Below, in pieces: positions 1-64,000 of a DNA stretch of 64,000 bases. Positions within the stretch are counted from its first letter, which is position 1; each line of letters begins with the position of its first letter. The notes under the pieces were generated by a model. That model did not search any database. It had not been told where the DNA came from and saw only the letters and a list, made by a program, of their open reading frames with translations. The stretch spans positions 79,300,001 through 79,364,000 of the forward strand of contig OZ076409.1 of NCBI GenBank assembly GCA_964187785.1, given 5' to 3'. This DNA is from Amphiscolops sp. MND2022. Its lineage: Eukaryota. Position numbers and translations under genes: made by a program.

Positions 1-7
1 ATTTTAG

Positions 8-2168
8 TCGTTTCTCTGTCAGGGGCTTGCTCCTCAAGTTCTCCGTCTAATGGTCAATGGGATAACGACGTTCAAGGACTATAGTGTTCAGTTCGAGAAA
101 GATCTTTTCGTGGAGCGTTGCTACGTCCTATTTTGGGAAAGTAATCAGTTGAAGAAAGTGTGTGTGGGGAGTGAGCCTATTGATCAGCCCGTTCCTGATG
201 CAGAGTTGGTACCCTTGTCCCGCGTGATCCATGTTCTGGAGTCAAAGCATTTGCCGTTGATTGTTCGTGGTGCCAGTCCCAGTTTGCTGAGTGTGATGGG
301 CAGTAATCGCTCGGATGGTCGCCGTTTTGTTGTGTACCACGAGTTCAATGAGGAGACCTTCATACAGTTCCTGCGTCAAGCCCATCAGGACATATTTGGG
401 ATGGTAGATATTATTACCATCGTGGAGTATTTGATTCAACGGCTCCGGAATGCTGTTTACGAGGAGTGGACGGAGGACAAGGTTGTGCTGTGCAGATGTC
501 TTCGAAGAGGCTCCGTTGAGTTCTATGAGTATCGCGAGTTATTGACGGACTTGATTAGTCTTTGGCCTTCAATTCGTCCGTACATCCGTTGCACTGTCAA
601 TCCCGAAGCACGTGGCAAATCAGCTACTGTTAGTATTTTTATTGGTTGCTTTGTCGTTTGCGTCACGTGTTGTTTGTAGCTATAGTCGGTTTGATTGTGT
701 TTTTGTTCTTTTCCAGATGTTGGGGACAGACTGGCATCTGATTGCTGATAACATGATCGTGCAGCGCTTGGGTCTGTTGCGATTTGTTCTCGACACTTGT
801 AAGTATGATGCTGATTGGTGTTGTTCTCAATTGATGCTTGTATCTATCCAGTATAATTGTGTCGTTTGTTATTGTCTGATTGCGTTTGTTGTTCGGTTGT
901 AGTGTTCGGTATTATCTTTGTAAACCCTTGTTGGTGTTTTAGTTCAAATTAATTTTGAGAAGATGCGTCAGCAACGAAAAGATTACGGCTTCCATGGCTA
1001 CAGTGAATTGTGTCATTTTGTGTATCGTCTACTGCTGCGGACTCGGGAGATTGAGTCATTGCCTGGTATCCATGATTGGGAGGCGTACATGGACGTGAAG
1101 AAAATGTCCGAATACCCTGCTGCATCAATGGAGACTTTCTTGGACAATTGTGACTTCGGTCGTGAGTTGCTCGCTGGAAAAACGTCTGAGGCTCAGGAGT
1201 TCCGCAGATATTGTCGTGATTTCCTGGATCAGCTGGTCACTGTCATTTTGAACAGTCCTAGTGTGTCATCTGTTGTGGCGAAAGGCCTCTGCAGTTTCAG
1301 TCCTGAGATTCTGTTGGAGGGAGATGCCCATTCCGTGTTTACCTTGTTTGCGGATCTTACTGGAGTATTGGTTTCCTGTGGAATTTTATCGTCCGATGAT
1401 TCGAACGCTGCTATTGCTCAATTCAGCAGTTACGTGGTGGAGAAAAGGAGGTGGCACGAAGGGTCTGACGTGAATGCCAGCGAGATCCCGGATGTGGTAC
1501 GCTATTTGCTGCAGGACTTTAGCTTTGTCGCTCGTCCGGAAGTGTGCCGAGTTCTGAAGTTATGCTGTCTTGTAGTTGGGGTCCCCGCAGTGCAGTATCC
1601 TCCCGTATCATTTGATCTGAGCGGCTGTGCTTTGAGTAAAGCTGTCTTCCATGATTGCGTACGCTTAGTGCAATCGTACGTTTTGTGTGCGGGGTATGAG
1701 CATCAGGTGTTCTTTACTGATGTGACTTTGGATGCGGTTCGAGATGCCATCGTTACTGCAGGGATCTTTTATATTACTCCCGGCTATGATCTCTGGAAGA
1801 ATTACTGTGATCCTGGTGTGGACTCATTCATCGCCAACTATCGCAAATTGTATTCTACATTTTTGCTGGAACGCCGCAAATCTTCAGAGAGGTATTATGT
1901 GGAGTGCAATAAAGCGAACAGACGTGCTCGTGGCAGTGTCGGGGCTTCTGGATCAGAGACCGGCAGTAATGTGAGCGGCGCCTCGAAGAAGAGTAAGAGC
2001 GGGAGTACTACGATACATGGTGGGGCGTCCGGGTCAAAGTCTGTGAAAAAGGTATCTAGTCAGTCTAGTCATTCTGGACAGTCGAAGAAACCAAAAAGTG
2101 GTACGAAGGGGCGGAAGAAAGATTCCAGTGAGGAGCGAGATCCTGATGTCGTCCATAGAGTGGCATAA
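8..2168 (+). CDS. E1 antisense accessory gene, 3' part (exons 8-628, 717-798, 943-2168); hAT-transposase-derived, apparently catalytically dead
   Basis: Acceptor ttttag|8; GT-AG introns 629-716 (phase 0) and 799-942 (phase 1) join three ORFs into 643 codons with no internal stop. GLAP...YSVQFEK, LISLWPSIRPY and EFRRYCRDFL...GLCSFSP align with the E2/E5 genes and with hAT transposase motifs. Confidence 0.8.
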
Positions 2169-2316
2169 TTGTGATAGTAGAGATTTATAGGTTGTAGACT
2201 GTTTGATGTTTGTTATTGTTGATGATATTTTGGCGTTGTTTTTAGTATTTTATTTGTATTTTTGTTATAATTAACGTAGTCACTCCGGTTCGGTTTGACA
2301 TGAGGAACTTTTCGTT

Positions 2317-5300
2317 CTAGGCGTGAGTTTGACGTAGTTCTTCCGTCGTAGCTGAGTCTAGCATTCTGAAGTCAGGATCCACGTTAGGTTTCGGATTAGG
2401 TCTCAGATTGTATCGACCTACTTTCCTAGGGTTATATCCAACGACTATAGGCGGTAGTTCAGGCGTTTTGGGAGGGCTTTCTAGAGGCGGTGGTGTTAGT
2501 ATATAGGGATTGTCACTGACGTCCAGATTAAATGACGTTACGTTGTCGGGGGGTGTTTTGTCTCCTTCGGCTGTTTCATTTGTGGCTGTTTGAGCCACGT
2601 CATTTTCCGTTGTAATCTCGCTTGTGGTTGTTTGAACCACGTCATTTTGCGTTGTAGGTTCGTCATTTTCGATTGTATCTGTGATCTCTGTGATTGTAGT
2701 TTCTTCTTTGGCGTTTTCCGTTGTGTCTCCGAACAGAACTTCTCCGAATTCGGTTTCCCAAGCTTGCGCGTACCAATCATTGTGGGTTGTTTTAACCTCT
2801 GGATCTGGAAGGTAATCTTCCCTTCTGACTGTTACGTCAGGTACTCGCTGATTGGGCGCATATAGCCTTAGGCGAATTCTATGGAGGGTTTGCGTGTAGC
2901 GGGTTCCCGTGCGGCGTACGACGTAGTTGTTGTTAGACAGTACTTTGACGACTATGTACGGACCAGTCCAGATGCAATCTTTGAAAGCGAATTTCATTGA
3001 TTGGTTGTCAGCTTTCGGATTCAAGACGTAGCAGTGGTCATTCACTTTGAGTGGCGTTGCAGTCGCTTTCTTGTCGTAGTATTGTTTGTACTTGAGATAT
3101 GACTGCATGAGATTGTCTTTAGCTGCTTGTTGTATCTCAGCTATCTGCTTCTGTAGTTGATCCGTTAGTTCGTCGTTGTTGTCTTTTTTCCATTCCGGCT
3201 TTAGTCCCAGTTTGATGTCTAGGATGTTATACGGGATGCGTCTGTGGAACACTGTTGTAGGTTCGCAGCCTACACTTTCATGGTAGCTTGTATTGTAATT
3301 CATGACTGCTATTTGGACATATTTGTGCCACATGGATCGTCGTTCTCCCGTCGATATCTTTAGGGAGGTTTTTAAAGAGGCATGAGTCCTTTCTAGGATG
3401 CCAATGGTTTGAGCGTGTTTCGTCGTTGCGTGGCTTATTCGTATATCGAGTGTTCGTGCTATTTGGTCGACTACTTCTGACCTGAATTGTGATCCTTTAT
3501 CTGTTAGTATAACGGTCGGTAGGTAGCAGTGTCGTGTCATGACGTCTATTATGCATCGTGCGACTGTTTTTGCTGTCATGTCCTGTGTCGGGTATGCGAA
3601 AAGATAACGAGAGAAGACGTCCATCATCGTGACGATGTGCTGATATCCATTGGAGGATGGTAGATTTGGTAGTATATCTACTTCTAGGCAATCTTCTGGT
3701 CCCAATGTGAATTCAGTGTTGCTCAGCATTTTGGGACGTATCTGTCGCGTGTCGATTCTTTTGTTGGCGATGCAGTCTGGGCAACTGGTAACCCAGGCGC
3801 GGATTTTTCGTGCTAGTCCCGGGAAATAGTATTTGGCTCGGCATTCTTGTATCATCTTTGCTATTCCTGCATGTTTATTTGTCTTGCCATGTAGTGTTGA
3901 TAGGAGTTCTGGTACAAGGTGTTTAGGAATGATGACTTGATTGTGCGTGACTGATCCGTCCTCACCGTAGTATTTGCGCATTAGTACCCCATCTTTCATG
4001 ATGATTCTTTCTTCGTGGCGTAGTAGGTGGCGTCCTCGTGGTTCAGTCTTTAGTAGGTGTTTGTCGTATTCTTCGTGCGACACCCGTTGTTTTAACGCTT
4101 TCAGTAGGGGGTCCGCATCTTGTTCGTTTCTGATTCGTGCGTTTTCTTTGATCGCTCCGAATGCATATACTGCGGAGTTGAGGGGTATTTTGATGACTTC
4201 GGTGACTTTGGTAGAAAGGTCTTTTTCATGTTCGTCGTTGGCACGTTGTTTGCTGAGGGCTTTCCTAGCGAAGATTTCTTGTTCTGATTCTTCCTCTTCA
4301 TCTGGGAGGAAGAAAAGTTGTTCTTCGTCCGCTACATCCGATGACTGTAGGTTTACTTCTATCGGTGCCGTAAGTATGTCGTACCGTAATTTCAGTTGTA
4401 CTTTCTCTTTAGGTGTGAGTTCAAGTCTTGAGAGGAAATCTGCTGCCGTATTTTGTGACCCTGCTACGTGCATGATGCGGAAATTAAATTGGAGTACATG
4501 GTCGCAGGCATTCCAAAGTGCAGGTGGTGTAGTTTTCGTTTGGAAAATCGTGTGACCGAACGGTTGTCGGTTAAAACTAGCGTCGGTATTGTCGCTTCTC
4601 ATAATATATGGCTGTATTCAAGGAAGGCGTGATATATGGCTAGAAATTCTTTGCAATAGATTGACATTTTCAGTTGTGCTGGTGAAAAAAACACGGGATC
4701 CAAACGCGACAGGTGCGAAGGTTTTCTTTTTGGATAGTATTTTCTTTTCATCGTTTTCTTCTATCATGAGGGCATAGCCGGATGCGCGAAAACTTGCGTC
4801 TGTCATGAGAACGTATTGCTTTCCTGCTAAGGGCTGTCGGAGCGCGAGGCCACATGCTTCTGCTAGGCTGTCATTGATTTCTTTGAAGTTGTCGACGAGT
4901 TCTTCGGATATTTTGATCTTGGCGTCGGCCTTTAGGAGTTCGTACATGCCTATGAGTTTTTCGGACAGGCGGGGTATGTAATTGCGATAATAATTGACGA
5001 ATCCGATGTATTTTTGAACCTGTTTTTTGGACTTGGGGAATCGGACTTTAGAAAGGAAGTTTTTGACTTTCTGGTCTTGCGGTGCTATTCCGTCTGGGGT
5101 GATGGTTCTGCCGAGGAATTCAACTTGTGTAACTCCGAAATGACATTTTTCGATTGTCAATTTCAGGCCTGCTTGTCTGATGCATTTGAAAACTGCTCTA
5201 ATGTTCTTGATGAGTTGTTCCGTCGTATTTGCGGCAATACCAATGTCATCTACATACTGTGCACACTGATCTGCTTTGATGACTGCGTCGAGGTACTCTC

Positions 5301-7563
5301 GCATGAAGCTTGAGAAGGCTGAGAGGGCTCTACTTAGTCCTTGGGCTAGGCGCCGGTAGGCGAACGTTCTACTAGCAAAGTTGAAAGCAAGTAATTCTAC
5401 TGACCTTTGATCTGCCATTTGAAGGCAGGGGTACGCTTGGGAGCAGTCGAGTTTGCAGAAAAGTTTTTTCCCAGCTAGGTGTTGTGCCGCATCTGAGAGG
5501 GTGCTGACGGGGTGGTTGTTGTTGATGTAGTCATCTGCTATGAGTGCGTTGATTTTGCGCAGATCCACCAGTAGTCTCAGTTTGCCGTTGGGTTTCCGTT
5601 GTGCAAATATAGGACTGGCGTACTTGGAGAAGGGGAGTGTCGTGATGATGCCGTATTTGTGCATGAGGGCCAGCTCTACTGTCAGGTCTTCTTTGAGATT
5701 GATTGGGACTGGTAGACTCTGGGTGTATACTGGTTTATCATCTCTTGGTGTGAGGCTGACTTTGAATTGCGTGTTCATTCCGATGTCGAGACGGTGGCGG
5801 GCAAATATGTCGTTAAATTCGACTAGTGTGGTTTCAAGGTTTTCACGGTCTTTGCCCGTAATTAGTGAGTCAGTCTATTTGAATAACGAAAGGAATTTGT
5901 GTCGAGATTCAGCGTTTTCAGTTGGATCTAGTTTTTCTAGTTCGGCAAGTTCTCGTAGTTCTTTCAAAATTCGTTTTTGTATGGTGGTGTGTTCTTGTTC
6001 ATTGCCAGGGTTGTCTGGGGTTGGGAACCAGAATTTTTCTTCAATATCTTCGGGTTTGTCGACTTGCATAAGTGCGTTGATGTATGTGACTACATCGTCG
6101 TGCTCTGTTAGAAGGTTGAGTGCGGCGATGTCTACAGGCCGTATCAGTTTCGTTTCTTCTGGTTTGAGGATTTGTAGTTCCGCGATCTTGGTGTCTGGAG
6201 CTATCGTGTAGGGGAAGTCTGTTGTGTTGGCGACCTTGATTGCTACTTTCTTGCTTCTGGCTGTTGTGATTGCTGGGGCTACTATTAGTTTTGAGTTTTC
6301 GTCGAATTGTGGTAGGGGCTGGATTGTCCCTGTGATGGTGTGTTCTGTTGTCACGGGTATCACTGCGTATATTATTCGCGTTGCTTGTGCTGGTATAGTA
6401 TGTTTCGCTTCCGTTCTAATGGTGATAGGTTTCAGATTGCATTTTTGCATTTCGTCTGTGAGTGCCATCGTAATTTGAATCTTCGGGAAGTCAATTGTTC
6501 CCTGGGCAGTGTCGAGAATTGCGGCATGTTTCCGTAGGAATGCTAGTCCGATGATGGGGAAGGACATCTGGTTCATGACAATGAACGTTTCCTCAAAGGT
6601 ATAGTTGCCAATTTTGAAACGTAATGTATACGTTGCCAGAGGTTGCTCGAGTTCAGCATTAGCATATTGTACCTTGAAAGGGGGTGGGGGTGCTTTGTGT
6701 ATGATGCATTGGTTTGCATCTTGTCGGAGTTTTTCGGCGTCTCTTTCACTAATGGCGTTGATGTATGCACCTGAGTCGACGAGGGCGTCTATTTTGACGG
6801 AATTGAAGTCTACTGGTAAGAAAAGCATTCGTTTTTTCTTTTTCAGTGTAATTGCTGACATTAGCGGAATGTAGTCGTCATCTTTGTCATGTTGTATGAA
6901 TTCCTTGATGACGTCTAGGTCGTCGGGTAGTGATGTTGGGTATTCTATTTCTGCATCGTTGCTTCTCGTTATCTCTGTGGCTGGTGCTGTCTGTGTGGGC
7001 GGTGGAGATGATGAATCAATGGTTGGGTCTTCAGGCTTCTGTTGCCACAACGTTTTATCTTCGATGCAAATGATGTCCTCTGCGTTTATGGGCGTGGACG
7101 TGACGGTGACGGGCACTGTTGGGGAAGGTCCTGGGTTCTTCAATATCGGGGAGGGCGGTGGTGGAAAATGATGTGTTTCTCTGAGCTGGGGCTGTGGGTT
7201 TGGTATCTGGATTTTGAAAGCAAGTTTGTTGTGGTCGTATATGTGGGGGTTGTCCCAAGGATCACATCTGTAGTCCACGTCATATATGTATGTTCGTTCA
7301 GTTTTGGATTCTGGCAGAGGTCGTTTCAGTGTGGCATAATTGTCAGGCGACTCCGTTATCCATTGGGGTAGTGGTATTGGGTCTTCTGGGTGTCGTGCAT
7401 TGTGTCTAAGTATCATGCCTACGTTCCAACGACGTTGCCAGTCCTGTGTCGGTTCTTCGTTGCATTCTGTGAAAAAATCTTCCTCGTATCTGTTTGGGGG
7501 GTCTTCGATGGTGTACGCCCTCGCGTCTACTTTTTCCCCGAACCGTAGACGCGGCGATTTTAG
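2317..7563 (-). pseudogene. pol: E1 pol (protease, RT, RNase H, integrase), disrupted
   Basis: LVDSGA protease, AQYVDD RT, TDAS RNase H, HHCC and D..D..E integrase with WTGPY. In-frame stop at 5875-5877 and frameshifts or deletions around 4550-4690. Confidence 0.93.
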
Positions 7564-8969
7564 TTTTTTGTTTGGGTGTTGGCGGTGGGGACAGGGGCGT
7601 CACTGATTTTGTCCGTGGGGATGGTGAATTCCCTCTTCTTTCGTCTGGGGTCATTTGCCGCATTTGCTCCGTTCCAACAATTCTCGGTTTTGTGCATTTT
7701 TCCGCATGTATTGCACTTGGGTTTGGGGGCTTCGCTTTGGTTTAAGTCTTTGGTAGGAGGTTTGGCGTTGTTGTAGCGTTCTCTCTGGAGCCTGCGACAC
7801 TGTGCTTTATAGTGGCCGTATTTTCAGCAGTGGAAACAATGACCTCGTTGTTGTTGGTCTTTTTTATGGTCCGTCACTACAGCGTCCACTGTGTTGAGTG
7901 GGACTAGGATTGTTTCATCGGGCGCACCTAGTCCGTTTAATCTCATTTCCCTCTCAAGATGTAAAACTATGTCATTGTAGGGTTTATCTTCCAAATATGC
8001 TCTGTTGAGGATCTTTTTGACGTGATCCGGCATTTTGGCGTAGATTGCTTTATCAATGAATTTTTGTGCTTCTGAGCCGAATGCTTCTTTTGCAGTTTTT
8101 TGCAGGGTGTCAAGGAACTCATGGAGTTTCTGTTTAGTGGGGTCAAAATGCAGGGCGTCCCACTCACATCTCGCTTTAGCGGATGATTGGAAATCACCAA
8201 AGCGGCGTTTAAATGCCGTTATGACTTCTTCTAGGTTGTCTTTTTTGGTGTCATCTAGATTACAATACGCTTGTAGTGCGTTTCCTCGTAGGAGTGAATG
8301 GAAGTAGTTGATCTTTTGTATCTCGGTTAGGTGAGGATACATTTTGATATTGTTTCGGAATAGGTCCTCAAAAAGTTCAAAATTTTCGGACTTACCATCG
8401 AAAACTGGGAGCGAAGCAGTGAGTGCTTTCGGCATCGGAAGTAGATTGGTTGATGGGAATGTCTGTGGTTGTGGTGCGAACAGTATCTTTGACGTGGATG
8501 GTCGGTCTTTTGGTTGTTCGCTGAGTATACGTTGTGCTTTTGGTCTTTTGGTGGGTTGGTTAGTGGAATCATTGAGGACTCCTGTCACCATGTTACGACT
8601 ATTGTTCGGTGTTGTTTTAGAACTAGTCGCAGTTTGTGTTTTGACTGGGGTGGACGTTCTTGCTACGGAGATGTTTTCTTGGTCAGAATCAGAATCTTGC
8701 AAGTTCGGATTAACTGAGCGTTTCTTGCTCGCAGGTGCTATTAATTTGAGCATTGCCTTTTGGTTTTCAGCTAATATTTTTGCTAGATCAGTCATTATCT
8801 CTTTTCTCAGACTTGTTTTCATTTCCTCCAGATTTTCAAGCTCAAGTCTAGGGTTTTTACTAGAGCTAGGTATCAGGTTCTCGGTGGAGTTATTTTCAGT
8901 TAGAGAAGCTTCAAAATCTCCCGACGCTAACTCGGCTATAGCTTTTCTCTTCTGGCTCCTTGTCGTCAT
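7560..8969 (-). pseudogene. gag: E1 gag (starts inside the LTR; premature stop in zinc knuckle)
   Basis: ATG at 8969 (MTTRSQKRK); FDGK..FELFEDLF capsid-like block; CFHC*KYGHYKAQC with TGA at 7824-7826; second knuckle CNTCGKMH; TAA at 7560-7562 after slippery AAAAAAC. Confidence 0.88.
8579..8590 (-). other. E1 primer-binding site TGGTGACAGGAG
   Basis: Directly follows the LTR end ...GTCGTAACA; the same 12-mer follows the LTR in E2, E4 and E5. Confidence 0.9.
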
Positions 8970-10932
8970 TTTCAAAGTTGAGATATCAGAGTCTTTGGCA
9001 AGAATTAAATTCTTCAAAGAAATTTTGAGTTTTCGTAATTTCAACGAGCAACAAAATTTTGAAACAAATCCAAGTTCAACTAAAAATACATGTCCTCTCT
9101 ACCTATTTATACCTTCTTAGCATCATTTGTTCCTCACCTAAAAATTCCTAGGAATCTTAAAAGTCGGGTTTGTTCAACAAGATTCGCCGATGATTCAAAT
9201 TATTTCAGTCTGGCGTCATAAATTCAGGTATCGAAGTTCCTAGTTGCGTCAACATTCCGTGAGACTTTGTTGAAATCATTTTTGTTCAGATAATCCATTT
9301 CCTGTTTGATCTTCAAAACCGCGGTAAAATAGAAGTCTAATTGACATTTTCATCGGCGTAAGCACGCCGGCGTGAACTATTAGTCAATATCCAACTCGAG
9401 GAGTTGGAATTTTGAGGAAAAAGATGATGTTCAAAAATGGTGACGGAAACGATACGTCGCTGAAAATTCGCCGTTGAGAATATTTGAAACGAGAAACAAA
9501 TGATGCTGATGGGCATTAAGGCAGACTGACTTCAACAAACATGAAATCCAACATAATAATTGACTTGGGTTACGGGAATACTCCGTATAATGTCCCAAAT
9601 ACTAACTAGCTGCAACAGCACAAGAATAAAAATAAAACAATGTAACAAAGGCATTTCAAAACTGGTACAAATCCGAAATTGCTTTCGGGATCATTCATTC
9701 ATCATCATATTTAGAGTTAGGTTATAAAATTAGCATCAAACAGACATCAGTATAATTTACGTATACACTTCGTGACTTGGAATTAGGTCCTGAGTAATAC
9801 AGCTTTTATCATACAGAAAACATGACGTAAGTTTACGAGGACTAGTGCAAAATTCATCACCATCAATTGATCATAAACTGCAAAGAAAGCATTGGTATGA
9901 ATTACGGGTACACTCCGTAATATAGTATTTAGGAAGTATAGCAATGGCATAATAAATTAGTATAGAATTCAGGACATTACAACTTTGTTCTTCTCATAAT
10001 CCTTCCTTACAGAGCAGCTGTTTTCCTCTAAAACCTAATCAAGAAATTCCTTAGCTAATAATGAACCAGGAAAAATTCTCTTAAACTTTCATTCGTTCCA
10101 TTTTTTCCTAACTATATGTTCTCAGAACACTCCGTAAATGCTTCGCATGTATTAAGATTGCTTATAGTAGAGAGGTGGACTACAATTTTACAATTCGCCA
10201 CGTAACTGCTACGTACGTATAAAGATTGCTTATAGCTAGAGGTCAGAGTGGACAGAAAGCGAGCGGAACGCGTAGGCGAATTCATTCTTTCTCTCTTATT
10301 CTGATTGGCGTTGCTAGGGGCAACCGAATTCAATACCGCTCGCGCTAGCTAAGAATAATCCTGCCGAGGAGGTGACGTTATTAGTCCGCGAAAGTAGAAT
10401 ATCTAATTTTAGCTCAGTAGAGTGACGCCGTCATTACGTTGTAAATCCTCTCTTAAGTCACTTGATTGCGCCTTAAGTGGGTATTGACAACTACTTTATC
10501 ACAGAAAACACCAAAACAACTCTGTCTTTTATGTATTTTTCCTTTTAGATCGTATGGATTCCGTTGGGATTGCGGGATTTTAAATGTGTTTTATTTTAGT
10601 GTGGAACTGAAGAAAAATCCCTGTTGTTAAATGTCTATTTTGGTATTTAGATCAGTATGGCGAACTTCAGAAGATTAAACCGGATATGGAAAATCTATTG
10701 AGCGTGAAATCTTTTAACCGGAAGTTTTAGCTAAAATTCATTTCCCAAAATATTCCGTGACGCATACGTTAGATTCTTATTCTGAAAAATCTACGAAATA
10801 ATCTTAGCTGCACTGTAAGTAGAATTATATTAGTTTAGTTAGTATTTTAATGGTACTTGCAGTATCCTCTTCCTCTGCCTCTTCCTAGGGCGAAACACCA
10901 TTCACACCCACGACCGGGAGCGGGTCGTGACA
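8591..10932 (-). repeat. E1 5' LTR (~2.34 kb)
   Basis: Imperfect terminal inverted repeat TGTCACGAC...GTCGTAACA, followed by the PBS. The partner LTR is outside the window. Confidence 0.82.
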
Positions 10933-11911
10933 CAGTCATCAATACTAAATTCATTCATGTTATGGTGCATCGTTTAAAAGCTAAAACTGAAATATCCAGT
11001 TATTTCCATATTTACGACTGAAACAATCAGTCATCATCCACAGTGATAGTGCATCGTTTAACCATTCTTTATCCATTTTTTATATTACATGTAACGTACT
11101 ACCAGAACAATCAATCATTCATAGTCATAACAATCCATTCACTTAAAACACAACATTTCGTTCATTTATATCAGTAATTCGTGCAATATCCATTAGTAAA
11201 TTACTTCAACCGATAATTAGAGCAGTCACCACGATGATAAGAACACTCAGTAGTAAAGCCTCAATATGAGAGATAATTTGAAATAATTACGTGCTAAGAT
11301 GACTGGTGCTTGCGGTCATACTAGATCAAACATACGTAATTGAGCATCGATTATCACCTGCAACGACTGTGGCTACCAGTCGTCAAGTGCAATTAGCAGG
11401 TTGAACGCCATTGGCTAAGAGGAAAGGTGCTAACACACTTCCATAATTGTACTATCGGGTAAAACCGAACAACACACACGAATTGTAACTTTTGACGAGA
11501 TAAGTTGCTTACTACTGTATCTTCCTATCATCATTCCAATTCATACCATTATACCATTTCAAATTTAACTTAAAACCTTTTGGCTTTTCATGGTAACTAC
11601 CTGATCTCAAAGTAACCGTGACAAGCAAATAGAAACGCAAAATATGGATAGATCTAGTGACAGTGAAAGCGATGCTAGTTTCCCAGATGTGTTATCCAGA
11701 GACCAAATTGAGAATCTCGATTCCGAAGATGTATTAACCAGACATCATGGTAATCATAACAATAGTGTCGATCAACGTTTTAATGAGTTAAATAGACAAA
11801 TTGGAGACCTTACAAGTATAGTCCTTACCTTAACAAACCAGATTGCCTCCATTAACGGAGAAGGGAACAGACCGAACATAGCAACTACAAGTGCTAACAG
11901 TCGTTCCGACA
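10933..11911 (+). repeat. E2 5' LTR, missing its first 149 bp (displaced by E1)
   Basis: Matches 25124-26102 apart from about four substitutions seen by eye; ends CCGACA, followed by the PBS. Confidence 0.95.
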
Positions 11912-13128
11912 TGGTGACAGGAGTTACGAACCCACGACCATCAGGTTCCCGGACAACACCACCCAATGGGACACCACAAAGTAACTCCAGCATTCCGCAG
12001 ATAGCTGATATGATGACAGAAATCCACCATCTCCGCAGCACAATGGGAGAAACATTAACCCAACCCAAAATCCTGCAGACCCAAGTACCCCTATTCAAAG
12101 GAAATCGAGACAAGTACAACGAATTTGAGCATTTATTGCTCAACCACCTACGCCCTCACGCACACAAACTGACTGAGGAACAAAAACTCAATTACTTCCA
12201 GAGTCTGCTCAGAGATGATGCAATCGAGTTTTGGCAGACGCTACCAATAACAACAGAAACAACACTGAGGGACATACTAATGGCATTCAAGAAGGAATAT
12301 GCGAAGGAAGAACTCTCTGAAGTCTCAAAATTCAAATTCGATCAGGTCCGATACGACCCGACTACCGAGTCATTCAGTACCTTCCTTGCAAATTACAAGA
12401 AGATTGCCAAACAAGCATATGGAGACAAGGCACAGGAAATCGTTCAAACCTTCCTGTTCGCCAAACTACCAATTCAGCTTCAAAATGAATTGGCAATCGC
12501 TGGAAAACACAACGCCAGTATCGAGGACATTGAAACGTTCGTTCAGAGGAGATGCCAGTATGCACAGTTGTTACCAAATCAACAACTCCTCCAACCATTC
12601 AACCAAGCTATCCAGACGCAAGAAGTCCCGACCAAGCCAGTTGTCCAGAAACAAAACACAAACGAGCGACCACCTATCAAGAAGAAATTTGATGGCAATT
12701 GCAGATACTGTGCAATTTACGGGCACAAATGGGCCGAGTGCCGCAAACGATTACGAGACGAAGCAGCGGGCAACAACAACTCACAAGCGCAGAAAAAACC
12801 CGAACAACAAAACAACAACCACGCAGAGACACAAACAAAATACAACGCCAAACTGGTCTGCCAAATTTGCGGGTATACAGGCCACTCCGCAAAAGACTGC
12901 CGCTATAGAATCCCCCAAACTTCAGCGTATGGAAGTGTGCCCTACAATAGACAAACCACAACCGAGAATAGGGACTTCCGACGTGACTTCAGAAGAGCAC
13001 AAAACAGCCCCTACCCAACCAATGAAATGAATGAGTTCACACCAGGGGAACAACAACATCAAACCAACGATGACTACTACCCACAGGACTTCACAGAAGC
13101 ACCATCCAGCCAGCCAAAAAACTTCTAG
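11590..13128 (+). CDS. gag: E2 gag; original ATG 11590 in the LTR, nonsense change at 11602-11604; ORF 11644-13128 open
   Basis: The 3' LTR copy reads MVTTRSQ where this copy reads MVTT*. Two CCHC knuckles (CRYCAIYGHKWAEC, CQICGYTGHSAKDC); AAAAAAC at 13116-13122. Confidence 0.9.
11912..11923 (+). other. E2 primer-binding site TGGTGACAGGAG
   Basis: Immediately after the LTR-terminal CA; lies inside the gag ORF. Confidence 0.9.
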
Positions 13129-13320
13129 AGCCACGTCATCCGACAGACTACTACTACAACAAAGTGCGCAACACAAACAACTACTACTATACAAAAAACT
13201 ACAAAACCCGGGCAACAGATCTTCGGCAGGATCAAAAACCCATGACTACAACTACCCACAAAACTACCAATGAAACGACTCATGAAGATGCGATGACTAC
13301 CTCCGAACCGGCAAATGTGA

Positions 13321-16300
13321 ACTTACAAACGACTGAAGACACAGCACTCAAACTCGACCAAGACAACTGACTGTACAAGGAAAACAACAAACCGAAAGAA
13401 GGACGTGGCGATCCAGGTGTTAACAGCAACACTTCAGTTAAACAAAAAGGACAAGATGTTATACGTCCCATTGCAATTCAGAGCATACGAGAACCATGGA
13501 CTCCTCGACACGGGAGCAATAAGAAGTGCCATGTCAGAAGACGAACTCAGACGAATCTTGTCAGCTCATCCAGCAGCACTTCTTGAAGAGTACCCAGCAC
13601 CGGACTTCAAAGTCCAAATTGCCAACGGGAGCATCGTCCCAGTCCGGAAACAGGTATTACTCCGCTTTTTCATCGGTGGTAAAGTATTCGAGGAAACCTT
13701 TATGATTCTACCAACCATGGGCAACATCTTGATCGGAATGTCCTTCTTCAAGAAATACTCAGTGACGCTTGACCTTGCCAATAACGTGGTCAAATTCCCA
13801 GACATTACCCTTCAACTTAAACCAGAAAGAGGCCGATACAAAGTTCAGATGCTCAAACTACGCACATCGCAGAAGATAGTGATACAACCGGATCACCAAA
13901 TCATGGTCCCCGTCATAGCAGAAAAGGACTTCGGGACAATCCAGGGCACTGTAGAAACCTTTCCAGCCTTTGAAAGGAAGACCCAACTACTAGTGTCCCC
14001 TGCTTTAACACAAATCACTGAGATGAAAAGCCATGTCCAGATCACCAACCTCACCAGTCACACAATCACCCTCAACCCGAACACGACAGTGGCCACATTC
14101 AGAATAATGACTCCCAACCAGGCAAAGAACCTACAACCGATGTCAAACGAACAATTGACACTGATCACCAAATACCCAGACGAAGCTGATAATGTATTGA
14201 ACCAGCTGTTCCAGGAGCCCGGCACCGAAACCAACCGCCGATGGTACCCAACACCGGAGACCTGTGATAACCCGTCCAAGTTGAACCGCATTGAAAGGCG
14301 GATATATGACGAAATCACTAAACTCCGTGAGGAAGAGAAACTGTATCCAACAGCAGACGACAAACAACGCAAGGAGTTCCTTGCCAACTTCAAATGGGAA
14401 AACTCAATCCCGAATGAGCACGAACGACAACAGATTGAGAACCTCCTTGTGAAGTATAACAATGTGTTCGCCAGACACCGCCTTGACATAGGCATCAATA
14501 CCGACTTCAAAATTAAACTCACCCCGAAGCACGATGAGCCAGTCTACGCGCAGAGTTTACCCACACCCACAAATCTCAAAGACGACCTACTCATCGAGCT
14601 AGCACTGATGCAAGAGTACGGAATCATCACGACGTTGCCATACAGCAAGTATTCCTCACCAATATTCGCTCAGCGCAAACCTAACGGGAAACTCCGCATA
14701 CTCGTGGACCTGCGCAGAATCAACCACCTCCTGAAAAATGATTACAACCAACATAATCATCCAGTAACCACCATCGCTGATGCCGCCCAGCACATGGCAG
14801 GAAAAAAGTATTTCTGCAAGCTGGACTGTTCGCAGGCGTACCACAGCCTGCAGATGGCGGACGAGCAATCCATACAACTTCTGGCATTTAACTTCGGCAG
14901 CCGCACATTCGCTTATTTACGACTGGCACAGGGACTCAACCGATCCTTGTCAGCATTCAACAGCACAGTACGAGAATACGTTGATGCACTCGTGAAAGCG
15001 GACAAATGCGCGCAATATGTCGATGACATTGGGATTGCTGCCCACACCGTTGATGAACTACTGTCCAACATTGAAGCTGTGTTCCAGCAAATCCAGAAAG
15101 CAGGATTGAAACTATCAATGTCAAAATGTGCGTTTGGCCACCCACAAATTGATTTCCTTGGGAGAAGCATCACATCAAAGGGTGTCGCCCCACTCGAAGA
15201 CAAAATTGATGACTTCCTCAAAAAGATCAAACTACCCACATCAGTCAAATCCCTCCAAAGGTACATCGGGTTTGTCCAATTCTACAGGCAGTACATACCA
15301 CGCCTGGCAGAAAAGCTCACCCCACTGTACAAACTGCTACAGAAAGATGTGAAATTCCAACTGAACCAACAACACAAGGACATCATTTTCGAGATTAACG
15401 AAAACCTTGCCAAAGCTGCGAAACTCTCACTACGCCTACCATTACCCGACAAACAACTTGTTATAATGTGTGACGCCAGTGAGCACGCGGCAGGATATGT
15501 CCTCCTGATAGAAGACTACACCGAAACTAACGACGGACCAATGAAGACGTACGCACCAGTATCATTTGGATCCCAACGATTCACGGAGGGCCAAATGTCA
15601 CTTACAATGTATGCGAAAGAATTCCTGGCGATGCATTTCGCATTCGACGAATTCGCACACATACTCTGGGGTGTCAAGAAACCAACAATTGTAATGACGG
15701 ACAATAAAGCACTGACCCGTTTCTTCCAGTCCAAACGAATTCCCCCGAAGCTATGGAATTACTGCGATCAGACGCTTCAATTCGAATTCGTACTTGCCCA
15801 TGTTCCTGGAACTGAGAATCCTGCTGCAGACTACCTGTCTCGTCTTGACATACGACCAGAGGAGAGAATCCACCTCAAACTCAACGACGAGATACCAGTC
15901 TTTCACGTCGAGATCGATCTGGCGTCACGAACACCGAAGCAGGACGAAGAAGAAGAAGAATACATACCTGATGACCAACAAACCACCACCACCAAACAAA
16001 ATGAAGCCATCAACGCCATACTGGACCAGGTCCCCATGTGCAGTGACGAATCGAGTGGACAGTTTCGTGAGAGGATAGAAACCATCCGTCATCAAATCAC
16101 ACCCATCATCACAGGGCAGCATGACGAGATGACGTTCACCCGATTCAGGCGAAAGCTTCATGACAACGTGGTAAACCAGGTATGCCCCAATGGGGAGTTT
16201 CAAATCATCCAGGATCAACTCGTAAACCTTGACATCCAACGCATGATTAGAAATTTGAATCAAAAGGAAACCCTTCCTAATCATGTGAACTTTGAAAGTC

Positions 16301-17946
16301 AGTTTTTCCAAAAACTAGTCAAAAACAAGAAAAGACTTGAAGTAGTGAACAACGTTTTGTACAGGAACTTTTTCGATGGTACAGGTAAAATTAAGTGTAA
16401 ACAAATTGTCACACCCACTGAAACTATCCAAAAAATCATCCAATCTTTGCACGATGACCCTCTGCAAGGTCACCCTGGTTGTAATAAAATGCTCCACGAG
16501 CTACGTAAAAGGTACTACTCCCCGAACCTCTCTGAACTGGTACTGCAATACGTCTCGAACTGTCAGGACTGCATCCGCTCAAAACCAATCCGAAAAGCTG
16601 CAATCACACCACCACTCCAACAAATATATGACCCTTGTAACGGACCAGAAGACATACTAGAAATTGATTTAGTCGGTGAACTCCCATCCTCCAACGGATT
16701 CACACACATACTCACTGCATGCGACTACTTTTCTAGGTACCTCTTCGCAATACCTATCCGTAAACAGGACACAAAGTCGGTCGTAGAAGCACTTATGCAA
16801 ATTTTTACACAACATTCCTACGTACCCAAGACAATCCTAACTGACAAAGGATCAACGTTCACAGCCCAACTGTTCAACTCCCTGATGGAGTCTGCCGGTA
16901 TAAAAATCGCACACGCATCTGTCAAACACCCGCAAACGGTCGGAATGGTTGAACGTTCTCACCAGAGACTAAAGCAAATCCTTAAAATTAACATCTCAGC
17001 TGATTCACCACAATGGCATAAATACGTCAACATGGCCGTAATGGCCCATAACACAACCTACCACCAGGCTATTCGATGTACACCCACTGAAATTTTCCAC
17101 GGACGTGTTCCATTCAATGCCCTTGACGTCAAATTCGGAAACCCACTAACTGAACAACGCAACACTACCGACGTCACTGGGATACTCGATAACATGAACA
17201 AAAAATTCCAACAAACACATGACAACATAATCGAAGCCTTCCACAAATACAAGAATTACTACGACCGAAAAGCGCAAGCTTCACCTCTGAAAGTAAATGA
17301 CTTCACCTTTCTGCTAAACAAAAGACTGTCTCAACAATCTGACAAAATTCCATTCAAGGAATTTAAGTGGGAAGGCCCATACAAAGTGGTCAAAGTCTTG
17401 TCCAATTCAAATTACATTATACGTAAGATTGGAACTCTTCGCACTCAATGCGTTCACAGAATGAGGCTCCGCCCATTTACACAAAACGCACCAATTGAAG
17501 ACATTCAAGACAATACATCACAATACTTTGAAGATCCCGACGCCCTCAACGAGCAGGAGTTGTTTGACAACCACCTACCCGATCACGTCCATGAACAACC
17601 ACAACAAGCAATACCTGAACAATCGGACTTCGAAGAACTACATGCTGACCATGGAATGATATACTACGAACGACAAAGCATAGAACCCGATCAAAACATT
17701 TCCATACCTGAAAGCCAAGCTGAAACACAAGTACCACAACCAGATACCGTTAGCACGAATAATTCTGAAACAAACAACAATGAATACCAAACAAATGACC
17801 ACCCTCCACCGACATCACGACTAACTATGTCTCCGTACGGACTCAGACACAACCCAAAACCTACCACGTACCCTGACTTCCTGATGCACGAACTACATGG
17901 AACGCCTTCGCTTCAACAGCTGCTTCTGAAAAACAGAAACCTATAA
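13321..17946 (+). CDS. pol: E2 pol: protease-RT-RNase H-integrase
   Basis: LLDTGA, AQYVDD, MCDAS, HHCC, D/TDKGS/ERSH and WEGPY in one open frame. One frame slip (~13321-13370) separates it from the -1 frame after gag. Confidence 0.95.
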   Translation, partial: TYKRLKTQHSNSTKTTDCTRKTTNRKKDVAIQVLTATLQLNKKDKMLYVPLQFRAYENHGLLDTGAIRSAMSEDELRRILSAHPAALLEEYPAPDFKVQIANGSIVPVRKQVLLRFFIGGKVFEETFMILPTMGNILIGMSFFKKYSVTLDLANNVVKFPDITLQLKPERGRYKVQMLKLRTSQKIVIQPDHQIMVPVIAEKDFGTIQGTVETFPAFERKTQLLVSPALTQITEMKSHVQITNLTSHTITLNPNTTVATFRIMTPNQAKNLQPMSNEQLTLITKYPDEADNVLNQLFQEPGTETNRRWYPTPETCDNPSKLNRIERRIYDEITKLREEEKLYPTADDKQRKEFLANFKWENSIPNEHERQQIENLLVKYNNVFARHRLDIGINTDFKIKLTPKHDEPVYAQSLPTPTNLKDDLLIELALMQEYGIITTLPYSKYSSPIFAQRKPNGKLRILVDLRRINHLLKNDYNQHNHPVTTIADAAQHMAGKKYFCKLDCSQAYHSLQMADEQSIQLLAFNFGSRTFAYLRLAQGLNRSLSAFNSTVREYVDALVKADKCAQYVDDIGIAAHTVDELLSNIEAVFQQIQKAGLKLSMSKCAFGHPQIDFLGRSITSKGVAPLEDKIDDFLKKIKLPTSVKSLQRYIGFVQFYRQYIPRLAEKLTPLYKLLQKDVKFQLNQQHKDIIFEINENLAKAAKLSLRLPLPDKQLVIMCDASEHAAGYVLLIEDYTETNDGPMKTYAPVSFGSQRFTEGQMSLTMYAKEFLAMHFAFDEFAHILWGVKKPTIVMTDNKALTRFFQSKRIPPKLWNYCDQTLQFEFVLAHVPGTENPAADYLSRLDIRPEERIHLKLNDEIPVFHVEIDLASRTPKQDEEEEEYIPDDQQTTTTKQNEAINAILDQVPMCSDESSGQFRERIETIRHQITPIITGQHDEMTFTRFRRKLHDNVVNQVCPNGEFQIIQDQLVNLDIQRMIRNLNQKETLPNHVNFESQFFQKLVKNKKRLEVVNNVLYRNFFDGTGKIKCKQIVTPTETIQKIIQSLHDDPLQGHPGCNKMLHELRKRYYSPNLSELVLQYVSNCQDCIRSKPIRKAAITPPLQQIYDPCNGPEDILEIDLVGELPSSNGFTHILTACDYFSRYLFAIPIRKQDTKSVVEALMQIFTQHSYVPKTILTDKGSTFTAQLFNSLMESAGIKIAHASVKHPQTVGMVERSHQRLKQILKINISADSPQWHKYVNMAVMAHNTTYHQAIRCTPTEIFHGRVPFNALDVKFGNPLTEQRNTTDVTGILDNMNKKFQQTHDNIIEAFHKYKNYYDRKAQASPLKVNDFTFLLNKRLSQQSDKIPFKEFKWEGPYKVVKVLSNSNYIIRKIGTLRTQCVHRMRLRPFTQNAPIEDIQDNTSQYFEDPDALNEQELFDNHLPDHVHEQPQQAIPEQSDFEELHADHGMIYYERQSIEPDQNISIPESQAETQVPQPDTVSTNNSETNNNEYQTNDHPPPTSRLTMSPYGLRHNPKPTTYPDFLMHELHGTPSLQQLLLKNRNL

Positions 17947-19847
17947 AAACACACACCCATAATCACACTTATTAAACCAACGACTGCTAACAGCAGTCAT
18001 CAACAGCCTTTTCATCTGACCGTAAAGGTAATTGTTTTACAATTACACCCTAGTACACCAAGCATTCAACAAACAATAGTGAAAATTCTGAACAACCTAG
18101 CAAACACTTCAATTAACATGATTAAACGACCATTCATTTCCGTCGTCGCTGTGTAAACTGTCTAAGTTATCAGCATCAATCACTAGCGGAACAAGCAAAT
18201 AGTAAAGTAACGACTGCACACGCCTATCATTCCAACACTCGCGGTCCGGAAGTACATGTAACGCGCAAAAGTGTGAACGATAATTTATTCAATTCGCACC
18301 AAATTTACTACATCCACAACCGAAACTAAAGCAATTTGCTTAGAAAAATATCAATGCATAACTAACGAAGCGTGAACGAAAACAACGTTCCCTACAAATG
18401 CAACAAACTAACAGTGATGATCTGCTGCCTGGCAAACGTTAGGACAACATAACCAATACTCCACCTATTTCGCTTTAGACGCATAGTCCTGGCTGTGTGG
18501 GTGCGTCGTCAAAAAGCGTGCTTGTGTGGTTGGTCATACATACAGATGAAGGTTGCTCTTTAGCAACTGGATTCAGCGTTAGTTTTGCATAGGTGGTTCC
18601 GACGGGAATTCACCTTTTCCAATGAACTGAACATCTAAACTAAAAACCAATCACTAAAAGCTAACAAAACGCCGGTAAGAACAAGAACTTACCAACTCCT
18701 GAAAGCAATGATCGCCCGGCCCCTTAAACGTAACCCAGGATGCGAAGGCTTCGCCTCATTAGGGAAAAGATTAAGGAGTACGCGGCCCCAAAAGGCTACT
18801 TAACGACGAAACCTAAACATGTCCATCCTTCTCAGCCTAACAACTTGGTACCACTGCAGTTAACATAACGTAAGAACTCGCGATCTCGACGACACACATC
18901 ACGTGTGATGACGTCCCAGGACACACATCAACGATGATGACGTCGCAAACACAGACCGCTGCATGTAATAAATCGAAACACACCAAAATACATGTAAAGT
19001 AGTCCCTAAAACTTATAACACGTAAAACTTACATGCATACCTAATAAGTCATGTATCAAGTCAAGGATCCACCCCTTGGGAATTCAGTCTTTGAAATGAG
19101 CGAGCTGCTCAGTCACGTACCTCGCGGCGCGGTGCTAAGGACCGAAAGCCACAGTCACCCTGTCTTGTTACCATTCTCGAGCATTCACTAACAACGAATA
19201 GGAGGACTTGACTTTCGAGTACCATGCGCAGCACAGCTTGGCGCGTGAACAATTTTTATGTCAGTGGTTACCGCGGTGACCACCATAACCAACATGAACT
19301 TTCCGAAAAAATTCACTTAAGACGACGTAACAAATAGAGCGGAACGCCGCATGAAATTATAGCCAAGGTATGGGTAACCCCATACAAACACCCAAGAACG
19401 ATAGAGGTAATTTAGCATCATGAACATATATATACTCAAAAAACACGAGAAGTAAGAAACCGTTTAAAACAACCCGAGATTTCATGCACTACAGAAAAAC
19501 AAATCGTTCCCAGACTAGATTAGACCAACGAAGAAAAAATGACGAGTACATGCAGTCAATGCGAACACCGCAACATACAAAAAATTCATTTTTTTACCAC
19601 ATACCACATGCAAAACACCATTGTAACACCTTAAATGCTCAGTACTACGGAAAACAAGAAAAGTTCACTATGATGGTAGAAACCACCAGGACCCAATTAC
19701 TGAATGAGCTCAATACTAATAAACAACAGCAAAATTCGGCAAAGTAATAATACAAAAAAAAATCCACTAACAAACGCAATCATCCAAGTGATACACAAAT
19801 AAAATAAATATCAAAAAGTTCAAGAAAATCTGCAAAACAAGTCTGCT

Positions 19848-22800
19848 TCAGTTTGAAAGGTTTCGACTAATACTCTTTTGAGTATGAGGAGCCACCCTCG
19901 TTACTGTCTTCCTCGATTGTAAAGGACCGCCTACCAGTTTCAACTGTCTCGTCACTGAAACTCGCCAAAGTTGCTCTGCCTCTCTTATCGGGACGACCAC
20001 CGGTTCTCTGCCCCGATTCCCTCCTCGTCCTGACGCCCGAACGCTGACGGTTTTCCGCTTCGAGCCAGATGTACTCGGTGTTAACATCGATAAAACAACT
20101 TCAGTTTGTAATCGGGGCACCTGTGTTGCGGAAGACTTCCCTTTAGCCGGACTGCGACGACTGACTACAGGACTAGACTCCATGGAACGCAACTGGTCGC
20201 AAACAGTTGACCGATAATCATCAACGGCAGGCCGCGACGGAAGACCTCCAGTGGATTCGAGGACACCAACACACCGTTCAAAAAGTTCATCCACTCCTCG
20301 TTTCACAAGCTGATCCCACGGGATACCACGAACAGCATCATCTAGACGGGACGACTGCATATCGGTATTGCTGCAATGACGGACAAATCCTATCATCGAA
20401 AGACGAGAATGCCCGCTGAACCCTGTCGCCATCCAACTTCTCACCAAATGTAAACTGGACAACATGATGCCCTTCTCTAACACAGTATTTCCGACATCAT
20501 GGAAATCAACCCGATACACATCATGCAGCATTCCAACGACAAGAACTTCGATAACGTCTCGCAACTCCTTGCACCGGTCCCATGAGGGGTATGACAGCCA
20601 TAGGGACACAGCATCTTCAATAACCGGCGCAGTTGCAACACTTGACTCCCATCGTCGCTTGAAATATCTTGCCACTTCTCGATATTGTTGTACGATCACA
20701 GCCCCATCCTCCTCACTACACAGGTCCCCGAAACTAAGGACAGACAAAGTTCCAACTAGGACGTCAGTTAGACGATCCATGGAGCACGACTGGATGGCAC
20801 ACGGATCCAAAGGCAACAAACTCAGATGTCTCAGCCATCCCTGGTCAAAATCGGCTATGCAAGCTTCACATACAGTGCGAAGGAACTTCTGGACCTCCTT
20901 GTAAAAAAATGGCTTCTGGCGACTGACATCGAAACGAAAGTATTGCCCAAACAAAGCTTGGTAACGATCTTGATCCACAGGAATACTCTCACCAATCCTC
21001 AACTTCAACACTGAGAGCACTTCGAATCCAGGAGGAATTGTCTCTGGGCTGACGACCATCGATAACAAGACACGCAAGAAGGCTGCCAGCTCCCTCTCGA
21101 AACAAAGATTCCGGTCCCTACCAGCGCTACGCAGACGAGGACACTCAGCAACAACTGAAACACAAGAACGGCAATCAGCAAACACGCAAACCAATACCAC
21201 ACAACTACCTAGTACACAAGACGTCAACACCGACTCAATCACAAACTCAACCTAATACATCCTAGCCACAACCAAACAGGGAAATCAAATAAACGACTAA
21301 AACCAACCAGTCTCAGCAAGGAATTCAGGACTGCAAAGCGGGGTCGTGACATGCCATCGTTAAACACCTGAGTCTCCATACTCACGATGTTTGATGTCTC
21401 AGCGGCCGTGTTTGCTCGATGGACTCCGAAGTAAGCCCCCAGATCGTCCCAGCGCTCTACTAGTTCGGTGACCAGTGCGGACAACTCTCGAAATCGGCTG
21501 GCCCCTCCACGCACAAACTAAAACAGAATCACCAGAAAAGTTCAGCGGATGATCAGCACAACGGCAGTCTCTACACTCCTCATTACTCAAGTCATCAAAT
21601 AGCAAAGCAGACGAACACATGCGATCACAACAACCCCCCCCCCACAACAAAAAGAAAGGAAAAGGGCAAAACAACAAAAGCAGAATAAACAAACCTCACG
21701 CAAACAAGGCATGTTGTTAAAAGCTGAGTCCTCAATTACTGCAGACAACCGGAAGCGGAAGTACTCCAGGATGCTGAACGGTTCAAGCCCACTCGACTCC
21801 TCGATGAATTTGCGACGAAACAGATCTATCAACCACTCGCTGTCAAAAGGACGGGTCACAAGTGGCATCGAAGGATGCACCACACTAGCCAGAGCACGCC
21901 CCAAACGCAAGTTGTCGCCCACACTCACTGCGGATAGTCCACGATATGATTCCATGCAGGACAGCAGGGACAACACAACTTTGAGGAGAGAACGCTCCCA
22001 ATCACTGCCGCCAGGAATAACGGCCAACACAACGACTTTGACAGCCAGGCCATCGAAGATGTGGCAGTCCACCCTCCGCATAGCCCCGTCCACACGAACA
22101 TGAAGACCAAAGCGCACTCCTGAGGACAGAAGGTCACCCAGCTTCTCAACGACGAAGGGATACAATCCGTATAGGACGAGACTCTGAAAACAACAAACAA
22201 CGCACGATACGCATTAGCAGTCACGAAACCTCTCAACACACACACAACCAGAAACCATGACATAGACTCAAGCTCTTAATAAAACACACGACACTTATAA
22301 AAAAGTAAACAAAAACAAATGTTACCTGACATTTCGAATAGGACAATGCCCGTTCTGCAAAGACGACCTCGCCACGCATACTGCTCGACCACGACTCCAC
22401 AAAGCGGGTCACACTAGCGAAGTCACGAAGTTCGACGAAGCCGTTGATGAAGCAACATAACCAGAGGTATGCAGCACTTGTTTCAGACAATTGCGGTTTC
22501 GCGCCAGCGGCCTCCTCCTCAATCTCTATGGCGATGCGCTCTTCTACTGTCAGCTTGAATTCCGACTCTAGAACGACGGGAGGCTCCGACATTCTTTCAG
22601 CACGAATTCGCCTGTCCTCTTCTAACGACACTGGCCTGCAGGACTTGTCTAGCAAAGGCCGATTTGACATAATTCGGAAACGCTGTTCGAGGCGAGTGTG
22701 TTCTCTCCCCTTCCAGTGGTCCCACAAATTGTGGAGGCCTCGCCCAGCAATGCTCAGGTCCACGCGACATAGGCGACATCTGGCATAGCCGTCTATGACC

Positions 22801-24156
22801 CGCTTGTTCCTCGGGAAACCAACAAAGGTCCCCACAACGCCTGACACGAAGAATGACGGCTTTAAAGTTTTGATCGCACGTTTCCGTCCTGTAAACACAA
22901 CCACAACCAGCTGAACAAACTGATTTAGAAACCTTAAAACCTTCAAAAAAACACAAAAAACAAAAACCTGTGTTTGTCCTTAACACCCTAGTAGCATATG
23001 TTATTCAATAATTTAACAATTACCACTAAAACCCCCCCACATGATCTTATGAGATTCATTACCAGGTTTTGACGTCGTCGCAACGCCAGAAGCAGAAGAG
23101 GATGGAGCACCCGACGGAACTATCACACTGCGTTCCCCGAATTCCGCGGGCGGCACATCTGAACACACACCAGTCCGGAAGCCCTCCACTCCAGCTATAC
23201 TGCCAGCTACGGATGGTGGACGCGGCAGAACATCATTGACCGGAGGAATGACTGGCGGATGACACAGTTCCTGGATCGCAGCTTTCAATTTGTCAAGGAA
23301 TTCCTCGACGGCGAGGGCACCCACCGTCCCCAACTTGCCGAGACTCGATTCCACAGCTGCCTTCACCCACTGTTGTATGTCATGCTCAACCCGAGTGAAC
23401 AATTCTGTAAACTGACCTGACACAACGTCAGCTCGCACAACAGCATCTGTAAATATAACATACCCGAATAGCTGTGACTACTTAGGATACAACTGACCAC
23501 CGGCGCTCACCGCTTCTGAACACCTGAACTCTGACGGCACCCCACCCCCCTGACAGTGCAATGGTATGGAAACACAATAAGCAATACCCCCTACACAACT
23601 CAGTAGACGAAACAACTTAGAAAACACAGCAGTGAGTACACCTACCGAGATGCGACGACAAGAAGGCATCCAATCGCCGCAGTATTGGAGTCGACTCTAA
23701 ACTCCCTGAGGATCCAGTTGCCACAGACGATCGGAAGTGGCGTAGGTATGCAATCAACTCAGACATGTCGACGTCGACTATAAACAAAAATGAACCAAAT
23801 GGCACAAGAACGTCACAAACCTCCAGATGTGACGGGTTTAGCCCTCATAGATGGCGACCCCACGATGAGACACTTTGGACCTCCCACTTATGAAAAGAAA
23901 AGCTCTGAGATCAAAACTTACCAAATTCCTGGGAAAGCACGACATCCAGCAGGTCACTCAGACCAACAATATTCGCGGACGAAACCCGCGAAGTGAATTG
24001 ACAGCAGTGACTAGTAGCCATCAAGATTTCTGGCAAATCCAGACCACCTCCACTCCCATCTAAAGGAGGATTCGAAGACGCCATTTGCTGCTCCACGACG
24101 GCAACTAGCTCAGACAGGCCAGGTCCAAAAGAAAGCTCTCCCTCATCTTCCGACAT
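19848..24156 (-). CDS. E2 antisense accessory gene, ~1120 aa, 8 predicted exons; BED-like zinc finger plus degenerate hAT transposase body
   Basis: Predicted exons 24156-23922, 23777-23646, 23549-23511, 23446-23063, 22888-22326, 22183-21695, 21517-21304, 21154-19848 (3363 nt, divisible by 3). All introns are GT-AG with matching phases; the donor at 21303 is the weakest. Motifs CRLC..LSIAGRG..LWDHWKGREH, SKCQ|SLVLYGLYP, LVERWDDLGAYF. Confidence 0.78.
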
Positions 24157-24958
24157 TATCGAGGATAACAATTTAACAGGATAAATAACAGGGCTCCAAA
24201 CAACAAGGCGACGAAAAACACGACTGCAACAGCTCATTCTTCCATTTACTGTTGTTATAGACTGATCACCTATATCAATACCCAATGGATACCCGACCTG
24301 CCCATCAAACAGTCTTACTCAAGTAACACTGGACATTAACGGACCCACAGTGTGGACTCAACACGAAGAACTCAAATGCTATTTACAACTAGCAGAAAGA
24401 AAGCAGCCGAAGTTTTCCTAGCCAAAAAAGCCCATCTATCCCCCCAGAATTGTGCTTAATACAATCAACACCCGAAAAATACAGGACCAACCAAGGAAAA
24501 CAAAATAGATTATTTTTATCATTGTGGAAGAATGAGCAAATCCAACGGTTGACAAACGAAGGTGGATAATTTCAAGTTCGAACAGGCTCAAATTCAATTT
24601 CAATAGCAATAAATACTCAACTGACTTTCACTATGGCAACGCAACAAATCAATCAACTGCCGATGATCGATGAAAAGTTGCTTAAACAAACATTCCACAA
24701 TATGCGCACCACACGGATGACGTGGCTGACCGACAGTTACTATAAATAGACTTCAACTTCCGACTGCTTACTATTTGCCTGCCTCGCCTTGGCCATTCAC
24801 GCTTCCGAAAAAGTTTTCAGCCGCTTCATTTGCCACCCACACGTTTCCATCTACCTTGCATGCCACTTCAGCCGCCGTTTAACAATCAACTCAACCACCT
24901 GCTACTACTCAACTCAGCCGTTCACCTTTCCCATTACCCCTACAGCTTACTCTCTCTC

Positions 24959-24974
24959 AAAAAGGGGGGGGGAA
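24959..24974 (+). other. E2 polypurine tract
   Basis: AAAAAGGGGGGGGGAA immediately before the TGT start of the 3' LTR. Confidence 0.9.
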
Positions 24975-26102
24975 TGTCATGCCCGCCAAGCATGAAGAAA
25001 TGAAATAAACTCTAAAACATTAATCCTTACACCAAACTCCCTAAAATACAGATCATCATGTAAATACATTGCAGTAATTTATTAGCTAAACATTACAGTT
25101 GGCTATATGACAACTGAAACTAGCAGTCATCAATACTAAATTCATTCATGTTATGGTGCATCGTTTAAAAGCTAAAACTGAAATATCCAGTTATTTCCAT
25201 ATTTACGACTGAAACAATCAGTCATCATCCACAGTGATAGTGCATCGTTTAACCATTCTTTATCCATTTTTTATATTACATGTAACGTACTACCAGAACA
25301 ATCAATCATTCATAGTCATAACAATCCATTCACTTAAAACACAACATTTCGTTCATTTATATCAGTAATTCGTGCAATATCCATTAGTAAATTACTTCAA
25401 ACGATAATTAGAGCAGTCACCACGATGATAAGAACACTCAGTAGTAAAGCCTCAATATGAGAGATAATTTGAAATAATTACGTGCTAAGATGACTGGTGC
25501 TTGCGGTCATACTAGATCAAACATACGTAATTGAGCATCGATTATCACCTGCAACGACTGTGGCTACCAGTCGTCAAGTGCAATTAGCAGGTTGAACGCC
25601 ATTGGCTAAGAGGAAAGGTGCTAACACACTTCCATAATTGTACTATCGGGTAAAACCGAACAACACACACGAATTGTAACTTTTGACGAGATAAGTTGCT
25701 TACTACTGTATCTTCCTATCATCATTCCAATTCATACCATTATACCATTTCAAATTTAACTTAAAACCTTTTGGCTTTTCATGGTAACTACCAGATCTCA
25801 AAGTAATCGTGACAAGCAAATAGAAACGCAAAATATGGATAGATCTAGTGACAGTGAAAGCGATGCTAGTTTCCCAGATGTGTTATCCAGAGACCAAATT
25901 GAGAATCTCGATTCCGAAGACGTATTAACCAGACATCATGGTAATCATAACAATAGTGTCGATCAACGTTTTAATGAGTTAAATAGACAAATTGGAGACC
26001 TTACAAGTATAGTCCTTACCTTAACAAACCAGATTGCCTCCATTAACGGAGAAGGGAACAGACCGAACATAGCAACTACAAGTGCTAACAGTCGTTCCGA
26101 CA
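24975..26102 (+). repeat. E2 3' LTR (1128 bp), containing the gag N-terminal ORF from ATG 25781
   Basis: TGTCA...CCGACA; direct repeat of 10933-11911. Confidence 0.96.
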
Positions 26103-27393
26103 GATGGCGCAACGCTTTCAATATGAAAATTCGATGCTTTCAATTGAAATCGATGAATATATAATTTTCAACATGGTTGTGATTCACAAAATGGCAAACA
26201 CAAAAATGGATCTCGGTTGAAAGATGGTTTCGCGATGGTAAATGATTGAATATCTCAGGAATAAACTTAGGATGGATTGGGTTATAACAACTTAGTCTTA
26301 GAAGCATTGACCTCGTTGTTGGTAATTTCTTCCCTCCCGTTTTCTCATCGGGATAGGTCATGAAGTATGTTTTCACTGTAAGTCTCGCGGTCATTTGTTA
26401 GGAGTTTTGGTTTGGTAACAGCGTTTGATCAGGAGTTCATATTAATATATTTAACATACTTCAAAACTGGCGGATGGGAATTATATAAATATCGTAGGGT
26501 TGCTCACCACCGTAGCTCCATAATATGGCTCCATATTGCTCATAAATAAGTATATATGACATAGTACGTATATTGTAAATGTTAAATAGATCTATATTTC
26601 TATCATGCTGGTATGGCAGGGTCGGTCCGTAGACCAAAAGGTCTAGCATATCGGCCGCCCTACCCATTTCCATCGTTTTGTGTATCTCTTAGACAACAAA
26701 AAAGTGACTTTGGTGAGTATGTTGGCTTTCATCTCAGCTAAAACCAATAACTAAAACTTACTTTAAATTCTACATAAGAAATCTTCAGGGAGCAATTAAA
26801 ACGTCTAAATCAGAAATGAAGTTCTATGAAATCCTATCTAAAACGAAACTGAAAACGTAATATCAGCCACATTAGGTGGAGTGTTTAAAAATTTGGCGCA
26901 ATTTTAGTCTGTCGGTTACAATTTCAATTCTTTTGTAAAAATAGGTTTCAATGTTGCCAATGTTACCTATCAGTTCCCAAGCTTGAAGGATAGTTGTTCA
27001 AAAACTGCGAGGTTACTCGAGAACGTTTTGGGTCAAAAACTCGGGTTCGATAGTTATGTCAAAGTACTTTTTCAACATTTTCAACAAAGTATAATTCACA
27101 GTCAAAACCAGGAACCGGATAAAAAAGTAAAAACCGTTTTTTTTACTTTTTTTAACTTTGTTGGGATCCGACGAAGAAAAAAAGTAAGTAATGGTTAGAC
27201 AATTCCTTTACCATTTCTGAGAACTACAAGGCATGCAAGTTTAAGGTTAAAATCGGACAAGCAAGTACGCTGTTTTTCTCAGAAATGTGTGACAACGTGT
27301 GAAAGGAAATAATTATTTACTTGACAAGTGCAGATGAAATAGCACCTGTTCGTCAAACCACGTCAAACTTGATTTTGCGAGTGAAGCCCATTT

Positions 27394-28130
27394 TTGCGTC
27401 TTGCGGGCTCTGGGATTATGTGTACAGCGTGTGACACAAAAAGATGCCACAATCAGAAGTCAGATATTCAGGCTCAATTGAATCGAGCAAAGCACCTGGA
27501 CAACGAGAAGAAGTCCATGAAAAAGGAGCAGAGCCTTCTATCATTTGAAGCAGACTCTAGGGGCAGAAAATGGGCAAGCGCACTCTCGGAGGCTGGCATA
27601 CCGTTCAGTAAATTGGATGATATAAAATTTCGCGTGTTTCGCGAGACAGAGCATGGTTATTGTTTTCCGTCAGAGCGTTCTTTACGCAAATTATTCTTGG
27701 ATAAGGTAGTTTCCGATAAGAAGGCTGAAATGCAAGCTCAACTTACCGAAACTGACATTTACTTGATTTTTGATGAAACTACAAACAAGCTTATCGAAAT
27801 GCTCATCCAGACGAAGGTCATTTCCTGCCGCTCTACCTCCTTGGCCCATTGTCTCAAGGTAAAAATCTTAAAATTTTTAGGTGGGGCACATGCATTCGCT
27901 GTGGCGTATACATTGCCGAAAAGTTCGCTTTGATCAAAGAATGGGTTGACAATTTGGCCGATGACGGCATTATTTCATCGACTGACACCAAAAACCCAGA
28001 TCTGGAATTTGTCACTACCCATCCTGCTCTGTTCTCGTACGTGCTCCTCACCTCGTGCGAAGTGAACGGCTGTTTAGTTTGCTCAAGATTAAGCTGGAAA
28101 ACTGCAGAAACATTAAGTTGGAGACAGTCC
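27394..28130 (+). pseudogene. Decayed, internally deleted hAT-superfamily (CGGBP1-like) transposase
   Basis: CTAC...AKH zinc finger, AGIPFSKLD, IYLIFDETTN (first catalytic D) and frameshifted TSCEV/ERLFS near 28050-28080. TIRs not identified. Confidence 0.7.
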
Positions 28131-28685
28131 AAAAGGGTCTATTTATGCGTATTTAACCTGTAATTCACTGGCTGAATTTACCGATAACTTACTTTTTTTA
28201 CTTTTTTCTTACTTTTTCAGGTGTTTTGGTTTACTCTAAGAAGTACTTTTTCCGCAAAATTTTTAATTTTTTTCCGGTTACTAGTCAAAACTAGAATTAG
28301 TTTGCTTTTTTCGTTTTCGAAGAAACGAAATGCCTTTACGCTTTGAGAAGTACCAGGAGGAAAAGCTTTCATTTTAATTTCAGGATCGGACGCGTTGATC
28401 AAATTCAGATTGATTCGGACAGATTTTGATTCTCAAATTCAATTGTTTTCACAGTTTCGTCCTGAAATTGGTTTGATTCATTAAGAGGCAACGATAAAGT
28501 CGGGTGTTCTCGGGTCGTAAAGATGCCAGTCATTGTATTTAATGTTTTATTGCAGCACTCTATTTTGGCAAAACATTCTCAAATTCAGGCTTGAAGTTTC
28601 ATTTTTGATCCGTTACAACTCCTTAGACTCTAAAAGTTTCGATAATTTGATTTTGTGGTCAATATTTGTCATTCTTTTTAAACTT

Positions 28686-28869
28686 TTGCTAATTTATTCC
28701 TTAATGACTTTTAGTAAAATTCAGTTTCATCCACGTTGATTTTTGAAGAATGACCCCTGAAAAATATCAGCTTTTCATGAAAAGCTGATATTTTTTGGGG
28801 GTCATTCTTCAAAAATCAACGTGGATGAAACTGAAAGTTACTAAAAGTCATTAAAGAATAAATTAGCAA
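28686..28869. repeat. 184-bp near-perfect spacerless palindrome (foldback/MITE-like)
   Basis: Arms are reverse complements around TTTTCA|TGAAAA at 28777/28778 with few mismatches. Confidence 0.9.
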
Positions 28870-30143
28870 CGTTGCAACGTTTTCTTCCAGATTACAGAGG
28901 AGGTAAAAACAGTTGTATCATGCACTTTAATACTATCAGGTTTTTGATTTATGATTCTGTTTACAACTGATGTAACGGAATACGTTTTCTGTTTTGGCAA
29001 ATTCTCATCAACTCAAGACACAAATAGCTCTGAGTGTCGAAAGATTTCCAGGCTAGACTATTGAGGGTCTTTCCGTTCGTGCCATCGATACATGACCCTA
29101 GTGAATGACCGATCTAGTGTCCTGTTTACACAGCACCAATAGCAAGACCAGGAACGTTTAGGAGCATCAACTTTCAGCCCAAGTAACAACATTTTCGATT
29201 AGCCAAAACTTCTAGTGTAGTTTGTTCCGTTCTTACAATTTTTTTGAAAGTTTTTGTGGGCCATTAAGTGTTTTTCAATCAGTGAATGAATCAGTAACAG
29301 AGAAAATGAACAGAGAATCAGTAATTTTCTCCCAGCTTTAAAACAGAGTAAAGACTTTGAAACTGAAATAGCATTGCGCCCTGAAGCAAAACAATTGTGA
29401 CAAAATTTAATCCAGAGCACTAGATTATTTTAGAAATTCAATTAGAGAGAATGTTCACTTTCAATCACAGCAGGCTTTCTTTTTTGTAAGGCAGCTAATG
29501 AGGTAAAAATAAATCCATATAGCTGAGCTTTTGTTTACGTAAATTGTTGCGTGGAAAATGCACGTAAAATTATACGAGGTATCTTTCAATCACGTCCTTG
29601 AGACGTCATCCTGAAAATGGTACCCTTTGACTTCTGCAGCATTAGTGCTGAAAACGATAGAAACGGCAGCCTCACAATGCATCCACATCTTCAGAAGAAG
29701 CGCCAATTAGACAGACAATCCTTTTTGTTTCATCAAAAGCTGCATACACTGTGAGAGAAAACGATTTTGGAATACTTACAGTTTACTCTGAAAGAATGTC
29801 TACTTTTGGCAACGCTTCAAACTTCTTTTTCAAGTTTAATGTTTTGACGAGGGGTGCATGGTGTACAGTTGATATACTACAGTTATAATATTACAATAGT
29901 TGTTCCGTTTTGAAGCTGAATTAAACCTACAGCATCTTTGAATTAGGATAAACTAACCTCAACAGAACTGGATTCAAACATTTTTTGCTTGTTAATACTT
30001 CGACAAAAGCCCTTTCATGCGAACTATTTCTGCCATTCGTCGGGGTAGTTTATAATACAAAGTTTCAAGGTTTTCTTGATGATTTGATTGTGAATTTCTC
30101 TGCAATTTTTCAAATAGCTGCTCAAAGTTTCGTATAGGATGGG

Positions 30144-30357
30144 TGTTATATTCGGTTCATACCGGCATGACCTCTACCGTAAATTCGGATACCAGCAGTC
30201 TAGAAGCTAGGAGTTGTTTACAAACAAACTCTAAATAGACTCTCATACCATACATACATTTATACTTTTGTTTTGGTTACAATACAGTGATACAAACATA
30301 GATCTACCTCTTTTAACGATCTCGTTTTCTCTTAACCTATATCCTTAGAATAGAACA
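30144..30357 (+). repeat. E3 5' LTR (214 bp)
   Basis: Direct repeat of 35823-36034; TG...CA ends. Confidence 0.95.
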
Positions 30358-30393
30358 TTTTTAAACTGTGTAAACCCTTCATAACGGAAAACA

Positions 30394-31330
30394 ATGGCTG
30401 AAAGAAATACCGTCCCAAACCTAGAAACAAAAGCCACAGACGGAAACCCAGTATTTACACCGAGACAATGGCTTGAAAGGTTCCGGCAGTTTCGTAAACG
30501 GGAACACAAAATCGACATTACCCCATTACTGAAAGGAGAAAACATTACGGACGCAAATTGGAACGGAAAAGAACAAGCCGTACAAGAAGATTTCATATGG
30601 GGAGTGGGACTGGAAGCACTATACCAAATAACCAGGGCCTAATTCAAAACGGACCCCAACAGTATAAAAGTGAAGGTCCTAATCCGGTTATTCACCGAAT
30701 TCTACATGCCGAAAAGAAACACTTACAACAACCGAGGTGACTTCTTTTGGGCAAAGCAAAGTGAAGATGAGACACCGGAGGAATTCAGGAGACAACTAAT
30801 TGAAATCGAAAAAGAGTGTAACTTCAATGCAATATCAGCCGAAGAATTGTTGATATCAAAATACATGACCGCAATCACCGATAAAAAACTATGGGACAAA
30901 ATATTGAAAGAAAAAACGCTGGAACTGAAGAAAATAATCGAACTGATAAAACAAAATACATACGAGAAAAAGAATAAAAAGAACACAATACCGGAAGCTT
31001 TGATAACAACAAAAGAAAAACACATGATGAAGGAAAAACCAATACAAAGAATGGAACGATTCGGTACCAAACCGAAAAATAAAAACTACGAAAACCGTAC
31101 ATGCAGATTTTGCAATGCTCCAAACTGGACACCGATGCACAAATGTCCCGCACTACAAGCGAACTGCAACAAATGCGGACAGAAGGGACATTATGCATAA
31201 GCATGCAGACAGAAATTCAATAACAACCGAACAGTGAAAAGACTAACCGAAGAAGAAATGAACGAACCAGACGAATCAACAAGCGAATCAGATGAGAGCA
31301 TACACCACATAAAAAAATCAAGAAGATAAA
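30394..31330 (+). pseudogene. gag: E3 gag, with in-frame stops
   Basis: ATG 30394; Cys/His knuckles CRFC..HKC and CNKCGQKGHYA*AC; stops at 30640 and 31198. Confidence 0.8.
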
Positions 31331-31334
31331 CGAA

Positions 31335-34300
31335 ATGAACAAACACTTCACAGCGGTGCGAGTTAATGGGGTAAAGAACTCGTTATTCCCAGTACGAGTT
31401 AATGGAGTAAAAAAAGAATTCATAATTGACACCGGATCACACATTTCAATTATGCCACCCGACGAAAGAATTATAAAATCAACCGAAATTCAGAAATTAA
31501 CTAACCGATACCAAGATGTGAACAGAAACGAGGTAAAATTCCGGGGGAAAATTCCGGTAAACATCGAACATAAAAATAACAATCAAAAAGTGGAAATCCT
31601 AAAAACGGAGAGAACAGTTAAAACACCATTACTCGGTATGGACTGGATAAAGAAATTCAAACTGACAATCAGAAGAATACAATTAGCCGAGAACAACCAA
31701 TCAGAACGCGAGAAAAAATTTAACTAATTTCCGGATCTATTTGAGAACAACGACACAATCAAAGATACCGAAATAAATATCCAATTAAAACCTGGACACT
31801 ACCCGGTAAAAAAAATCTAGACCGATACCACTACATCTACAGGAAGATGTAGGACGGGAATTAGAAAAACTAATAAAATCCGGACAATTGAAAAAAGTGA
31901 AAGACGTAGACGCAGATTGCTTCGTATCACCGGTGGTAATATCCGTGAAGAACGATAAATCGGTGAAAATAGCTCTGGACTCACGCAAATTAAACGACAG
32001 CTGTATTAAAATGAGACCGCACATGCCGAATATGGAAGAACTGTTAAACCAAATTTCGGTAGAAACAACACGCGACCGAACACTACAACTATTCATGTCA
32101 AAGATCGACTTGGATTATGCGTACGGCCAAATGAAATTATCCGAAGAAACAAGCAGACAATGCGTATTCGCATTAACCGGTGGAAAATTTAGTGAATACT
32201 ACCGTTTTAAAAAAGGTTTCTACGGCTTGGCAGATATACCCACAATATTTCAAGAGACAATCGACCGTACACTCGGATACTGTACACCGGCTTGGCTAGA
32301 CGATATTATCGTAGTAACCCGAGGAAATAAACAAGACCACGAGAAAAAATTATTCGAAATTCTGAATAAACTAGAAAAAGCCGGATACCGAGCAAGTGAA
32401 GAGAAATCCGACTTCTTCATGAACCGCACAAAATGGCTGGGACACGAAATTGATGAAAACGGAATTAAACCGAACGAAGAAAAAGTGGAAGCAATATTGA
32501 AATTAAAACAACCGGAAAAGACAAAAGAATTAAAATCATTTTTCGGAGCAATACAATACATGGCAAAATATCTACCAAAACTGTCGGAACGGACCGATAT
32601 ATTGAGAAAATTACTCAAAAAAATGAACAATGGAAATGGGGACCGGAACAAGAAACGGATTTTCAGCGAATAAAACAAATGCTTACCGAAGGCCCATGCT
32701 TGGCACGCTACGCAAAAGAAAAAGACAATATAGTGACAAACGACGCCAGCACAACCGGGCTGGGAATAACACTCTGGCAAAAACAAGAAGACGGAAATAC
32801 AAAACCGATAGCGTACGGAAGCAGATATTTGAATGAAACCGAAAAAAAAGTCTATCGGCGAATTGGAATTATTAGCGGTAGTGTGGGGATTAGAGAAATT
32901 CCGATTTTATCTATACGGAAAGAAAGTTCACCTATACACCGACCACCAAGCATTGGAACCACTCATAAAAAGAAACCGAAGTAATAAACAATACAGCGCG
33001 AGATTGACAAGGTGGTTAGACCGCCTAACGCACTTCCATATATCAATACAACATATCGCAGGCTGTAATTTGAAATTTACCGATTATCTCAGCAGAAATC
33101 CGGTTGGGGGAGCTATACCGGAAAAAATTACGATGAGGACTACGTAATTAACATATTGACCGAACACGCCGAATTGAATTTGAAATACGGACAATTATTC
33201 GCCAACCAATCAGAAAGCAATAAAACCAAAGTTGAAACTGAAAATGGTACATCCGAAGAACAAACTGAGATAATCGACAACCAATCACATTCGAATAGAA
33301 TATTCGAGAAGGATTACGGCGTGAACAAAATTCAACAGAGCGAGAATAATACATCCGGGCAGTCCGATATTAGCACGCAAAGCTCAAGTTGCCTACCGAA
33401 AGAAAACTTAAAATTTGTTCAAAACAAAATTAAACCAAATTTACATACGGAATTTACCGAAATGGACCGAGACAATTTCCATCACTGGGGCGCTACACGT
33501 GAGATCATGGAGATAATACGGAGACGAAACAACAGCCCCGAGACAAGCAGACTAGTGGAGCAAAGAAGCACACTATCAAGACCCGGAACCCTACGACGCA
33601 GATATGACCACCAAACCCAACGGACAGTATTTGTCCCAACTCGCCCGAACAAGAGAAGCAGAGAAGAAATAGCCGGAATTGATGCAGAGCTATTACGGCG
33701 AGCCAATCGACTGGGAGGTGGATATCATCCGATAAACCTCGAAGAAGAAGGAACCGAAGAAATGCGGGAAGAAGGAGAAGTAGAGACTGCCGAAACCGAA
33801 GAGGACAGTGTAATAATGCGAGGCGACAACTTACCGATCGTAGACCTCAGCAAGTATAACACAGACGGGAAAGAAGCAAAATACATTCAAATCAACCACA
33901 TTGTTGGCAAACTCACCGCAAACAAAAAAGTAACCTTAAGACCATATAAAGAGAGCCGAGTTCGACTTCGTGATGGACCTAAAAACGATGATAGCGAAGA
34001 CCGCCATAGATCCGGAATTGACCCGAGTCTGAACCAGCATGCGGAGAGAAGACCTCGAAACAATTCCGGACGGATATCGGACAGTTTTCGACAAGCTGTC
34101 AATTAGATGGGGCCTGGTCTTTGTCGACGACCAAATATTAATCCCAATCGACCTCAGACGCCGCTTATTGGAGATACTACATTTCGGCCACTCCGGAATA
34201 ACGAAGATGATGTCCGAAGCAAAAATATTCTGTTGGCCGGACATGGAGAAGGGCATCGAAAATAAAGTACAAGACTGTACAGCATGCCTCGCATCAGGTA

Positions 34301-35370
34301 AAAACCTTAAATACCAATTACCGAAAAAACATTACGGAAAACTAGAAAAACTATCCGAACCGGAACAAGAAATTCAAATTGATTTTACCGGAAAATTACA
34401 TAATAAACATTTACACGGCGAAACACAGATACTGATTGCGGTTGATAGATTTAGCAAATGGCCGACCGTAAAAATTTGTAAATCAGCGGAAACTAAAGAA
34501 ATGATAAACTTCTTAACAAGTAATTTTAATCTATACGGAATACCGGAGAAAGTAAAATCAGACAAAGGCGGAGCATTTATATTGAAAGAATACCGAGAAT
34601 TTTGCAAAAATCGAAACATCAAAATTGAATACTGTACACCCCGAATGCATACGGGAAACGGAGCAGTGGAAAGAGCAATACAAACGCTCAAAAATCTAAT
34701 AATAGCAAACCTGGAAGACGGAATAGGCATAACCGAAAGCGTAATAAGAGCGCTACGGGTTATGCGATTTACAATACATACCGGTCTGAAATTAACACCG
34801 TTTGAACTACACCACGGTAGAAAACCGAGAACCGAAAAAACAAACATTGTTAAAGACGGAAAAACATACCTATCTAATTGGTCAGAAATGCCTATTTCAG
34901 CACCAACCAGACCCAAAATACCAATCTATGTGGGCCGCGATGCGGATGGCGAGATTACCAATCATATGGTAATGGCGAAGACAAAAGTGGAGGAAAAACA
35001 ACTTACCGAAAACCAAAAATCTCCAAAGAAGAAAAATTCGGTTAGAAATCCATTCAAATTTGTTGAAAAAAATTACAAGAAAAAATCATTGGAAGGGAGA
35101 TTCCAAAATAAAATACAAACCGCAGTTAGCGGAACCGAAAGTACCAGAAAAACAGATACCGGAAAAATGATAAACCGGAAATTTATTTCGGGACCATTGT
35201 TTCAGACCAAAAAAAAAGCCAGAAAAGAACCGGCAATCAACACAAGCGGAGAGATAAACCCCAAAAACAGACACTGCTTGAGGGGTTTGAACGGGAAATA
35301 TGGCCGATGGGACCAGATCCTACGGGACATCCTGAACGGCAAATTAAAAATCGTACAAATTCCGAAATAA
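31335..35370 (+). pseudogene. pol: E3 pol, frameshifted
   Basis: IIDTGS protease, AWLDD RT, NDAS/ELLAVVW/YTDH RNase H, HFGH..CTAC and QIDF/SDKGG/VERAI integrase, spread over several frames. Confidence 0.9.
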
Positions 35371-35822
35371 CCGGAAAGTGAGACCGAAGACGAAGATGAC
35401 GACGACGAGTAGATGCCGGAAGAAACTGGAACGCCAATAAAGGTATATGACACTTCTGAAAGCAACGGAAGCTACGTACCAATCCGAACTAGTCCGGAAG
35501 AAGATGCTCTACAAATCTACACCGATGGAGGAACGACGGGTGAGAATTTAGAAAACCAAAACCAAATAAGACGATCAAACCGAAATAGTAAAAAACCGAA
35601 TAGATCTTGTGGCTTTTTTTATACTAAGCATACCTTATACCGGAAATTGTTGGGGTTAGAACAACCAGGTGTAATAAATCATATGTATATTACAGGAAAC
35701 TTGTGGAACAGGCACAAAGGAACACCTCTACCCGAGAAGGTCCAGAAGCCATCCGATTTTTTTCCCGAAGAGAATACACCCCCAGGACCATCAAGCCAGA
35801 ACTGAGAAGAGAGAGGGGGAAA

Positions 35823-36034
35823 TGTTATATTCGGTTCATACCGGCTTGACCTCTACCGTAAATTCGGATACCAGCAGTCTAGAAGCTAGGAGTTGTTTAC
35901 CAACAAACTCTAAAAGACTCTCATACCATACATACATTTATACTTTTGTTTTGGTTACAATACAGTGATACAAACATAGATCTATCTCTTTTAACGATTT
36001 CCTTTTCTCTTAACCTAATCCTTAGAATAGAACA
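35823..36034 (+). repeat. E3 3' LTR (212 bp)
   Basis: Preceded by PPT GAGAAGAGAGAGGGGGAAA and followed by TSD ATGGG. Confidence 0.95.
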
Positions 36035-37800
36035 ATGGGTATTTTTCTTTAGTTCCTCCTTACAATGCAACAATTTGTTTCCAATGATACTCAAATTGGG
36101 TTGGTATGCTGGTCACTATGATTTTTGTAAGATATTTCGTCTTAACATTTGACGTGTTTAAATTGATGTATGATTTCTCACCTTTTCTTTTTGCAATTCG
36201 TGAGAATCACCACAGAAACTTCGAATGACAGCAGGTAAAGTAATCATTAAGACGTCGCTGTTTTGCTTGGAGTCATCTTTTTTCAATATTTTTCAGATGA
36301 ATTTAACACCGTTATCGATGGCTTTTCGGTGAACATTGTTGAAATCCTTGTTTTCACTTGTGATTTTGCTCGGCGAATTCGCATTGAAATTCCAGAATTG
36401 AGTACAACTTGTTATTTGCGGGAGCATATCCTTTGCCTCCGATCCAAAAAAAAACCATATGATTTGACGCGAAACCATAAAACTTGAAAATTCCGGTAAT
36501 TTTCATTGATACCCGAATCTTTTGTTTCAAAACACGTGTAATATAGTCCAATTTTGAAAGCTGTCGAGATACAATTTTGGAGCTTACACAAAATAATATG
36601 TTCTGATTAATATCGTAGGCGATACATTTCAAGTTGTTGCTACTAAATAGCTGATCAAGACTGACCAACGACCGTAAATTGCTGCGTGGTAGAGTGTTTT
36701 TTGGCCCGTTTTTAGGAAGTTCCTTATGAAGTGGTGAAGGGTTTTTGGGTTCCGTGCAGGTCTCAGCGATGAGTACTTTTTAAATTGTGTGAAGAGGCGA
36801 ATGGCAATTTCCCTGCTTTCTATTGACAACTGTTTCATTTCCGACGCACAAATTCTTTGTAATGACATCAATCCAAATTTTGTCCGCAAAGAGTTGCTAT
36901 TGTTAGAGAGCAGACAAGATGAAAGAAAAATATTATTCAAACTGGTGTTTCAAACTTGGACATTTTTCGTTCACCATTTCTGCAAAAAATAGTTTTCGAA
37001 ATTAGCGAACACATCCACTGGAAGCTCTTTGATTTTTTTCGAAAGGAAACAATTATTCTGTGAAGCGATTGTATTGAAAGCAACATGAGGCAACTCCTAA
37101 ACCCGAATATCTCAAAAACAGCAGTGATATTTGGAAAACGATAGAAGTCAAAGTTTCTTTATCTAGAGTTATTGATTCTTTATAAACTTTTATCTATTTC
37201 ACCAAAATGTTTGTTCAAAATTCATGCGATGAAAATTGTAAAATCTACGTTGGGTCAATTCTATCCAAATTTAGTTCAAAATAGAAATCTTTTTTGGCAT
37301 CATTCTACTCAAATAGTTGATCGCTTTCAAGTTCAAGCAATTGACCTCCGTTTTTATCGAAGCCCTTGGTATGGATTGATCAAGAAATCATTGAAATCTT
37401 TTTTCAAAAATAGGGTGTAAATTTAGTCATTTTCGAAGAAAACATGTATGAAGATATCATTTTGAAATTTGACAACTTAAAACAAGCTCATGTCAATACA
37501 ATTTTCCAAACTCCCGAGAAAAATTTTTGTCAGATTCGAAATGTTCGGATGAATGTTACTACCAAAGTTATTTCGAAATCAAAGCAGTGTACGTAGGTCA
37601 AAAATTCGAAAACCTAAAAACGTTGTTTCGGAAAGCGCTCTCGACCAAGGAAATGAGCGCGTGAGACCTTAATTAACAGATGAGATTTGTATATTTGCTT
37701 TCTTTCTGCCTGCTATCTTGTTTTTAATAATATCCGATTATGATGACGTACCACTGATTATGATTAGGGGGCATGATGCAAAAAAGATCATGGAATAAAG

Positions 37801-37875
37801 AGGAGCATGCTGTAATGGTTAATGCGTTTGGCCTGTACTGGGGCGGTATCAGGTTCGAATCTTTCTCAACTCAGC
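37801..37875 (+). mobile_element. tRNA-derived SINE head (Pol III A/B boxes)
   Basis: A-box-like TGCTGTAATGG and B-box GGTTCGAAT at 37852-37860 with tRNA-like spacing; no intact cloverleaf. Confidence 0.45.
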
Positions 37876-38700
37876 ATGGTTGGGTCTGAAGCAAGCCATT
37901 CATCACTAGTTTAGTGCTTTGGCCATGTCAAAAAATAACGCATATGGCAGAGAATAACAGAAACGAGCATCGATAAATAGTAAGACCTTTTGTAACCTTG
38001 AGCATGTCACTTGGAAACTACAGCTTCAAGTCGACCATTGGTTGAGCACTTGGTACGGTGCAAATACCGTACAATGGCTTGCTAGTATCCAGAGAAGCAC
38101 CGACTTACAAAAGCCGAACTGGGGAATTTCAAACTTTCCTCTTTTTCATCCGTTCGATCTCCTCCGAATGATTTAGGGAAATAAAATTTTTCATTCACGT
38201 CCCTTATTGTCCTCAAAACCATTTTTTGGGATGTTTTCCGACTGTTTTTTGATATATGTTAAACTTTTTCTTTCAGTACAAACCGAAACCGGGTTTTCGG
38301 ATGACAGCAACGTATAAGAACACTAAACTAACAAGACCGGCTAGTCAAGCTAATTCTGTGCTAGTTCATTCTCTACTTACTCTACTAATATTACGGAAAA
38401 AAAAACATTTTCAAGAGAGTTTTAGATAATTAAACTGTTTCCATCCCAAAACAAAGATCCTCAAATAACTCGAGTACTCTATTTTATGTACGAATCATAG
38501 CAAACAATGCTACTCTTCCTCAATCGGAACAGTGTAAGCTTTTCTGGGCGAACAAAAAGGTCCGGGAACATTATTTCAACGGTGTCCGGACATTACGCCC
38601 AAGGACATTACGCCCAAGGACATTACGCCCAAAGCGGACATTACGCCCAAACGTAAATTACGCACAAGTAAATTACGATAATGTAATCAGCTATGCCACA

Positions 38701-39885
38701 TGTCACAACCTCACTGTTGTGCTGGTGCCATTGGGCAATTCTTAAGAAAACGAGAACTGCAAAACCCGATTTCCAGAAAATCATGAATTTTAGATGGTCA
38801 ACAAGGACAATAAACTAATCCCCCAGCTTCTTACTTTAGTCATGTAACTTCATATTTGTTAACCAAATTTCATACTGAGTTCAGATTGTTATACATCTGA
38901 AGTATTAGAAGCGTAAATTTAATTCTTCATTACATACTTTTGAGAACTTATGATTGCATAAAACCCAGGTTAGAGTAGAGCAAACACGTGCTAATGAGTA
39001 ATATGTTACGTAATAATGATTCTTGTCTAGCCCAATTTAGCTTAATTACCATTTTGTGCTAGTGACTATGCGGTACTATGCGGTTCGAGTAGTACCGCAT
39101 ACTCGTCATTATGCGTTTTTGTCAAGTTCACTATGCGGCATCCTACGGTTCGATGTGCGACGAGTACTCGTCACTATACGTCACAACACTATACGTCACA
39201 CTGCGGTTCGAGTAGTGACGTATACTCGTCACTATGCGGATTCAGCAGTATAAGCTACAAATACCAGTGTTGCTAGAGTAATCTAAATTGCGTTTAAAAT
39301 AACCATTTGTATGATGCTCTTTATTGAATTCTAGGGTCTTAGTGCTCTATATTTCTTGAGATATAAATAGAATGACGTCTCCTGACGTAATTCTATTTTT
39401 GCAAATCCCTGTATGATACTTGTAAAAAGGAGTGTCATACTTTTAATTTTGAGACCATTAGTGCAGTTTTATACCGATCATTCCAAAAAATAACTTCATT
39501 TGAAAGCAGTAACTCTCAAAAGAAACTTCCCAACTGCCATGTAAATCAATTTTCATCAACTTTGATCACCAATTGAACTTTGCTTTATCATAAAACTGCA
39601 AAGAAAATTAACTATTTCTTGGCAAGAAAACCTTGTTTTTCACTTGAGTGAGATGGGAAACAGAAGAAACAGGAGACAAGTGATATTGAAAAAGACATTC
39701 GGGATCCAAAAATGAGAGGTCTAAAGGAGTTCGCGCATCTAATAACAAAAATCCAGAATCAGAAAACGACGATAATCCTCTCAGAGCTTCAAAAATGAAA
39801 GACTTAAGACATCCAGCCAAATCATTGTACCAAAACGACCTGAACTTAGAAGACGGAATAATAGCTTCAGAAGAGGATTATCACA
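38701..39885 (+). repeat. E4 5' LTR (1185 bp)
   Basis: TGTCACA...TATCACA; direct repeat of 41294-42478. Confidence 0.95.
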
Positions 39886-41293
39886 TGGTGACAGGAGCCA
39901 ACCGACAAATCTGTAGACAAATCTCGCAAAATGCTCATTCTTTATACGACACGACAGGATCCCACGCAAGCCAAGACACATCAAATTCAACGGAATTACA
40001 AATTGACCCAAATAACCAAATGGCAATAGCAATAAAGAAACTGGATACTCTCAACCATTGCTTTTTCACCCAAAAACAACCACCCTCCCTCCCTCGTCAG
40101 TTCAAGAAACAGTGGGGGAGCTCAGTGGAACAACCCACTGGACCAAAAGGAGGAATTTTGATAGAAAGTCCAACAAACAGATGATGATGATTTAGTTACA
40201 CCAAAAACTCAATAATACAAAACGAATCTACCTACAAAAACAGACAAACGACCCCAGAAAACTCCTAAAATACCTCATTACAAAGCAAACACAACAAGAC
40301 GCGAACGAATAAACGCTCGAAAAAACAACTTTGGTTCCAATCATAACCCAATCTACACAATCGTATACAGTTTGAAAACAACTGACACAAATTCAACTTA
40401 TCTGACTTTCCTTGCTGAGTAATAATTAAAGCATTGACTCAATAAATTGTGGATATTCGAGAACAAATATAATGGATGGCACGTTGAAGAAAGGAAAATA
40501 TTCACTAGTGGGCGATCGTCCCGGTGATTTTCCAGTAACACTGAGTTCAACCAAAACAAAATTTCGTTTCATTTCTTGTGCAAAAACAGAAATGAAAATT
40601 AAGTTCGGAAGCATGAGCGTACTTCAAACCGCAAGTATTTGAGTGCATCCACAAGAATCCTGAAGCGTTGAAAAATGCTTCAACTGAAATCCGGAAGCAT
40701 GAACTTACTTCCTTCATACAGCAAGTATTGGAAAGTGCTCCCACAAGAATCCTGAAGCGTTGAAAAATGCTTCAAATTAAATTCGGAAGTATGAAAATAC
40801 TCCAAAAGAAACCCGGATGTTGTCTGAATCAAATTAAGACATCTCCAATGCTAGCCTGGCCAGCTAAGCACTAAAATCAAAGACTAGTCAAAAAATCAAA
40901 CAATTCAAAAAACCGTGGGAATGGAAAATTTGTGACAGAAAAATGTCAGAATTGGAAATGACCCAAATAAACTCAGGAAATGACGTTCTCGTCGGTGATT
41001 GGTACTCCACGACAATAAATTTCTACTTGACATGCAAGCCCTATCGGATTTCCTCAGGATTGAAGAGTCTCCATCGAAATCCTAATTTACTTTAAAACTA
41101 TACTGCAATACAAAATCAAAATGAACCCAACTGATCACGCACTTTTCAAGTGCGGGACAAATGTTGAAGAATGGAAGCACCAGGACAAACAACTCCTACC
41201 AACTGCCTACGATAGGACGACATTAAAAGACAAGGTCCAGAACAGTTTTCGACGGGTTTGAGGCAGCTCTGTTTTTTTTTGAAAGTGCGGGAC

Positions 41294-42478
41294 TGTCACA
41301 ACCTCACTGTTGTGCTGGTGCCATTGGGCAATTCTTAAGAAAACGAGAACTGCAAAACCCGATTTCCAGAAATTCATGAATTTTAGATGGTCAACAAGGA
41401 CAATAAACTAGTCCCCTAGCTTCTTACTTTAGTCATGTAACTTCAAATTTGTCAACCAAAATTTCATACTGAGTTCAGATTGTTATACATCTGAAGTATT
41501 AGAAGCGTAACTTTAATTCTTCATACATACTTTTGAGAACTTATGATTGCATAAAACTCAGGTTAGAGTAGAGCGAACACGTGCTAATGAGTAATATGTT
41601 ACGTAATAATGATTCTTGTCTAGCCCAATTTAGCTTAATTACCATTTTGTGCTAGTGACTATGCGGTACTATGCGGTTCGAGTAGTACCGCATACTCGTC
41701 ATTATGCGTTTTTGTCAAGTTCACTATGCGGCATCCTACGGTTCGAGGTGCGACGAGTACTCGTCACTATACGTCACAACACTATACGTCACACTGCGGT
41801 TCGAGTAGTGACGTATACTCGTCACTATGCGGATTCAGCAGTATTAGCTACAAATACCAGTGTTGCTAGAGTAATCTGAATTGCGTTTAAAATAACCATT
41901 TGTATGATGCTATTTATTGAATTCTAGGGTCTTAGTGCTCTATATTTCTTGAGATATAAATAGAATGACGTCTCCTGACGTAATTCTATTTTTGCAAATC
42001 CCTGTATGATACCTGTAAAAAGGAGTGTCATACTTTTAATTTTGAGACCATTAGTGCAGTTTTAGACCGATCATTCCAAAAAATAACTTCAGTTGAAAGC
42101 AGTCTCTCTCAAAAGAAACTTCCCAACTGCCATGTAAATCAATTTTCATCAACTTTGTTCACCAATTGAACTTTGCTTCATCATAAAACTGCAAACAAAT
42201 TTAACTATTTCTCGGCAAGAAAACCATGTTTTTCACTTGAGTGAGATGGGAAACAGAAGAAACAGGAGACAAGTGATATTGAAAAAGACATTCGGGATCC
42301 AAAAATGAGAGGTCTATAGGAGTTCGCGCATCTAATAACAAAAATCCAGAATCAGAAAACGACGATAATCCTCTCAGAGCTTCAAAAATGAAAGACCTAA
42401 GACATCCAGCCAAATCATTGTACCAAAACGACCTGAACTTAGAAGACGGAATAATAGCTTCAGAAGGAGATTATCACA
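41294..42478 (+). repeat. E4 3' LTR (1185 bp)
   Basis: Direct repeat of 38701-39885, followed by the TSD. Confidence 0.95.
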
Positions 42479-42795
42479 CCACACATACCCCTAGTGCCCT
42501 AAATGCAGGAGCGAAGCGAAGCGGAGCGACGTGCCATATGGCCATGCCTCAATGTTGCTACTTGGCAAGGGAGCGAAGCGACCGAACCATACAACAAATA
42601 TTTAAGCCTCTTCAAATAACAACCTGAAAAAAACGCTGCTATTCGCTTTGAATAGCTTAATTTCCTTGGGCGTAATTTCCGTTCGGGCGTAATTTCCTTG
42701 GGCGTAATGTCCTTGGGCGTAATGTCCTTGGGCGTAATGTCCTTGGGCGTAATGTCTTTGGGAGTATTGTCCTAAAACCTTAGGTTAACTAGTAG

Positions 42796-43198
42796 TGTCG
42801 CGAAGTTTGTAGGGCATTCTTTCGTAACAATGAATGAAAATGATTGATTTTCATTGTTTCAGTCATATCCGGCTGCATTTTAATCATTGTGTGAAAGAGA
42901 TCTTCGAAAAGTTCAAATTTCTCAGATTTACCGTCAAAAGTCAGTGTGGTGGAACTGACAGGTCGTACCATTAGCGTTTGTGCTGATGGACGATTGTTCA
43001 TGCCAACCAATACTTCAGCTAGACGGTTAATGGGGTCAGAACCGGTAGTAGGTGCTGTAGTCTCAGAGACCTGGGGGATTGTATCCTGAGACTCGTTATT
43101 GTTGGAATGTTGACTTTGCAGGGGTTCACGGGATTGCATGGGACGTCCAGTGAGGAACTCAGGAACCATATGTGGGGTAGGGTTGGCTCCTGTCACCA
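42796..43198 (-). other. Extra PBS plus ~385 bp of gag plus an 8-bp LTR tip, beyond the E5 3' LTR
   Basis: PBS 43187-43198; 42804-43186 duplicates ~57111-57492; TGTCGCGA at 42796-42803 equals the LTR terminus; then the TSD. Confidence 0.88.
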
Positions 43199-44849
43199 TG
43201 TCGCGATTTTGTTCGCTGTTATATGAGTCTGTTGAACTTTCTCTAGACCTCAGTCTAGTATTTTCCTGTGTAAAGCAAGTTCTGGGACGATTTTCCCACG
43301 ATTTCTGAGCATTTCCAACTTCGGCGTTCCGTTGTAGCCCACTGGACCTTCGATCCCTTACGGTGAAACCGGTCGGCCGTGGGCTCAGATGTGGCCCGTT
43401 GGACCCTCGGTCCACCATGGTGAAATCAAGTCTCCCCTGCGTTTCTAGCGTATTTTGATTAGCCGGAAGCACTGTATTTGTTATTGCAGCTGTGATAGCT
43501 TCCTGGACTTGAGAACTCAAGCAGGTTTGACCTCATTGAGTTTTCTAGACATTTGATTTGAAATTTCCTTATTAATCAACCTAGTGGTCTCAATTGTGAT
43601 TTCGCTGTTTTCCCTACTATTGGTATTAAGTAAAGATATGAAATCTTCTCTTATAACGTTTGAACTTTGTTGTGGTCTACTAGACCCTGAATCCAAATTC
43701 CCTTCGTTTTCGCTAATGTTATTCTCTTCACCACATCTAGAGTAACTTCCAAGCATTATATCTACATTTTCTACATCAGACATTATGTCCAATTGCCTAG
43801 AGCGTCTCTTTTTGGCTTTCTGTCTCCTTGTTGATGGCATTGAACAAACTTTGGAGATTAATAATGAATTGACAAACGGTCTATTATTCCAATAAGTCTT
43901 GCAACGTAACAAATTGAATCAGCAGTGTATATAGTTGATAGTTTCATGAAATCAGAAAGAATCATCCCGGGGCCTACGGGTCCCCGCTATATATACTTCA
44001 CACTGCATGACCCGCAAAATTATGCTGGTCATGTTACTAATAATAGCTCCCGGGTTATATTTTGATACATGACGTCAATATTACTACAGCAAATTGCAGC
44101 TAAATATAGCATCAGGGTAAAATGGAGGGATTGACCAATGGTCTGTAAGTGTGATATTAGTTCTAAAATAAGCACATTTTGCTTTAAATAGTTACATGTT
44201 TACTTTAATATTTCATGTCTGACAAGTATCATGACAAACAAATCATCCATTATTACTGTACTAATAGACTTAAGGTCCGAGTACTTACATCAGTTTATTT
44301 AAATTGCAGCTCTAAATAGTAGTAACCGTCGCGGACTGACAGTACGCGCGGCTACAGTAAACATAATAGCATCGACTAATTGGCAGCTAATAACACCACG
44401 GTAGACCTTCGGTCCACGTGGCTACAGCAATAATAATGATAAGAATGTACAGCCCTCTGATTGGTTTATTTGAATAAGGCCGGTACGTACGCTGGACGTC
44501 AACAAGCGTTCATTTGAACACGTTTCCTAGTATTCAGCAAGCATTGTACGCATTATTTTACATTCAATTGACTATATTACAAATTCATTTAATCAATCAA
44601 ACAGGCACAAGACTCATCAATTAAGTATATTCCCGTAAGGTAAAAATGAAAACTAAGATGTAGCCGTGTGGACCACAGGTCTGCCACGGTAAAAATATAA
44701 AATAGCACTATTGGGATAAGATTAAACATAGTTTTGAATTGTTTTACCGTAAGTCTTTCAAATTGGCAATACTCCGGGTGGGGGGTTGGATTCTACATAT
44801 TCTTGGGAAATTTGATATTAATTCCCGTCACAGGCGGCAGCCTGCGACA
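43199..44849 (-). repeat. E5 3' LTR (1651 bp)
   Basis: Direct repeat of 57505-59156 with a 1-bp deletion near 43522; preceded on the minus strand by the short PPT AGGGGAG (44850-44856). Confidence 0.95.
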
Positions 44850-44895
44850 CTCCCCTAGGGACCAAAAGAACTTTCCCTTGGTTCATTCCAGCTAA

Positions 44896-45579
44896 CTAAG
44901 CATCTCTCCGTCTCTGTTGATCGTAATGCGTTTCGCCTCGTCTTGTAGTCGACTCAAGGTACGTCAGGACTACAGTCTCGCGGATTTGTTCGTATGATCT
45001 GCCGCACACAATGCAATCTCCATAAAGTGCAGCGTTCGGTTCACCACAGTTTGCTCCAATTCGCACACTAATCCCCTGAATGTGAGAGTTTACGGGCACA
45101 GTAAAATCTGTCACATTGGGTCCAACGTAATCATAACGACCATAGCTGGGCCCTTGTTCGCAAAGAGGTGGAGAAAGTGGCGTGTCCACCTGAGGGACAA
45201 GTTTTGAGCACTGGTTGATTGGACAATTGTTCTCTCTGCCGATTGCGTCTGGGCCAGTTCCTAATTCGACTATTGCTGTTTTGAAATCTTCAGGCCAGAA
45301 GTCCGAAAAGTCGTCCCAGGGGCACTCGGGCAACCCGTCGTCCACGCAGCTAGAGAGGTCCGTAGTCATCTTGCGTGTGGCATTCTGTTTAGTTGGGGCA
45401 ATTGGCACGTGGCGATAACAGGCGATGACTTCTATGTCACTGTCGTCCGAGTGACGTTCGGTCCCTTGCGCTGACACAGACAGAATGTCTACATTCATAT
45501 CCTCCTCTTCCTCTGAAGAGAAGTAGGCTGGGCTGACCAAAGAATTGGCCAATTCATCAATTGTGAATTGAGTTCCCAT
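44896..45579 (-). CDS. E5 second accessory ORF (227 aa, acidic, CxxC), unknown function
   Basis: ATG-initiated open frame just upstream of the PPT, same strand as gag-pol; DDSDIEVIA and CIVCGRSY motifs; no hydrophobic env-like segment. Confidence 0.6.
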   Translation of the reverse strand: MGTQFTIDELANSLVSPAYFSSEEEEDMNVDILSVSAQGTERHSDDSDIEVIACYRHVPIAPTKQNATRKMTTDLSSCVDDGLPECPWDDFSDFWPEDFKTAIVELGTGPDAIGRENNCPINQCSKLVPQVDTPLSPPLCEQGPSYGRYDYVGPNVTDFTVPVNSHIQGISVRIGANCGEPNAALYGDCIVCGRSYEQIRETVVLTYLESTTRRGETHYDQQRRRDA

Positions 45580-46591
45580 CTGAGATTTATATTTTCTAAG
45601 GAGGATTTTCTTGGCAATTTTGAGGTTTGCTAGTAGTCAACTGGTTTGGCTTTTGAAATTTGACTGAATGATTTTCTTCTAGTTATTCGGACTAGTGGTT
45701 TCACCCTTTTCGCGGGAATCCCCAGCGGGGAAAACGTTTTTCATCTTCTCTAAATTCTTGCCAAACATTCCATATTTGTAATTTTACGGAATTTCTAGAA
45801 GTAACAACTGAGGTAAATTTCATGTTAATTGGTCTCTGAGGGACTTGTAAGTTATTTGTACAACTACTTGATAGTAGTGAATAGGTGTAGTAAGTGTTAA
45901 CTCAAGTTAACACTTGGTAAATAAATTCACCATCAAAGACCTTCGGTCCGCGCGGCTACATCGAATCAAGTAGCCAATGAGGTGTCGTTGATAAATGAAT
46001 GATGAAAATTGATGAAAAATGAATGAAAATGGCGATTTTCTAAACTAATACTACTCTAATCCATGAAGTGAACTAATCCCTAAGATGAAGTAAAGACATG
46101 AATTTCACTGGCAGATCCATTCATGGTTTTTAGTTAATAGTTAAATAGTTGTACCAAAGGAAAGTAATGCATAATTGTAGATAAGAGACTGAATAGTAGG
46201 CCACGACATCCATTAGTATGGCGGTAATTAACTAATTAAGTATTTTACGCCTTTTTAATGCAATCGGTCTCAAAGTCTAGTAAAGTCGAAAGAGTAACAT
46301 TACATTAGTACATTGTGAATATAATCTTTGTGTCTGTTTTGGAGCAGTCCAGCAATTTTTATACTTGAAAGTTTACGAAATGCTTGCGTTATCTTTTGAA
46401 TTGATCAGTTCACCCTTTCGAATTCAATCATCCTCAGTGGTTCGGACCTGAAGTCGACACGGCTACAGAGACAATCGATACTGTTAGAGGTGGCCGCATA
46501 TTCTCTCGGCTAGAGGAATTACCCGTGTGGTTCTACCAACCATTTCTCCTTCCCAGCTAGCTAGATTGGACTATAAATTCTGTCTTCCATC

Positions 46592-49500
46592 ATGGAAACA
46601 ACATCAGATTGGTTCTTTAAAGATGTCTAAACTAAACTTGATCAAGGTTTAGGTTCGACTAATTTTACTTCCTCCATCGTGAAAAGTTTTCAAACTCATT
46701 TGAGTGAATTGAACTATACTTCCGAAAGGCTTTTGAAAGCGGTAAGATGGATTCATTTGCAGGAAGTGAACCGCGCGAATTTTTTTCCTTTCTATTTAAG
46801 AATTGATGCAAACGGCCAACCAGTCCAAGAGCCTACTGAAAATAATGGCATTGAAAATGAACCTGGAGCCGCAAATTCACAGGCAGCCCAAGAGACTAAC
46901 AGTACCAGCGTTAATGAAGGTGTATTAGTCAGCAGCCAACAGACTTCTTCCCCTCTCGTCACTTGCAAATTGCCTCCTACTTCAATTGAAATCATCGAAG
47001 ATTCCGGTTCCCAGTCGTCCTCAACCCAAGGGAACACTGAAGGTACTAGAGTAGACCTCCTTACCACGATGGACCCTGCGTCCCAGCCGCCACACTCGCC
47101 AGACTATTCGCCGTCATTGATCAACATGCTAGCATCCGACCAGAGCAGTTCAGAAGAAAGCATCCAGTCTTACTTTACATGTAAGGTCAGATGTACAGAA
47201 GGCGATGCGTCGAACAATGGTAACGTGAGTAAAACTCTCTCTCCCATAAAGGAGAGTGATAGTAGCCCTATCTCCATCACTCCAGCTGGTGATTTGACCC
47301 AAGAAAGGAAAACTGCCGGACCTGATAATTCCACCATCACTTTCCTCGAGCCGCGCCCACAAACTCCTGATGAGCTTGAGAGGGAACAAGATCGAAGGGC
47401 CAGCAAAAGGCCTAGGTTTGGAAGTGCTTCCACATCGGGCACTCATCTTTTTTCTGAAGACCCCTCCCAAACTTTAGGGCAAACGAGCTGTGACCCCAGG
47501 ATGCAAGACAACGAAGAAATGGATCAGGACCCATTCACAGGCCAGCTAATTACCTGCAGCAACTCTGAGGCCGGACTTGAGACCGATGCTGATTCGATTC
47601 AGAATCCCGCCGGATCAACTATAGCCCAAGCTTTAAACGTTCAGACTCGAAGAACACTCTTGGAAGCTGGCGATTTCGACAGTGCTTTCATACCGGTCGG
47701 TCTTCCCAGTACCCCCAAAAAGACAATGCTAGGACCCAGTAGTCGCGCCCTCATCAAAAAATTCTTTACCAACGCTGAGACATTTGATTTCCCCAAGGGT
47801 CACGCGACCATTGCATTCACTGAGGACCAAATTAGTGCCGTTGTAAAAACCGTTGCTGAAGAGACAGTTAGAACATCCTGTGACATGATGGAGAGGCTCA
47901 TACAGAAAGCGAGCGAATTGAATCTAGGGACCAGGGCTAACCGCAGTTTCTTTCCAGAGGGCTCGACAGCCCAAGGTTCCCTCCGGTCAAGTAGTCTGAC
48001 AACAGGACGATTTAGTGAGACAAGTGGCGCACTCCGAAGCGACGACGAGTTCTCCAGTATAGGGTACTCTTTCGAGCAGGCCGAACACGAGAAAATCAAC
48101 GCACCTCCCAAAGCTGGGTATGCCCCGTCGTGTAGCTATAAGGACCCCCGGTCCAATACGGATGTTTGTGGTGCAGATAGTCCAAGTGGTCAGACATTAG
48201 CTTCACTGAAAGCTGAAGCGCTCAATGACCGTAGTAAGCGCACCCGTAACCGCAAAGGGCGTTTTTCGGCAAATTCTGGTGCTGGAGGTACACGACGCAC
48301 TGTCACTAGATCTTGTAAGATCATGAAAGAAGCGTACTTTCGAGGGATGGAGTGGACGCGTACATTCGTTTCTGGCCCAGTAGACCCAAGGTGGAATCCC
48401 TATAAATTCTACTGGCAGATATGCAAGGCTAACATCTCGATATATGTTAAAGGAGCTCGGGAAGGAAATACTACGCCATTACGCCACAGAGAAGCATCTT
48501 AGGAAGGATCAAAGGTGGCGATATGAGTACCTATATCAAGTCGATCCCGTTACCAGGACCAAGATCTACCAAGTCAGAGGAAAAGATGGGAAACTTCTAA
48601 CCACGTATCAGTTGGAAATAGAGCTGCCCAAGTTCATCGGAGCGCAATTAGTTGAGATTGGACAGAAGTTGCCATTTTACGATGAGTACATGGCAGGGAT
48701 GGACCATATGTCTTCTTCTTCAGACGAACGAGCGAAGGTCCAACTTTCTATTCTGAGCAAATTCCTTCCACGCATCGGTGATCTTGAGCTCTTGAGGTCT
48801 TTTTGGAATGATGTCGGAGTCGTCGTAAATCATCAGGCTCTTTTCTTAGTGTTAGTTATGAATTACTCCCTAAAACCTCTGTTTCATAACTAGGGTCTAG
48901 TTTTGGCGAGGCCATAGTCGCTGTCCTAATTCTATTTGTTTCGTTTAGGTCCTGTTTCACCACATGTTTTTCGAGATCGTTACCGACATTGGGACTCACA
49001 TTAATGCTAACAACGAGTACGCCGTGGAGTTTGCCATTGATGGAGTAATCCTACTCGGCTTTATCAGATTTTGGCGAGCCGATCAGTTATGCCGCGTGTT
49101 CTTCAAGAGGACTAGCCGTTTGCAAGGCCCTACGAGTGCGGAGGTGTGTCTCCTCTCTTACCTCGTGGGGGCTTTCTCTCCTAAACCCAATCTAATCAGT
49201 TGTACTGGTTGTAGTGCCTGAACCGTCCAGCTTCTTGATCAAAGCCCCTACGGCAATTTCAGTATTCAAAGTCCTCCACGTTTTGAAGAACTCAAATTGC
49301 CACAGTTGCTCCACAAAAAGAATAACAGTGTATTCGGCCGGATAGACTTCTTTTCTGTGGCGAAATATTTAGTGGTTTCGCTGGGCGGTTGCATCGAGCT
49401 GGATTGGGTCCTACTTTCCCCTGAGCTATCCAAGGTATGTTGTACTTTCTTTCCCTATTCCATGACCCACGTGCTGAGTTAAATGTGGAAGATTTCAATC

Positions 49501-51119
49501 TAATTTGTAACATTTGAGCATTTTCACGCTATAGCATTTATTGTGGCTCTGTAGACTTGTGGTCCACTATGGTAAAATTAATTGCCTGTAGGTTCTCTTG
49601 TAGCCCAATGGACTTCCGGTCCACTATGGTGGATTCCGTTAGGAGGTTGTCATACTACAGGGTTTCAAATATTACATCTTTCAGGCCATGAGGACTTGCC
49701 AACTCGACGTCAGTGGGTTACCAGAGCTCTGCCAAGAACTGACCAACAATTGGGCCAAGGTGATAGGCATTTTATCCAAGTACGCTCCCACCCAAGAAGG
49801 GCAAGGAGTCCGAAAACAGGTGACCCTTAACTTCTAGTTTCTGGCATTTTGTACCTTGTGACCACACTTGTTTTAACTCGTACGTGATTTTAGCCTCAAA
49901 ATCTGGAGTGGTCAATTGTGCACGATGATTTGTTCCTCAGCCGACTGGAATTATTTGAACGAATAATCCGTGACTGTAAGTGGAGGGGTTATTAGTTTAG
50001 AATATTTCCCGGTGTTTATTTGCTTGATTGTTCTATCTTTAAGATACCGGAAGTTTCGTCCTAAACCTGAAGTGCCGACGCGATCGTGGTTTTCATGTGT
50101 ATAAGGAGTTCTGCCAATTCCTCTTCAAACTCGGCCGAAGATGTGTGCGAGCCAACAGTCTTCCTGCAGAGAACGATTACCAAGGAATTCTGGGTTTATC
50201 TTTCCCTGATGCCAAGGCATTGCCCGTTGAAGACTTCATCACCCGTTCAAAACTTAGGACTCGGCTCGATACTTGCTGTAGACGAAAAGCGGAGAAAGAG
50301 ATGGGAGAAGAACGAAACAGGACCCTCAGTCTAGATGAAGTCACTGCTAATAATCGTGAGGAGTTTGGGCGATCAGCTAGAGGGTATGTAGCTCACATAC
50401 TCAAGTCTACCCAAGGACTCACTCGATTTACCTCAGATATTGTGAGAGGCTTGGGTTCCTTTGACTTGGAAATTATGCTGAGAGACCCACTAGAGCAAGC
50501 GACCTATTGTTTCAAGCAGCTATTTACCAGTTTCCGGTTACGTGAGATCTTTCAGCCCGATGAAGATGCTCTTTATTTGGAGGAATATCTCTCCTTTCTT
50601 GATGAGTTGCGGCGGACTCACTCCGATATCCAGCAGCCTAAGTTGTTAATTGCTGATGCCGTGAACTTCATTACTGGACAAGATGCCTTAAAAACTCGAC
50701 GTCATTTGACTCGTATCTTCCGTCTCAGTTGACTCGGTCTTGATGAACCTCGCTTTTCGTTTCCTGCAGTAAAATACGGTTCTGTGAATACTGATGATCC
50801 AACCAGTGCTGTGTTTGATGTAGTGGCTCCTATTCAATCCTATTTTGGTGAAGTTGCGCGAGAGTTGGACACTGTCACTTCAAGCGAATCTATTGCTCGA
50901 CTGATGACTTTAGAAGCGACCTTCGGTACAACAGGCCTCAGCAATACCTACAGTCCTTGGGATGGGTTCGATTACTTTGGGCGAGATCAGCTGAGTGATG
51001 CAATCAATCCTCGTTCTCCAGAACGTCGTACGGTAGTCACTCATGCTCCCGTCGATCAACCTTGTTCCAGTAAATCCTCGAAAGAACCTCACAGCTCCAA
51101 AGGCTCTGATAAAGTTTAA
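46592..51119 (+). pseudogene. E5 antisense accessory gene (homolog of the E1/E2 genes), spliced, with nonsense and frameshift lesions
   Basis: Introns ~48851-48948, 49435-49684, 49820-49893, 49976-50043. Zinc finger FY(W)QICKANISI..ILRHYATEKH. Stops at 46628, 49219 and 50730; 4-bp duplication near 48460. Confidence 0.78.
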
Positions 51120-51299
51120 TTGTACTATGTGTACAATTGTACCATAAACCATTCTGTTCATTTTGAAGAAACTTTTGATATTTGTTTATTTGTATTTCTG
51201 TTGTTAGTGTCTTTATTGTATTTACGGTCTATCAGTCAGTCAGGTCCCAAAAAGATACTACTATTATTCACGTGTGGGGACAGTAATTTATATATCTCA

Positions 51300-54200
51300 C
51301 TAGTATCTGTATTCGTCAGTAAAGTTGGGGGTGGGGTTAGGACGAAGGTTATATTTTCCTCCCCTAGGACTTTTATTGTCTACTAAGACATCATCATTTT
51401 CATCGTCTAATACTTCGGGCACGATAGTATCGCTCCCTCCTGATGATTCAGGATCATCAATTTGTTCATTTAAGCGATCTGAGCAATTATCTTGAGTCAT
51501 ACCAAAATCGTCATTTTCGTGTAGCCCGGGGGACTCAAGGTCCTCGCTGGTGAAATTGTTATCGGGGGCCGTGGCACCCTTTTCATGATGAGGCCCGGTG
51601 GACGTAAGATCCACGTCGGTGAAAATCTTGTCTTGCGTAGCGGTATCATTGTCAAGGGTACTAGAATTGTCTCGGTCATCTTGGCACATGGGAATTGCAT
51701 GTGTATCAGCGGAATTGCGAAATTCTCCAAAATTTGTTTCCCAGGTGATGACATAAATCGTCTAGCGGTATAATAATTTCGTCGTCCGGGTGCAAATTGC
51801 CTTCCGGTCTGATGTCCTGTAAGACGGTGTTCGGTTCATATTTGCGCAGCCTGATTCGGTGTAGGAGTTGCGTTTTCTTGGAATTTAGTTTTCTAACTAT
51901 GTAATTTTCATTTGGCAAAACTTTTTCCACAATATAAGGTCCGGTCCATCGATATTCACGGAATGGAATTTTCGATCCTTGGTGGTCAGCAAAAGGTTGT
52001 AGTATAAAACAATAGTCATTCTGTTTCAAAGGAGCCGCTTTGGCCTTCCGGTCATAGTATTCTTTGTACTTCAAATATGACTGCATGATGTTTTTCTTCG
52101 TGGAATCTAGTAATATTTGCGTGCGTCGCTGAAATTCTTCTGCAAAATCCGTAGTCGGTAGGACTTTAGGGTTAGGATTAAGGCCCAATTTGTGATCCAA
52201 TATGTTATATGGGATCCGTCCGTGGAAAATTTTAGATGGTTCACATCCCAGGGTGGCATGATAAGTCGTATTGTAGTTCAATACGGCTAGCGGCAGATAT
52301 TGATGCCACTGTCGCCTGTAGTCCCCTGAGGCCATTTTAAGGTTCGTTTTGAGACTAGCGTGTGTTCGTTCTAATTTACCGATCGTCTGTGGGTGTTTTG
52401 TAGTTGCGCATTTTATTTGGGTTCCTAAGATTTGAGCAATTTCAGCCACCAGCTTGGACGTGAAGGCCGTACCTTTGTCAGTAATCAGGGTAGTAGGCAG
52501 ATAAGTGTGTTTAGTCATTATGTCTATGATGACTTTTGCCGTATTTGTGGCCGAAGCGTCCGTGACTGGATATGCAAAAAGATATCTTGAAAACACGTCC
52601 AGTGCGGTGATGATATTTTCGTATCCGCCACTTGGTGGTAAATTTGGTAACATATCAATTTGCATTGCATCCTCTGGTCCAAGGTCCCATTCAGGCGAAT
52701 TAAGGAGTTCAGGGGTGATTTGGAATCCTTTTGTCCTTGATACAAGTTTCACATCCCTGAACCCATTTTTTGACAATTTTCGCAATTCCAGGGTAGTAAT
52801 ATTTTTGTCGAATTTCAATAAGCATTTTTGATATTCCTGGGTGTTTATTTGCTTTCCCGTATAAAGATTCAAGTAGTTCTGTAATTAAATGTTTTGGTAA
52901 GAGTACTTGATTGTATTTAACAGAGCCTGTTTCATCAAAATACTGCCTAGTGATAATTTCATTCATGACGGACAGACAGTCCATTTGGCGACAGTAATGT
53001 TGGTATCGATTGTCTTGCATTAATATGGTCTCGGAGTAGTTTTCTTTCAGAATTTTAAGGCGCAATTGGTGTAAGATGACATCGTTGTTCTGTTCGATTG
53101 CTATAGTGTTTGTATAAGATAATTTTTGAATTGTTGTTAGTTTGTGATAATCGCTTTTGTGTGTAGTGAATTTTTCGAATGAGATATCTGGTAGTTGATT
53201 TGCTGGATCGTGTCTTGCGTCCCTTTTACGTTGTAGAATTTGTTCTACCGACTCGTCATCCTCCGTGTAGAAAATTTGTTCTTCTTCCGGCACTCACGCC
53301 GATTGGACATGTAGTTCAATCGGTGTTGTTGGGATATCTTCTCTTATCCTGAGGATCAATTTTTCTCTTGGAGAGATTTCAAGCCGGGACAGATAGTCTG
53401 CGGCGGTGTTGTTTTTGCCTGGTATATGGGCAATTGTGAAATTAAACTGAATAACATAGTCACATGCGCTCCATAGTGTTGGTGGAATGATTTTTGTCTG
53501 CAAAAATCGTGTGACTGATTTGTTGTCCGAAGGTATTATCACCGGTTTTGGGGTTCCCCAAAATATATGTCCAAATTCCTTGAAGGCAAAGAAAATGGCC
53601 AGGAATTCCTTTGCATAGATGGACATTTTCAATTGGGTAGGACTAAAGGTCTTGGATCCATAAGCTACTGGTGCAAAGGCTTTCCTCGTAGATGTATATT
53701 TCTCGAGGGGATCGTCTTCGATGAGAACTGCGTACCCTGCGGCCGAAAAGCTAGCGTCGGTCATAAGGGCTATTTGCTTGTTCGGTAGGGGTTGTTTGAG
53801 TGCCAGTTCACAACATCGATCAAGAGCCTTATTTATTTCGGTGAATTTCTCCAGGAGGTCCGGTGTGACCAGGACCTTTTCATCTTTCGTAAGCAATTTG
53901 AAAAACGGTGTTAGTTTTTCTGATAGCCTTGGGATGTAATTCCTGTAATATTTCAGGAACCCCAAGTAACGCTGTAGTGCTTTCTTGGATTTTGGAAATT
54001 TCGTATTTTCCAGAAAAGTTTGGACCCGTGGTCGTTGCGGCTTCACTCCCGCCGGAGTGATAGTGCGACCCAGGAAATCATTTTCGGTTGCCCCAAAGTG
54101 ACATTTATGCATTGTAAGTTTCAGTCCGGCTTTTTGGATGCATTGGAATGTGGCCCTAAGGTTTTTGGTAAGTTGGTCGGCATCATTAGCTGCTATTCCG

Positions 54201-56385
54201 ATATCATCAACATATTGGGCACATTGGTCGGCTTTGATGACTTTGTCCAAATATTCGCGCATGAAGCTAGAAAAGGCCGATAGGGCTCTGCTAAGTCCTT
54301 GTGCTAGCCTTTTGTACGCAAAGGTTCTGCTGGCGAAGTTGAAGGCAAGCATTTCGATAGACCTTTGGTCAGCCATTTGTAGACAGTGGTAGGCTTGCGA
54401 GCAATCCAGTTTACAGAATAGCTTCTTTCCAGCCATATGTTGGGCTGCATCAGTAAGTGTACTCACTGGATGATTGTTGTTAATATAGTCATCCGAGATC
54501 AGGTTGTTAATTTTGCGTAAATCGACTAGAAGTCTCAATTTGCCATTGGGCTTCTTTTGTGCGAAAATGGGACTGGCGTATTTGGAGAATGGTAGAGTTG
54601 TAATTATCCCATAGCGGTGTAGTAGGGCCAATTCCACAAGGATGTCCTCCTTGAGATTGATTGAAGTTGGCAAACTCTGACTATAGGCCGGGGAGTCATC
54701 TTTCGGGGTTAATTTGACCTTGAAGTCTTCGTTCATGCCTATGTCGAAGCGATGCTAGCAAAGACATCATGAAATTCAACAAGCAGGTCCTCTATGCGGG
54801 CTATTTCAGCGGGTTGGAGCATAGAGTCAGTCCAATCAAAGTTGGATAAGAATTGACTTCTCGACTCAGGGTCGTCCTGAGGATTAAGTTTTTCTAGTTC
54901 CTGAAGATTGACGAGTTCTGATAAAATCCTTTTCTGAATAGGCGTATGATTCTGAGTATCTCCAGGGTTTTCTGGTGTTGGAAACCAATAGTTTTCCTTG
55001 AAGTCCTCAGGTTTGGTGGATTTGATCAAGCTACTTGCATAGTAAGCAGCGTTTTCAGGGTTGTCCTGTAACAGGTGCCATGTGGTTACCGGGTCGATAG
55101 GTTTGACATATTTCATTTGTTCTGGCGTGAGAACAGTGAAATTAGCAACTTGTGTGCCCCTTTTGAGGGTGTAAGGGCTGTCCGTAAAATTGTTCAAATG
55201 AACTGAAACTTGACCATTGGTCAATGTGACTAGAGCGGCACAGAAAGCAATATCGCCATCTTCCGTAATGTTGTGGCTCGGTTGAAGGATCCCAGTAACT
55301 GTAGTGTTCTCGTACAGTTGTGTCGCCAGAAGGACCGAGTGTCGGTCATTAGGTGGGATGATTACATCCTCCCTAATGGAAATGGGTTCCATGACGTTTG
55401 TGTATTTGTGATCGGCAGTTTTTAACTGCATTGAAAAGAATGGGAAATTCAGGACACCTTGTCGCATGTCCAGAATGGTGTTGTTCCTTTGAAGGAACGA
55501 AAGACCAATCAACGGACTGGTGAGTTTTTCCATGACTATGAATATTTCGTGAAATTCAATATCGCCGACTTCAAACTTCAGTTCGACGGTGCTCTTTGGA
55601 GTCTCCAGCTGTCCATTAGCAACCATAATTTGGAAGCCAGGAGCCGGGCCCTCTTTGACAATCGACTGAGGGGCAAGTAATCGGATTTTACGTAGATCAG
55701 CTTCTGGGATTGCGCTAGATAGGGCTCCCGTGTCTACAAGGCCGTTAAATGTTAGTTCGCCAAAATCCATCGGAAAATAGAGCATTCGTCTCTTGTACTT
55801 GAGGCCAAGATTAGTTGTCAGCGGTACATAGTCTGGTTCACCTGTTCCTGTGATTAGGGTGTTCACAAAACGGGCAGCAACTGTTGTGGCCAGTGAGACC
55901 TGTGGTCCCGCACGGTGAAATTCATCGTCGGGCTCAGCCTGCGTGACTTGAGATCTCTGTGGTGTGTCATGTTGCCATAGATCGACCTTGGTTTTCACAA
56001 GAACCATATTCAAGGCTTGGTCAATGTCATTAGAATCTGGTTCTCTGATGTGATTTGGTTGGTTGAAATTACGGTAGAAGTATAGATGATGTTGATTGTA
56101 GCAATTAGCGTCCCAATAGGGATCAAAACCATAGTCCGGGTGCGGGTAATATGGGTTATAGTCATCAACAAGAGGTATAAGACGTATAGTCGAAGTATCA
56201 TTTTGTAGTCTGTTGGACATAGGGTCCGGAGAGGTAGGTGGAGTCTTCATCTGCTGCTGCCAGTCAGCTGATGATGTTTCTTTAAGAGAGTTATAATATT
56301 CAGTGTAATATATGTTTGAAGGGTCTGATATTATGTATTGTCGGACACGAAGTTTTGTATTAAATTGGAGTCGTGGCAAATCTAG
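51300..56385 (-). pseudogene. pol: E5 pol, disrupted
   Basis: LVDTGA, AQYVDD, MTDAS, integrase IDML/TDKGT/ERTH, WTGPY; stop at 53294 and several frameshifts. Confidence 0.93.
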
Positions 56386-58147
56386 TTTTTTGGGTTTTTC
56401 AGGATAGAGGTTGTTTGTTTGTTTTGGGCATCATTATTACTAGTGGACGGGTCGTCGGTTTTGAAGTCCTCTAGTTTGAGGTTTTTGGGCTTGAGGTGGG
56501 CTCCAGCGCCTTTCCAACATCTTTCGGCCGGGTGGTTCGTTTTGTCGCAAGTTGGACATTTTGGATATTCTTTCTTGGTATCCTGACCGTCATTGCGTCG
56601 TTGTTCCTCCTTTCTTTTGAGTTTTTGGCAGTCGTCTTTGACATGTCCCGGTTTCTTGCAATATTTGCAGATAATGTTGGAGTCGATGCCAGAAAAAAGA
56701 AGGCCAGTTCCCGGTCGTGTTGCTGTAGGGGCAGTGGACATTGTGGGTACTGGAATGTCGTCCCCCTCCTCGAGTCCATTGAGCTCTAGCTCTCGTTCTA
56801 AATGGGTGACAATTTCCTCATAAGTAGCGTTTTCAAGTCTAGCCATGTTGACTGAACGTTTCAATTTCGGCGGCAATTTGGCATATAGGAGGCTGTCAAT
56901 CATTGCCTGAGCATTCTCGCCAAACGCCTTTTCGGCTCCTTGGTTGAGTTCTTCAAGGAAGTCTGGCAATTTCATGGTATTTGGGTCAAACACCAATCTG
57001 TGCCATTTGTGTTTGGCGGTCGCCTGGGACTCTGGTTTGACATATTTTCGACGAAATACTGCCAGGATTTCCTCCAAGGTTTGCCTGTTTGCCGTATTGA
57101 TGTTACGGAAAGTTTGTAGGGCTTTCTTTCGTAACAATGAATGAAAATGATTGATTTTCATTGTTTCAGTCATATCCGGCTGCATTTTAATCATTGTGTG
57201 AAAGAGATCTTCGAAAAGTTCAAATTTCTCAGATTCACCGTCAAAGTCAGTGTGGTGGAACTGACAGGTCGTACCATTAGCGTTTGTGCTGATGGACGAT
57301 TGTTCATGCCAACCAATACTTCAGCTAGACGGTTAATGGGGTCAGAACCGGTAGTAGGTGCTGTAGTCTCAGAGACCTGGGGGATTGTATCCTGAGACTC
57401 GTTATTGTTGGAATGTTGACTTTGCAGGGGTTCACGGGATTGCATGGGACGTCCAGTGAGGAACTCAGGAACCATATGTGGGGTAGGGTTGGCTCCTGTC
57501 ACCATGTCGCGATTTTGTTCGCTGTTATATGAGTCTGTTGAACTTTCTCTAGACCTCAGTCTAGTATTTTCCTGTGTAAAGCAAGTTCTGGGACGATTTT
57601 CCCACGATTTCTGAGCATTTCCAACTTCGGCGTTCCGTTGTAGCCCACTGGACCTTCGGTCCCTTACGGTGAAATCGGTCGGCCGTGGGTTCAGATGTGG
57701 CCCGTTGGACCCTCGGTCCACCATTGTGAAATCAAGTCTCCCCTGCGTTTCCAGCGTATTTTGAATAGCCGGAAGCACTGTATTTGTTATTGCAGCTGTG
57801 ATAGCTTCCTGGACTTGAGAACTCAAGCTAGTTTTGACCTCATTGAGTTTTCTAGACATTTGATTTGAAATTTCCTCATTAATCAACCTAGTGGTCTCAA
57901 TTGTGATTTCGCTGTTTTCCCTACTATTGGTATTAAGTAAAGATCTGAAATCTTCTCCTATAACGTTTGAACTTTGTTGTGGTCTACTAGACCCTGAATC
58001 CAAATTCCCTTCGTTTTCGCTAATGTTATTCTCTTCATCACATCTAGAGTAACTTCCAAGCATTATATCTACATTTTCTACATCAGACATTATGTCCAAT
58101 TGCCTAGAGCGTCTCTCTTTGGCTTTCTGTCTCCTTGTTGATGGCAT
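56382..58147 (-). pseudogene. gag: E5 gag (ATG 58147 inside the LTR; 1-bp deletion near 57243)
   Basis: MPSTRRQKAK start; CKYCKKPGHVKDDC and CPTCDKTNHPAERC knuckles; AAAAAAC at 56385-56391 before TAG. Confidence 0.9.
57493..57504 (-). other. E5 primer-binding site TGGTGACAGGAG
   Basis: Directly after the LTR end ...ATCGCGACA. Confidence 0.9.
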
Positions 58148-59156
58148 TGAACAAACATTGGAGATTAATAATGAATTGACAAACGGTCTATTATTCCAAT
58201 AAGTCTTGCAACGTAACAAATTGAATCAGCAGTGTATATAGTTGATAGTTTCATGAAATCAGAAAGAATCATCCCGGGGACTACGGGTCCCCGCTATATA
58301 TACTTCACACTGCATGACCCGCAAAATTATGCTGGTCATGTTACTAAAAATAGCTCCCGGGTTATATTTTGATACATGACGTCAATATTACTACAGCAAA
58401 TTGCAGCTAAATATAGCATCAGGGTAAAATGGAGGGATTGACCAATGGTCTGTAAGTGTGATATTAGTTCTAAAATAAGCACATTTTGCTTTAAATAGTT
58501 ACATGTTTACTTTAATATTTCATGTCTGACAAGTATCATGACAAACAAATCATCCATTATTACTGTACTAATAGACTTAAGGTCCGAGTAACTACATCAG
58601 TTTATTTAAATTGCAGCTCTAAATAGTAGTAACCGTCGCGGACTGACAGTACGCGCTGCTACAGTAAACATAATAGCATCGACTAATTGGCAGCTAATAA
58701 CACCACGGTAGACCTTCGGTCCACGTGGCTACAGCAATAATAATGATAAGAATGTACAGCCCTCTGATTGGTTTATTTAAATAAGGCCGGTACGTACGCT
58801 GGACGTCAACAAGCGTTCATTTGAACACGTTTCCTAGTATTCAGCAAGCATTGTACGCATTATTTTACATTCAATTGACTATATTACAAATTCATTTAAT
58901 CAATCAAACAGGCACAGGACTCATCAATTAAGTATATTCCCGTAAGGTAAAAATGAAAACTAAGATGTAGCCGTGTGGACCACAGGTCCGCCACGGTAAA
59001 AATATAAAATAGCACTATTGGGATAAGATTAAACATAGTTTTGAATTGTTTTACCGTAAGTCTTTCAAATTGGCAATACTCCGGGTGGGGGGTTGGATTC
59101 TACATATTCTTGGGGAATTTGATAATAATTCCCGTCACAGGCGGCAGCCTGCGACA
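57505..59156 (-). repeat. E5 5' LTR (1652 bp)
   Basis: TGTCGC...GCGACA termini; flanked by TSD AGTAG. Confidence 0.95.
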
Positions 59157-59367
59157 AGTAGCAATACTACTGTTGTAGCGTCAGTCAAAATCGTAATTGC
59201 ATATGAAACAATCTATTCTATCAAACGTAACAGCAGCAGCTGAGTATAAATAGAGATATTAATGCAGTTTGGCTTTTAAAGTTTGTTGGTAAACAACTTT
59301 CTATCTGTCTGTTGTTCTATTGCCGGTGACCTCTGACTCATATGACAACTACAATTTTTGTATTTAG

Positions 59368-59690
59368 TGGTGTACTCTTCGATTTCCAACCGGTTCTCGC
59401 AACCGTTTTGGGACCCACTGTTCCGACCGGTTCGGTTCTACAAACAGAGGAAAGCGGCCATGGATGCAGCCAGACTGGCATCTGTGCGGACCAGTGTCAT
59501 CAGCGCCGGCGTCGCTTCTGCAAGTGGTGCAACCCTGCAGCCGGCTGTATCTCAATCACAGCTATCCTCCCAAGGAGACCAACTCGAACAGGAGAACGAT
59601 GAAGATGCCCCGTCTTGCGTGTCCATGTCCAACGAAGATGGAAGTTCCAGCATCCAGAGGAGAGCCAACGTTGAAATGTTTGTCTATTAG
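59368..59690 (+). CDS. Probable terminal exon of a host gene, possibly a class A GPCR C-terminus
   Basis: GC-richer island after acceptor tgtatttag|; reads xVYSSISNRFSQPF... to TAG, resembling the end of TM7 (NPxxY) and helix 8 followed by a Ser-rich tail. Confidence 0.4.
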
Positions 59691-60982
59691 CTTTCATTTC
59701 ACTCTAAAACCATTTAAAAGCCCTTTGCATTTTACAGTTTGGTCAAACAAAAAAGTTGGAGCTCTTCTGCGCATTAGGGTACGGAGAAAACTAATTTCGT
59801 TGGCTATAAACGTCAAAGTATTCGGTACAAAAAATTTTCAAGTTAGGTAGATTTTTGACCAGAATTAAAATGGTACATAATGTTTGTTTAAAAATAGGAC
59901 TCTGCATAAATTTGAGTAATTTTTGAGCACTCATGGTGATTTTCGATAGTTAGAGATCGTTGAAGGGTTATGAAGGTTGAACGAAATTACAATCGTTTAC
60001 TCTTGTTTTTAACCAGAACCATTTTTCTGAAAACTTCCGTTCACAGTGAACATGGCTAAAATGTACTTTAAGAATGAAAGTATGGTCGACCTACATTTAG
60101 TGAAAACTTACAAACGAAAGGTTCCATTGTTAATTTGTTTCAAAAAACAACGCTCACTGAATGTTTTGGCCAACGAAACAAGCTATTTCAGCTTTGCAGA
60201 ACCCTAGTTTATGTCTGAATTAGCTTCGAGCTTTCTTGTACAAATTAAATTTTTGAACAGCATAAGTAGACTACTTCAAGAAAATTTTGATACAGTTCCA
60301 CAAAGCCGAAAAACGCGTCCTCTTATTTTCATCAGCCGTTTATACATCTGAAATCCTTACTAAATCTGGGAGTATGGAAGGAAAAATAGTCACTGTAATC
60401 GTCACTGTAACTCTTATACATAGCTTCTAAATCATAGTTATCATAGTTTTAGAACTTCAATCACAGTTGAAGTTTTTTTAAACAATTGTAAATGTGAAAG
60501 TTTTTTTCGTTCAAAAAGGTATATAGAAACTCTTTTAAAAAAGCGCTCGCATTTACAAGCAGTTGAGATTTTTGCGCTAGTTTTGAAACATTTTGAATTG
60601 TTTTTTTCATACGATTAGTTTCTTAATCATAGTTTAAGAACTTTAATCATAGTTTAGGTTCTTTCATTATTCAAAGTTTTTTTCATAAGATTCGAGCATA
60701 ATTTTGTGAAAGAACTGAAACCATTATCTAAAGGATTTATTTTCTCTTCCCAAACATTGTATTGAACTCACGTAGTTACAAAATATCAAATGGCAGTGAT
60801 ATAACGGAAGAATTTTAGCTTCACAACAAAACATATTGAATATCAAAGTTTGTCACTATAGTTAGAATTTTTTTCTTGGAAAATGCATGTTTGTCCAACT
60901 TAATGTCTAACTTGGCATACTTTTTTTCATTGGAAAAATAGTACAATTTTCAAATCTCTACAATGTCAATCAGTTTGAGTCA

Positions 60983-61171
60983 ACTGCTGATCAAAAAGTT
61001 TTTAAAACTTGGAAATATCTTGCAAGACTGTCGAGGTTTACAATGAAAACTCCACACAATGACCTAAACTGTAGATTTTATTAGGATGAATAAAAAGTGT
61101 CGTAAATCGATATTTTCGAGAAAAGCAAACTTGCCAATTGCGCTGTTTGTTTTCTGAAAATTTGCCATGTT
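60983..61171 (+). repeat. Direct repeat, second copy at 63812-64000 (runs off the window)
   Basis: ACTGCTGATCAAAAAG...TTGCCATGTT is near-identical in both places. Confidence 0.9.
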
Positions 61172-63532
61172 CCAAAGTTATACCTTAATAATAGAAATTC
61201 TTCCGCCGAAGTTAACTAATAAAAACTTGGTTTAGTGGAATATTCATTAGTGGAGTGTTTCCGAAATTTTTTGAAAATGACTAAAATAACCCAAAAAGTC
61301 AAAAGCTCAAACCTCTTTCAAATTTTGACCTTTTCTGTGTAATTTTGTCCAGTTTTCGATTTCTTTCGTGGATTACAAAATACACAGAGTTAAACGGCGA
61401 AAACAACTGACAATCAAGTATAACTCTTTGAAAAGAAATCTAGTTTTGTGTGAAACAAGATATCAAACTGACCGCAAAAAAATAATCGAAAACTCCTAAA
61501 ATTTGACAATTTTCTCGCAAGTTTTGTACAGTTTTTGAACGCTTCCGTCATGAAGTATTCAAACAATTCACCAAAGAATTAGTTTTTCTGGAAATTACAT
61601 CGGGACACCTTTGAGTGTCTGCGCTGTCGTCCGTTGAAGCTGTTGTTATTTTCCAACCCACATTTTCAATGGGGGAGGAAAATCATCATCTGTGTTGCGT
61701 TTTTTTCCAAATTCTGCCAGAACTCCACTTTGTACTACATACTCCACTTACTCAGTTCCTTCAAGGCTGAGTAGGGAGGCTGAGTAAGTTACTCAGCCTC
61801 CCTACTCAGTCTCCCTACTGAGAGGAGGGAATAATATCTCAAGTAAAAAAAGGAAAAAGATCTAAGGGGAAGAAGATCTAAAATTTCAGGACGGGAATAA
61901 GATCTAAAGGGAATAAAATCTAAAATCACTATCTTTTAGATCTTATTCTCTAGATTCTATTCCCCCTCCCAAAATAGCAATGGCTCAGTTGGTGAAGGCG
62001 AGAAGGGAGGAAAATATCCCGGTGCTTAGCGGGCGTCTTGTTTTATATTGGTTCATAGACAAAAAGGACAGGAACTTCTGTTTTCGCACCTTCTCCTAAG
62101 TGAAACGCAATATAGTTCAGCTATAACGTTAAAAATTTGGTAATAGCGCTTTACTCCGGATATTATGTCAAAATTTCGGTTAGTACTGAAAAAATTAATT
62201 TGTGTGTATATATTGAGAAAACTTAATTTCAGACGAAAAACTAGACGTCTGAAAAAGTCTCATAGTGCCGACAAACATAAAAGGCGAAACCCTTTGTGCT
62301 TTTTCAAACTCCTGTTTGTTGAAAAATATCAAAACAATTTGAAGGGGGACCCTTCGGCGACACAATAAATTTTCAAAGAAAATCACAGAGTGCCGAAAAA
62401 AAATGGCATGGTGACTCTTTAATCTCTTCCGGTTTTGCAAATGCACGAATAAAATTCTGGCTGAAAGAAGGACTCGAACCCGCTACCGCGGGTGCCCCTA
62501 AACCGAATAAAGTTTGTACAAAAAAGTGGTACATGCAGGGTGAGCGCTGTGTTCTGACGAAAAACACTAGCAGCTGTAAAACTGTAATCTTTTTAAAGAA
62601 AAGCGCCGACTAAAACAGTACAGTGACATTCAAAGAGACTTTGAAAAATCAAAATTTTTGTACGTTGCGTTCTTTGGTTCCACGTTTTGTTCCTTAAATT
62701 TGACGACATTTGTCAACATTATGTAACAACAAGCTGCCGCCAACATGCCGTTGTGATCGTGGAGAACCCTTGTTGAACTTGCTTGAACTTTTTATATGTT
62801 CTTTAAAGTTGCCAGCAACTTTTTCAATGATTTTCTTAGTCTCTTACGGAAACTTTAATGCGTTATTGTTTCCCTGTTGTCGTCAGCTTTTATCAAGCTG
62901 CTTGAAAGAATCATCAAGGTTTTGGCGGCAATTTCAAGTCGTAAAGTTCTGCAAATTTTATAATGCCTCAGTTCTAATTTTAAATGCAGCTGAGACAATA
63001 ATAATTTTGCCATTTCAATGGAAATTAACCTCAATCACAATGTAAACAACAAAATAGCGTCAACTTCAGCGTCCTGTTTGAGAAGCGGTGATTAAATCGG
63101 ATGAGTATTTGGGAAATTAATGAGTGAATACAACGTGATCGTGTCCGTAAAGAGGAGGAAAATATTTTCAAATTTAATTGCAGTAGTGGAGATTGCAGTG
63201 TAATTCTACAAGATTTACAAACGGATGCATACTAAATTTTCTAGGTTTTATAAATAAAAATGCCTTGCATGCAGGCCTGCAGCATGTAGAAAGTTCAAGC
63301 AGTCTCAACTATGGAAGTCTAAAGCGATGGTGTTTTAATACACGGGACGGGCTCCTGTCTGCCAGTAGGTCCGTTTTGCTTCCCAATAGGTACTGTCCCG
63401 TGGAAACGGGGGTCCCGTTTCTTTGGATATCCTGCGGCCTGTCCTGTTACTGTTAAAGTCTGTTATTGGTTAAGACGACGGGCATTTTGCCTCTCCAGAA
63501 ATACAGTTCCGATAGCTTCTAAAAATACCAAG

Positions 63533-63811
63533 TGTGATAATCCTCACCTAGGCTCTCTGCATCAGACTCTTCGTCTGAATGTATAGTTACGTCTACATCT
63601 GATTCAGCTCGAAACAAAGGCTTTGCAGGATGTCTAAGATCTTTCATTTTAGAAGCCCTAAGAGGATAATCGTCATTTTCAGAATCAGAATTTCCAATGT
63701 TTGATGCGTGAACTCCATTAGACCTATCTATTTTGGATCCCGACGGTTGCTGATCTCTGTTTTCGTTAATTTCTGACCTTGGATTTGTTGCCGTAGAAGC
63801 GCTTTTGTTAG
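63533..63811 (-). repeat. Truncated LTR end from a family related to E4
   Basis: Minus strand ends GAGGATTATCACA like the E4 LTR and shares GGGATCCAAAA and CTTC(A/T)AAAATGAAAGA blocks; no PBS follows. Confidence 0.7.
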
Positions 63812-64000
63812 ACTGCTGATCAAAAAGTTTTTAAAACTTGGAATAATCTTGCAAGACTGTCGAGGTTTACAATGAAAACTCCACACAATGACCTAAACTG
63901 TAGATTTTATTAGGATGAATAAAAAGTGTCGTAAATCGATATTTTCGAGAAAAGCAAACTTGCCAATTGCGCTGTTTGTTTTCTGAAAATTTGCCATGTT

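Follow-up and report, generated by a model that had tools for sequence, protein, structure and literature searches.

A many-intron accessory gene, lying antisense between pol and the 3′ LTR, is a fixed and selected part of one clade of gypsy-type retrotransposons in the genome of Amphiscolops sp. MND2022, and its protein is probably of hAT transposase origin. The gene was analyzed in elements E1, E2 and E5 of a 64,000-nucleotide stretch of contig OZ076409.1 (positions 79,300,001 to 79,364,000; the window), where it occupies in 3/3 elements the slot usually held by env, on the strand opposite gag-pol, as the initial annotation had claimed. The hAT ancestry rests on converging sub-threshold evidence and is likely, though unproven.

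E1, E2 and E5 are gypsy-type LTR elements of 15-16 kb each (Table 1); they are large, though short of record size, and the description "giant" given to them earlier is not maintained. In all three the pol domains follow the Ty3/gypsy order PR-RT-RH-INT (Pfam). E2 possesses two LTRs with TG...CA ends, a PBS-like stretch, a polypurine tract and an intact integrase (Pfam and sequence). Its 5′ LTR is split by E1 at 10932/10933, the TG start of the E1 LTR being placed at 10932 on the minus strand. The RT of E1 and E5 are 72% identical and that of E2 is 60-61% identical to those two, and the accessory genes group likewise; a distant gypsy element, E3 (RT 24%), has no accessory gene. The LTRs had been considered dissimilar, which is so for E2, with no match to those of E1 and E5, but the latter two share a 134-bp patch (69%).

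Table 1. Features of E1, E2 and E5, in positions of the window.
Feature	Position	Strand	Remark
E1 accessory middle exon	8..628	+	gene begins left of window
E1 accessory small exon	717..798	+	splice sites retained in 4/4 aligned copies
E1 accessory last exon	943..2168	+	945-1934 = folded model
E1 gag-pol	2317..9098	-	stops present in this copy
E2 5′ LTR, right-hand part	10933..11911	+	contains gag start; 99.6% identity to 25124-26102
E2 gag ORF	11605..13128	+	zinc knuckle, DUF1759-like
E2 PBS-like stretch (TGG...)	11912..11929	+	within gag reading frame; sequence; putative PBS
E2 pol ORF	13321..17946	+	PR-RT-RH-INT, gypsy type; Pfam
E2 accessory exon 7	19848..21154	-	conserved all-helical domain, ~326 aa, plus Ser/basic tail
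E2 accessory exon 6	21308..21517	-	helix with invariant Trp; frame break near end in this copy
E2 accessory exon 5 (middle exon)	21695..22183	-	presumed RNase-H-like strands, by eye only
E2 accessory exon 4	22326..22888	-	C-x2-C-x16-H-x5-H zinc finger and helices after it
E2 accessory exon 3	23063..23446	-	helical, then low-complexity; 74% aa identity to L030
E2 accessory exon 2	23646..23777	-	80% aa identity to L030; splice sites retained
E2 accessory exon 1 (ATG)	23922..24156	-	63% aa identity to L030; ATG and donor retained there
E2 polypurine tract	24959..24974	+	sequence
E2 3′ LTR, 1128 bp	24975..26102	+	TG...CA ends; sequence
E5 accessory gene	46592..51119	+	frame-broken copy
E5 finger	~48300-48890	+	
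E5 middle part	~48950-49435	+	
E5 short exons	~49680-49975	+	
E5 last exon	~50040-51119	+	
E5 gag-pol	51300..58225	-	fragmented

The E2 gene comprises seven exons separated by six GT-AG introns, with a predicted product of about 1100 amino acids; the accessory protein has a zinc finger and a large helical domain, together with a tail rich in Ser, Lys and Arg. The multi-intron organization proposed in the initial annotation is supported by the relatives: GT and AG are retained at introns 4-6 in 5/5 E2-type copies, in 4/4 E1-type copies and, for the 5′ exons of the E2-type gene, in the one pair compared, E2 and its relative L030 (1/1), the splice sites staying conserved while intron sequence diverged. 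The peptides that had been quoted are present, the E2 finger in the ORF at 22233-22979 and the E2 middle block in that at 21587-22213, as are the E1 and E5 blocks. Compared with four relatives, the E2 copy is frame-broken in exon 6, close to its end; a second break lies in the last-exon tail, where relatives match residues 1-416 of 467. An initial model of E2 with seven exons (1107 aa) was dropped as the product of this copy because it used a donor that is unused by relatives. The E5 copy is frameshifted, and its finger is devoid of the first Cys, which its relatives possess. Identity with an env-like ORF3, for which sense orientation, homology to fusion proteins and a transmembrane anchor would be expected, was also rejected: the gene is antisense, Pfam and BFVD gave no match, and the best 19-residue hydropathy (0.8-2.1) does not form a peak common to all clades.

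Genome-wide, E2-type matches lay at most 10 kb from an integrase match in 81/91 cases, and in 81/81 of these the gene was antisense and downstream (chance 0.19). For the E5-type, 54 of the 75 matches entered (from 150) were antisense and downstream of integrase, that is, 54/54 of those linked (chance 0.21), and E1-type loci adjoined the pol end at constant spacing in 30/30. Values of dN/dS were 0.027-0.136 (0.03-0.14 rounded) in 11/42 pairs; in the remaining 31 pairs synonymous sites were saturated. In the one element examined, E2, the two flanks of the gene share no inverted repeat of at least 12 bp, and the gene is fixed in position against pol, so that the terminal repeats and 8-bp duplications of an autonomous transposon, raised in the initial annotation together with linkage and selection, are not apparent. 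Low dN/dS, linkage to pol and conserved splice sites hence identify the accessory gene as a selected part of the element and not as a nested DNA transposon. Overlapping first-look searches of the genome gave 8141, 6564 and 1013 candidates, and in the protein library the family forms 1001 clusters at 50% identity; the 20 clusters looked up had no informative names.

The accessory proteins of the three clades are less than 25% identical (about 20% or less). Their homology along the length, as originally claimed, is clear between E1 and E5 but weak for E2: last-exon HMMs of single clades (Z=1000) gave E 2e-10 to 3e-23 for E1-type versus E5-type and only 1e-4 to 39 for E2-type versus the other two. 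By tblastn, E2 matched E1 with E 1e-5 and 3e-5 at ~19% identity, and E5 not at all. Longer or full-length homologues sought with the E1 last exon and alignment A3 were not found, which is weak evidence. Pairs with integrases 98-99% identical have accessory exons of 76-77%, and pairs at 94-95% have accessory exons of 86%; these sequence comparisons fit a gene that would diverge faster than pol and be exchanged between pol lineages.

Regarding its origin, the finger C-x2-C-x16-H-x5-H gave zf-BED at E 0.068 (13.6 bits versus a cut-off of 20.6), and the finger exon aligned to the N-terminus of natural hAT-type proteins with P 5e-4 (local) and 1e-3 (global). Two of these proteins, P0208 and P0212, likewise carry a finger of the H-x5-H kind. 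The Cys pair of the E1-type finger is located outside the DNA examined; E5-type fingers matched ZN292-like and KIN17-type C2H2 models weakly (E 6e-4 to 2.8, below the cut-off). Finger, exon 6 and last exon map to natural hAT-type proteins in hAT order and with similar spacing. In Pfam, neither the accessory exons nor 139 family members had a significant match, and PF05699, the hAT C-terminal dimerisation region, was found in 0/139 members at E 0.1. Searches of PDB sequences with the accessory protein gave nothing significant. Profile-profile comparison with hAT yielded E 0.036 for the middle exon, off register, as was its best score in sliding-window hhalign controls, and E 0.67 for the last exon, neither being significant. 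Accessory HMMs did not match seven long hAT ORFs and one fragment of this genome, nor did they give a significant match to one chance locus, L081, or to five hAT-type proteins from metagenomes. Four long hAT-like frames of the genome (C7:5662968, C10:34864407, C3:16853740 and C8:22613028) gave weak matches and are first candidates for the donor. A genome motif scan for the hAT subtype concerned gave 10 matches versus 196 for the control pattern, DUF4371 had no match anywhere searched, and viral contigs held no relatives of the hAT-type alignment. Of the C-terminal ERxFS block that the initial annotation gave as a hAT feature, nothing similar is present in the accessory proteins.

In the fold comparisons, for which Z 8 was taken as the trust level, Hermes occupied ranks 1-3 of 818 for the last exon (Z 4.6-4.8, rmsd 3.3-3.6, 80-84 aligned), and rank 9 of 48,161 in a broader comparison. 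Residues 1-252 of the pLDDT-91 last-exon model aligned on Hermes 365-609 (Z 4.9, rmsd 6.3, 181 aligned), the longest alignment among the matches listed and the Hermes segment expected for this exon. All Hermes scores are below 8 and level with those of unrelated helical bundles. A wide fold search with the deep last-exon model (pLDDT 90.9) returned no chain at Z of at least 8, with Hermes outside the top 50 and the list dominated by one long helix, and Foldseek against PDB and BFVD gave 0 matches at E 0.001 or better. In the ESM Atlas the middle exon reached DDE_3 at 0.80, a score attained by shuffled proteins one third of the time, and the last exon no more than clusters that were unnamed or unrelated and overlapped little in their features. 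Prediction of a complex of middle and last exons, made without alignments and with the partner fold uncertain, scored 0.00 and does not count as evidence.

Active hAT transposases depend on a D, D, E and R-W set of residues, in Hermes (8edg/6dwz/8sjd) D180, D248, R318, W319 and E572 (available part of PMC6027215). The accessory protein does not present this set, with the second Asp, the Arg-Trp pair and the Glu unseen in a register set partly by eye, for the middle exon, and partly by an offset of 8 residues from the final Hermes residue in the alignment. The second-Asp column holds G/A in 10/10 rows; the Glu column holds E in 1/130, and any one of columns 212-231 in at most 33/113. Because these two positions are not acidic, the protein is likely unable to cut DNA, provided that the hAT register is right. 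The earlier proposal of a catalytically dead enzyme thus agrees with both positions, but not with the first-Asp region, where column 32 of the middle exon is D/E in 9/10 rows.

That column, together with conserved acidic residues of the last exon (E159 in 100/131, D183 in 101/134), could belong to a rearranged acidic triad of a still-active nuclease or recombinase aiding integration or excision. This is very improbable given the composition of the second-Asp and Glu columns, and the element has TG...CA ends and already possesses an integrase of its own, which is intact. Improbable in the extreme is the chance insertion of independent hAT DNA transposons into the retrotransposons. Ordinary hAT elements are abundant in this genome (2215 candidates; 150/150 scored matches above the PF05699 cut-off), but chance insertion does not account for the same slot and strand in three so divergent clades, nor for strong purifying selection on the gene within the element.

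It is rather unlikely that the gene, though real and selected, does not derive from hAT and codes for a lineage-specific zinc-finger and helical protein, captured from the host or otherwise acquired. Every database test was sub-threshold, the confident deep model found no chain at the trust level, and the likeness of the finger could be a generic one; on the other side, Hermes, which had been named beforehand, appeared at or near the top of four structure lists, once on the expected segment, and three exons map in order onto natural hAT-type proteins. The resemblance to Hermes is read by this alternative as a common helical arrangement. Unlikely as well is a hAT-derived, non-catalytic protein that, instead of affecting transcription, binds genomic or double-stranded RNA through its finger, or tethers the integration complex to chromatin; export, packaging and shielding from small-RNA silencing are the roles proposed for RNA binding. 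The H-x5-H spacing resembles matrin/U1-type fingers, and the weak C2H2 matches of the E5-type finger point the same way, but this spacing also occurs in P0208 and P0212, and the fingers of hAT transposases are DNA-binding. Transcription converging from both strands would moreover yield double-stranded RNA, in line with what the available part of PMC7264820 offers for plant elements.

With moderate confidence we favour a captured, non-catalytic, hAT-derived nucleic-acid-binding factor acting in trans on its own element family. An ancestral gypsy-type element would have gained a hAT transposase gene, antisense, between pol and the 3′ LTR, and the gene would have been inherited since, its parts keeping the hAT order of finger, catalytic-domain strands, helical insertion and C-terminal part. 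Because the gene is antisense, its introns would not be spliced from the sense genomic RNA and would survive reverse transcription, and for the same reason a promoter of its own would be needed at the 3′ end of the element. The protein would be nuclear and most probably would bind element DNA and keep it transcribable, by anti-silencing or transactivation, a role consistent with a gene that diverges faster than pol and is exchanged among pol lineages. Of the class II capture put forward in the initial annotation, the integral, selected antisense gene stands, and hAT ancestry has sub-threshold evidence. A more tentative extension, less likely than not, is that a class I element domesticated a class II transposase, spliced, antisense and catalytically dead, as a sequence-specific anti-silencing or transactivating factor that is swapped between pol lineages as a module and helped the clade, with its thousands of candidate copies and hundreds of divergent lineages, to overrun the genome.

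Transposase domestication is well known in hosts; in this case the domesticator seems to be another selfish element. If true, the hAT reading would make it possible to trace where an antisense accessory gene of an LTR element came from, and placement on the opposite strand would be a simple means for a retroelement to retain a many-intron gene. Since the family is large, it offers a natural series for asking whether the success of retrotransposons is driven by accessory genes, and whether such genes evolve together with host silencing.

Titles and abstract beginnings from literature other than subscription journals and Repbase reports revealed no LTR element with a hAT-derived gene. Other invertebrate gypsy elements, planarian Burro and the bdelloid ORF3 types, have non-env extra coding capacity, as a polyprotein extension or an ORF3 (env-like, GDSL, DEDDy); the available text of PMC5408684 contains neither "transposase" nor "intron", and that of PMC6431247 does not contain "antisense". 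Burro is also longer than 30 kb, against 15-16 kb for E1, E2 and E5. Closer in layout are the plant Tat/Retand elements (maize Grande gene23, rice RIRE2, Silene Retand; TRP28/PF04195), which likewise carry an antisense gene between pol and the 3′ LTR in most copies; the accessory gene shares this aORF-3R arrangement, and TRP28, the mark of Retand/Tat, is absent from its exons and the 139 family members (Pfam). According to the available parts of PMC7264820 and PMC11963269, the plant ORFs are proposed nuclear DNA-binding regulators, gene23 with its own promoter, of unknown origin and without similarity to other transposable elements. The accessory gene differs in its sub-threshold similarity to hAT transposase and in its six introns and ~1100 aa, "intron" having 0 occurrences in the available text of PMC11963269.

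With hAT transposases, whose domain order is given in PMC6027215 (available part), the accessory protein appears to share the succession of finger, middle block, helix with Trp and helical domain, and its last exon superposes weakly on Hermes 365-609. It differs from them in the catalytic residues, in having no PF05699 match and no terminal inverted repeats (E2 gene), and in possessing a long extra N-terminus and a basic tail. VANC of the Mutator-like VANDAL elements is an element-encoded anti-silencing protein acting on non-coding DNA of its own family (PMC10398659, PMC5735166; available parts). It may be a functional analogue of the accessory protein, although it sits in a class II element. 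The plant mobile domain occurs in gypsy elements and MULEs as well as in host genes; an anti-silencing use has been suggested for it, and its capture from host genes into MULEs inferred (PMC5418596, available part). That domain is not a transposase core, whereas the cargo of the elements described here appears to be the transposase itself, carried by a retrotransposon.

The window, on contig C1 of a eukaryotic assembly of 1.07 Gb, is made up of LTR elements nested in one another. The gag frame of three of them, the gypsy-type elements E1, E2 and E5, begins within the LTR, as it does in Ty1. A weak dUTPase-like stretch behind the protease of E1 and E5 has no match in E2 pol. The reverse transcriptases (RT) of E1 and E5 are 72% identical and that of E2 is 60-61% identical to both, a grouping that is the same as that obtained with the HMMs of the accessory gene described here. 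E2 (about 15 kb) and E5 (about 16 kb) had been called giant, a term that we drop since they fall below the 20-kb internal length used as criterion in the accessible text of PMC6431247.

Features of the window (coordinates from its start)
Feature	Position	Remarks
E2 5' LTR remnant	10933-11911	99.6% identical to 3' LTR; cut by E1 insertion
E1 insertion point in E2 5' LTR	10932/10933	remaining LTR part past left window edge
E2 gag	11605-13128
E2 gag frame across LTR end and PBS-like site	11644-11930
E2 pol	13321-17946	order PR-RT-RH-INT
E2 3' LTR	24975-26102	TG...CA ends, directly after polypurine tract
E1 LTR with gag start	about 8270-10932
E5 LTRs with gag start	57110-59156 / 42803-44849
dUTPase-like stretch, E1 pol	5875-7599	E 0.03, below cut-off
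dUTPase-like stretch, E5 pol	54739-56430	E 0.011, below cut-off
E3, smaller distant gypsy element	30144-36034	214-bp LTRs; about 24% RT identity with E1, E2 and E5
E3 unannotated frame	33069-34106	345 aa; RNase H on one side, integrase on the other
1186-bp direct repeat pair	38701-39885 / 41294-42478	short non-coding interior; possibly a non-autonomous LTR element
184-bp palindrome	28686-28869
189-bp direct repeat pair	60983-61171 / 63812-64000

Between pol and the 3' LTR of E2, on the strand opposite to gag-pol, lie seven coding blocks with GT-AG introns, and homologous blocks occupy the same slot in E1 and E5, which bears out the antisense multi-intron gene of the initial annotation. E3 (RT 24% identical), a fourth gypsy element, lacks the gene. 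Clade-only HMMs of the last exon (Z=1000) connect the E1-type and E5-type genes firmly (E 2e-10 to 3e-23) and the E2-type to both weakly (best E 1e-4, worst 39). In the window itself, the E2 copy has one break close to where exon 6 ends and another in its tail, and the E5 copy has several.

The accessory gene is an integral part of the element, in a fixed antisense position. A first look at the genome gave 1013, 8141 and 6564 candidates for the three last exons (overlapping sets), and the searches listed 92, 101 and 150 matches. Of 91 E2-type last exons among the matches listed, counted without the second piece of one split match, 81 have at least one of 112 integrase matches within 10 kb, and of the best 75 of 150 E5-type ones, 54 have a partner among 150 pol matches; unpaired matches may still be linked to pol. 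All linked matches, 81/81 and 54/54, are antisense and downstream (chance expectation 0.19 and 0.21), and all 30 E1-type loci examined adjoin the pol end at constant spacing. Nested DNA transposons with their own terminal repeats are disfavoured by this fixed position relative to pol and by the lack of any inverted repeat of at least 12 bp between the E2 gene flanks. At E 0.001 or better, a profile of the last exon matched 1001 protein clusters (formed at 50% identity); nearly all of the 20 inspected were ENA records with no name. In two genomic copies (L030 and L002) internal deletions take out the middle exons and both gene ends are kept.

Substitution patterns indicate that the gene is selected. 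Of 42 exon pairs compared across subfamilies, 11 allow dS to be estimated and give a dN/dS of 0.027-0.136, not near 1; the remaining 31 are saturated at synonymous sites and have a dN of 0.035-0.39. An open frame runs through the conserved stretch of the last exon in 25/30 and 30/30 copies, top-scoring ones and therefore biased toward good copies. The gene is probably spliced, judging from the conservation of its signals: donor GT and acceptor AG of E2-type introns 4-6 are kept in 5/5 copies, with interiors diverged and lengths changed, those of two E1-type introns in 4/4, and the ATG and five splice sites of the 5' part in the single pair comparable. The intron preceding the last exon has phase and aligned position common to E1 and E2 types.

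The gene gave no significant match in Pfam, PDB sequences or Foldseek, nor did hAT transposases from this genome match the gene significantly. Models of the E1 last exon had pLDDT 62.7 (14 sequences) and 90.9 (139 sequences). The first placed Hermes, a hAT transposase of known structure, at rank 17 in Foldseek (E 2.4), at rank 9 of 48,161 in a wide comparison of structures (Z 4.6, rmsd 3.6, 84 aligned) and at ranks 1-3 of 818 in a second look (Z 4.6-4.8), and the better model placed it third of 234 (Z 4.9, rmsd 6.3, 181 aligned), all scores being below the trust level of the tool and level with unrelated helical bundles. They carry weight because Hermes had been named beforehand and the expected segment was matched: residues 1-252 of the better model align to Hermes 365-609, the longest alignment among the matches listed. 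In the wide comparison with that model Hermes was not among the best 50, a list taken up by one long helix.

Through a motif that we take to be hAT-type, five natural hAT-type proteins were picked, with intact acidic motifs and PF05699 over cut-off in one and weak in three more. Compared with their shallow profile, the finger exon (E2 exon 4) falls on the N-terminal finger (P 5e-4 local, 1e-3 global), exon 6 on the Trp helix (P 0.009, a value not independent of the way the proteins were picked) and the last exon on residues 556-649 (E 0.67). These three are placed in hAT order; the middle exon (E2 exon 5) gave no in-register alignment. Despite the absence of a significant database match, a hAT derivation, as initially proposed, is likely. 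Four long open frames of this genome, C7:5662968, C10:34864407, C3:16853740 and C8:22613028 (912, 633, 588 and 588 aa), resemble weakly the hAT subtype nearest the gene.

Active hAT enzymes require D180, D248, R318, W319 and E572 in Hermes numbering (PMC6027215, accessible text). With model residue 210 set to Hermes 564, E572 corresponds to column 218, where Glu occurs in 1/130 rows; in columns 212-231 no column has it in more than 33/113. The presumed second-Asp column, read by eye, is Gly/Ala in 10/10 rows, and no Arg-Trp pair was seen in the alignments. If the hAT register is right, these positions agree with the suggested loss of catalysis. Near the first Asp, D/E is kept in 9/10 rows, so that one acidic residue may survive.

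The protein carries a zinc finger, a folded helical domain and a Ser/basic tail, whose 77 residues in E1 include 21 Ser and 15 Lys/Arg. Antisense orientation would let the introns pass through reverse transcription, and the gene would have a dedicated promoter close to the 3' LTR. Its product would be nuclear and bind nucleic acids without cutting. We favour an action on the DNA or chromatin of the element itself, leading to anti-silencing or transactivation; possibly, instead of acting on element transcription, it binds RNA or tethers integration. Between subfamilies, integrases 98-99% identical accompany last exons 76-77% identical, and integrases 94-95% identical accompany last exons 86% identical, a discordance that suggests recombination swapping the 3' module. 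The gene diverges much faster than integrase and has reassorted against it, which fits a specificity module.

The gene itself is real and well supported, and its class II origin is probable. Searches of the literature outside most subscription journals and Repbase brought up no LTR element described as carrying a gene derived from hAT. The cargo of invertebrate gypsy elements in the accessible parts of PMC5408684 and PMC6431247 is of other kinds. VANC and PMD (PMC5418596), as far as the text available describes them, are functional analogies and no relatives. According to the accessible parts of PMC7264820 and PMC11963269, plant Retand/Tat elements and one fungal element share with those described here an antisense ORF in the same slot, of unknown origin and function.

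Follow-up and report, generated by a model that had tools for sequence, protein, structure and literature searches.

An antisense accessory gene of Ty3/gypsy elements with likely hAT ancestry, replaced predicted catalytic positions and type-specific dispersed motifs

Three Ty3/gypsy LTR retrotransposons (E1, E2 and E5) are located in the window, the 64,000 nt stretch analysed here (G000:C1:79300001-79364000), which derives from a 1.07-Gb animal genome (G000, Amphiscolops sp. MND2022). All three carry an accessory gene that lies between pol and the 3' LTR on the opposite strand and is split by GT-AG introns. This gene is under strong purifying selection, and its product, judged by predicted positions, is very likely catalytically dead. 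Moreover E1, E5 and the elements of a fourth type are each enriched in a different sequence motif. The explanation we propose as a whole, a dead protein of hAT descent that would bind the motif of its own element as a putative dimer and thereby regulate this element, appears to us evenly poised.

The antisense gene and its carrier elements

The three elements end in TG...CA LTRs with 5-bp target duplications; the terminal inverted repeats and 8-bp duplications by which hAT elements are recognised were not found in the elements encoding the accessory gene. E5 (42796..59156, minus strand) is bordered by LTRs at about 42796-44849 and 57101-59156 which are 98.7% identical, with AGTAG as target duplication. 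E1 (1..10932, minus strand) begins 5.6 kb to the left of the window and has LTRs of 99.4% identity and the duplication CAGTC. It is nested in E2 (10933..26102, plus strand, duplication GATGG, LTR parts 99.6% identical), the 5' LTR of which was its insertion site.

The accessory gene of E5 is located on the plus strand. The predicted exon 1 (46747..48850, limits taken from GT-AG signals and relatives) encodes a long Ser/acidic low-complexity N-terminus, a BED-type zinc finger (C-x2-C...H-x5-H, 48413..48497, damaged in this copy) and a helical region. Exon 2 (48949..49434) holds a predicted RNase-H-like b1-b5 core with the first helices, exon 3 (49685..49819) a helix with an invariant Trp at its end, exon 4 (49894..49975) 27 codons and exon 5 (50044..51119) an all-helical domain followed by a Pro-rich segment and a basic/Ser-rich tail. 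The copy is a pseudogene: exon 1 is interrupted by frame breaks and partly deleted, and in-frame stops lie at 49219 (exon 2) and 50730 (exon 5). Hence the family was read from its relatives. Of the E1 gene, the 3' exons lie within the window (8..2168, plus strand; 8-628, 717-798 and about 943-2168), the BED exon just left of it (L031:9231-9788). The E2 gene covers 19848..22979 on the minus strand, with the BED exon at about 22329-22889, the core at 21695-22180, a further exon at 21306-21517 and the last exon at 19848-21154.

Throughout the family the gene is multi-exon and its product about 750-1250 aa long. A basic or Ser-rich tail had been noted originally and is indeed present (K+R 16-21%, S 13-24%). 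No full-length accessory protein was found in the databases searched; an 818-aa frame at one locus (L047) is a deletion derivative. A finger of the form C-x2-C...H-x4-7-H occurs in 66 of the 78 loci with a hit, and its ligands are 91-100% conserved in 32 gene models. Pfam zf-BED stayed below the cut-off (E=0.12 on the E2 copy). By its sequence pattern, the BED-type finger is kept in the family.

The window proteins are homologous to each other along their length according to hhalign (E1-E5 99.96% over 634 columns, E1-E2 97.1% over 586, E5-E2 89.9% over 179). When the last exons of E1, E5 and E2 served as queries against G000, all scored candidates turned out to be matches (126/126, 150/150 and 141/141, respectively); the first-look candidates behind these searches (7467, 6140 and 839) do not represent copy numbers. 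A profile search with the last exon returned 1171 clusters at 50% identity (E<=0.001), and all 183 proteins retrieved align to the gene models. Taken together, four types of the gene can be distinguished, E1, E5, E2 and a type 4 which was recognised via a distant database protein. In all 66 E1-, E5- and type-4 loci an integrase frame lies downstream, on the opposite strand. E2-type loci, 15 in number, are too short to include it, and E2 in the window has its integrase there.

Across all 26 pairs compared, pN amounts to 0.05-0.27 and pS to 0.39-0.87; in the 10 pairs with unsaturated and thus computable dS, dN/dS is 0.03-0.12. Purifying selection and conserved context suggest that the gene is a working part of the elements rather than passive cargo. 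The gene is abundant in G000, and the element families bearing it are young and abundant.

Likely relation to hAT transposases and loss of predicted catalytic positions

The predicted order of parts, a finger followed by helices, b1-b5 and a long helical region, is the same as in hAT transposases. The fold was modelled in separate parts (core exon and last exon). The core-exon model is RNase-H-like, and its best Foldseek hit is Hermes (E=0.001, probability 0.91, for a model of low confidence), which occupies ranks 1, 3, 4 and 5. VIA aligned the core model to Hermes over 5..110 versus 155..264 and over 5..196 versus 156..387. The distance between the equivalents of CxxH and W319 is 61 residues in E1 and 48-85 in 14 hATs. 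A Phe or Tyr at the W319 equivalent (10 of 10 E1 proteins; Phe 5 and Ile 5 in E2; aliphatic in 12 of 12 E5) is a weak sign of hAT kinship, since the invariant Trp that follows 14 residues downstream has a Trp as its counterpart in no more than 2 of 15 hATs of G000.

Other comparisons gave no support to this relation. The last-exon model is all-helical; Foldseek and VIA gave no match for it, hAT being absent among the matches listed, and no profile match was obtained between the last exon and the hAT C-terminal region PF05699. Profile-profile comparison with those hAT groups of G000 which we take to be Ac/Buster-like, Tip-like and CGGBP1-like yielded no signal above reversed controls. Pfam returned nothing over cut-off for 14 window ORFs, for 63 core exons and for a set made up of two further sequences and 52 of the 145 new relatives. 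Sequence searches of the PDB with three alignments found no match. In the Atlas, the nearest features are DDE_3 transposases (score 0.80, to be read as a lead only), and the last exon fell among unnamed clusters (score 0.84 or less). By eye the last exon presumably resembles ZNF862/C17orf113-type hATs; PF14291 and PF25431 had no match in G000, nor in the controls. hAT ancestry is likely but unproven, as neither the profile comparisons nor the C-terminal fold supported it.

Among possible DDE donors, a hAT element is probably the right one. The hAT likeness might be one of eye, and the gene might stem from a host finger protein or from some other protein of RNase-H fold that contains a helical insertion (Mutator/IS256-, P- or Transib-like). 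We regard such a donor as improbable considering the Foldseek ranks of Hermes, with no other insertion-type transposase among the best 50, and the N-terminal BED-type finger. Moreover the helix past the TRW position reads, by eye, LxDNW in E5-type proteins as it does in Hermes.

The catalytic triad of Hermes consists of D180, D248 and E572. Its sequence was numbered from W182, H268 and W319, of which H268 and W319 belong to the motifs CxxH and TRW, as given in the available part of PMC4763223. The first VIA range (5..110 versus 155..264) was read without gaps as the register. The alignment comprises 64 core exons (23 E1, 11 E5, 13 E2 and 17 type 4), that is 33 from the first alignment and, out of 37 loci added later, the 31 that were distinct and of full length. 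In this register D180 coincides with the Glu of QFEKD, which is residue 30 of E1, and C265 with residue 111; D248, placed partly by eye against the Hermes sequence, corresponds to Gly88 of E1 after the predicted fourth strand (b4).

The original prediction held that the first catalytic Asp is replaced in the three window proteins, quoting YSVQFEKD for E1 (80-103), YAVEFAID for E5 (49018-49041) and FGLHVRVD for E2 (minus strand). All of these strings are present, and the replacement extends to the family: Asp was found in none of the 64 core exons, where Glu occupies the position 16 times and Q, A, R, M, V, I, L or H otherwise. In the window the position (49033..49035 in E5, plus strand) is Ala in E5, Arg in E2 and Glu in E1, the latter a conservative change seen in 13 of 23 E1-type rows. 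The second Asp, which had not been discussed originally, is lost as well: Gly is found in 51 of 64 core exons, including E5 (49207..49209, plus strand), and Asp in 3 of 64, all of type 4. The VGDN of E2 was considered as a retained second Asp and rejected, as the helix register sets this Asp one residue later.

The accompanying hAT motifs are missing too. Gene models were counted for those loci that covered each exon to 80% or more, the rest being dropped. [TS]RW was found in 0 of 32 gene models versus 10 of 10 hAT transposases of G000, CxxH in 0 of 32 versus 8 of 10 and ERx[FW]S in 0 of 32 versus 8 of 10. The loss is therefore family-wide and not the decay of one copy. In E5 the CxxH equivalent (49276..49287, plus strand) reads PRFE with no Cys/His pair, and the TRW position in exon 3 reads LDV, 14 residues upstream of the invariant Trp. 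The predicted absence of TRW and the loss of ERxFS are thus borne out. The further proposal that PAVQYPPVSF (E1, 1584-1613), EPRFSFPAVKY (E5, 50745-50777) and HDVYRVDF (E2, minus strand) stand at the ERxFS site does not hold to the same extent: the strings exist, but their match to this site was made by eye and has no statistical support. The candidate Glu column, likewise matched by eye, contains Val in 74% and D/E in 10% of 187 last-exon rows, only two of which show ERx[FW]S anywhere in the sequence. An unrelated, decayed hAT transposase in the window (27385..28163, plus strand) contains the IYLIFDETTN quoted for comparison (ORF 27385-27933), and a 425-aa relative of it (L143) keeps FDET, TDG, CxxH, TRW and ERLFS altogether.

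With both Asp positions, CxxH, TRW and ERxFS gone in the predicted register, the protein is very likely unable to cut DNA. A nuclease with an active site rearranged from other conserved acids would find its candidates in core-exon residue 134 (D/E in 57 of 64), the Asp in the turn between b1 and b2 (39 of 64) and the well-kept D13 (93%), E21 and D183 of the last exon, together with the Asp at the second position in three type-4 copies. However, the kept acids reside in helices and turns outside the predicted b1/b4 site, and the first-position residue varies widely. From residue 24 to residue 112, no core column has an acid in more than 39 of the 64 rows. The turn Asp that follows b1 is nearly invariant in three types (84%) and was rejected as catalytic because it is missing from type 4 (0 Asp of 17). 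We consider a remaining nuclease activity highly improbable. The structure-guided comparison revealed neither three acids in an active-site geometry nor a fold other than RNase-H-like, the core model being of low confidence. The original reading as a pseudo-enzyme gains support from predicted catalytic residues that are absent family-wide and a finger motif that is kept.

Type-specific dispersed motifs and a proposed role

A repeat list contained short strings that recur within E5. An unbiased scan for spaced inverted repeats was carried out using 3-mers, spacings of 2-14 and 200 shuffles. In E5 it returned GAC-N5-GTC with 33 sites versus 2.7 expected (maximum 9 in 200 shuffles). These dyads extend over 43402..56456 with one LTR counted and are distributed over LTR (7), intergenic DNA (4), accessory gene (7) and gag-pol (15); no other 3-mer dyad at this spacing exceeded 2.3-fold. 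In E1 the scan returned ACG-N9-CGT with the core CG-N9-CG, which shows 128 sites versus 32 (maximum 49), with 24-37 CG dyads at spacings 4-8 and 10-14. Within its own element each motif is enriched in the LTR as well as in intergenic DNA, in the accessory gene and in gag-pol, and not in those parts of the other element.

The motifs were also counted in the relatives, where loci within one type are related to each other. GAC-N5-GTC ranks first among the dyads in all 15 E5-type loci with 15-29 sites per 10 kb versus 0-8.9 in 86 others, and for CG-N9-CG the median density across 31 E1-type loci is 73 per 10 kb versus 11-21 in the other groups. Type 4 is marked by CCGCATA, which is not a dyad (median 13.3 per 10 kb in 20 loci versus <=2.0 in 81 others). 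E2-type elements show no clear dispersed motif (1 of 15 loci, with E2 of the window marginal). As controls, neither 20 hAT loci nor a gypsy element without accessory gene (30144-36034) showed a dyad; in pol of the latter, CG-N9-CG was counted 9 times versus 5, reached in 9 of 200 permutations. Gene swaps between types were not found among 54 loci, and the type of motif tracks the pol lineage as much as the accessory type.

Permuting synonymous codons in pol gave 54 sites versus 23 for E1 and 13 versus 2 for E5, reached in 0 of 200 permutations, which excludes an artefact of the protein sequence as the source of the motifs. An RNA hairpin was considered for GAC-N5-GTC and rejected. The G-U variants (3, 5 and 3 sites versus 7, 3 and 5 for the mirrors) show no excess at low power, and this argues weakly for action as DNA.

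Proteins that bind DNA as dimers usually recognise spaced inverted repeats, and the BED finger is the part by which hAT transposases, as oligomers, bind to short repeats. We infer that the accessory protein is the binder of the dispersed motifs, an assignment we favour slightly. A hAT element would have inserted backwards into an ancestral gypsy element; the introns would persist because the gene is antisense and hence not spliced from the genomic RNA. Cutting would then have been lost and binding kept, with protein and motif diverging together in each lineage, and the protein would bind the scattered motif of its own element as a dimer. Binding would likely keep the element transcribed or unsilenced. 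A family-specific activator or anti-silencing factor, in analogy to plant VANC and TnpA, is a plausible role to which we give a little less than even credence. The broadest form of the proposal can be put forward only tentatively: an LTR lineage may have captured and disarmed a hAT transposase and turned it into a dimeric anti-silencing or self-activating factor, with a protein-motif pair for each subfamily and sites throughout the element, even in synonymous pol codons, that is a VANC-like system in animals which crosses transposon classes.

The dead hAT-derived protein might instead act at integration, tethering the integrase-cDNA complex to chromatin or targets or coating the cDNA for nuclear import. 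Finger and basic tail are kept, the motifs are spread element-wide including coding DNA as a cDNA coat would require, and nuclear import has been proposed for antisense ORFs in the accessible text of PMC7264820. However, the target duplications are ordinary 5-bp ones with differing sequences, and motif enrichment is highest in the 5' LTR (23 versus 2.9 in E1, 7 versus 0.2 in E5), which suits a promoter role. We regard a function at integration as unlikely.

A similarly unlikely role, perhaps slightly more so, is that of a self-limiting repressor or decoy, which would control copy number or poison active hATs by mixed oligomers, the motifs serving as operators or host-factor sites. It draws on the same catalytic loss and motif data, and G000 is rich in hAT elements with intact frames. 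Against it, the carrier families are young and abundant, and mixed oligomers with resident hATs are unlikely because the divergence is too great for any profile match. Returning to the preferred role as self-activator, if the protein does bind its own element and activate it, an animal retrotransposon would possess a counter-defence that is sequence-specific, and this could contribute to explaining the abundance of these families. The predicted sites render the function directly testable, as four protein types and three motifs allow for a cross-over binding test, and the family would offer diverged finger proteins as a natural set for which target sequences are predicted.

Comparison with known systems

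With hAT transposases (Hermes; PDB 4d1q, 2bw3, 6dww, 8edg) the accessory protein shares a BED-type finger, a predicted RNase-H-like b1-b5 core, a long helical region and a similar spacing of motif positions. In contrast to them it has no DDE triad, CxxH, TRW or ERxFS, a shorter b1-b2 hairpin and about 90 extra conserved C-terminal residues plus the basic tail. Its gene resides inside an LTR element instead of between terminal inverted repeats and has no match at the sequence level.

Antisense ORFs with pol on one side and the 3' LTR on the other are described for gypsy elements of plants and fungi (Grande gene23, RIRE2, Retand TRP28/PF04195), and in the available parts of these reports their origin and function are stated to be unknown, with no detected likeness to other transposons (PMC7264820, PMC11963269). 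Position, orientation, conservation in most copies and a proposed nuclear or DNA-binding regulatory role are common to both, as far as these texts go. The gene shows the properties of an aORF-3R, being antisense, flanked by pol and the 3' LTR and kept in most copies. It differs from the plant and fungal cases by its animal host, multiple exons, a size of about 750-1250 aa and its transposase-like architecture, and PF04195 (TRP28) had no match in the Pfam scans of window ORFs, relatives and core exons. The gene is thus an antisense accessory ORF and neither an active hAT transposase nor TRP28. A DNA transposase of the other class is the likely donor for this gypsy antisense ORF. A literature search, with most subscription papers and preprint supplements outside its reach, returned, as judged by titles and the beginnings of abstracts, no description of such a gene, derived from a transposase and carried by an LTR element.

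Dead-transposase regulators are already known in hosts and within DNA transposons. ZBED/DREF proteins are transposase-derived regulators which lost the triad and kept DNA binding. The same combination is seen in Spm TnpA and MUSTANG according to the main text of bioRxiv 10.64898/2026.08.24.746577, which describes transposases as intrinsic sequence-specific activators that lose the triad on becoming regulators, and in which neither "retrotransposon" nor "LTR" occurs as a word. TnpA arose in the transposase gene of its own element, and MUSTANG and ZBED/DREF serve the host, whereas the owner in our case is a transposon of the other class.

VANC of the VANDAL transposons is likewise an element-encoded accessory protein; it binds a short motif enriched in its own family and not in related ones (PMC5735166, available text). 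Such a motif was found in E1, E5 and type 4, not in E2. VANC derives from MAIN-like host proteins according to the accessible part of PMC13547354 and belongs to DNA transposons, where its motifs are tandem, of the same orientation and non-coding (PMC5735166, same text). Binding has been shown for VANC and is predicted here; the E1 and E5 motifs are dispersed spaced dyads which also occupy synonymous sites in pol.

Gag, LTRs and a second extra ORF

In the three Ty3/gypsy elements E1, E2 and E5, the gag frame starts well within the LTR, roughly 100-240 codons upstream of the primer site TGGTGACAGGAG, and continues across the LTR end. Hence the gag N-terminus is repeated in the 3’ LTR. The gag frame and its repeated N-terminus are located at window positions 57191-58225 and 43517-43918 in E5, and at 11605-13128 and 25760-26164 in E2; the gag frame of E1 spans 7824-9098. 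E1 sits 154 bases into the 5’ LTR of E2 and is flanked by a clean CAGTC duplication (window 1-26102).

Elements of the E1 and E5 types have a second extra ORF on the sense strand, placed between the 3’ LTR and the antisense gene and head to head with the latter (window 44896-45636, minus strand; L031:6679-7542, minus strand, in the part of E1 left of the window; L057:7553-8542, plus strand). Its product of about 290-350 aa has an acidic N-terminus and either Cys pairs or a Gly/Arg-rich end. Beside the antisense-gene protein, it represents another candidate binder of the dispersed motifs.

Variation of the antisense gene

In E1-type pairs with an integrase identity of >0.9, the accessory last exons are just 39-45% identical (L032, L201, L188-L204). 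This suggests that the E1-type antisense gene either evolves far more rapidly than pol or is swapped among closely related elements. At another locus (L047:3646-6099), an internal deletion in the antisense gene has removed finger and core and placed the last exon directly behind the disordered N-terminus, which yields an open frame of 818 aa. Pol is open in this element, and its motif sites remain dense, at 29 in 10 kb.

Other elements of the window

A small gypsy element of a different lineage (30144-36034, LTRs of 214 bases) contains neither antisense gene nor dyad motif and served as control. The element at 38581-42788 is bordered on both sides by tandem arrays of a 15-base unit, inverted relative to each other (38588-38633 and 42638-42788), and 1186-base direct repeats lie between them (38701-39885, 41294-42478). 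A near-perfect palindrome of 184 bases (28686-28869) consists of 92-base arms, 95% identical, without spacer.

The hAT fossil (27385-28163) is a member of a short hAT group of 425 aa. Two open-frame relatives in the same genome (L143, L144) have kept all catalytic motifs. Presumably, this group is CGGBP1-like.
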